Shown here one piece after another: positions 1 through 20,351 of a stretch of 20,351 nucleotides of DNA. A model generated the notes under the pieces. That model saw only the letters and a list, made by a program, of their open reading frames with translations. It had not been told where the DNA came from and did not search any database. The translations under genes were made by a program, and so were the position numbers. Positions within the stretch are counted from its first letter, which is position 1. Every line of letters begins with the position of its first letter. Source of the DNA: a virus (lineage: Duplodnaviria; Heunggongvirae; Uroviricota; Caudoviricetes); the IMG/VR virus record IMGVR_UViG_3300021440_000016; one strand, 5' to 3'.

Positions 1-757
1 CGTGTGACAAAACGTGGGCATCATCTAGAGCAGTAAGAGGTTTAGCCCTATTTACAGCCACATATAGCTTGCTGGGATCTTCACCGGGATGCATTGCCAT
101 TCCAAGATAGTTATTTCTTTCAAGGAGTGGAAGATCTCCTCCGGTTTCTTTCTTGTATACTTCGCGAATTTCTTGTGGTGTACCTTCTATAAGTTTTGAC
201 TTTTTAACTTCTTCGGGATAAAGAAGTTTGGCCGCTTGTTTCGCACCTTGTGCGGTTTCTTCTTTACCGGTAGCTTCCAGTACAGCGTGACCTAGAAGAT
301 CACCTGATAGCTCTAGAGGGGATGTGCCCTTTGGAGCTACATTAGCCATTTCTTTAATAATATTGTTTTTTGTAATCTCTTCTAGAGCTTTTGCGCCTTT
401 TTCGGATACATCTGAAGAAATCGGTTTGAACTTTTTAAGTACTTCTGCTATTTTAGTGCGAGGTAGCACCTGCCCCGCCACTGCTAGACCTTTGGCGGCA
501 GGGGCGCTGGCCCCGGCCATTTTAGCTAATGCGGCAGCTTTTGCGGCAGCCATGGGCGCTAGTTTCGCAGCGGCAGCTCCAGCCTTAAGTAGAGGAAGGC
601 CTCCAGTAGCGATGTCGTCTAATTGAATCCCTGACTCCCGAATAGAGTCGTCCCCTTCAGCCGGAGCTTCGTCGTTAAGCATATTTTGATATGCTTTAGC
701 AGCTCTAACTTCCGGACTATCCTCTTGATCGTCTAGGGGATTCTTATAATCTGCCAT
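1..757 (-). CDS. Probable virion/structural protein (Ala/Lys-rich), runs off the left end of the window
   Basis: Own translation: ATG at 757 (MADYKNPLDDQEDSPEVRAAKAYQ...) stays open to position 1. It is absent from the ORF track, presumably because it has no stop in the window. Same strand and operon as the tail genes; product inferred from context only. Confidence 0.75.
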   Translation of the reverse strand, partial: MADYKNPLDDQEDSPEVRAAKAYQNMLNDEAPAEGDDSIRESGIQLDDIATGGLPLLKAGAAAAKLAPMAAAKAAALAKMAGASAPAAKGLAVAGQVLPRTKIAEVLKKFKPISSDVSEKGAKALEEITKNNIIKEMANVAPKGTSPLELSGDLLGHAVLEATGKEETAQGAKQAAKLLYPEEVKKSKLIEGTPQEIREVYKKETGGDLPLLERNNYLGMAMHPGEDPSKLYVAVNRAKPLTALDDAHVLSH

Positions 758-758
758 A

Positions 759-833
759 CTATTTTTTCACTTTTTTACTATACTTCTCTTTTAAAAGAGC
801 TTTTAAGCTTGGAAAAGTGTTCACGGTACTCAT
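759..833 (-). CDS. 24-aa basic micro-ORF (MSTVNTFPSLKALLKEKYSKKVKK)
   Basis: Fills the gap between neighbouring late ORFs with 1-2 nt spacing; own translation. Confidence 0.4.
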   Translation of the reverse strand: MSTVNTFPSLKALLKEKYSKKVKK

Positions 834-835
834 AG

Positions 836-985
836 TTATTCAGCTACATGAAGCTCCGCAGAGGTATGACCTTCTGGGCACTGCATCATCTGTTGATAAA
901 GAGCAATATCTGCTTCGGTGATGACAGGTTTTTCGATAGTTCCCATTTCAATACTACAAATAGGGCAAGTAATTTTAGCAATCAT
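836..985 (-). CDS. 49-aa putative Zn-binding protein (CPIC...C-x3-H)
   Basis: Own translation MIAKITCPICSIEMGTIEKPVITEADIALYQQMMQCPEGHTSAELHVAE; GAGG RBS upstream of the ATG. Confidence 0.7.
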   Translation of the reverse strand: MIAKITCPICSIEMGTIEKPVITEADIALYQQMMQCPEGHTSAELHVAE

Positions 986-996
986 AGTTACCTCGA

Positions 997-2193
997 TTAT
1001 AAAGATACGCGAACTAGGTTGCCAGCTCCCGCTGCGCCGCCAGTAAGACCTACTGAGGGGCTACCTGCAGCGCCTGCCGAGCCGAACGTTTCTGAACCAG
1101 AGTTATCTAAACTAGAGTATAGCGTCACACGGCCGCCCGAACCACCACCGCCGCCCGCGCCGCCAGTTCCGGTCCCGATTCCGTTACCACCAACACCGCC
1201 GTCGCCTCCAGAAGCAGCCACTGCATTAGTGGCAGTAGTTCCAGTAAGTGTTGAGTAGGCAACGTATACCCAGCCTCCGCCTCCTCCAGCGCCAGCGCCG
1301 CCGCCTCCGACGTTACCAGCCGCGCCGTTAGCGCCACCACCACCAATACCGCCCAATGCTGAAATTGCTCCAGCTGCAGTTGAAGCTCCACGATTAATAA
1401 CTTTTGCTAAGACAACAACAACACCTCCGCCACCACCTCCGCCGCCGCCGCCGCGACCGAGATTGGTACCGTCACCAGCTCCAGAGCCGCCGCCACGACC
1501 GCCGGCTCCGCCTTGAATAAGAGTGACACCGCGTATCATATCTTGCGTAAAATAACGAATTGGAGTTGCTAAAGCGACTGATCCACCAACTGCACCAGAA
1601 CCGCCGGCTCCAGAAGTGCCGGTGCCTCCTGTTCCAGAAGAACCCCCCGCACCTCCATTAGCTGGAGTAGTACCAGTGACAGCAGCGGAAGAAGCTCCGA
1701 CACCAACAACCCCCGTAGCGCCTGCGGAACCTGGAGTAGAAGCGCCTAGCATTGCAGCAGCGATGTTAGTTCCGGCTGCACCGCCGGTTTGAATCGTGGC
1801 GGTGCTGCCCGCGCCTCCGTCTGCGTTAATTGCGCCTGCGCCGGCTGCAGAAATATCAAGAATACCCTTAACAAAAACTCTGTACCCTGCGGTAGCAATC
1901 TTTGCTGCTCCGGTTAGAGTTAAGTTGTTGTAGAACATGTCTTTAGTAAGAGTGGTGACCCCAGCAGAAAGGGTAACATCTCCGTCAGAGCCGTCACCAA
2001 ATGACTGGATAGAGTTAGTCTGCGCTGGACCTTGAAGGCCTCCATAGGAAAGAGAGTTCCAAGCTGTGATCCCGTTGCCGACCTTAAACTGTCCAGTGTC
2101 GGTCTCTACACCCATCTCGCCGCTGGCTAGAATAGGGTTAGCGGAAGACCACTGAGCGGCTGTGCCGCGTCTTAGTTGAATTTGAATAGACAT
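997..2193 (-). CDS. Tail fibre/adhesin: Mtd (major tropism determinant)-like N-terminal domain plus Gly-rich C-terminal domain
   Basis: The N-terminus IQLRRGTAAQWSSANPILASGEMGVETDTGQFKVGNGITAWNSL matches the recognisable Mtd_N/hyaluronidase-type head motif. It is followed by long GG-rich repeats typical of phage Gly-rich tail proteins. Confidence 0.8.
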   Translation of the reverse strand: MSIQIQLRRGTAAQWSSANPILASGEMGVETDTGQFKVGNGITAWNSLSYGGLQGPAQTNSIQSFGDGSDGDVTLSAGVTTLTKDMFYNNLTLTGAAKIATAGYRVFVKGILDISAAGAGAINADGGAGSTATIQTGGAAGTNIAAAMLGASTPGSAGATGVVGVGASSAAVTGTTPANGGAGGSSGTGGTGTSGAGGSGAVGGSVALATPIRYFTQDMIRGVTLIQGGAGGRGGGSGAGDGTNLGRGGGGGGGGGGVVVVLAKVINRGASTAAGAISALGGIGGGGANGAAGNVGGGGAGAGGGGGWVYVAYSTLTGTTATNAVAASGGDGGVGGNGIGTGTGGAGGGGGSGGRVTLYSSLDNSGSETFGSAGAAGSPSVGLTGGAAGAGNLVRVSL

Positions 2194-2208
2194 AATATAC
2201 TCCTTAAA

Positions 2209-3075
2209 TTAAGGTGTGCCACCGTTGATAGCTGCCGTGCCGCCATAAACCGAGCTAGGCGTACCGCCCTCAAGATTGCCATAAGCTTGAGCAGCAAAAA
2301 TAGAATCCACATAAGATTTAGTGGCAGCTTCAAGTGAGGAAGTAGGAGAACCACTTAGAACTAGAGTACCTAGCATCGTATCTCCGGCTTTATTAACCGG
2401 AGTGAACCCTAAAGAAGACTGCTTTCCGTTTAATTGAGTTTGAATCGAAGAAGTGACACCGCTGACAAATCCCAACTCAGTACTAGTTACAGACGAAGCT
2501 GAAGGTAGACCGTTAGTATCGCTAACTAAAGCTCTGCTTGCGGTAATTGCAGAAGATTCTACAATCTTACTTCCGCTAGAAATCATAACCCTGTTATTAT
2601 TTAACGCCGTGGAGCTATTGGTACCGCCATTGGCAATGGGTAGAACCCCCGTAACTTCGGTAGCAAGGTTAGCTTGCCCCGTAGTTAGAGCAGAACCAGA
2701 GGAGCGAACTAGCCCAGAGGAGGGTACAACGGCTACAACACCTGAAGCTGGGAAAGTTGCGGTAGAAGAAATACCGATACCCCCATTAGTTGTGGCAAGG
2801 ATACCACTGACCTTAGTTCCTAGTGGAAGAGTCGGAATATCGTTAACTACTAGTTGACGAAACGTAGGGGCAGCTGAGGCACCCGACGTAGGTCCAGAGA
2901 AAACTGTGTTAGCCGACTGAGAAGCAAGATCTAGAATAATGATACCGCTAGTGGTTACTGGGGAACCTGTGACGGTAAAAATAGAAGGGGCTGCTACTGC
3001 GACTGAGGTCACTGTGCCCGAACCGCCGCCTCCACCGCCACTGCCGGTATTATCTGGTATATTAACAAATGACAT
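2209..3075 (-). CDS. Tail fibre-like structural protein
   Basis: Ser/Thr/Gly-rich with repeated G(V/I)L(P/A)xxNGG(T/I) motifs common in phage fibre shafts; late operon context. Confidence 0.7.
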   Translation of the reverse strand: MSFVNIPDNTGSGGGGGGSGTVTSVAVAAPSIFTVTGSPVTTSGIIILDLASQSANTVFSGPTSGASAAPTFRQLVVNDIPTLPLGTKVSGILATTNGGIGISSTATFPASGVVAVVPSSGLVRSSGSALTTGQANLATEVTGVLPIANGGTNSSTALNNNRVMISSGSKIVESSAITASRALVSDTNGLPSASSVTSTELGFVSGVTSSIQTQLNGKQSSLGFTPVNKAGDTMLGTLVLSGSPTSSLEAATKSYVDSIFAAQAYGNLEGGTPSSVYGGTAAINGGTP

Positions 3076-3077
3076 TT

Positions 3078-3422
3078 TTAGCCTCTTTTGGCATTAATAA
3101 GAGCGGTTAGATTTCCACTTCCGGAAGCTCTGTCGTAAACTACTTTTACGAAGGCATAAGCGGGCTTCTCTACGTTAACCATATGTGACCCGCTTGAACC
3201 GCTTACAACTATTAGGGATTCTGTAATTTGTGTAAAGGTTACGCCGTCGTTTGAAGCGGCCAAATATAAGTTACCAGCGGGAGAAGAACCTCCGCTCCAA
3301 ATCATTTGAGCGCAGTAACTAACGGCCTCGTTTAGATTGACCGCTTCTGAAGAAAGACTGCTAGCCATGCTGCTTTCAGAAAAAACTGTCTTATTAAAAA
3401 GATGAATTGGTAATTCTGCCAT
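3078..3422 (-). CDS. Small beta-rich virion protein, function unknown
   Basis: 114-aa ORF in the late operon with alternating beta-strand patterns; preceded by the TAACAACT motif. Confidence 0.65.
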   Translation of the reverse strand: MAELPIHLFNKTVFSESSMASSLSSEAVNLNEAVSYCAQMIWSGGSSPAGNLYLAASNDGVTFTQITESLIVVSGSSGSHMVNVEKPAYAFVKVVYDRASGSGNLTALINAKRG

Positions 3423-3441
3423 AAATTTTCCTAACTAATAT

Positions 3442-3449
3442 AGTTGTTA
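3442..3449 (-). promoter_or_regulatory. TAACAACT motif (putative late promoter element)
   Basis: Identical octamer in four minus-strand intergenic positions; here 20 nt upstream of the start at 3422. Confidence 0.6.
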
Positions 3450-3454
3450 CTCTT

Positions 3455-3598
3455 CTATTTTTTTAAAAATATTAATGTGCTAGTTAATAAGGCTGCATTA
3501 ATTAGCGAACTTATAAATAAAGCTATAATTAACTTCTTGTTATTATTGAGCTTTGGGGTTTTTCTCGGGATAGATCCCTTAATCGCTAGTTTAGCCAC
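3455..3598 (-). CDS. 47-aa single-pass membrane protein
   Basis: Own translation from GTG 3598 (GAGG RBS upstream): MAKLAIKGSIPRKTPKLNNNKKLIIALFISSLINAALLTSTLIFLKK; basic N-terminus plus one hydrophobic helix. Confidence 0.6.
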   Translation of the reverse strand: MAKLAIKGSIPRKTPKLNNNKKLIIALFISSLINAALLTSTLIFLKK

Positions 3599-3600
3599 AA

Positions 3601-4431
3601 TTAATTATCCTCTTCTGTCCACTCAATATACAAAGTAAAAGAGCCCTCTTCCAAAGTAGCTCCATTTAAATTTAAACATAGGTAATCATTAGGAGATTTG
3701 AGTATAGGTTGTTGACTACCTACTTCTGGAAAATTCCATTCAAAGGGGACGTTCGGCTCCGTGGTATCACCAATAAACACCTTAGTTGCGCGTATTATTC
3801 CATTAGAACTTGCCAATGAAGGGTTTACGTTATATGCTCGAACCACTGCTCCGGGAGAAGCATTACCATTATCCATAGACGCTATAGGCTCCATAATGGG
3901 GTCGCCGCCGTCGTTGGAGCCCGATCTTTTAATAAGTAGAAAATTTAGGAGCCGTGGATTCCTCTGCGTCCCAGAAATACTAATTTTTGATATTCTTACT
4001 AGCTTCTTCTCTGCCCCTTGAATAGTTAGAATATCTGAAGCTTCGGACGCCGGAACAAGATCAATTGCAGTAGAAACATAGGTCCGTCTGGTGTAGACTT
4101 CGGTGTTTATGCTACCGTTTTTATTAATATCTAGGGTAGCTTCTCCGTCAGAAATAGCAATGCTGTCTCCTGTTCCTGCGGAGATGGATACGTCTAGGGT
4201 ACCTTCAATATTTGCATTGATAGAGCCATCAGCATTGATGAGAAGCTCGTTACTATTCGAAGAATTTCTAATAGCAATATTGTCATTGCTTGATTGAATT
4301 TCTACGGCAAAGGGGCCAGCTATCGTAGCCGTGACGGACGCATCTACACGGAGCCTATCATTAGCCTGATCGAAGGATCTCTGTAGGATTTGATTCTGGT
4401 CTAATAACGTAGGACTAGGATTTTTGGCCAT
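3601..4431 (-). CDS. Virion structural protein, function unknown
   Basis: 276-aa ORF directly downstream of the portal with beta-rich composition; context only. Confidence 0.65.
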   Translation of the reverse strand: MAKNPSPTLLDQNQILQRSFDQANDRLRVDASVTATIAGPFAVEIQSSNDNIAIRNSSNSNELLINADGSINANIEGTLDVSISAGTGDSIAISDGEATLDINKNGSINTEVYTRRTYVSTAIDLVPASEASDILTIQGAEKKLVRISKISISGTQRNPRLLNFLLIKRSGSNDGGDPIMEPIASMDNGNASPGAVVRAYNVNPSLASSNGIIRATKVFIGDTTEPNVPFEWNFPEVGSQQPILKSPNDYLCLNLNGATLEEGSFTLYIEWTEEDN

Positions 4432-4457
4432 TGGATGTCCTGTATTTGACTAATCGG

Positions 4458-6518
4458 TTACCCACTTGATGGAGGGGCCATTTGCGTTGCTAATACCGGA
4501 TTATTCTTAAAGGGAGCTGGGGGACTAGCTGGTTCTGGTAACTTTACGTTTTCTATGCCCGGACCCTGCATCTGCTGCCCCGGTACTACTTGTCCAGAAC
4601 CCGGACTCATCTCAGCAGGAATAGGACTATTTGCTACGGCTCCGGCTGGAGGAGCGGGTGGAGCAGGAGGAGCCACAGGCTGCTCACCGATAAGCTGGAG
4701 AAGAGCTGGATCTGTATTACGTAGGAACTGTAAATGCTCATTAATATGATTTAACACTGTTTTAACAAGTTCCACATCACGACGAAGTTCAGGATCAGCA
4801 AGGACGGCGCGATGCTCCATGATATGCATTTGATGTTTATCGAGAGGTGAGGTAATAACGGACTGACCTTCCATCATCTGTTCGTTTTCGGATTTAATAA
4901 GCAATAGCTCCGACATTTCACCTTCGTACATAGCTTCGATCTTGCCGGTAGAGATGACTTGGAAGTACTGCTGAGGATCAGTAATAAGTTTCATTTGAAG
5001 CATTTGCTCAGCCATCTGTACACGACCGGCAATAGTACGAGAAAGAGGATTGCCAATGTCCACAACTACTCGGTTGATGGACGAAATTTTCTCACCCGTG
5101 AATTCTTTTAGTAGTGGGCGGTTATTTTTACCTACAACAGCTACCATCTTAGGGGTAGTAGCGAAGTCTTTTAGGATCTGAATAACAGAAGTGCCTACAT
5201 CTTCAACAAGCTTCACGTAGCTCTGTTGTAGTCCTGAGATAAACTGTAGGGCCATGGACTGAACTAGGGCAAGAGCGGTGCCGGACTTTAGGGAGGCTTC
5301 GGGGTTACCTCGGGCTACTGAGTTAACACCTGAAATAGTTTCAGCATTCTGAATAACCATTTCTAGGAATTTAAAGACTTCGGCTGGAGTTTCAGTTAGA
5401 TTGAGCGGTTCTGGTTTTTCATTACCTTCGATGATGTTCATCTGACCCTGAAGCGTGTTGACGTTGATATCCGCGCCACGAGGAACGAAGATATTCTGCA
5501 CAGCAAACGCATTCTGGTTGGTCATGATAGAGCCAAATAGGGCGTTGATGGACTCCTGTAGGGGGTAAATATCGAACATGGGGGTATAACCGTATGGAGT
5601 TCCTAGAATATCACTGGGAGCAATACGGAAAATAGGAAGGCTGCGGTAAGGCATCTTTGTATCTAGAAGTACGCAGTCGCTGTCCAAAAAGAGCATATAG
5701 CGACCTTCTGGGAGAGCGTCCGTCTGCCTGTGGTAGAATTCATAAACGGGAATATCGTCGGTATTATCGTTAGAGAAAACAGCTAAACGATAAATTGCTG
5801 ATTGATTTTTTGAGGGAATAGCGTTAATCTTATTTCTGAGTTCTGGGAACTTAGCAGCTAAGTCAAACCTATTCTTAAAGGTTCGGCACATGATCCAGTC
5901 ATTGTCCCAGCTTTCCTTAGTTCCATCTACAACAACGTCGAAAGGGGTTAAATTGGAAAATTCTAGTTCACCATCACGGATGGCTTCGCCCGTATCTGGG
6001 TCTACGTCAAAGATATCTCCGCCAGAAGCATTCCAAGAAAGTTTAACATATCCAGCACCTAGAACAATTGCTAGTTCCGCTGCTTTCTTTAAACATTCCT
6101 CAAGGCGCTTTTCGCGCATATAGTATTCAAGAATGCCGTTGGCCAGATAGGTCTGCGCCATTGACTTATAATCTGTATTAATAGCTCTAGCTTCCATGAT
6201 AGGTCTATTAGACGTAATCATGACATAAATGTGCTGAGCTAGATTTCGATAGTGGTTTACAGGAAAGGTTACAAGTTCGCCCTGCTCGCCCGCAAATCCT
6301 ACAGAGTGACCATACCCTACCGTGCGGTCAAAATTACCGTGGTAGAAAGCCCACGACCTTGATAGTTTGTCTAAATAGGCGTTAGCTCTTAATACATTAA
6401 AAAAGGAATCTGCCTTTTCTAATAGGACTGAGGCTGCGTCCTGCGCTTCTTTAGCCGCAAAATAGACATCTTGAGGTTTCGTATAACCTTCGGTATGAGT
6501 TGAATCTTGATAGTCCAT
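4458..6518 (-). CDS. Portal protein
   Basis: 686 aa immediately downstream of TerL, with the size, helical pattern and Pro-rich disordered C-tail of P22-like portals. Confidence 0.85.
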   Translation of the reverse strand: MDYQDSTHTEGYTKPQDVYFAAKEAQDAASVLLEKADSFFNVLRANAYLDKLSRSWAFYHGNFDRTVGYGHSVGFAGEQGELVTFPVNHYRNLAQHIYVMITSNRPIMEARAINTDYKSMAQTYLANGILEYYMREKRLEECLKKAAELAIVLGAGYVKLSWNASGGDIFDVDPDTGEAIRDGELEFSNLTPFDVVVDGTKESWDNDWIMCRTFKNRFDLAAKFPELRNKINAIPSKNQSAIYRLAVFSNDNTDDIPVYEFYHRQTDALPEGRYMLFLDSDCVLLDTKMPYRSLPIFRIAPSDILGTPYGYTPMFDIYPLQESINALFGSIMTNQNAFAVQNIFVPRGADINVNTLQGQMNIIEGNEKPEPLNLTETPAEVFKFLEMVIQNAETISGVNSVARGNPEASLKSGTALALVQSMALQFISGLQQSYVKLVEDVGTSVIQILKDFATTPKMVAVVGKNNRPLLKEFTGEKISSINRVVVDIGNPLSRTIAGRVQMAEQMLQMKLITDPQQYFQVISTGKIEAMYEGEMSELLLIKSENEQMMEGQSVITSPLDKHQMHIMEHRAVLADPELRRDVELVKTVLNHINEHLQFLRNTDPALLQLIGEQPVAPPAPPAPPAGAVANSPIPAEMSPGSGQVVPGQQMQGPGIENVKLPEPASPPAPFKNNPVLATQMAPPSSG

Positions 6519-6538
6519 AAGTAACTTCCTATTGTTAT

Positions 6539-6546
6539 AGTTGTTA
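6539..6546 (-). promoter_or_regulatory. TAACAACT motif upstream of the portal
   Basis: Exact copy 20 nt upstream of the portal ATG. Confidence 0.6.
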
Positions 6547-6596
6547 TTTGGCCCTTGGGTCTTATATTTAAATAATCTATAGCGGCTTTTACAGGA

Positions 6597-8063
6597 TTAT
6601 TTTTTACTTTTTATATTTAATATTTTGTAGAAGTTATTTAAATCCATCCCCATCTGCCTACTTCTCATGCCTAATGGATTAGCGACGTGAGCATCCTCTG
6701 ACCTTAAGTTCAGATCATAGTGAGCTGGGTATGGGTTTTTTGTATAAACTATTGATCTTATTAAATAAATACAGGCGTCTGCCGCATCATAATGGGAGTC
6801 GTCGGGGGAGCGAGCAAACTTTTTACCCGTAGAATCCCATTTGACATTACGTAAATGTCTAATAAGTGTTTGACATCGTGGGTGAATTATAACTTTTTTG
6901 CTGGAAAGCATGACTCGGAGGTTGTTAATGGCCGCTTCCTTGTCATCCTTTTTAGCAGCTAGGAAGTTAATTTCACCTCCACTGGTTCGAGCTATCTCGC
7001 TCATAACAATATAGTTAATGTCGCTGACCCTTAGATAAGGCTTCTTGAGTTCGTGGGTTAGCGGATTGGTCCAAAGTGCAGCTTCTTTTTCTTTAATGAC
7101 AGAACAAAGTCTTGGGACCTGTACATCGGTTCCGCTTACCACGTATTCGTCTTCAATAATAACCTTACCAGCCCTAAAATCGTAGTAAGCAAAAAGGACC
7201 ACTGTCTGGTCTTGGAACCCTAAGTCCATAGATTCATAGCAATCGTAGAAGGGAGGTCTAGGCCACTCGCGAACTATTTCTTTTTCTAGAGCGGGAGTGA
7301 ACTCAGGAATGACCATGGTCTTTGAATCTTTGAGAATTTGACAAAGATACTCGCGTTTAAAGTAATCTGAGTCTTTTCCACCAGCTTCAATCTCTGCTTC
7401 TTCTATTTGTTGTTTAGATAACATGGAGTTATCGTAGATAGTTTTGAGTACTAACGAGTTTTTAAGCTCGGCTTCTTCAATAATTTTAACGAAATCGTGA
7501 TCTGGGTCTTTGGGGGGAGTGCCAGAGATAAGAACCTTACCCTTAGTGGTAAGCGTAGTAGGTAGAATTACTGATTTAAGAGCATCTTCAAGGCCGGTAA
7601 CGTCCTGCGCTTCGTCAATAATAGACAGTTCGGAGGCGCCACCGCGAAGACGCTCTACGTGACCGGACTCGGAGCCGGCCAACTGAATTTCTGAGCCGTT
7701 GGGAAAGTAATAAGTGTAGTCCTTACTGCTAAACTGAGGCTTAATATCCTCTGGGCAGCTCTTAATAACGTCGGCCATGATTCGCCTAAGAATCATATTA
7801 ATCTGAACTTTAGTTGGTGCTAAGAACTTAACTACCGATCCCGGCTTTTTTAGGCAGGTTTCTACTGCAAGTACGCACAAAGTAAAGGTTTTACCACTAC
7901 GTCGAGCTAGAAGCCACGTGTTCGTTTTGTGGGTAGTGTTGTGAAAGAGGTTATAAAGATCTTTTTGGTGAGGCTTTAAAAGCCATACGAGTACGCCAGA
8001 ACGCCATAAGGCATCCTCGGCTTGCTTTCTCGAAATTTTTGGCTTTTTTTCGACATTACTCAT
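6597..8063 (-). CDS. terL: Terminase large subunit
   Basis: Walker A-like ARRSGKT, Walker B IIDEAQ, motif III SGTP, and RNase H-like nuclease motifs SMDLG and HYDAADA. Confidence 0.95.
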   Translation of the reverse strand: MSNVEKKPKISRKQAEDALWRSGVLVWLLKPHQKDLYNLFHNTTHKTNTWLLARRSGKTFTLCVLAVETCLKKPGSVVKFLAPTKVQINMILRRIMADVIKSCPEDIKPQFSSKDYTYYFPNGSEIQLAGSESGHVERLRGGASELSIIDEAQDVTGLEDALKSVILPTTLTTKGKVLISGTPPKDPDHDFVKIIEEAELKNSLVLKTIYDNSMLSKQQIEEAEIEAGGKDSDYFKREYLCQILKDSKTMVIPEFTPALEKEIVREWPRPPFYDCYESMDLGFQDQTVVLFAYYDFRAGKVIIEDEYVVSGTDVQVPRLCSVIKEKEAALWTNPLTHELKKPYLRVSDINYIVMSEIARTSGGEINFLAAKKDDKEAAINNLRVMLSSKKVIIHPRCQTLIRHLRNVKWDSTGKKFARSPDDSHYDAADACIYLIRSIVYTKNPYPAHYDLNLRSEDAHVANPLGMRSRQMGMDLNNFYKILNIKSKK

Positions 8064-8490
8064 TAGAATTTTCTAGAGCAGCTAATAGCTCTTTAGGATC
8101 AATAGCTTCTATCTTAGCTTCGCTGTCAGAATCCTTCTTTTTATTAAGGGAGAGAAGAATATCATTGTAGATTTGAACTTTTTTTGTTTCTTCTAGGGTC
8201 AACTCGCCCTGCATGGCCATCACACGAAGCATTTGTAATTGGGTGCGGGCGATGATTTCAGAATCAGAGGCCCCAAGATCTACACTAGCGACGAGTGAAC
8301 TTTCTTTATTAACCTGAAGGGGGTTAGTTTGCTCAAGAAGCTCTTCGAGATGCTTTTTGTCTTCCTCAAGCTTTGTAAGCTTTTGGGTTAGATTTTGTAT
8401 AACCTGAAACTGAGAGCGAGCGAAAGCCTGTAATTCTACAGACGTTTTATACTCTGAAAGCATGGAATCGATGGTGCTGATGGAACTCAT
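8056..8490 (-). CDS. Coiled-coil protein, candidate terminase small subunit
   Basis: 144 aa, overlaps the terL start and is helical; assignment is by position only. Confidence 0.5.
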   Translation of the reverse strand: MSSISTIDSMLSEYKTSVELQAFARSQFQVIQNLTQKLTKLEEDKKHLEELLEQTNPLQVNKESSLVASVDLGASDSEIIARTQLQMLRVMAMQGELTLEETKKVQIYNDILLSLNKKKDSDSEAKIEAIDPKELLAALENSNE

Positions 8491-8780
8491 TAGAAGCCTC
8501 GTGTCTGCTGCTTAAGTCCTGTGGCGGTGCGAAGAGAAGATACAGAGTTTTTAAGGTCACTTGTGATAAGTTGCTGATCTTTAATCTGCTTTTCAATATC
8601 TTCAAGCTGCTTGGTGATCTTGACTGCTTCATCAGACATGGATTTATACTCAAGAAAAACATAAAGGCTAGAGAGGGCGGCTATGACGGCCACTGATTCC
8701 CAATTAACACCTAAAATTAAAGACTTAAGGCAAAACGCGGTCATAAGACCGGCGGGTAATAGTTTAATTTTCCCTGTCAT
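8490..8780 (-). CDS. Two-TM membrane protein with coiled-coil tail (holin-like candidate)
   Basis: Two hydrophobic segments in the N-terminal 45 aa, then heptad repeats; first gene of the late operon. Confidence 0.5.
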   Translation of the reverse strand: MTGKIKLLPAGLMTAFCLKSLILGVNWESVAVIAALSSLYVFLEYKSMSDEAVKITKQLEDIEKQIKDQQLITSDLKNSVSSLRTATGLKQQTRGF

Positions 8781-8900
8781 ATCAATCCCTTATTCATTAT
8801 TTTTAGGGCAATTTAAGAACATAGACCGATTTAATCACGTACTAGACGTATTGCTATACTAATAGCTGGCGGTAGCGAATTCTTAGCTGACCTTATATAA

Positions 8901-8908
8901 AGTTGTTA
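8901..8908 (-). promoter_or_regulatory. TAACAACT motif heading the packaging operon
   Basis: Exact copy in the intergenic region upstream of 8780. Confidence 0.6.
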
Positions 8909-8949
8909 ATCTGTTCAAAAACTAGAAACCTAACTAAACAACTATAATT

Positions 8950-9141
8950 ATGAATACTTATCAGCTTATTAAGAAAATATGCCCCCATTGCAGTGTAAGC
9001 ATCCTAGATGATCATCCAACTCAGGGGCATTTATGGGATAAGTGCGGATTTTGTGGATATTGCGAACAGAAAGACTTGGAAAGAAGTAAGAAACTCAAGG
9101 AAAAGCAGGCGATGTATGAACCTAACAGAGAAGATCTCTAA
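8950..9141 (+). CDS. Zn-ribbon protein
   Basis: CPHC...CGFCGYC motifs. Confidence 0.65.
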   Translation: MNTYQLIKKICPHCSVSILDDHPTQGHLWDKCGFCGYCEQKDLERSKKLKEKQAMYEPNREDL

Positions 9142-9559
9142 GTACTTTACACTCGGCGAGGCTACTTACCTTCCCAAGTGGAACACTAATCATATTCCTA
9201 CAGAAGAAGAGCTAACCAATCTTAGGCGCCTAGCAGCCGTTTTAGACGCCGTTAGGGACTACATAGGCTCTCCTATCATCGTACACGTTTGGATTCGTCC
9301 TGAGGCCGCTAATTGCGTAAATTCGGATCACAACGGCCAGTCCTACAACAAACTGGTTGGAGGTGCCTCTAGGTCTCTACATCGGTATGGTTTAGCCTGC
9401 GACTTTCATTTTAAAGAAATCGGCTGCGACGATGCTAAAATACTACTCATGCCTAAGCTAGAGGACTTCGGCCTCCGCATGGAGGATAACGGGGCAGGGG
9501 CCGGATGGATTCACTTAGATCTTGGCAAGCCTAACCCAAACCGCTTTTTTAAACCTTAG
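9116..9559 (+). CDS. Peptidase M15 family Zn-dependent peptidoglycan hydrolase (endolysin)
   Basis: SLHRYGLACD (SxHxxGxAxD), upstream Arg and WIHLD motifs, and a typical ISKYFTLGE N-terminus. Start reassigned from 9008 to ATG 9116. Confidence 0.85.
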   Translation: MNLTEKISKYFTLGEATYLPKWNTNHIPTEEELTNLRRLAAVLDAVRDYIGSPIIVHVWIRPEAANCVNSDHNGQSYNKLVGGASRSLHRYGLACDFHFKEIGCDDAKILLMPKLEDFGLRMEDNGAGAGWIHLDLGKPNPNRFFKP

Positions 9560-9708
9560 TAATGCCGGAGTAGTGGGTCGAGTATCTCTAGATCTAGTAA
9601 AGCTTTATACGCTCGGCTATAGACGCCTAGGGGATTAAAAACATCCTCCCGGTTCAGGTAGTTAGCGACCAACTGATCGATAATCGCATCATTGTGTGGA
9701 TCTCTCAT
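9556..9708 (-). CDS. 50-aa hypothetical protein
   Basis: Own translation MRDPHNDAIIDQLVANYLNREDVFNPLGVYSRAYKALLDLEILDPLLRHY; overlaps the upstream stop (ATGA) and has an RBS. Confidence 0.6.
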   Translation of the reverse strand: MRDPHNDAIIDQLVANYLNREDVFNPLGVYSRAYKALLDLEILDPLLRHY

Positions 9709-9893
9709 CCTCTGATCCTTCGCATTACCGTCTTGACTTTACTAGCATGACACTCTGGGCAGACCCGACCGTTCCATTCCCGATCAAATTGATCAACCCA
9801 GCGCTTATTAACCCCATCGGGGTACTTGCCTTTGAGTATGCGCTGCTTCTCCTGCTCACACACTTTACATTTTCTTAGATTGATTTCTGTCAT
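9705..9893 (-). CDS. Zn-finger protein (CKVC...CPEC)
   Basis: Two CxxC pairs. Start reassigned to ATG 9893, which couples with the upstream stop. Confidence 0.7.
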   Translation of the reverse strand: MTEINLRKCKVCEQEKQRILKGKYPDGVNKRWVDQFDREWNGRVCPECHASKVKTVMRRIRG

Positions 9894-10051
9894 ATTACAC
9901 CCAATACAGTAAATACTAGTTCTAGAGTATGGTAGGTCTGAACACAGGTACACCCAGTTCTTCCGTAGTACGCCTCTACATTTGCTAGAGGGCAGGATAG
10001 CTCTGAGTACCAGTCGAGCATCCTAAGCAGTCTCATCATTTCAGCATCCAT
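9890..10051 (-). CDS. Hypothetical Cys-containing protein
   Basis: 3' part of track ORF 9890..10234, likely starting at ATG 10051; the upstream part overlaps another gene. Confidence 0.5.
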   Translation of the reverse strand: MDAEMMRLLRMLDWYSELSCPLANVEAYYGRTGCTCVQTYHTLELVFTVLGVI

Positions 10052-10079
10052 ATAGATAGTTGTTTCTAGAAAGTTAAGG

Positions 10080-10295
10080 TTATTCAGAATCTTTGTCAAT
10101 AAGAATTCCGGCCACAAAGCTACAACGAGCACATTGCAGCTTGCCGTCCGCTGGTCTATACGACCATTTGTGGGGCCTACAGACCTCTTGCCGCTGCTCA
10201 AGGTAGGCATTTGTCCAGAATTCTCTCTGAGCATTAACCCAGTTGAAGTAGAAACCTAGACATGCCACACAGAATAAGATAAAAACAATAATCAT
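10080..10295 (-). CDS. Membrane-anchored small protein with CxxH...CxxC motif
   Basis: N-terminal hydrophobic helix; CRPH...CARC. Confidence 0.65.
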   Translation of the reverse strand: MIIVFILFCVACLGFYFNWVNAQREFWTNAYLEQRQEVCRPHKWSYRPADGKLQCARCSFVAGILIDKDSE

Positions 10296-10453
10296 AAGTA
10301 TTTCCAGTCAATTAGCCCGACATTCTCAAATATCTCAAATAGAAGATTTAGGTCTTTTGCTTCAAGTTCTGGGTTCTCTTCTAAGAAGTAAGCCCATAAT
10401 TTCCTTACTATTTTTCCACCTTCTTCGTCGTACGGGATGGTCCAAACTGACAT
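10292..10453 (-). CDS. 53-aa hypothetical protein
   Basis: Own translation MSVWTIPYDEEGGKIVRKLWAYFLEENPELEAKDLNLLFEIFENVGLIDWKYL; GGAG RBS; ATGA overlap with the next gene. Confidence 0.65.
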   Translation of the reverse strand: MSVWTIPYDEEGGKIVRKLWAYFLEENPELEAKDLNLLFEIFENVGLIDWKYL

Positions 10454-10811
10454 GAAATCTCCTAAAAATAATTTTTTTAAAAATTTTTATCTTTTGGAAA
10501 TCATTCGTAAAATTCCATTTCTTAGACGATTTCTAGAAAAACGATTTAACATCTATTTATAGTTATAGCTTCTGTAAGTTAGAGATAGATACTCAGAACT
10601 TTTTAATAAATAATTAAAAACTTCTTCGTAAATAAAGATTAATTAATAAACAAAGCTAAACATAAATCGATCAAGGCAACAGGTGTATTAATAGTAAGTT
10701 AATATACTAAGCTCAAGAAACATCCTACTTAGAGCTGAACACATGCAGCGTTCTGACCGTGTTCTGCAGTATAAGTTAATCTTGTGCTTAATACTATTAT
10801 CAATATCTGTA

Positions 10812-11000
10812 TCAGTCTGCAGCATCGTACCACCCCACTACCACATCAAGATCATGTAATAATCTTAGAATACGGTTACAATCACAATCCTGATTGTAAA
10901 TATAAGAAGTATTACAAGAATTAAGTACTGTTTCTAGTATCTTTACTTCCATTTCCCATTCATCTCTAAGTTCATATAATTCAAAGAAATCTTGTATCAT
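10812..11000 (-). CDS. Hypothetical acidic protein with CDC motif
   Basis: 62-aa ORF, co-oriented with neighbours; resembles ORF 9890-10051 in style. Confidence 0.55.
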   Translation of the reverse strand: MIQDFFELYELRDEWEMEVKILETVLNSCNTSYIYNQDCDCNRILRLLHDLDVVVGWYDAAD

Positions 11001-11090
11001 TTTGCACCTACTCTAAAAGTGAGCGAATGCGAACTTTTATTATTCTTATACTACTTCTTACTCTACTTCTTAGTGGTACTCTTACGAAGC

Positions 11091-11615
11091 TTAATAGCTG
11101 CGTCGCTTCGCTCGACTCGCTGTGACGCTATCGTGAGAGTGTATTTTATAGATTGGTACCCCTGAAGGGTAATACTGAGCTATAAACTGATTAGCTAGAT
11201 CCAAGGTATTAAATACACCAACTAAGACTTCAGACCTACCCTTAGAGACTAGGCGTACCTCTAGGAGGTACTCATCATTGGAATATATCTTGGGGGTATA
11301 CTCCACAGGTTGATACTCTTTATAGAACGTATACCCAAGGTGTTTATAATAATCATACCAATACTTATAGCGAAGCCTAGCTTCTACAGAGTTAGCGTCT
11401 GTTACTGTTTCTAGAATTACTACATCTAGCTGTTTGTATTCTTTTCGTAATAGTTTGTAGCTATTGTTTCTAGACTTAGCTAATCGAAGTACCCTAGCTG
11501 CAGTAGTTAAAGCATCAGTACTACGCACTAAGTATACTCTTTTGTTTCTAGAGTTAACTAACCCTAGAATACAACTTACCCCTGACAGGCTATATAGTTC
11601 TTTAATTAGCTTCAT
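11091..11615 (-). CDS. Degenerate GIY-YIG-like nuclease domain protein
   Basis: N-terminal SGVSCILGLVNSRNKRVYLVRS resembles the GIYxxxNxxNxKxYIGxS pattern with degenerate signature residues. Likely start is ATG 11615. Confidence 0.45.
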   Translation of the reverse strand: MKLIKELYSLSGVSCILGLVNSRNKRVYLVRSTDALTTAARVLRLAKSRNNSYKLLRKEYKQLDVVILETVTDANSVEARLRYKYWYDYYKHLGYTFYKEYQPVEYTPKIYSNDEYLLEVRLVSKGRSEVLVGVFNTLDLANQFIAQYYPSGVPIYKIHSHDSVTASRAKRRSY

Positions 11616-11628
11616 AGTACTCAATTAC

Positions 11629-11636
11629 AGTTGTTA
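11629..11636 (-). promoter_or_regulatory. TAACAACT motif upstream of the GIY-YIG-like ORF
   Basis: Exact copy at the start of the leftward transcription block. Confidence 0.55.
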
Positions 11637-11953
11637 AGTAAAACTATCTATTACTTCCTACAATTAGCTATACCGATCTAATTCTTTTCAGTACTTATCT
11701 TCACCTACTAGACTAACTCAGCTCCGCAAATCGAGTTTTAGACAGTTTCAGAGGAGAGGGGGGGGATAGGGAGAGGGGAGGTATTGTTTCTAGAGTAGGA
11801 GCTGGAAAATGTTCGTGGGTGCTATACTCTCGTCGACTGCAGTCCAGAAGTAACACCCCCCCCCTACCTCATACCTCAATGATATCCACCACTTACTATA
11901 CACCACTACTATTTACCAATGATATCAACAGCTTATACCTAGCTACTTAATCT

Positions 11954-11968
11954 TGATAATGATTATCA
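11954..11968. promoter_or_regulatory. Perfect 7-1-7 palindrome TGATAAT-G-ATTATCA (Fur-box consensus)
   Basis: Exact match to the 7-1-7 Fur-family operator in the central non-coding region; the binding protein is not established. Confidence 0.55.
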
Positions 11969-12330
11969 GAATTGTTTTTATATCTATTGGATTTGTTTAG
12001 ACTTAATCAGATCCGTTGATTGATATTGATTCTAGCCCTCATTGTCAATCTTACCTTTCCCCTATTGTGTCAGACACTACCGAGTCTCAGCTGACACTGA
12101 ACTGTTTAAATTTAGTCCCGTTAACTGAATCGGTTTAGTGCCCGGGAGGAGTAGGGTCGACTTTCTGTATATAATGATACAAGAGCGGCGGGTGAGCTAC
12201 GCTTTACAGGTAGACGGGAAGGGGATGAAATAGCGTGATTCTTCCCTCCTCTCTTTTTTTTTCCCACAATCTCCCCAGCTTAACCCTTTTTCCTCCCCGT
12301 GTCTCAACTGACACAATTGTGGAAAAAACC

Positions 12331-12660
12331 CGGATCGACGATGCTGGAATTGTAACGCAGCGATGAAGGGCACGACGCCCCGAGCTAAAGCACGAAGCGC
12401 ACCCTAGAGGTTGCAGATAGCCCTTCGGGCCTGGGTATTAAGATCCGACGAAGCAAGCGCTGCGGCAGGTAAGGGGATGCAAGCTTAACGGTTACTGCCT
12501 TAAATGGAAGCCGTTGAAAAGAAAACCAGCGCAACCCGCGTACGAGCAAGGCAAGAGCCTGCAGCGAAGCGGAAGTCAAATAGCCCGCACATGATCGAAG
12601 GGCACGGATAGAATCAGTGTAACACTGGCATATATCCCTGCAGGTAGGTGTCCGGGAAGA
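12331..12660 (+). ncRNA. Putative structured non-coding RNA/leader of unknown class
   Basis: GC-richer than its flanks, with no credible plus-strand ORF. Hairpins include a C(UUCG)G loop, and long-range complementarities are 12331-36/12442-47, 12356-62/12458-64 and 12343-47/12526-30. Confidence 0.55.
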
Positions 12661-12715
12661 TTGAGTGTCTGTGTTCGCAGTGACACACTGAAGAGGCGAA
12701 AGCCGAAACACTCAA
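12661..12715 (+). ncRNA. Type III hammerhead ribozyme
   Basis: Stem III TTGAGTGT/ACACTCAA; GUC cleavage triplet 12667-69; stem I TGTGT/ACACA; core CTGAAGA 12688-94; stem II GGC-GAAA-GCC; GAAA 12705-08. All conserved core nucleotides are present. Confidence 0.95.
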
Positions 12716-12726
12716 CGAGGTACGTT

Positions 12727-12903
12727 ATGAATAACGATGATAAGATTCGAAAGATTAAAGAGAAGATGGACAAGCTGGCATCTAAGGGGCGAGATTTACA
12801 GTATAAACGTGATCAGCTGCAATTTAAATGGGAAGAGTTAAGCGATAAGCTTAGAGAACTTGGAATGCCTGTAGATTATGATTGGTACGATGCCCAGTCT
12901 TAA
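12727..12903 (+). CDS. First early gene, 58-aa coiled-coil protein
   Basis: ATG 12727 with GAGG RBS. The track's upstream TTG start lies within the ribozyme and is unlikely. Confidence 0.75.
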   Translation: MNNDDKIRKIKEKMDKLASKGRDLQYKRDQLQFKWEELSDKLRELGMPVDYDWYDAQS

Positions 12904-12920
12904 CAAAGAGGGATAATAAC

Positions 12921-13130
12921 ATGCTTAAACTAATTAAGGTGAGCGTTAACAAAGATTCTTATTATGTTAGCATTTACACTAAAGTAAACAAATTCGGATA
13001 GGAATCTGAACGCTATCACTTGCATCGGGATGCCTCTAATGCCTCACAGGTTAACGATGCCCATGCCACTGAGATTGTTAAGAGAATTGCTAAGCATGTG
13101 AATTCTATTGAGATTCAAGAGGCGGCCTAA
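12921..13130 (+). pseudogene. Early ORF interrupted by an in-frame TAG at 12999-13001
   Basis: GAGGG RBS and 26 codons, then TAG, then 42 further sense codons ending in a TAA that overlaps the next ATG. Confidence 0.55.
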
Positions 13131-13189
13131 TGGAATATCTAGGAATCTTTCTAATTATAGTAGGAATTACAATAATTACAAGAGGTTAG
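13130..13189 (+). CDS. 19-aa hydrophobic peptide
   Basis: MEYLGIFLIIVGITIITRG; TAATG coupling with the upstream ORF. Confidence 0.5.
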   Translation: MEYLGIFLIIVGITIITRG

Positions 13190-13190
13190 T

Positions 13191-13349
13191 ATGTCAATTC
13201 AAGAAATTGAGAATGAGATTTCCTTTGTAAAACGGCAACTTGCCCGCCGCGATCTTCCGCAGTGCAAGGTGATCGACTTAACTATTCTACTGATTGAATT
13301 GCAGTCTAGCTTAATTCATAAGCTAAAGGAGTTTAAGTATGCAGCTTAA
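13191..13349 (+). CDS. 52-aa helical hypothetical protein
   Basis: GAGG RBS; own translation MSIQEIENEISFVKRQLARR... Confidence 0.65.
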   Translation: MSIQEIENEISFVKRQLARRDLPQCKVIDLTILLIELQSSLIHKLKEFKYAA

Positions 13350-13458
13350 TAAAGTGTTTGACTTTGTAGTAACCCTTCTAATCGCTTCGCTTGCCTTTGG
13401 CAGTCTGCTTGCCGTCGCCATGCTTATCGGAGCAGCGTCTACCTTAATTGGAGGTTAA
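13339..13458 (+). CDS. 39-aa membrane peptide, paralog A
   Basis: AAGGAG RBS; MQLNKVFDFVVTLLIASLAFGSLLAVAMLIGAASTLIGG; similar to 14330-14473. Confidence 0.7.
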   Translation: MQLNKVFDFVVTLLIASLAFGSLLAVAMLIGAASTLIGG

Positions 13459-13459
13459 C

Positions 13460-13561
13460 ATGAACGAAAAAGAACTGTCAACTAAAGAAATTGATGATTT
13501 GTTTGAAGCGCTTGATACTGCAATTAATGAGATTGAGTCAAGCGATAATAACTCTAAGTGA
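13460..13561 (+). CDS. 33-aa acidic peptide
   Basis: GGAGG RBS; MNEKELSTKEIDDLFEALDTAINEIESSDNNSK. Confidence 0.55.
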   Translation: MNEKELSTKEIDDLFEALDTAINEIESSDNNSK

Positions 13562-13603
13562 TCTTTTTTTGTATCTTAATACCTGACCAAAGAGGTTAAC
13601 TAT

Positions 13604-13993
13604 ATGAATACTAACACGATGCATTATTTTATTCTCTCCGCTGAACTGAGTACCCGTCCGGGCCTTACCAATGCCGCTAATACGCAGGATCTTAGGGACA
13701 AGCTTAGCCGCATGGGATACCCCTTCACGGAAGCGGAAGGTTTCTATAACGGCTCTAAAGAAGTGTCCTTTGTTGTTGGTTGCACCTTTGCCGATGTCGG
13801 CAAGCTTAGGCAGGGCATTATGTCTCTTGCGGAATCTTATGGACAGGAGTCAATTGCTTATGTCGACAATGAATCCCGCTTGACTCTTGAATACCCTAAT
13901 GGTATCCGCGAGTATATCGGCAAGCTCGAACTTGATGATAAGGCGCTTGACTTTTATACTAAGATTAATGGTAACAAGTATTCCGCTAAGTGA
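13604..13993 (+). CDS. Phage SAM lyase (T3 SAMase family), paralog A
   Basis: By-eye alignment with T3 SAMase: FILSAE..N (T3 VLVSAF..N), GFY (GCY), conserved E, YGQES (WEQDC), LEYPNG (LVYAKG) and C-terminal YT..NG.KY. Confidence 0.75.
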   Translation: MNTNTMHYFILSAELSTRPGLTNAANTQDLRDKLSRMGYPFTEAEGFYNGSKEVSFVVGCTFADVGKLRQGIMSLAESYGQESIAYVDNESRLTLEYPNGIREYIGKLELDDKALDFYTKINGNKYSAK

Positions 13994-14005
13994 AAGGATT
14001 GGAAT

Positions 14006-14320
14006 ATGAAGTCAATTAAAAAAATTAAGTTCACCGCCAAGCTTTTTACCGAAGGCTCATGGGGCACCCGCAGCATTGCCGGCAAGCATCCTTGCACCAT
14101 GGAACTTTTCGGCGGTACCGTATCCACCGACGGCCATCGGAAATATTATCAAATTGAGTTTGTTGCCGGGAAGGATGGCTGTGTTGGCGTAGAACATATC
14201 GGTCTCACAGTTAACGAAAATAATGAATTGGTCGACTATGATGGGGTCTTTAGTATTCCTTTGGAAGGTATCAAGTTGATTGAATCTGTTGGTATTATCG
14301 TATCGGATGATTTTCGGTAA
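14006..14320 (+). CDS. Hypothetical early protein
   Basis: 104-aa ORF with RBS in the early operon. Confidence 0.75.
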   Translation: MKSIKKIKFTAKLFTEGSWGTRSIAGKHPCTMELFGGTVSTDGHRKYYQIEFVAGKDGCVGVEHIGLTVNENNELVDYDGVFSIPLEGIKLIESVGIIVSDDFR

Positions 14321-14329
14321 GAGGATTTT

Positions 14330-14473
14330 ATGAAGAAGATTAACACTAAAGCTTGCCCTCTTATGCAAAAGCTAGTTGATATCGTCCTAACCGTCCTAAT
14401 CGCCTCTATAGCCTTTGGAAGCTTAGTTTCAGTAGTTGTGATTATGGGTGCTATATCCCGCGCTCTTAACTGA
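14330..14473 (+). CDS. 47-aa membrane peptide, paralog B
   Basis: GAGG RBS; contains VLTVLIASIAFGSLVSV, matching VVTLLIASLAFGSLLAV of paralog A. Confidence 0.7.
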   Translation: MKKINTKACPLMQKLVDIVLTVLIASIAFGSLVSVVVIMGAISRALN

Positions 14474-14488
14474 TTAAGGAGATTATTT

Positions 14489-14878
14489 ATGAATAACAAT
14501 GTGATGCATCATTTTATTGTGTCTGCTGAAAAGTCTAATCGTCCGAGCATGGTTAACTCCGCCAACACTAAAGAGTTGACCCTAAAGCTTTCTGAGCTTG
14601 GATATCCCTTTACTCAAGCACAAGGATGCTATAACGGAACTACCGAAGTATCCTTTATCGTCGCTTGTCAATTCAAGGATATGCCTAAGCTGAAACGTGA
14701 ATTGCTTGCAATTGCCGATAGTTATGCTCAAGATTGTATCGCATATGTGGATAATGAATCACGCTTGACGTTGGAATATAGCAATGGTATCAGTGAGTAT
14801 ATCGGTAAGTTGTCTGTTGACAACGAAGCGAGCGACGCATATACAAGCGTCAATGGAATGAAGTATAGCGCTAAGTAA
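14489..14878 (+). CDS. Phage SAM lyase (T3 SAMase family), paralog B
   Basis: Same length as paralog A, with 80/129 identical residues by ungapped hand count; has GCY and QDC motifs as in T3 SAMase. Confidence 0.8.
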   Translation: MNNNVMHHFIVSAEKSNRPSMVNSANTKELTLKLSELGYPFTQAQGCYNGTTEVSFIVACQFKDMPKLKRELLAIADSYAQDCIAYVDNESRLTLEYSNGISEYIGKLSVDNEASDAYTSVNGMKYSAK

Positions 14879-14892
14879 AAGGACTAAACAAT

Positions 14893-15093
14893 ATGAAGAC
14901 TTATAAAAAGATTGACCTATTCTTTAATGGGGACTATCTCTGTTCTACGAATCAGTCTAAAACATTGAAAGATGCAAGAAAAAAATACGTTGAGTCTCTA
15001 GAACATAGGGGCCATACGCTTGGAAAGATATCCTTCCTTGAAGAGTATATTCTAAAACATAGTACATTGATCAAGTGTAAGTTTTCGAAATGA
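14893..15093 (+). CDS. Hypothetical early protein
   Basis: 66-aa ORF with RBS; its N-terminus (MKTYKKI) resembles that of 14006 (MKSIKKI). Confidence 0.7.
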   Translation: MKTYKKIDLFFNGDYLCSTNQSKTLKDARKKYVESLEHRGHTLGKISFLEEYILKHSTLIKCKFSK

Positions 15094-15100
15094 GGATTAT

Positions 15101-15439
15101 ATGAAAAAAATTAAACGCGAAGTTATTGACCTTGTCCCTGTTGGCCTTTGGCTTGTGTCCTTTGACCGGATATGGGATATTAACGAAGAGACTGGCCATG
15201 AGCGGATTAGTGATATTGAGCCCATGGAATTGAAACGAGTTACCTCCAAGAGTTACCTTAGCCTGTGTGAAGACGTGGTTAATAAGGATATTAATTGGAA
15301 TACCGACCATGTGAACGACGATACTCATGATTTTAGGCCGCGCTTGTTTAAGACTAAGAAAGAAGCACTTGAACATATCAAGTATACAGTGAATCGGTTT
15401 AAGAATCCCCAGCCATGGGAATCTTTTATTAAGTTCTAA
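15101..15439 (+). CDS. Hypothetical early protein
   Basis: 112-aa ORF with GAGG RBS. Confidence 0.75.
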   Translation: MKKIKREVIDLVPVGLWLVSFDRIWDINEETGHERISDIEPMELKRVTSKSYLSLCEDVVNKDINWNTDHVNDDTHDFRPRLFKTKKEALEHIKYTVNRFKNPQPWESFIKF

Positions 15440-15449
15440 AGGAGTTAAT

Positions 15450-15683
15450 ATGCGAACGTTTGAAATTATCGAATGGGTAACGCTAGCGAGCGGCGATACT
15501 GTACGACGGGTAAAGGAGACTCGGGAGTTTAATAACCTTAGACATGCAATGACCGTCCTTACTTATGAGTGTTATGCTCCATCAATGATTGACTATCGTA
15601 TCACTAACAATGAGTTAGTTGCTTTTAATGTTGACACTCCCGATGTGAAATTGTACATCATCCGGGAATACAAGGAGATTTAA
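15450..15683 (+). CDS. Hypothetical early protein
   Basis: 77-aa ORF with AAGGAG RBS. Confidence 0.75.
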   Translation: MRTFEIIEWVTLASGDTVRRVKETREFNNLRHAMTVLTYECYAPSMIDYRITNNELVAFNVDTPDVKLYIIREYKEI

Positions 15684-15684
15684 T

Positions 15685-15945
15685 ATGTCGAACGACAATA
15701 CCTATAACGGATGAGCTAACTGGGAAACTTGGAATGTAGCCCTTTGGATTGATAACGATGAATTCCTTTATGGAGCCGCACGAATGTTCCGACATAAGTT
15801 TAGGCCTTATAAAGAATTTGTGGAATACATGAAAAGCTTTGATTCAGAAATCGGGGAAATCCGTTTGCAAACTCCGGATGGCGTTGCATGGAATGATTCA
15901 GGGCTGGACACCGATGAATTGGATAAGATGATTCAAGATCTTTGA
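15685..15945 (+). pseudogene. Member of the common phage YNGWxNxETWNVxLW family, interrupted by TGA at the first Trp (15712-14)
   Basis: MSNDNTYNG*ANWETWNVALWIDNDEFLY...ELDKMIQDL; the motif is recognisable and the stop falls where W is expected. Confidence 0.75.
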
Positions 15946-15998
15946 ATAGTTGAGTCGAAAGATCGAAGATATTGACACAAACATTGAGGATCTTTAAT

Positions 15999-16199
15999 AT
16001 GACACGTTACCAAGTGTATGTAGAGAATGAACCGATGCAAGATTTTACTAACATCGATTCAGCTATTGATTATGCATCTAGTCATGTGTATTTAGATCCT
16101 AAGTTAGGACGCGCTGTAAAGTTTGAACTAGAAAATAATAAGTCGGTTAAGTATAGCTATGGGTTTAAAAGTGTAGAACTAAAGCCCATTGAAAATTAG
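15999..16199 (+). CDS. Hypothetical early protein
   Basis: Track ORF 15972..16199; ATG 15999 has a GAGG RBS. Confidence 0.65.
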   Translation: MTRYQVYVENEPMQDFTNIDSAIDYASSHVYLDPKLGRAVKFELENNKSVKYSYGFKSVELKPIEN

Positions 16200-16241
16200 T
16201 CCCGCGCACGGAAGCACTAGAAGTTGCGGAGAGTTTTTAAC

Positions 16242-16321
16242 CGGGCTGTATCCCCTTCCTCTTATAAAGGATAGAAAGGGTAGTTGGTAACACGTGGGTT
16301 CAAATCCCACCAGCCCGACCA
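16242..16321 (+). tRNA. Atypical tRNA-like RNA, anticodon UAU (Ile-like), non-canonical arm order, CCA encoded
   Basis: Acceptor CGGGCTG/CAGCCCG plus A-CCA; T arm GTGGG-TTCAAAT-CCCAC; anticodon arm TCCT-CTTATAA-AGGA. There is no D arm 5' of the anticodon arm, and AGTTGGTA occurs 3' of it. Confidence 0.8.
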
Positions 16322-16329
16322 TTTTATTT

Positions 16330-16446
16330 ATGATTGAATACCAATACAAATGCCCTAAATGTAATAAAACCATTACATTAGGGAGCAGACACAACTACTA
16401 TAAGTGCCCCTATTGTAAAAAAGCTAAGATGTATATTGTCAAGTAA
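16330..16446 (+). CDS. 38-aa Zn-ribbon protein
   Basis: MIEYQYKCPKC...YKCPYC; two CxxC motifs. Confidence 0.6.
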   Translation: MIEYQYKCPKCNKTITLGSRHNYYKCPYCKKAKMYIVK

Positions 16447-16456
16447 AGGAGTAAGT

Positions 16457-16714
16457 ATGTACGTTATTAAAGCCCTATTCCGAGTAGATCCTAATGCCTA
16501 CACTGTACAGGAATTTGTCCTTAATAAGGAAAGTCAATGGGTAATCGCCACTGGGGATGCTATTATGTTCTATAATGTTGAAAGCGCAGTGAATTTTGCT
16601 AAGGGTTCTAAAATTATAGAAAGTCTATCTAGACTCGGATCGGGATCAATGCCTTATATCGTCGGGCCGCGCGGCGGGAAGTATTCAATCTTTACCGGGA
16701 GACTTTTAAAATGA
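16457..16714 (+). CDS. Hypothetical early protein
   Basis: Track ORF 16436..16714; ATG 16457 has an AAGGAG RBS. Confidence 0.7.
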   Translation: MYVIKALFRVDPNAYTVQEFVLNKESQWVIATGDAIMFYNVESAVNFAKGSKIIESLSRLGSGSMPYIVGPRGGKYSIFTGRLLK

Positions 16715-16947
16715 GCGGGGAAAAAGAATTTATTTATGAATATGAGCACTATGTAAAGACTATGCCCTATAGCGAAGTGATGATGCATATGAAGCTGACA
16801 GGTACTAAATGTCGTATCAGCTTTCAAGGTGTATCAGTTAAAGTGTGACCAGATATTGACCGTGGTGGATACGTTACTGTAACTCCCAGCGAAGCTGGCC
16901 TACATTGGGACGACGAAGAGAATCGGTATTACTTTCGTAAGGAGTGA
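16711..16947 (+). pseudogene. Early ORF interrupted by an in-frame TGA at 16846-48
   Basis: 45 codons, TGA, then 32 sense codons (PDIDRGGYVTVTPSEAGLHWDDEENRYYFRKE) ending 2 nt before the next ATG; the downstream part has no start or RBS of its own. Confidence 0.55.
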
Positions 16948-16949
16948 AT

Positions 16950-17396
16950 ATGTTTAAATCTATTAACGTTGAAAAGAAGTTTTCGAAACTGAATAAAGAG
17001 CTTAAGAATGAATACGGAAGTAAGGCGGTTCAGGCCATCTTCAATGGAGATCAATACGGCGCCGAACATTACTCAAGGAGGGGAGCTAAAGGATTTTCCT
17101 TTAGCGTCCCTTACCGTCCGCGCTTGCGTATTTTTAAATCATCTAGCGGCAAGCTTGTGTTTAACCCTTATACCGGTCATGGTACTAGCTATGATTGGTA
17201 TTCTATTGCCCAAGTGTTTAATGGTAAATTGATTCTAAATACTTATCGTTATAGCGTTACCACTAATAAACATATCCAGGAACTACATTCCCTCTTTAAT
17301 CAACTCGGTCTGAAGTATCAGACCATTGAAGCACCTAGAGGATTGCAGGACCTAGATCAAGCAATGCGTTCTAACACTCTCGCGCTTTACGGTTAA
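16950..17396 (+). CDS. Hypothetical phage protein
   Basis: Track ORF 16944..17396; ATG 16950 has an AAGGAG RBS. Confidence 0.75.
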   Translation: MFKSINVEKKFSKLNKELKNEYGSKAVQAIFNGDQYGAEHYSRRGAKGFSFSVPYRPRLRIFKSSSGKLVFNPYTGHGTSYDWYSIAQVFNGKLILNTYRYSVTTNKHIQELHSLFNQLGLKYQTIEAPRGLQDLDQAMRSNTLALYG

Positions 17397-17536
17397 AGTT
17401 CCTAGAACCGACTCAGCTAACTATGACTTGATCTTTGAACATAACTACGCTATGTATATGGCGGATGCGTTCAATATCAAGCCTATGTTTCTAATGATCT
17501 ATACGGAGAATTGAATCATAAGAATCGAGGATCAGT

Positions 17537-18097
17537 ATGTCTGGCTGCAGGCCGCTTACTAGGGAAGAATCGGATAAAGTTTTATCTCTGCTTAAAACAC
17601 AGCGAGATAAGACTTTGTTCATTCTTGGTATTAAATCAGGATTTCGTATCTCCGAATTGTTGACTATCCGAGTCAGGGATATTATCCAGAATGATCAGGT
17701 AGTTAATAGAATCAAGGTGTCTAGGATGTACATGAAAGCTAACAGGACAAGAGAAGTAGCTCTTAATCCCGTTGCTAAAGAATACATTCTGGAGTTGATT
17801 CTTCGGGACAAGTTGGAACCGAATCATTATCTATTCCGCTCTAGGAAAGGAGACAACAAGCCTATCACGCGGGTACAAGCTTGGTATGTGCTGAAGCAGG
17901 CATTCAACACGGCAGGGCTACTCGGGACTACTGGTACACATTCCATGCGAAAGTCCTTCGGCATGAATGTCTATAGGGCTTTAGGTAATGATCTAGTAGC
18001 CACGCAGAAAGCGTTGGGCCATTCGGACATTGGCTCTACTATTGCATATCTTCCCACGGACGACGAGGAGATTGACAAGGTGATTGTAAATCTGTAG
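17537..18097 (+). CDS. Small tyrosine recombinase (catalytic domain only)
   Basis: GFRISE (R), K in VSRMYMK, THSMRK (H-x-x-R), LGHS (H) and TIAYL (Y); 186 aa. Confidence 0.92.
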   Translation: MSGCRPLTREESDKVLSLLKTQRDKTLFILGIKSGFRISELLTIRVRDIIQNDQVVNRIKVSRMYMKANRTREVALNPVAKEYILELILRDKLEPNHYLFRSRKGDNKPITRVQAWYVLKQAFNTAGLLGTTGTHSMRKSFGMNVYRALGNDLVATQKALGHSDIGSTIAYLPTDDEEIDKVIVNL

Positions 18098-18100
18098 TAT
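18072..18100 (+). promoter_or_regulatory. Sigma70-type promoter driving the downstream tRNA-like RNA
   Basis: TTGACA (18072-77), 17 nt, TAGTAT (18095-100). Confidence 0.65.
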
Positions 18101-18180
18101 AGAACTGCTACGTATATAGATGTTCAGTGACGAGCAGACACAACGTGTCCTTGTCGCCGGAAGTCCGGACCGTAGCAAAG

Positions 18181-18245
18181 CAGTAGGTAGTTTAATAGGT
18201 TAAAACACCGGAAGGAGACTGCAGGTTCAACTCCTGTCCTACTGC
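18181..18245 (+). ncRNA. tRNA-like RNA with the anticodon arm reduced to a 2-bp GGAA tetraloop
   Basis: Acceptor CAGTAGG/CCTACTG (extends to 10 bp); TA linker; D arm GTTT-AATAGGTTA-AAAC; CC-GGAA-GG; variable AGACT; T arm GCAGG-TTCAACT-CCTGT; no encoded CCA. Confidence 0.8.
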
Positions 18246-18301
18246 TTATTAATTTATCCTATCGTTAAAAATTAGTCCCGGCAAAAACAAGGGCATGATT
18301 T

Positions 18302-18335
18302 GGGGCGGGTTTAAAAGACTTGCCCCTTTTTATTT
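18302..18335 (+). terminator. Rho-independent terminator
   Basis: GGGGCGGGT/ACTTGCCCC stem followed by TTTTTATTT. Confidence 0.85.
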
Positions 18336-18336
18336 C

Positions 18337-18365
18337 TTGACGCCCGCTGAAGCCTTTTGTATAGA
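18337..18365 (+). promoter_or_regulatory. Putative sigma70-type promoter of the response regulator
   Basis: TTGACG, 17 nt, TATAGA; the predicted +1 falls at or next to ATG 18372. Confidence 0.45.
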
Positions 18366-18371
18366 AGGGCT

Positions 18372-18713
18372 ATGAAAATCCTAATTGTAGAAGATGACGA
18401 TGCTATTTGTCAAACACTGAAATTAATCGTGCAGATGAACGCTCACTTTGCCGAATGCGCTATGACGATTAAAGATGCAAAAAGGTTGTTGACTGAAAAT
18501 CAATACGATGCTATATGCCTAGATCTATTGATTCAAGGTGAAATGTCAACAGATCTTTTAAAATTAAAAGGGAAATCAAAAGCAATAGTGCTGTCCGCTT
18601 GGCATCAAGCTCCGGCTATTGCAGCTGAGTACTCTCTTGATTTGATAAAAAAACCATTCGATATCGAAGAGCTTGAAAAAAAGCTGTTGACAAAAGACAC
18701 TGACCTGAACTAA
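18372..18713 (+). CDS. Single-domain response regulator (CheY-like receiver)
   Basis: KILIVEDD acidic pocket, phospho-acceptor D in ICLDLL, S in IVLSA, and KKPF; no output domain. Start reassigned to ATG 18372. Confidence 0.88.
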   Translation: MKILIVEDDDAICQTLKLIVQMNAHFAECAMTIKDAKRLLTENQYDAICLDLLIQGEMSTDLLKLKGKSKAIVLSAWHQAPAIAAEYSLDLIKKPFDIEELEKKLLTKDTDLN

Positions 18714-18758
18714 TACAGAACGCGCTGCAATAACGCAGTACTAAAGGAGAACGTAAAA

Positions 18759-19223
18759 ATGAGTCCTATTCTTGACGGTAATAAAATTAAACAGATCACG
18801 AACGCTACGCCGACCGCAGAGGTTACTATGATGAGCCTTGCGCTTCGTCAGCGTATGCGCCCATATTCTAACTTGAGGCAGGCCAAGATGCAATTGATTC
18901 GAGAAGGCGCAAAAGTTGTAGACAAAGAATTTGTCCAATTTTGGAAAGAACTTGAAGATGCAGATGTCGGCAGTCTCGTATATGGTAAAACTGGGCAGCC
19001 TGAGAAGTTTCAATGGTACTACAATCTCAAGACGATCGCTCGCGCAGCGATTGAGGGTAAGCCGATTAACACTGAAAAGCTTCCCGACGTAGAAAAGAAG
19101 ATGGCTAGAACTGCGAGAGCCAAGCTAGAGGCCAAGCCACGCAGGAAGTCCACGGTACAGGTTACGCTGACACGTAGCGAGCTGAACTTGTTCAATAAGC
19201 TACTGAACAAGATCAGTAAATAA
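18759..19223 (+). CDS. Basic hypothetical protein, possibly DNA-binding
   Basis: 154 aa with AAGGAG RBS and a Lys/Arg-rich C-terminus. Confidence 0.75.
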   Translation: MSPILDGNKIKQITNATPTAEVTMMSLALRQRMRPYSNLRQAKMQLIREGAKVVDKEFVQFWKELEDADVGSLVYGKTGQPEKFQWYYNLKTIARAAIEGKPINTEKLPDVEKKMARTARAKLEAKPRRKSTVQVTLTRSELNLFNKLLNKISK

Positions 19224-19246
19224 AAGCCGCTTGCTTATGACTGAAT

Positions 19247-19283
19247 GCCCCGGTAGGATGCTTCTTGCCGGGGCTTTTTATTT
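19247..19283 (+). terminator. Rho-independent terminator
   Basis: GCCCCGGTAGGA/TCTTGCCGGGGC stem followed by TTTTTATTT. Confidence 0.88.
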
Positions 19284-19333
19284 GAAAACGTTAACTTCGC
19301 ATATCCATCTTTCATACTCTAGGAGGATCTAGT

Positions 19334-19582
19334 ATGATTAAATATTCAATTCGATACCTTTTCTGTAATTCTATCGCAGATCAGCTGTGGGATATCTACG
19401 ATGAGTCTGAAGCTAGACCTTTTAGCAGTGCTGCTTCTAGTCCTATCGAGATTCTCGCTGATCTAATGTCAGCTAACTATTTGAACTTAGATGGTAGCTA
19501 TGAGTATGTTGATCATCGTCACCATGCTACGGTGATTGACTCAGTGACCCGTAAACCTATCCTTCACCTTGAGGAGGTCTGA
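19334..19582 (+). CDS. Hypothetical protein
   Basis: 82 aa with AGGAGG RBS. Confidence 0.75.
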   Translation: MIKYSIRYLFCNSIADQLWDIYDESEARPFSSAASSPIEILADLMSANYLNLDGSYEYVDHRHHATVIDSVTRKPILHLEEV

Positions 19583-19695
19583 TGTTTCTTCCAATTCTCG
19601 CTGTAGCGAGTCTCTATTGTCTATTCACTGGCTCTATTGGAATTGGAATTCTTCTAGCTTGCGTTGTGGCTTTTGTTCAGTGGACCTTCGAATAG
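19582..19695 (+). CDS. 37-aa membrane peptide
   Basis: GAGGAGG RBS and TGATG coupling; MFLPILAVASLYCLFTGSIGIGILLACVVAFVQWTFE. Confidence 0.65.
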   Translation: MFLPILAVASLYCLFTGSIGIGILLACVVAFVQWTFE

Positions 19696-19791
19696 TCCTG
19701 TATCAATTCATAAGTATATAGACATTTAGTTTTTTATGTCTTACGCTGATACTTATGTATTTGAGTATATCATAAACCAAAGGAGAAGTCA

Positions 19792-20247
19792 ATGCGTGCA
19801 GTTTATATTCTTACTTTGTCTACGTTCGTTTTCGGGTGCACCCCGATAACTCCGCAAATGATTGCAGGCAAGAACGAATGCAAGGCAGTGAGCAGCCTAG
19901 ACTCTATTGAGGTTGACTGTGGAAGCTATACCTACTCAATCCCTAAACCTAAAGATGGAAAGGATGGTAAAGACGGTGCAGACGGAACTAACGGGCAGGA
20001 TGCGGCGGCTAGCCAATACGATATTGTCTCTGTACTTGACCCATGCGGAGACACTGCTAATGTGGTTGATGAGGTTCTCCTGAAGCTTCGGAACGGTCAA
20101 ACCCTAGCTAGCTTTAGTGATTCTAGTGGTGGATCTAATACCCGGTTCAGTCTCATCGGCCCCGGAAACTACGTCACGACCGACGGCAGCAACTGTTACT
20201 TTACGATTGACGCTGACGGTAATATGATCAATGATCATAGGAGTTGA
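19792..20247 (+). CDS. Predicted lipoprotein with a short collagen-like (G-X-Y) segment
   Basis: Signal peptide ending FVFG-C (lipobox-like); GKDGKDGADGTNGQD repeats; Cys-containing C-terminal domain. Confidence 0.75.
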   Translation: MRAVYILTLSTFVFGCTPITPQMIAGKNECKAVSSLDSIEVDCGSYTYSIPKPKDGKDGKDGADGTNGQDAAASQYDIVSVLDPCGDTANVVDEVLLKLRNGQTLASFSDSSGGSNTRFSLIGPGNYVTTDGSNCYFTIDADGNMINDHRS

Positions 20248-20249
20248 GT

Positions 20250-20351
20250 ATGAAAAAGATACCATTTGAACACAAGGATATGACCTACACCATCATCACT
20301 TTAGGTGATGTTGTAACTAGTGGGATCAGTCTACGGAAGATTCGATGGATG
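20250..20351 (+). CDS. Hypothetical protein, truncated by the window end
   Basis: ATG 20250 (MKKIPFEHKDMTYTII...) is open to the end of the window. Confidence 0.55.
   Translation, partial: MKKIPFEHKDMTYTIITLGDVVTSGISLRKIRWM

What the first reader, a model, noticed from the sequence alone, without database searches (positions are those of the whole stretch)
12331..12669. ~330-nt structured RNA of unrecognised class whose 3' end would be cut by the hammerhead
Seen: a GC-richer, non-coding stretch with crossing helices CGGATC(12331-36)/GATCCG(12442-47) and CGCAGCG(12356-62)/CGCTGCG(12458-64), i.e. a pseudoknot. Other elements are GCTGG(12343-47)/CCAGC(12526-30), GGGC/GCCC hairpins, a C(UUCG)G loop at 12420-30, GGCAGGTAA/TTACTGCC, AACGGTT/AGCCGTT and a GGATA-CAGTG/CACTG-TATCC domain. 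GAAGGGCACG occurs twice (12365, 12597), and each copy can pair with GCCCTTC (12420-26), suggesting alternative folds. I could not match it by eye to RNase P, tmRNA, SRP, group I/II introns or common riboswitches. Inference: a novel phage ncRNA (antiterminator, protein sponge/decoy or switch) matured by a dedicated ribozyme.
Basis: partly seen in the sequence, partly recalled or inferred. Interest (0 to 1): 0.75.

Follow-up and report, generated by a model that had tools for sequence, protein, structure and literature searches.

The report
Orphan phage leader RNA before hammerhead
This gene-free 330-base stretch of an uncultured freshwater phage sits at the start of the early transcript, just before a self-cutting hammerhead ribozyme; related phages fill the same slot with other, unrelated folded RNAs, so it is probably a released non-coding RNA, but it has no known relative and its fold and job are unproven.

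Summary
The stretch is non-coding, the GC-richest of its region and U-poor. It matches no Rfam family, and I found no homologue anywhere, so covariation is untestable.

The support is contextual. In related 85-95 kb phages the slot between early promoter and first gene is either empty or holds a 220-480 nt GC-rich, ORF-free leader. These leaders are mostly unrelated in sequence and end in a twister, a type II hammerhead or a terminator; in one clade two hammerheads excise the RNA and its helices show compensatory changes.

'Dedicated ribozyme' is not supported. In every lineage the cut lies 48-60 nt before a start codon, four times directly behind an ordinary gene, so the ribozyme's conserved job is making mRNA 5' ends, as described for halovirus HF2.

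Best reading (about 0.5): an accessory structured RNA released by the hammerhead, acting in trans, target unknown. This scan has noted similar hammerhead-flanked RNAs in other genomes. No expression data.

The parts
12329..12656 (+). Candidate structured non-coding leader RNA domain, closed by the helix 12329-35/12650-56; 5' end of the transcript unknown
   Evidence: GC 0.55, U 0.15; non-coding; ensemble fold; no Rfam match; no homologue found
12661..12715 (+). Type III hammerhead ribozyme, predicted cut after C12669
   Evidence: RF00008 37 bits, E 1.7e-6; stems III, I, II of 7, 6 and 3 bp around an intact core
12716..12903 (+). Ribosome-binding site and first early ORF (58 aa, ATG 12727), 57 nt after the cut
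12420..12427 (+). Strand with three alternative states: pair with 12365-71, pair with 12596-603, or local UUCG hairpin
   Evidence: 12596-603 preferred, p 0.95
12464..12517 (+). Possible H-type pseudoknot module (12464-72/12492-99 crossing 12487-91/12511-15)
   Evidence: only 12487-91/12511-15 is populated in the nested ensemble (p 0.99); untested by covariation
12602..12641 (+). 3' stem-loop domain (12606-10/12633-37 enclosing 12615-19/12623-27)
   Evidence: pair probabilities 0.99
12626..12642 (+). sigma54-like motif with spacing one base too long; probably not a working promoter
   Evidence: only N8 site against 40 N7 sites in relatives; lacks their AT-rich flanks
12297..12331 (.). DNA element shared with relative L001, where it lies about 100 nt upstream of the early promoter; marks the upstream edge of the GC-rich block
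   Evidence: repeats D4 and I1
11850..11875 (.). Conserved C-tract of the strand-switch region, near which many relatives' contigs end
11091..11615 (-). Conserved 174-aa gene of unknown function, used as synteny anchor
13604..14878 (+). Two SAM lyase genes (13604-13993, 14489-14878) in the early operon led by the hammerhead
   Evidence: PF23780, E 2.6e-16 and 7.6e-18

Best explanation
The stretch is an accessory non-coding RNA in the leader slot of the phage's first early transcript. Transcription starts somewhere upstream of 12329 (inferred; promoter not found). The leader folds into a self-contained domain whose two ends pair (predicted), which lets the hammerhead fold undisturbed (predicted). 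The hammerhead cuts after C12669 (inferred from an intact consensus core). This gives the early mRNA, which includes two SAM lyase genes, a defined 5'-OH end 57 nt before the first start codon, which is the ribozyme's conserved job. It also releases the leader as a separate RNA of about 340 nt or more with a 2',3'-cyclic phosphate. The released RNA most likely acts in trans early in infection as a lineage-specific decoy or scaffold for a host factor (inference only; target unknown).
For: Non-coding, GC-rich, U-poor on the + strand. Of 17 other lineages with this region, six carry a 220-480 nt ORF-free leader in this slot, 7-18 GC points above their locus, while AT-rich lineages such as L029, L040 and L207 run from promoter straight to the RBS: the slot is optional. 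Two relatives show that the slot yields stand-alone RNAs: in L038/L044/L046 two type II hammerheads cut out about 270 nt on both sides, with 97% of cells paired and 3 compensatory pairs in the middle domain (18 of 500 shuffles; only 3 sequences); in L020 the leader ends in an intrinsic terminator before the first ORF. The closest relative with this region, L001 (terminase 67%), has a twister at the same place (RF03160, E 1.2e-9). The cut lies 48-60 nt before an RBS-led ATG in 10 of 12 sites, across three ribozyme types. Hammerhead stem III p 0.93 with the native leader against 0.59 +/- 0.38 with shuffled leaders. Precedent: PMC3088659.
Against: No homologue, so no covariation for this sequence. 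Helix counts and folding energy at chance level. The relatives' leaders are not detectably homologous to it, so they argue by position only. No promoter identified upstream; the family's sigma54-type site is absent. Only one ribozyme, so no defined 5' end. Nothing points to a target.
Confidence: 0.5

Rival explanations
1. Folded leader that acts only in cis during transcription (pausing, processivity or antitermination in the manner of HK022 put, or insulation of ribozyme folding) and is discarded after the cut.
For: Position at the start of a long early operon; self-contained fold that leaves the hammerhead intact; the 5' strands pair first and are displaced later in prefix folds, as expected of a co-transcriptional element.
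Against: No intrinsic terminator on + between 12727 and 18300; in L020 the leader ends in a terminator and in the L038 clade it is cut out on both sides; many relatives manage with no leader.
Confidence: 0.25
2. DNA-level control region, not an RNA: the early promoter is the sigma54-like site at 12626-42, transcription starts near 12654, the hammerhead trims about 15 nt, and the GC-rich block is enhancer or spacer DNA with the repeated 10-mer as a protein site.
For: Relatives start this operon from sigma54-like sites; the window's only similar site lies 20 nt before the hammerhead; single-sequence structure statistics are at chance.
Against: Spacing is one base too long, against 40 of 40 correctly spaced sites in relatives (strict spacing of sigma54 sites is from my own knowledge); it lacks the AT-rich upstream spacer and melting region seen in relatives; the motif lies inside two well-populated RNA helices; the U-poor, purine-rich strand bias fits an RNA.
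Confidence: 0.1
3. Functionless relic: remains of a decayed gene, mobile element or older ribozymes, transcribed only because it lies in the leader.
For: Orphan sequence; no thermodynamic signal; the family's leaders turn over quickly; ribozyme-like fragments occur in the L032 leader.
Against: Composition stays far from the AT-rich background; no frame resembles phage codon use; a related slot shows compensatory changes.
Confidence: 0.1
4. A ligand-sensing or catalytic RNA of undescribed class, for example a SAM/SAH sensor tied to the downstream SAM lyases, or a second ribozyme.
For: Two SAM lyases downstream; 12457-62/12527-32 recalls the SAH riboswitch pseudoknot; alternative pairings exist; genes near hammerheads and twisters are where new ribozyme classes were found (PMC6765202, and own knowledge).
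Against: No Rfam riboswitch or ribozyme model matches at E up to 10 in 441 nt; the short hallmark motifs I recalled for SAH, SAM-II, c-di-GMP-I, RNase P, group I and twister are absent; no predicted coupling to the hammerhead or RBS.
Confidence: 0.05

Closest known systems
Hammerheads at the start of phage early operons: HHphage of haloviruses HF1/HF2 and the ardA-flanking hammerheads (Perreault et al. 2011, PMC3088659)
   Same: Ribozyme a dozen bases before the first start codon of an early polycistronic transcript (13 nt in HF1/HF2, about 11 here); anti-restriction genes downstream (ArdA there, SAM lyases here); proposed role in cutting long phage transcripts into mRNAs.
   Different: The passages I read describe no long folded leader upstream; here the family swaps between type III, type II and twister at one locus.
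Large phage-associated ncRNAs ROOL and GOLLD, and raiA (PMC5737381; bioRxiv 10.1101/2024.12.08.627333)
   Same: Gene-free, GC-rich, multi-helix candidate RNA of unknown function in a phage.
   Different: No Rfam match; shorter than ROOL and GOLLD (own knowledge); no homologues or covariation; ends at a ribozyme.
T7 early transcript processing by RNase III (own knowledge)
   Same: The first transcript is cut between leader and genes to give defined mRNA ends and a released leader RNA.
   Different: Here the cut is RNA-catalysed and leaves 5'-OH and cyclic phosphate; the leader is longer and varies between lineages.
Bdellovibrio merRNA (PMC3627812)
   Same: Precedent for a stand-alone folded RNA of about 400 nt proposed to act as a sponge; relatives of this phage carry FliA-like promoter motifs like those reported for Bdellovibrio.
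   Different: merRNA holds a c-di-GMP riboswitch; none is detected here; the host of this phage is not established.

Membership tests
Type III hammerhead (12661-12715) | Consensus core with GUC triplet | tested here: met
Type III hammerhead (12661-12715) | Stems I and II capped, stem III open | tested here: met
   7, 6 and 3 bp; a competing hairpin 12678-90 is predicted at p 0.5
Type III hammerhead (12661-12715) | Rfam gathering score | tested here: not met
   37 bits against 48.5, but E 1.7e-6
Type III hammerhead (12661-12715) | Self-cleavage at 12669 | not testable with these tools
   needs in vitro transcription
Any Rfam 15 family (12331-12661) | Covariance-model match | tested here: not met
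   best E 0.76 in a 441-nt scan, unrelated families; none in the whole-window scan
ROOL / GOLLD / raiA-type large ncRNA | Match to the family model and covarying helices | tested here: not met
   no model match; covariation untestable for lack of homologues
SAH, SAM-II or c-di-GMP riboswitch | Conserved binding-pocket motifs and model match | tested here: not met
   (motifs recalled from memory)
RNase P, group I or group II intron, twister, twister sister, pistol | Catalytic-core motifs in order and model match | tested here: not met
   only isolated 5-6 nt fragments without the required helices
CsrB/RsmZ-type protein sponge | Many GGA motifs in hairpin loops | tested here: not met
   7 GGA counted in 12325-12661, about 9 expected from composition
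Leader RNA of the L038/L044/L046 clade | Match to a model built from that clade | tested here: not met
   model R2: no hit inside 12331-12661 at E up to 1, while the L021 leader gives a partial hit of 13 bits
Structured non-coding RNA in general | Covariation or probing supports the helices | not testable with these tools
   no homologues; the five assemblies that carry the neighbouring gene were shown as one place, identical to the window
Protein-coding gene | ORF with RBS, phage-like codon use or homologues | tested here: not met

The most novel reading that the evidence does not exclude
This phage family keeps an exchangeable RNA slot at the very start of its first transcript: lineages load unrelated folded RNAs and release them with interchangeable ribozymes (hammerhead II, hammerhead III, twister) or a terminator, so that an RNA effector against host defence appears before any phage protein. 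The 12329-12669 RNA would be one such effector of a new structural class, possibly with two folds.
Probability: 0.25. Interest if true: 0.75.

Novelty: new variant of a known kind. Interest (0 to 1): 0.45.

Why it matters
The biological purpose of most phage self-cleaving ribozymes is open (PMC6765202). This family offers a natural comparison at one locus: no ribozyme, a ribozyme behind a gene, a ribozyme behind a folded leader, and two ribozymes around a folded RNA, using three ribozyme types. The constant distance to the next start codon points to mRNA 5'-end formation as the shared function and makes it testable. If the released leaders are working RNAs, they are undescribed early phage effectors. 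For this particular sequence the case is circumstantial until homologues or probing exist.

Tried and rejected
Homologue searches, all empty or chance: INPHARED blastn; plasmids; exact 20-mer in IMG/VR; blastn and nhmmer against 163 terminase-related loci; 28 whole viral records; gapped motif scans in IMG/VR, whose hits were mostly coding and none resembled the RNA; a motif scan of GTDB genomes; phages sharing the hammerhead's stem II, whose upstream DNA is unrelated; protein clusters of neighbouring genes, all singletons. The closest phages (terminase 83-84%) have contigs too short to reach the locus. Sequencing runs: no RNA holder listed; the second DNA run does not cover 12088-12800, which shows nothing. 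My error: model R1 was built on a hand-written structure that was out of register, so searches are void; rebuilt as R2 and repeated. A shared 9+5-nt motif with equal spacing between 12488-12513 and the L047 leader (pairwise z 3.3, 1 of 36 comparisons) was not supported by the model or the motif scan. An upstream copy (12615-27) of the hammerhead's competing hairpin suggested allosteric control, but the best leader-ribozyme duplex is no stronger than shuffles (P 0.43). The long helix 12045-64/12645-64 is within chance for 1.4 kb. Terminase hits in GTDB were in unrelated MAGs and do not name a host. Literature searches found no description of this RNA.

Full report
Setting. The window is part of an uncultured tailed phage: terminase large subunit 6597-8063 and portal 4458-6518 on the minus strand, endolysin, an integrase-like gene at 17537. 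The same DNA is on an 85.5-kb ENA contig and in a freshwater metagenome, identical over the 8.4 kb compared. Cultured phages are distant (terminase under 30%), but uncultured relatives of 85-95 kb are many. The finding lies in the 1.1-kb gene-free strand switch between a conserved 174-aa gene (11091-11615, minus) and a rightward operon of small genes starting at ATG 12727, which includes two SAM lyases.

The observation. All listed motifs are present at the stated places. The block is the GC-richest of 8000-20351 and has only 15% U. It is not coding: no gene is called there and its ORFs score below all 19 real genes in a codon test. Rfam finds only the hammerhead at 12662-12714. The helices themselves are no more than chance gives for this composition, and folding z is -0.7 to -1.0; local windows show no signal either. 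This is weak evidence in both directions, since the hammerhead scores -0.45 and pseudoknots are not modelled.

Fold. They dominate in shorter prefixes and cost only 2-6 kcal/mol in the full RNA, so two folds are possible, but the number of competing helices is not unusual (P 0.19). With the native leader the hammerhead folds as it does alone (stem III 0.93, against 0.59 +/- 0.38 with shuffled leaders), and no unusually strong leader-ribozyme duplex exists. This argues for insulation and against a switch that controls cleavage.

Homologues. None was found by any route (see Tried and rejected).

Relatives at the same position. Using the terminase and the 174-aa gene as anchors, I read this region in about 17 other lineages. 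Most share a C-tract, and many a sigma54-like site with strict spacing, several with paired upstream palindromes and an AT-rich spacer. After the promoter, AT-rich lineages go straight to a ribosome-binding site (L029, L040, L207). Six lineages insert a 220-480 nt ORF-free leader 7-18 GC points above their locus: L001, L020, L021, L032, L038/44/46 and L049. These end in a twister (L001), a type II hammerhead (L021, L032, L038 clade) or a terminator (L020); for L049 the contig ends before this is clear. In the L038 clade two hammerheads cut out about 270 nt whose middle domain is 97% paired with three compensatory pairs, on three sequences only; part of it recurs in L021. The leaders are otherwise unrelated to each other and to the window's. 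The Rfam scans of the L001 and L020 leaders found no family either.

What the ribozyme is for. In 10 of 12 sites the cut lies 48-60 nt before an RBS-led start codon (57 in the window); the two exceptions are the upstream members of the double-hammerhead pairs. Part of this distance is simply the length of the ribozyme's 3' piece. In L017, L023, L149 and the second L032 site the ribozyme follows the stop codon of an ordinary gene by 22-35 nt, with no leader RNA at all. So the ribozyme belongs with the downstream gene. Perreault et al. (PMC3088659) describe the same: a hammerhead 13 nt before the first early ORF of haloviruses HF1/HF2 with the transcript end mapped next to the cut, hammerheads before the anti-restriction gene ardA, and processing of phage transcripts into gene-length mRNAs; they did not detect circles. 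That a 5'-OH end slows RNase E-type decay is my own knowledge, not tested.

Promoter. The window lacks a correctly spaced sigma54-like site. One with a single extra base lies at 12626-42, which raises the rival that transcription starts at about 12654 and the block is DNA only. Its flanks differ from the family's promoters, so I give this 0.1. A weak FliA-like candidate lies at 12098-12125 and a perfect -10 hexamer at 12170-75 without a -35; neither is established. The released RNA could therefore be 340 to about 540 nt.

Mechanism and basis. Shown: composition, non-coding status, absence from Rfam, the hammerhead consensus, the family pattern. Predicted: the closed domain and the undisturbed ribozyme. 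Inferred: transcription, cleavage, release, and action in trans. The case for a stand-alone RNA comes from L020 and the L038 clade, where the slot's content is separated from the mRNA by a terminator or cut on both sides. It is an argument by position, not by homology. I put it at 0.5, a cis-only leader at 0.25, DNA element 0.1, relic 0.1, sensor or catalytic RNA 0.05.

Novelty. A hammerhead heading a phage early operon is known. An exchangeable leader RNA released by interchangeable ribozymes was not found in the papers I could search, but earlier unchecked notes of this scan report similar hammerhead-flanked RNAs in other phages, and I took the 'interchangeable cargo' wording from one of them before testing it in this family.

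Noticed in passing
L038:1850-2118, L044:5001-5270, L046:3054-3323 (minus strand): Two type II hammerheads excise an RNA of about 270 nt with a conserved folded middle domain of no Rfam family; its ends (5'-OH, cyclic phosphate) would suit circularisation. Better supported than the window's own RNA; part of it recurs in L021:891-941.
   Followed up: partly
L020:4150-4630 (minus strand), approximate: About 480-nt ORF-free, hairpin-rich leader (z -2.3) ending in an intrinsic terminator; no Rfam match.
   Followed up: partly
L049:1-600 (minus strand), approximate: At least 440 nt of GC-rich, ORF-poor sequence in the same slot, unrelated to the others.
   Followed up: partly
L001:2338-2388 (minus strand): Twister ribozyme directly before the first RBS, behind a 220-nt folded leader; a 9-mer from it recurs in the L020, L032 and L047 leaders, unexplained.
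   Followed up: partly
terminal regions of L018, L020, L023, L032, L038, L046 and others: Clusters of sigma54-like motifs in both orientations next to the C-tract, paired palindromes like activator sites, and FliA-like motifs before early genes in L029, L040, L041, L103, L194; fits a host rich in sigma54 and sigma28 control such as Bdellovibrionota, not proven.
   Followed up: partly
window 12109-12120, 16193-16204, 18269-18280: A 12-nt motif occurs three times (0.12 expected with one mismatch allowed, found post hoc), each time as the 5' side of a possible hairpin next to a non-coding RNA element (leader, tRNA-like 16242, tRNA-like 18181 with terminator).
   Followed up: partly
window 12068-12097 and 12297-12325: Repeated and inverted DNA elements (D4 and I1) resembling the upstream palindromes of relatives; possible protein-binding sites.
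   Followed up: no
window 16242-16321 and 18181-18245: Two atypical tRNA-like genes seen by Rfam but not ARAGORN; noted separately by this scan.
   Followed up: no
window 11091-11615: 174-aa protein with about 880 related clusters and no Pfam or PHROG match, usually the first gene of the leftward arm beside the C-tract.
   Followed up: partly
window 18372-18713: Stand-alone response-regulator receiver domain (PF00072) in the early region.
   Followed up: no
L182:12160-12181 and L183:4460-4481: Hammerhead cores with the same stem II in unrelated phages, in a longer conserved context after a gene.
   Followed up: no

What the first reader, a model, noticed from the sequence alone, without database searches (positions are those of the whole stretch)
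12661..12715. Intact type III hammerhead ribozyme placed at the 5' end of the early operon
Seen in sequence: all core nucleotides, three stems, loop 1 UCGCAGUG and loop 2 GAAA, with predicted cleavage after C12669. The first early RBS and ATG (12727) follow 11 nt after stem III. Established: loop 1 UN(n)YN and loop 2 RN(n)A patterns are the tertiary-contact signature of fast natural hammerheads, and cleavage leaves a 5'-OH and a 2',3'-cyclic phosphate. Inference: self-cleavage gives the anti-defence early mRNA a 5'-OH, hairpin-protected end (a poor RppH/RNase E 5'-pathway substrate) and releases the upstream structured RNA as a separate molecule.
Basis: partly seen in the sequence, partly recalled or inferred. 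Interest (0 to 1): 0.8.

Follow-up and report, generated by a model that had tools for sequence, protein, structure and literature searches.

The report
Hammerhead ribozyme heading phage early operon
A complete self-cutting hammerhead RNA sits just before the first early gene of an uncultured freshwater phage; this is a known kind of phage element, but related phages carry other self-cutting RNAs in the same early leader region, which suggests the cut itself is what is being kept.

Summary
Window 12661-12715 (+) is a canonical type III hammerhead with every core nucleotide. Stem III has 8 bp, stem I 5-6 bp and stem II 3 bp with a GAAA loop. Cleavage is predicted after C12669. The SD lies at 12717-12720 and the ATG at 12727.

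Rfam Hammerhead_3 scores 37 bits (E 5e-6), below its 48.5-bit gathering score. None of 2000 dinucleotide shuffles gave an equal motif.

Relatives are the main evidence:
- A phage with 67% TerL identity has a twister-P1 ribozyme 7 nt before its first early ATG.
- Seven IMG/VR relatives (51-53% TerL where measured) have two type II hammerheads. Their cleavage sites bracket a conserved 269-nt non-coding RNA, and the second ends about 20 nt before the next ORF.
- Two relatives without a long leader have no ribozyme.

Most likely the ribozyme cuts a long non-coding leader away from the early mRNA, which includes two SAM-lyase genes. The mRNA would then begin with a 5'-OH inside a hairpin. The stabilisation benefit is untested.

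The kind is known: haloviruses HF1/HF2, and hammerheads beside ardA (PMC3088659). This scan has already reported ribozyme class swaps in other phages (e1-5372596, e1-3451111). No RNA data could be obtained.

The parts
12661..12715 (+). Type III hammerhead ribozyme (whole motif)
   Evidence: Read directly from the sequence. Rfam RF00008 scores 37 bits, E 5.4e-6. The MFE fold gives the three-way junction. It is the only descriptor hit in the window, with 0 of 2000 shuffles as good.
12669..12670 (+). Predicted scissile bond: after C17 (12669), before U1.1 (12670)
   Evidence: The position follows from the class's numbering applied. The descriptor output reads 'cleave_after 12669'. It has not been tested experimentally.
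12670..12687 (+). Stem I hairpin (5 bp plus an optional U-G wobble; loop 1). It becomes the 5' terminal hairpin of the cleaved mRNA.
12688..12694 (+). Catalytic core C3-A9 (CUGAAGA)
   Evidence: This is the only CUGANGA within 3.7 kb on either side.
12695..12708 (+). Stem II (GGC/GCC, GAAA tetraloop) followed by core G12 A13 A14 A15.1 (12705-12708)
12717..12729 (+). Shine-Dalgarno GAGG (12717-12720) and start codon ATG (12727-12729) of the first operon ORF
   Evidence: The ORF 12727-12903 is also called by the ENA gene caller.
12727..12903 (+). First ORF of the + strand operon (58 aa, charged, no family)
   Evidence: An identical protein is on 5 assembled contigs.
12331..12660 (+). GC- and purine-rich non-coding leader upstream of the ribozyme. 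It would carry the 2',3'-cyclic phosphate end after cleavage.
   Evidence: No gene is called here. Its fold is no more stable than shuffles, z -0.28. It has no Rfam family and no similarity to the 269-nt RNA of relatives.
13604..14878 (+). Two S-AdoMet lyase paralogs (13604-13993 and 14489-14878) in the same operon, 0.9-1.8 kb downstream
   Evidence: PF23780 on both products; PHROG 2226.
11783..11875 (+). Conserved intergenic landmark (GTTTCTAGA, about 55 nt, then a C-run). I used it to locate the homologous intergenic region in relatives.
   Evidence: The pattern scan found 10 further IMG/VR records, one of them spurious.

Best explanation
The element is a genuine, probably constitutively active type III hammerhead. 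It is transcribed as part of the long 5' leader of the phage's + strand early operon.

Cleavage between C12669 and U12670 separates two RNAs:
- A non-coding leader of at least 340 nt, which keeps only 9 nt of the ribozyme and ends in a 2',3'-cyclic phosphate.
- The polycistronic mRNA: the 58-aa ORF, several small ORFs, two SAM lyases and more. It begins with a 5'-OH on the first base of the stem I hairpin, 57 nt before the ATG, with the SD two bases beyond stem III.

The selected effect is the physical uncoupling of leader and message right next to the ribosome-binding site. That gives the first gene a fixed, short, hairpin-capped 5' UTR whatever lies upstream, in the manner of an insulator, and it gives the leader a defined 3' end.

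Shown: the motif, its position, its rarity by chance, and that related phages place other ribozyme classes in the same leader region, 7-20 nt before an ORF start.

Inferred: transcription across it, cleavage, and any gain in mRNA stability or translation.
For: 1. The motif is complete, with a significant Rfam match and no chance equivalent.

2. The first ORF has a 6-nt SD-to-ATG spacing and only 11 nt between the ribozyme and the ATG. No sigma-70-like promoter was found between 11001 and 12945 on the + strand. A promoter for this ORF must therefore lie upstream of the ribozyme, so the ribozyme is in the 5' UTR.

3. Ribozyme classes differ between relatives at this place.
- L003 (TerL 67% identical, same gene order) has a twister-P1 match at 47.6 bits, E 1.2e-7. 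It ends 7 nt before the first early ATG, and its P1 3' strand doubles as the purine-rich SD.
- Seven IMG/VR relatives carry two type II hammerheads in the homologous region. TerL is 51-53% identical in the three of them where it was measured. The second hammerhead ends about 20 nt before the next ATG.
- Stems I, II and III differ by compensatory changes among the four distinct versions.

4. Two relatives whose promoter abuts the first ORF, with no long leader, have no ribozyme: G001 and G005.

5. In all three architectures the 3' product starts at or within 2 nt of a closed helix.

6. There are published precedents in PMC3088659.
- The HF1/HF2 halovirus hammerhead lies 13 nt upstream of the first ORF of an early polycistronic transcript, and that transcript's mapped 5' end is within 3 nt of the cleavage site.
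- Hammerheads sit immediately upstream of the anti-restriction gene ardA.

7. In 29 IMG/VR contigs sharing one twister core word, most copies are followed within about 10-45 nt by an SD and a start codon.
Against: - There is no RNA evidence of any kind.
- The transcription start is not identified.
- The Rfam score is below the family's gathering threshold.
- Stem II has only 3 bp, and the loop 1 / loop 2 pattern fits the published tertiary-contact motif only loosely. Activity at physiological Mg2+ is therefore not assured.
- In thermodynamic models with 100-480 nt of upstream context, the 5' half of the ribozyme often pairs with upstream sequence instead. P(all three stems) is 7e-5 to 0.09. 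Cleavage may be partial or conditional.
- No close relative with the same hammerhead was found, so there is no covariation for this copy.
- An 8-bp stem III may release the products slowly.
Confidence: 0.65

Rival explanations
1. The product that matters is the upstream RNA. On this reading the ribozyme is a 3'-end-forming device for a discrete phage non-coding RNA made early in infection, and the effect on the mRNA is incidental. In relatives the equivalent RNA is cut out on both sides. It could then persist as a 5'-OH / 2',3'-cyclic-phosphate molecule, or be circularised by a host RtcB-type ligase.
For: - Seven relatives have two type II hammerheads whose cleavage sites are 268-269 nt apart. 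They bracket a conserved RNA with no evident protein-coding frame (longest run seen by eye about 14 codons). It is 82.5-91% identical among four distinct versions, and 6 of 73 predicted pairs show compensatory changes. It folds better than shuffles, z -2.4.
- Ribozymes co-occur with long non-coding leaders and are absent where there is no leader.
- The type III topology leaves only 9 nt of ribozyme on the upstream product.
Against: - The window's leader folds no better than shuffled sequence (z -0.28).
- It matches no Rfam family.
- It has no nhmmer similarity to the 269-nt RNA.
- It has no second ribozyme at its 5' side, even allowing one core mismatch.
- Perreault et al. looked for circular products of clustered phage hammerheads and found none.
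Confidence: 0.2
2. Cleavage is a negative or conditional control. On this reading the 5'-OH product is fed to a 5'-exonuclease of RNase J type, as with the glmS ribozyme. Alternatively, folding of the ribozyme is gated by the competing upstream pairing, so that the fraction cleaved tunes early-gene dosage.
For: - Alternative pairing of 12661-12680 with sequence within 100 nt upstream is predicted to compete with stems III and I.
- The glmS precedent shows that cleavage can trigger decay.
- Perreault et al. suggested that some phage hammerheads may cleave in a regulated way.
Against: - No ligand-binding or sensor domain is attached to any stem.
- Relatives use unrelated ribozyme classes (twister, type II hammerhead) at this place. 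That argues for plain cleavage rather than a class-specific switch.
- The 5' end is buried in a hairpin, which would be a poor entry site for an exonuclease.
- The host, and so its RNase set, is unknown.
Confidence: 0.1
3. The motif is an inactive relic or a chance look-alike, with no role in this phage.
For: - The Rfam score is below the gathering threshold.
- Stem II is short.
- No identical or near-identical copy was found in other phage lineages that could show purifying selection on this copy.
Against: - All 11 strictly conserved core positions, H17, A15.1-U16.1 and G10.1-C11.1 are intact.
- 0 of 2000 shuffles match it.
- E is 5.4e-6.
- It sits next to a ribosome-binding site, where relatives also keep ribozymes.
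Confidence: 0.05

Closest known systems
Type III hammerhead ribozymes (Rfam RF00008, clan CL00010)
   Same: Identical conserved core, a C17 cleavage site, closed stems I and II, an open stem III, and a GNRA loop 2. The Rfam model is matched over its full length.
   Different: It scores 37 bits against a 48.5-bit gathering cut-off. Stem II has only 3 bp. It is DNA-encoded in a tailed phage. Type III is described as typical of infectious circular RNAs, and types I/II as typical of bacteria and phages (PMC13725137).
HHphage hammerhead of haloarchaeal viruses HF1/HF2 (Perreault et al. 2011, PMC3088659)
   Same: It is a hammerhead 13 nt upstream of the start codon of the first ORF of an early polycistronic transcript, against 11 nt here. 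The mapped 5' end of that transcript lies within 3 nt of the cleavage site.
   Different: HHphage is a structural variant that needs very high Mg2+, it is in an archaeal virus, and its downstream gene is a helicase. Here the core is canonical, the host is presumably bacterial, and the operon carries SAM lyases.
Clustered hammerheads flanking genes in prophages, e.g. the triple hammerhead around ardA in Agrobacterium tumefaciens (PMC3088659)
   Same: These are self-cleaving ribozymes placed at gene boundaries of phage polycistronic RNAs, including directly upstream of an anti-restriction gene. Cleavage was shown in vitro and in E. coli.
   Different: Here a single ribozyme separates a long non-coding leader from the first ORF, not one ORF from another. 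The anti-restriction genes lie 0.9-1.8 kb further downstream.
RiboJ, the synthetic ribozyme insulator (sTRSV-derived type III hammerhead placed between promoter and RBS; Lou et al. 2012, from my own knowledge; used in PMC7536230)
   Same: It has the same topology and the same place: a type III hammerhead directly before the RBS. It cuts off a variable 5' leader and leaves the ribozyme body as a structured 5'-OH end on the mRNA.
   Different: RiboJ is engineered and carries an added hairpin to expose the RBS. The phage element is natural, and no effect on expression has been measured.
RNase III processing site R0.3 upstream of gene 0.3 in phage T7/T3 early RNA (own knowledge)
   Same: It cuts the early transcript between the promoter-proximal leader and the first, anti-restriction, gene.
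   Different: It depends on a host protein enzyme and leaves 5'-phosphate / 3'-OH ends. Here the RNA cuts itself and leaves 5'-OH / 2',3'-cyclic phosphate ends.
glmS ribozyme (reviewed in PMC6765202)
   Same: It is a 5'-UTR self-cleaving ribozyme whose 5'-OH product determines the fate of the mRNA.
   Different: glmS needs a metabolite cofactor and lowers expression through RNase J1. No cofactor site is seen here, and the expected direction of the effect is unknown.

Membership tests
Hammerhead ribozyme (class) | Conserved core C3 U4 G5 A6 N7 G8 A9 and G12 A13 A14 | tested here: met
   CUGAAGA at 12688-12694 and GAA at 12705-12707.
Hammerhead ribozyme (class) | Cleavage-site nucleotide H17 (not G), preceded by U16.1 paired to A15.1 | tested here: met
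   C12669 is preceded by U12668, which pairs with A12708 (descriptor).
Hammerhead ribozyme (class) | Three helices around the core, with Watson-Crick pairs adjacent to it (N1.1-N2.1, G10.1-C11.1) | tested here: met
   U12670-A12687 and G12695-C12704. Stems I, II and III have 5-6, 3 and 8 bp. The MFE of the isolated motif gives this fold.
Hammerhead type III (Rfam RF00008) | Stems I and II closed by loops, with the 5' and 3' ends in stem III | tested here: met
Hammerhead type III (Rfam RF00008) | Score at or above the curated gathering threshold (a database cut-off, not a biochemical feature) | tested here: inconclusive
   37.0 bits against 48.5, but E 5.4e-6 and the full model length aligned.
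Hammerhead ribozyme (class) | Tertiary contact between loops or stems I and II that gives fast cleavage at physiological Mg2+ | tested here: inconclusive
   Loop 2 GAAA fits RNnA. Loop 1 fits UNmYN only with m = 5, where the usual value is 3-4 (PMC2632901). No pseudoknot partner was identified.
Hammerhead ribozyme (class) | Site-specific self-cleavage giving 5'-OH and 2',3'-cyclic phosphate ends | not testable with these tools
   This needs in vitro transcription or end-specific RNA-seq.
Phage gene-boundary self-cleaving ribozymes (Perreault 2011 arrangement) | Located in a phage polycistronic unit, in the sense orientation, next to an ORF boundary | tested here: met
   Same strand as all ORFs from 12727 to 20247, and 11 nt before the first ATG. 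The phage context is terminase, portal and endolysin.
Phage gene-boundary self-cleaving ribozymes (Perreault 2011 arrangement) | The same place is occupied by ribozymes in related genomes | tested here: met
   Twister-P1 in L003. A type II hammerhead pair in 7 relatives. Absent in 2 relatives that lack the leader.

The most novel reading that the evidence does not exclude
This phage group may carry a natural 'cut-out' cassette for an early non-coding RNA. On this reading the leader region encodes an RNA whose ends are made by self-cleaving ribozymes.
- In the window, one type III hammerhead forms the 3' end.
- In one relative, a twister does so.
- In seven relatives, a pair of type II hammerheads excises a conserved 269-nt RNA with 5'-OH and 2',3'-cyclic phosphate ends. 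In the predicted consensus fold a closing helix brings the two ends near each other.

Those ends are what an RtcB-type ligase joins, so the excised RNA could be a phage-encoded circular or otherwise unusually stable RNA made at the very start of infection, perhaps with an anti-defence role. That would be the natural counterpart of the engineered ribozyme-flanked circular-RNA expression systems.
Probability: 0.15. Interest if true: 0.8.

Novelty: new member of a known kind. Interest (0 to 1): 0.5.

Why it matters
What self-cleaving ribozymes do in phages has been an open question since 2011. Hundreds are known, and their role is still described as elusive (PMC6765202, PMC3088659).

This copy alone adds one more example. 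Its relatives make it a compact comparative series:
- One gene neighbourhood is found with a type III hammerhead, a twister, a pair of type II hammerheads around a conserved 269-nt RNA, or no ribozyme at all.
- A ribozyme is present only where there is a long non-coding leader.

That points to a concrete experiment. Swap or inactivate the ribozyme in leader-reporter fusions, and measure the fate of the leader, the 5' end of the mRNA and its translation.

It also identifies a ribozyme-excised phage RNA that could be checked for circularity.

Tried and rejected
- **DGR link.** The tail-fibre ORF 997-2193 has an Mtd_N domain, so I tested whether the purine-rich leader was a diversity-generating-retroelement template. 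No repeat pairs the leader with that gene, and no reverse transcriptase is in view. Rejected.
- **Close relatives by DNA.** Megablast of 11600-13400 against 50,697 phage records found nothing. An exact core-plus-stem-II word in IMG/VR found only two unrelated type I hammerheads.
- **Own genome.** None is held.
- **Anchoring on the 177-aa neighbour gene.**
  - The word-based search found only the gene itself.
  - The profile search found 644 family members.
  - Their contigs, and those of closer TerL relatives, break 150-400 nt upstream of the gene, at the conserved C-run landmark. They did not reach the ribozyme region.
- **Other relatives.** TerL relatives at 61-63% identity have a different gene order upstream. 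Logan and JGI records could not be searched by handle.
- **First ORF (58 aa).** It has no homologues. The exact look-up returned the same phage on 5 contigs, with the variants collapsed.
- **Second ribozyme at the 5' side of the leader.** An Rfam scan at E up to 10 and a descriptor allowing one core mismatch found none.
- **Homology of the window leader to the 269-nt RNA of relatives.** nhmmer found no hit.
- **Minus-strand ORFs over the ribozyme** (12385-12711 and 12576-12773). They have no Pfam family and are not called by the assembly's gene caller. I treated them as non-genes.
- **Unresolved relatives.** L012 and L018 showed no known ribozyme, but L018's contig ends inside its GC-rich leader and the Rfam filters are less sensitive in large batches. 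I count these two as inconclusive, not as absences.

Full report
**1. The observation**

Reading 12661-12715 on the + strand gives a textbook type III hammerhead:
- An 8-bp stem III (12661-12668 with 12708-12715, including A15.1-U16.1).
- C17 at 12669.
- A 5-bp stem I (12670-12674 / 12683-12687, plus a possible U-G wobble) capped by loop 1.
- The core CUGAAGA at 12688-12694.
- A 3-bp stem II, GGC/GCC, with a GAAA loop.
- GAAA at 12705-12708.

The isolated 55-mer folds into this junction as its minimum-free-energy structure.

The default Rfam scan of the window did not list it. A sensitive scan of 11600-13000 aligned the whole Hammerhead_3 model at 37.0 bits, E 5.4e-6, below the 48.5-bit gathering score.

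A descriptor I wrote for all three hammerhead topologies hits only this site in the window. Among 2000 dinucleotide-preserving shuffles of the window, none contained a type III motif with stems this good, and three contained a relaxed one. No second hammerhead exists in 11600-12760, even with one core mismatch.

**2. Surroundings**

The window is part of an uncultured phage of about 85 kb (ENA assembly contig of 85,491 bp). Earlier agents of this scan described it as a freshwater SU10/phiEco32-like phage.

The minus strand to the left carries a tail fibre, the portal and the large terminase. An endolysin gene lies on the + strand between 9008 and 9559.

From 12727 rightwards, every ORF is on the + strand and closely spaced, each with its own SD. 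These include two S-AdoMet lyase paralogs (PF23780).

Between the two divergent blocks lies 1.1 kb without genes (11625-12726). The hammerhead is the last element of that gap. The SD GAGG is at 12717-12720 and the ATG at 12727.

A promoter for this ORF cannot fit between the ribozyme and the SD, and no sigma-70-like site was found there. If the ORF is expressed, the ribozyme is therefore in its 5' UTR. I could not place the transcription start. A TATAAT box at 12170-12175 and a hairpin-plus-U-run near 12205-12260 are candidates for a promoter and an attenuator, but they are unsupported.

Minus-strand ORFs overlapping the ribozyme have no family and are not called.

**3. Relatives**

No near-identical DNA exists in the phage or IMG/VR collections. 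Terminase-based searches found a large family, with 1295 proteins at E <= 1e-80.

L003 is the closest relative that covers the region. Its TerL is 67% identical, its portal 83% and its neighbour gene 42%, and the gene order is the same.
- It has a twister-P1 match at 47.6 bits, E 1.2e-7, at the end of a non-coding leader.
- The match ends 7 nt before the first early ATG.
- Its P1 3' strand supplies the purine-rich SD.

A conserved landmark in the gap (GTTTCTAGA, about 55 nt, then CTACCCCCC) let me find the homologous region directly. Many relatives' contigs end at this landmark.

In seven IMG/VR records my descriptor found two type II hammerheads. I measured TerL in three of the seven, and it is 51-53% identical to the window's.
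- Each hammerhead has one extra U after A9.
- They lie on the early strand, after a 67-aa ORF.
- Rfam independently reported one of them at its gathering score.
- Their cleavage sites are 268-269 nt apart.
- The RNA between them is 82.5-91% identical among four distinct versions, and I saw no protein-coding frame in it (longest run by eye about 14 codons).
- Its consensus fold has six pairs with compensatory changes. The ribozyme stems also covary.
- The second hammerhead ends about 20 nt before the next ATG.

Two further relatives, G001 and G005, have a sigma-70-like promoter directly before the first ORF. They have no long leader and no ribozyme.

L012 and L018 are inconclusive. None of the ten additional records found by the pattern scan contains a type III hammerhead.

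**4. Mechanism**

Three points follow from the comparison:
- Different ribozyme classes occupy the same leader region, 7-20 nt ahead of an ORF start. What is conserved is the cut, not the sequence.
- Ribozymes are present only where a long non-coding RNA precedes the ORF. The cut therefore serves to separate that RNA from the message.
- In each architecture the 3' product begins at or within 2 nt of a closed helix. Here U12670 is the first base of stem I.

The most likely reading is leader removal next to the ribosome-binding site. It yields an mRNA with a short, fixed, hairpin-capped, 5'-OH leader, and a leader fragment with a cyclic-phosphate end.

That a 5'-OH, base-paired end escapes the RppH/RNase E 5'-end-dependent pathway is established for E. 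coli (my own knowledge). Whether it applies here depends on an unknown host. In hosts with RNase J the opposite could hold.

Thermodynamic modelling shows that sequence within 100 nt upstream can compete with stems III and I. This may simply be resolved during transcription, it may make cleavage partial, or it may help release the 9-nt tail after cleavage. I cannot tell which.

The rival that the leader is itself the functional product is supported by the excised 269-nt RNA of relatives. It is weakened for this window, where the leader has no structural signal (z -0.28), no family, no similarity to the 269-nt RNA and no 5' ribozyme.

**5. Comparison with what is known**

Hammerheads in phage and prophage DNA, often at gene boundaries, have been known since 2010-2011.

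Perreault et al. (PMC3088659) describe a hammerhead 13 nt upstream of the first ORF of an early polycistronic transcript in haloviruses HF1/HF2. The mapped RNA 5' end lies within 3 nt of the cleavage site. They also describe hammerheads immediately upstream of the anti-restriction gene ardA, and they discuss possible circular products, which they did not detect.

Reviews still call the function in bacteria and phages elusive (PMC6765202). The nearest functional analogue is the engineered RiboJ insulator.

A check of 29 IMG/VR contigs that share one twister core word shows that most of those twisters are likewise followed closely by an SD and a start codon. This scan has already reported ribozyme class swaps at one position in other phages.

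One unusual point is that the window's copy is type III, which the literature associates with infectious circular RNAs rather than phage DNA.

**6. Verdict**

The element is real and well formed, and it is very probably a working ribozyme. As a kind it is known, so this is a new member.

Its added value is comparative. One phage neighbourhood is found with a hammerhead III, a twister, a hammerhead II pair around a conserved 269-nt RNA, or nothing, and this tracks the presence of a leader.

Noticed in passing
L033:2460-2786, L034:1819-2144, L037:4904-5230, L039:10204-10532, L040:4033-4361, L041:7145-7471, L043:486-814: Seven IMG/VR relatives carry a pair of type II hammerheads, each with an extra U between A9 and stem II. 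Their cleavage sites are 268-269 nt apart and bracket a conserved non-coding RNA with compensatory base changes. Rfam reported only one of the fourteen copies. The excised RNA would have 5'-OH and 2',3'-cyclic-phosphate ends.
   Followed up: partly
L003:2338-2388 (minus strand): A twister-P1 ribozyme match (47.6 bits, below the 67.2-bit gathering score) ends 7 nt before the first early ATG of the closest informative relative. Its P1 3' strand overlaps the SD, and it lacks the optional P3 hairpin.
   Followed up: partly
window 11751-11875: A G-run / C-run pair surrounds a conserved GTTTCTAGA ... CTACCCCCC landmark found in all relatives. Contigs of at least five relatives end within or just past it (L009, L026, L030, L031 and a JGI contig). 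It may be a genome terminus, a packaging or replication site, or just an assembly-breaking homopolymer.
   Followed up: partly
window 12166-12260: A perfect TATAAT (12170-12175) is preceded by TG. A similar TATATAAT box is present in two relatives. It is followed by a hairpin and a run of nine or more U at about 12205-12260. These may be an early promoter and attenuator upstream of the leader.
   Followed up: no
window 16242-16318 and 18181-18245: There are two tRNA-like Rfam matches (33.8 and 47.5 bits) on the early strand that ARAGORN does not call as tRNAs. One lacks most of the anticodon arm.
   Followed up: no
L006:14515-14594: A group I intron core match (37 bits, E 6e-6) lies in a distant relative (TerL 33%), downstream of the portal gene.
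   Followed up: no
P0023, P0072 (TerL homologues of 837-841 aa): Some terminase homologues of this family are about 350 aa longer and carry intein/homing-endonuclease Pfam domains (PF14528, PF14890). L029 has a GIY-YIG/NUMOD3 gene abutting the terminase.
   Followed up: no
L001:12152-12205 and L002:4452-4502: Two unrelated IMG/VR phages carry type I hammerheads with the same GGC-GAAA-GCC stem II as the window's copy, each located between small ORFs.
   Followed up: no
L055-L082 (29 IMG/VR contigs): One 18-nt twister core word occurs in 29 viral contigs. In most, an SD and a start codon follow within about 10-45 nt of the ribozyme, so placement next to a ribosome-binding site looks general for phage twisters.
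   Followed up: partly
L018:100-600 (minus strand): A relative with 51% TerL identity has a GC-rich non-coding stretch of about 450 nt, after a TTGACA-type promoter, in the same place as the window's leader. The contig ends before any ORF or ribozyme could be seen.
   Followed up: no

What the first reader, a model, noticed from the sequence alone, without database searches (positions are those of the whole stretch)
16242..16321. tRNA-like gene with rearranged arm order (D-loop consensus located after the anticodon arm), anticodon UAU
Seen: a 7-bp acceptor, discriminator A, encoded CCA, a canonical T arm and a 7-nt anticodon loop CU-UAU-AA. The 5' side has only TATCCCCT instead of a D arm. CCCT(16253-56) can pair with AGGG(16277-80) to enclose the anticodon hairpin, and the D-loop consensus AGTTGGTA (16282-89) sits in the variable-region position just before the T arm. 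Established: the D-loop GG contacts the T loop to form the elbow, and bacteria normally read AUA with lysidine-modified CAU, so UAU anticodons are rare. Inference: an alternative topology that rebuilds an L-shape, acting either as a TilS-independent AUA decoder or as a decoy resistant to or titrating host anticodon nucleases.
Basis: partly seen in the sequence, partly recalled or inferred. Interest (0 to 1): 0.8.

Follow-up and report, generated by a model that had tools for sequence, protein, structure and literature searches.

The report
Phage isoleucine tRNA with rewired D-arm
This 80-base phage gene is an intact member of a widespread, almost never annotated class of transfer RNAs in which half of the D-stem plus the D-loop lies after the anticodon arm instead of before it, so it breaks the textbook cloverleaf wiring yet most likely still reads the isoleucine codon AUA.

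Summary
Window 16242-16321(+) has a 7-bp acceptor stem, U8-A9, no D hairpin, an anticodon hairpin with loop CU-UAU-AA, a canonical T arm, discriminator A and an encoded CCA. ARAGORN finds nothing. Rfam tRNA scores 33.8 bits (cut-off 29).

It is not a one-off. I collected 138 distinct Ile-type relatives (UAU or GAU) from phage contigs, 21 contigs with CAU versions, about ten Arg versions and 24 bacterial contigs.

Covariation supports a 3-bp helix, 16252-54 with 16278-80, that encloses the anticodon hairpin. A variable-arm hairpin is rejected.

The displaced A-G-N-N-G-G-N block behaves like D-loop positions 14-20. The base after GG is U with A73 in Ile members, and A with G73 in Arg members, as in canonical neighbouring tRNAs.

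Members sit in tRNA rows on the same strand. They usually carry the Ile anticodon that the local canonical tRNA-Ile lacks.

Best reading: a working tRNA-Ile(UAU) with a permuted core. A decoy role is not excluded. Expression and charging are untested.

This scan has reported the class before on other DNA. I found no published description.

The parts
16242..16248 (+). Acceptor stem, 5' strand (CGGGCUG)
   Evidence: Pairs with 16311-16317. All 7 pairs show double changes in the family.
16249..16250 (+). U8-A9
   Evidence: Invariant in 138 of 138 distinct members, including those found with patterns that left these positions free.
16251..16251 (+). U opposite U16281; inferred equivalent of the 22.13 layer
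   Evidence: U in 135 of 138 members. The two members with A here could form A-U with the invariant U. The equivalence is inferred.
16252..16254 (+). CCC, 5' strand of the 3-bp helix (equivalent of D-stem positions 23-25)
   Evidence: Covaries with 16278-80. There are 13 strand combinations, and 137 of 138 members are fully paired. On A1 the helix is 99.2% paired.
16255..16255 (+). Invariant unpaired C (position-26-like)
   Evidence: C in 138 of 138 members. It does not covary with 16278.
16256..16272 (+). Anticodon arm: a U.U layer (16256, 16272), a 4-bp stem (16257-60 with 16268-71) and the loop CUUAUAA (16261-67) with anticodon UAU at 16263-65
   Evidence: The stem is 100% paired with double changes at all 4 pairs. 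The loop is C-U-[U/G]-A-U-A-N across the Ile members.
16273..16277 (+). AGAAA bulge (N-G-A-A-A)
   Evidence: GAAA was fixed by every search pattern I used, so its conservation is not shown independently. The first base varies freely. Its role is inferred.
16278..16280 (+). GGG, 3' strand of the 3-bp helix (equivalent of D-stem positions 10-12)
   Evidence: Covaries with 16252-54.
16281..16293 (+). UAGUUGGUAACAC: displaced D-loop equivalent (A14, G15, N16, N17, G18, G19, U20 ... C, A21-like, C48-like) leading into the T stem
   Evidence: U-A-G and GG were fixed by my search patterns, so their conservation is not shown independently. The following U (136 of 138) and the C-A were left free and are conserved. 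The base after GG is U in Ile members and A in Arg members, as in canonical neighbouring tRNAs. A hairpin within this block is rejected at 54% paired.
16294..16310 (+). T arm: GUGGG, UUCAAAU, CCCAC
   Evidence: Canonical G53-U54-U55-C56-R57-A58...C61 motif. The stem covaries.
16311..16317 (+). Acceptor stem, 3' strand
16318..16321 (+). Discriminator A73 and genome-encoded CCA
   Evidence: A73 in 138 of 138 Ile members and C74 in 138 of 138. The full CCA is encoded in 21 of 138.

Best explanation
This is a functional elongator tRNA-Ile with anticodon UAU, which reads AUA. It belongs to a widespread, mostly phage-borne class of tRNAs with a permuted core. In canonical numbering the order is 1-9, then 22-26, then the anticodon arm 27-43, then a 5-nt bulge, then 10-21 (one D-stem strand plus the D-loop), then a 48-like base, then the T arm and the acceptor 3' strand. 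The two D-stem strands still pair, as the 3-bp helix 16252-54 with 16278-80 plus a U.U layer. The difference is that the helix is capped by the anticodon arm instead of by the D-loop. The D-loop-like block (A14, G15, G18, G19, U20, A21-like) runs as a single strand from the top of that helix to the T stem. There its GG can dock on the T loop and rebuild the elbow of the L-shape.

The untouched 12-bp acceptor/T-arm stack would serve RNase P, the CCA-end enzymes and EF-Tu. Host IleRS would read A73, A35, U36, A37, A38 and U20. In this phage the gene is a solitary accessory gene in an early operon of small genes, and it most likely supplies AUA decoding for late structural genes.

Shown here: the sequence features, the helix covariation, the class-wide conservation, the tracking of identity elements and the tRNA-row context. 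Inferred: the three-dimensional fold, processing, aminoacylation and use on the ribosome. Why the rewired core is favoured is not known.
For: 1. Class membership. A model built from 42 other members scores the window copy at 96.5 bits. Arg-type members score 70-79 and canonical tRNAs 28 or less.

2. Structure. On 43 sequences 98.8% of cells are paired. Eighteen of 19 pairs show double changes. No shuffle out of 500 reaches the observed score, and registers slid by one to three columns drop to 33-46% paired. RNAalifold gives the identical structure. The 3-bp helix shows 13 strand combinations, and 137 of 138 members are fully paired.

3. The displaced block acts as a D-loop. The base after GG is U in 136 of 138 Ile members, all of which have A73. 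It is A, with G73, in all Arg members (UCU, CCU, ACG) that share the core. Canonical tRNAs in the same loci follow the same rule: Ile U in 44 of 46, Arg A in 139 of 143. The published bacterial identity sets are Ile A73, U20, A35, U36, A37, A38 and Arg A20, C35, A/G73 (PMC9976931).

4. Context. The 234 family loci hold 1479 ordinary tRNAs in 2.09 Mb. Of 236 elements, 129 lie within 300 nt of a tRNA. All 442 neighbouring tRNAs within 500 nt are on the same strand.

5. Slot filling. Rewired GAU occurs with canonical UAU in 23 loci, and rewired UAU with canonical GAU in 17. The same anticodon occurs in both forms in only 4 loci.

6. Total length of 76-78 nt and the 7/5 acceptor/T stack are as in ordinary tRNAs.

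7. The window has 40 AUA codons among 300 Ile codons, mostly in late genes: 8 in the terminase gene and 7 in ORF 3601-4431.
Against: There is no expression, processing or aminoacylation evidence for any member.

The L-shape is inferred by threading onto canonical numbering. No RNA 3D model or probing data exist.

Streptomyces phage LilMartin carries the rewired GAU copy as well as canonical tRNA-Ile(gat) and (tat). The rewired gene can therefore be redundant, which leaves room for a role outside decoding.

An unmodified U34 in UAU could also read AUG. The sequence does not show how that is avoided.

E. coli IleRS determinants in the D stem and anticodon stem (U12-A23, C29-G41) are not conserved in the class.

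UAG, GG and GAAA were fixed in my search patterns, so their invariance is partly by construction.
Confidence: 0.75

Rival explanations
1. It is a tRNA mimic or decoy. The RNA is made and folds like a tRNA, but its main job is not decoding. It would titrate or resist host tRNA-targeting defence nucleases or other tRNA-binding factors, and the rewired core would be the feature that confers resistance or specificity.
For: The core is conserved more strictly than in ordinary tRNAs. A rewired copy coexists with a canonical tRNA of the same anticodon in LilMartin. The window's phage carries counter-defence-type genes nearby, namely two SAM lyases, and a second tRNA-like RNA without an anticodon arm. 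Published work shows that phage tRNAs can counter tRNA-cleaving defences (PMC10264068 and PMC11555353, listed).
Against: A pure decoy has no need for aaRS identity elements that track the anticodon: U20 with A73 for Ile, A20 with G73 for Arg. It also would not need to fill the missing Ile anticodon slot in tRNA rows, which happens in 40 loci against 4. No defence nuclease specific for tRNA-Ile is implicated here. The two roles are not mutually exclusive.
Confidence: 0.15
2. It is a D-arm-less tRNA of the mitochondrial type. It would have a long variable-arm hairpin (GGUA...UACC) or simply a flexible replacement loop, and the GG block would play no D-loop-like role.
For: Rfam aligns it as a tRNA with the D arm deleted and an 18-nt variable-region insertion. 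In the Streptomyces phage copies GGUA and UACC could pair.
Against: The proposed hairpin is only 54% paired across 43 homologs and has no supporting double changes. The 5' CCC does pair with GGG and covaries. The GG and the identity-tracking base after it are conserved.
Confidence: 0.03
3. It is a decayed tRNA pseudogene, a remnant of an integration site, or a tmRNA-like fragment with no function of its own.
For: An integrase-domain ORF lies 1.2 kb downstream at 17537-18097. The Rfam tmRNA model gives a sub-threshold match of 27.6 bits against a cut-off of 47. ARAGORN does not call the gene.
Against: Both acceptor strands are present and all 16 scored acceptor, T-stem and anticodon-stem pairs, plus the 3-bp helix, are intact. 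The same layout is kept across hundreds of phage contigs with compensatory changes. The tmRNA match covers only the acceptor and T arm. ARAGORN finds no tmRNA.
Confidence: 0.02

Closest known systems
Canonical bacterial and phage tRNA-Ile (Rfam RF00005). This includes UAU-anticodon AUA decoders such as those annotated in Streptomyces phage LilMartin and, from my own knowledge, Mycoplasma mobile tRNA-Ile(UAU).
   Same: Shared features are the 7-bp acceptor stem, U8-A9, the anticodon loop C-U-N-A-U-A-N, the T arm with GUUCRANNC, A73 and the CCA end. G18-G19-U20-like and A21-like bases are also present. Total length is about 77 nt, and members sit in tRNA rows on the same strand as ordinary tRNAs.
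   Different: There is no D hairpin at positions 10-25. The strand equivalent to 22-25 follows A9 directly. The strand equivalent to 10-13 plus the D-loop comes after the anticodon arm. There is a 5-nt N-GAAA bulge and no ordinary variable loop. The anticodon stem is 4 bp plus a U.U layer. ARAGORN misses the gene, and Rfam scores it only just above threshold.
D-arm-lacking mitochondrial tRNAs: metazoan mt-tRNA-Ser(AGY) and nematode mt-tRNA-Ser (PMC4013460, PMC7609411)
   Same: There is no D hairpin between the acceptor and anticodon stems. The helical stack on the anticodon side is lengthened (for the literature).
   Different: Per the literature (partly my own knowledge), the mitochondrial forms are shortened and work with co-evolved factors. 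This class keeps full length, keeps both D-stem strands and a D-loop-like block, and occurs in phages and bacteria that have a standard translation apparatus.
Circularly permuted and split tRNA genes: Cyanidioschyzon merolae (PMC3728597) and, from my own knowledge, Nanoarchaeum
   Same: The order of tRNA segments in the DNA departs from the cloverleaf order.
   Different: In those cases the permutation is undone by RNA processing, and the mature tRNA is a normal cloverleaf. Here nothing suggests rearrangement of the RNA. The permutation is internal, affecting only the D-arm segments, and is expected to persist in the mature molecule.
allo-tRNAs and other non-canonical bacterial and phage tRNAs with 8/4 or 9/3 acceptor/T configurations (PMC5389517)
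   Same: These are non-standard tRNA architectures found in bacteria and phages by metagenome mining. UAU is a common anticodon among them.
   Different: allo-tRNAs keep the normal arm order, have a long variable arm and have altered acceptor/T lengths. This class keeps the 7/5 stack and changes the connectivity of the D-arm.

Membership tests
   The window copy scores 96.5 bits (E 3e-27), the top hit. Canonical tRNAs score 28 bits or less.
   UAU-CCC-C at 16249-55 and GGG at 16278-80. The helix covaries in the class.
C-A-N before a canonical T arm | tested here: met
   AGAAA at 16273-77 and UAGUUGGUAACAC at 16281-93.
   The window holds no ordinary tRNA. The terminase-related phages, including one complete 87.6-kb genome, have no tRNA and no R1 match. 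About a quarter of class members also have no tRNA within 2 kb in the DNA held, so this is a frequent feature rather than a strict one.
Canonical tRNA (Rfam RF00005 cloverleaf) | Score at or above the gathering cut-off | tested here: met
   33.8 bits against a cut-off of 29. The Streptomyces phage copies score 29.7 and 29.8.
Canonical tRNA (Rfam RF00005 cloverleaf) | D hairpin between position 9 and the anticodon arm | tested here: not met
   The Rfam alignment reduces the 15 model positions of the D arm to 4 nt. ARAGORN finds no gene.
Canonical tRNA (Rfam RF00005 cloverleaf) | 7-bp acceptor stem, 5-bp T stem with the GUUCRANNC loop, 7-nt anticodon loop with U33, and a discriminator base | tested here: met
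tRNA-Ile accepted by bacterial IleRS | Sequence determinants A73, A35, U36, A37, A38 and U20 (PMC9976931, Table 1) | tested here: met
   All are present in the window copy if the base after GG is read as position 20. A73, A35, U36 and A37 are invariant in the class, and U20 is found in 136 of 138 members.
tRNA-Ile accepted by bacterial IleRS | Determinants U12-A23, C29-G41 and C4-G69 | tested here: not met
   In the window the 12-23 equivalent is G-C, the 29-41 equivalent is C-G and 4-69 is G-C. These pairs vary freely across the class.
tRNA-Ile accepted by bacterial IleRS | Aminoacylation with isoleucine | not testable with these tools
   This needs an in vitro charging assay or an acid-gel or periodate assay from infected cells.
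tmRNA | Rfam or ARAGORN detection with a tag reading frame | tested here: not met
   RF00023 scores 27.6 bits against a cut-off of 47 and covers only the acceptor and T arm, with 328 model positions collapsed to 40 nt. ARAGORN finds no tmRNA.
D-arm-lacking mitochondrial-type tRNA | D arm replaced by a short unstructured loop, with loss of the G18-G19 elbow contact | tested here: not met
   Both D-stem strands are kept and covary. A GG block with an identity-tracking next base is kept.

The most novel reading that the evidence does not exclude
The permuted core is an adaptation, not an accident of descent. On this reading, phages spread a tRNA scaffold for Ile, CAU and Arg anticodons that translation factors still accept. 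Host enzymes that need a normal D-arm would fail to recognise it, or would fail to cleave or modify it. Such enzymes could include tRNA-targeting defence nucleases, certain modification enzymes or quality-control factors. The class would then be a structural form of counter-defence or of decoding control, for example restricting U34 wobble so that UAU reads AUA and not AUG.
Probability: 0.25. Interest if true: 0.9.

Novelty: new variant of a known kind. Interest (0 to 1): 0.78.

Why it matters
The cloverleaf order of arms is treated as universal for tRNAs used by bacterial ribosomes. Known exceptions are shortened mitochondrial tRNAs that rely on co-evolved factors.

If this class is charged and used, the tRNA core can be rebuilt with a different strand connectivity and still serve standard RNase P, CCA-end enzymes, aminoacyl-tRNA synthetases, EF-Tu and ribosomes.

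There are practical consequences too. ARAGORN misses these genes, and none of the GenBank phage records I checked annotates them. Phage tRNA repertoires and codon-supply analyses are therefore incomplete for Ile and Arg.

The class occurs in cultured phages (Streptomyces phages and a Bacteroides crAss-like phage), so the question can be tested directly. A naturally rewired but functional tRNA would also interest tRNA engineers.

Tried and rejected
- ARAGORN on the window found no genes.
- Megablast of the whole window against GenBank phages found no match.
- The Rfam tmRNA, Plastid-ycf2 and other sub-threshold hits at the locus come from the acceptor and T arm or are chance matches.
- A variable-arm hairpin inside the linker is 54% paired and is rejected.
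- A mutual-information scan for further tertiary pairs gave nothing clean beyond the four helices. The last linker base shows only a weak link to pair 7-66.
- Relatives of this phage found through the terminase (L392-L394) have no copy and no tRNA at all, so no same-locus comparison was possible.
- The metagenome scan for this exact allele returned only a contig identical to the window.
- The 'nucleotidyltransferase' gene that lies just upstream of the Streptomyces phage copies was not examined.
- Six literature searches, including a search for the core sequence strings, found no description of this layout. This is not proof that none exists, because subscription journals are not covered.
- An order-level sample (0 of 120 other genomes) and a family-level sample (1 of 40) of the Chryseolinea group show that the bacterial copies are patchy rather than lineage-wide. 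Only a fraction of first-look candidates were scored.

Full report
**What is at the locus**

Window 16242-16321(+) reads as follows:
- acceptor 5' strand CGGGCUG
- U8-A9
- UCCCCU
- a hairpin UCCU / CUUAUAA / AGGA flanked by U and U
- AGAAA
- GGG
- UAGUUGGUAACAC
- a T arm GUGGG / UUCAAAU / CCCAC
- acceptor 3' strand CAGCCCG
- A73 and CCA

ARAGORN reports no tRNA or tmRNA anywhere in the window. Rfam's tRNA model matches 16242-16318 at 33.8 bits against a gathering score of 29. It does so by deleting the D arm (15 model positions reduced to 4 nt) and inserting 18 nt before the T arm.

**It is a member of a large family**

A sensitive blastn against GenBank phages hit only about 133-kb Streptomyces phages (LilMartin, MulchMansion, Angela, Coruscant). 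The match was 85% identical over the body of the element.
- The copies there are unannotated.
- They have the same layout.
- They carry anticodon GAU.
- Their acceptor and anticodon stems show compensatory changes.

A pattern built from the two shared blocks (TATCCCCT ... Three further scans required the 3-nt block after GAAA to differ from GGG and left the 5' block free. They added about 125 more members.

After parsing I had 237 copies and 138 distinct sequences: 91 with UAU and 47 with GAU.

**The helix and its register**

In the three 'not GGG' scans the 5' block changes in step with the 3' block:

| 5' strand | 3' strand | 5' strand | 3' strand |
|---|---|---|---|
| CCC | GGG | CCU | AGG |
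| CUC | GAG | CCG | CGG |
| ACC | GGU | AGG | CCU |
| CGG | CCG | AGA | UCU |
| UCC | GGA | AUC | GAU |
| GCC | GGC | CAC | GUG |

There are 13 combinations in all, and 137 of 138 members are fully paired. The 5' partner was never constrained in those scans, so this is real covariation.

Counts on alignment A1 (43 sequences) for the three candidate structures:

| Structure tested | Paired |
|---|---|
| Columns 11-13 with 37-39 (window 16252-54 with 16278-80) | 99.2%, double changes at all three pairs |
| Hairpin inside the linker (GGUA...UACC) | 54% |

- The whole structure is 98.8% paired. None of 500 shuffles reaches it, and slid registers give 33-46%.
- RNAalifold predicts my structure on its own.
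The comparative data settle the register.
- C16255 is invariant and unpaired. U16256 and U16272 form a conserved U.U layer on a 4-bp anticodon stem.

**The displaced block behaves as a D-loop**

After the helix the family reads U-A-G-N-N-G-G-U-(1-3 nt)-C-A-N, and then the T stem begins.
- UAG, GG and GAAA were fixed in my patterns.
- The U after GG (136 of 138), the C-A, U8-A9 (138 of 138) and A73 (138 of 138) were free and are conserved.

A scan for the same core with position 35 not A found about ten members with Arg anticodons (UCU, CCU, ACG). All of them have GGA instead of GGU, and G73 instead of A73.

Canonical tRNAs from the same loci follow the same rule. The base after the D-loop GG is U in 44 of 46 tRNA-Ile and A in 139 of 143 tRNA-Arg.

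The published bacterial identity sets list A20, C35 and A/G73 for Arg. For Ile they list A73, U20, A35, U36, A37 and A38 (PMC9976931).

So the base after the displaced GG tracks the anticodon exactly as D-loop position 20 does. This argues that the block is a working D-loop and that synthetases read these RNAs.

CAU versions (Ile2 or Met) with GGU and A73 also exist on 21 contigs. The scaffold is therefore not specific to AUA.

**Genomic context of the class**

ARAGORN finds 1479 ordinary tRNAs in the 2.09 Mb of the 234 family loci. It calls the element itself as a tRNA once in 236 copies; two other calls are neighbouring genes that overlap it.
- 129 elements have a tRNA within 300 nt.
- All 442 neighbouring tRNAs within 500 nt are on the same strand.
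- Rewired GAU lies with canonical UAU in 23 loci, and rewired UAU with canonical GAU in 17. Both forms carry the same anticodon in only 4 loci.
- In long rows, such as L290, the rewired gene is the only Ile tRNA within the stretch held.
- The pattern is not absolute. LilMartin has the rewired GAU plus canonical Ile(gat) and Ile(tat), though that phage also duplicates many other tRNAs.

In GenBank phage records the element is never annotated. That covers at least 37 Streptomyces phages, Kehishuvirus 'tikkala' of Bacteroides cellulosilyticus, and bajarodcaudo virus 1.

**It is not phage-only**

A scan of one genome per prokaryotic species gave 24 contigs.
- Several are megabase-scale chromosomal contigs of Chryseolinea, Chryseosolibacter and Ohtaekwangia.
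- There the element (UAU) sits inside long tRNA rows, next to a canonical Ile(GAU) in several of them.
- Four such genomes have exactly one copy each, and each also has TilS above the curated cut-off. The element does not replace the lysidine route there.
- It is patchy: 0 of 120 other genomes sampled from the order and 1 of 40 from the family have it (only part of the first-look candidates were scored).
- This distribution fits horizontally acquired tRNA arrays.

**This window's copy**

The window is part of a tailed phage. It encodes a terminase, a portal protein, a tail-fibre-like protein and an endolysin, followed by a plus-strand block of small genes that includes two SAM lyases. Its terminase is only 29% identical to the nearest GenBank phage.

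The tRNA lies between a small ORF that ends at 16199 and a zinc-ribbon ORF that most likely starts at ATG 16331. It is probably cut out of a polycistronic transcript.
- No ordinary tRNA is present in the window.
- Three IMG/VR relatives by terminase (52-67% identity), one of them a complete 87.6-kb genome, have neither this element nor any tRNA. Here the gene is a solitary, recently acquired accessory gene.
- It encodes the full CCA, as do 21 of 138 members.
- AUA makes up 40 of 300 Ile codons in the window's ORFs and is concentrated in late genes. The early block from 13604 to 17396 has only two. This fits a supply role but is weak evidence.

**Proposed mechanism**

Read in canonical numbering, the order is:
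1. 1-7, U8, A9
2. a 22-like U, then 23-25 (the 5' strand of the helix), then a 26-like C
3. 27-43, the anticodon arm, with U27.U43
4. N-G-A-A-A, which could start like positions 44-45
5. 10-12 (the 3' strand of the helix) and a 13-like U
6. A14, G15, 16, 17, G18, G19, U20, one or two more bases, C, an A21-like A, and a 48-like base
7. 49-76

Every layer of the canonical core has a candidate: 8-14-21, 15-48, 13.22, 12-23 with A9, 11-24, 10-25 with a G45-like base, and 26.

The three new joins (9 to 22, 21 to 48, 45 to 10) link residues that I recall as close in canonical tRNA structures. I could not check this against coordinates.

This threading is inference; no 3D tool was available. The acceptor/T-arm stack is untouched. 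From established knowledge, that stack is what RNase P, the CCA enzymes and EF-Tu mainly recognise.

**Rivals**

- A decoy or mimic role is not excluded and could coexist with decoding. It does not explain the identity-element tracking or the slot-filling pattern.
- A mitochondrial-type armless tRNA with a variable-arm hairpin is rejected by covariation.
- A pseudogene, an integration-site remnant or a tmRNA fragment is contradicted by the intact, covarying structure. The tmRNA match is sub-threshold and covers only the acceptor and T arm.

**Comparison with what is known, and novelty**

The reviews and papers I could read describe:
- D-arm-less and armless mitochondrial tRNAs (PMC4013460, PMC7609411)
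- 8/4 and 9/3 allo-tRNAs (PMC5389517)
- permuted tRNA genes whose mature product is a normal cloverleaf (PMC3728597)

None describes this connectivity. Six full-text searches found nothing on it. No Rfam family other than the generic tRNA and tmRNA models matches.

This scan has reported the same class before on other DNA. One earlier report is marked as having partly failed a later check, and I could not learn which part.

I re-derived the main points independently here. I also found one earlier claim ('phage-only') to be wrong.

I class this as a new structural variant of a known kind of molecule. It is well supported as a conserved gene class, and its function is still inferred.

Noticed in passing
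window 18181-18245 (+): A second tRNA-like gene scores 47.5 bits on Rfam tRNA. It has an acceptor stem (8 bp if the flanking G and C are counted), a normal D arm and a normal T arm. The anticodon arm is replaced by a tiny CC-GGAA-GG hairpin, so it cannot read a codon. It lies 84 nt after an integrase-domain ORF and is followed by a terminator-like hairpin near 18303-18338. ARAGORN misses it. A scan with its D-arm sequence mostly found ordinary phage tRNAs. L378 and L369, however, carry similar tRNA-like genes without a normal anticodon arm.
   Followed up: partly
window 17537-18097 (+): This ORF of 186 aa matches only the catalytic domain of tyrosine integrases (Pfam PF00589, E 2e-22; PHROG 216). 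It has no N-terminal DNA-binding domain, so it is either a truncated integrase or a stand-alone catalytic domain.
   Followed up: no
window 13604-13993 and 14489-14878 (+): Two paralogous SAM lyase genes (Pfam PF23780, E 3e-16 and 8e-18) lie 885 nt apart and share a 68-nt stretch at 75% identity. SAM lyases are typical anti-restriction early genes.
   Followed up: no
window 12109-12120, 16193-16204, 18269-18280 (+): The motif AA(A/T)TTAGTCCCG recurs three times on the plus strand, twice as an exact 12-mer. One copy lies 38 nt upstream of the rewired tRNA and one 24 nt downstream of the second tRNA-like gene. It could be a phage promoter or a processing signal. With mismatches allowed, the count alone is not significant.
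   Followed up: partly
L303, L309, L315, L320, L323 (Chryseolinea, Chryseosolibacter and Ohtaekwangia chromosomes): These Cytophagales genomes carry long chromosomal tRNA rows that include one rewired tRNA-Ile(UAU); L309 and L323 also hold a canonical Ile(GAU) in the row. TilS is present in the four genomes checked. The element was found in only 1 of 40 other genomes sampled from the family, which suggests a horizontally acquired tRNA array.
   Followed up: partly
L336 1494-1568 (-) and L335 9160-9237 (-): These two hits to model R1 score 40 and 34 bits, between canonical tRNAs (28 or less) and clear class members (70 or more). They may be divergent rewired tRNAs with a different core consensus.
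   Followed up: no
L001 958-1479 and L002 962-1483 (Streptomyces phages LilMartin and Coruscant): In the Streptomyces phages the rewired tRNA lies directly after a gene annotated as a nucleotidyltransferase. In Coruscant the annotated FtsK-like CDS start overlaps the unannotated tRNA, so that start is probably miscalled.
   Followed up: no
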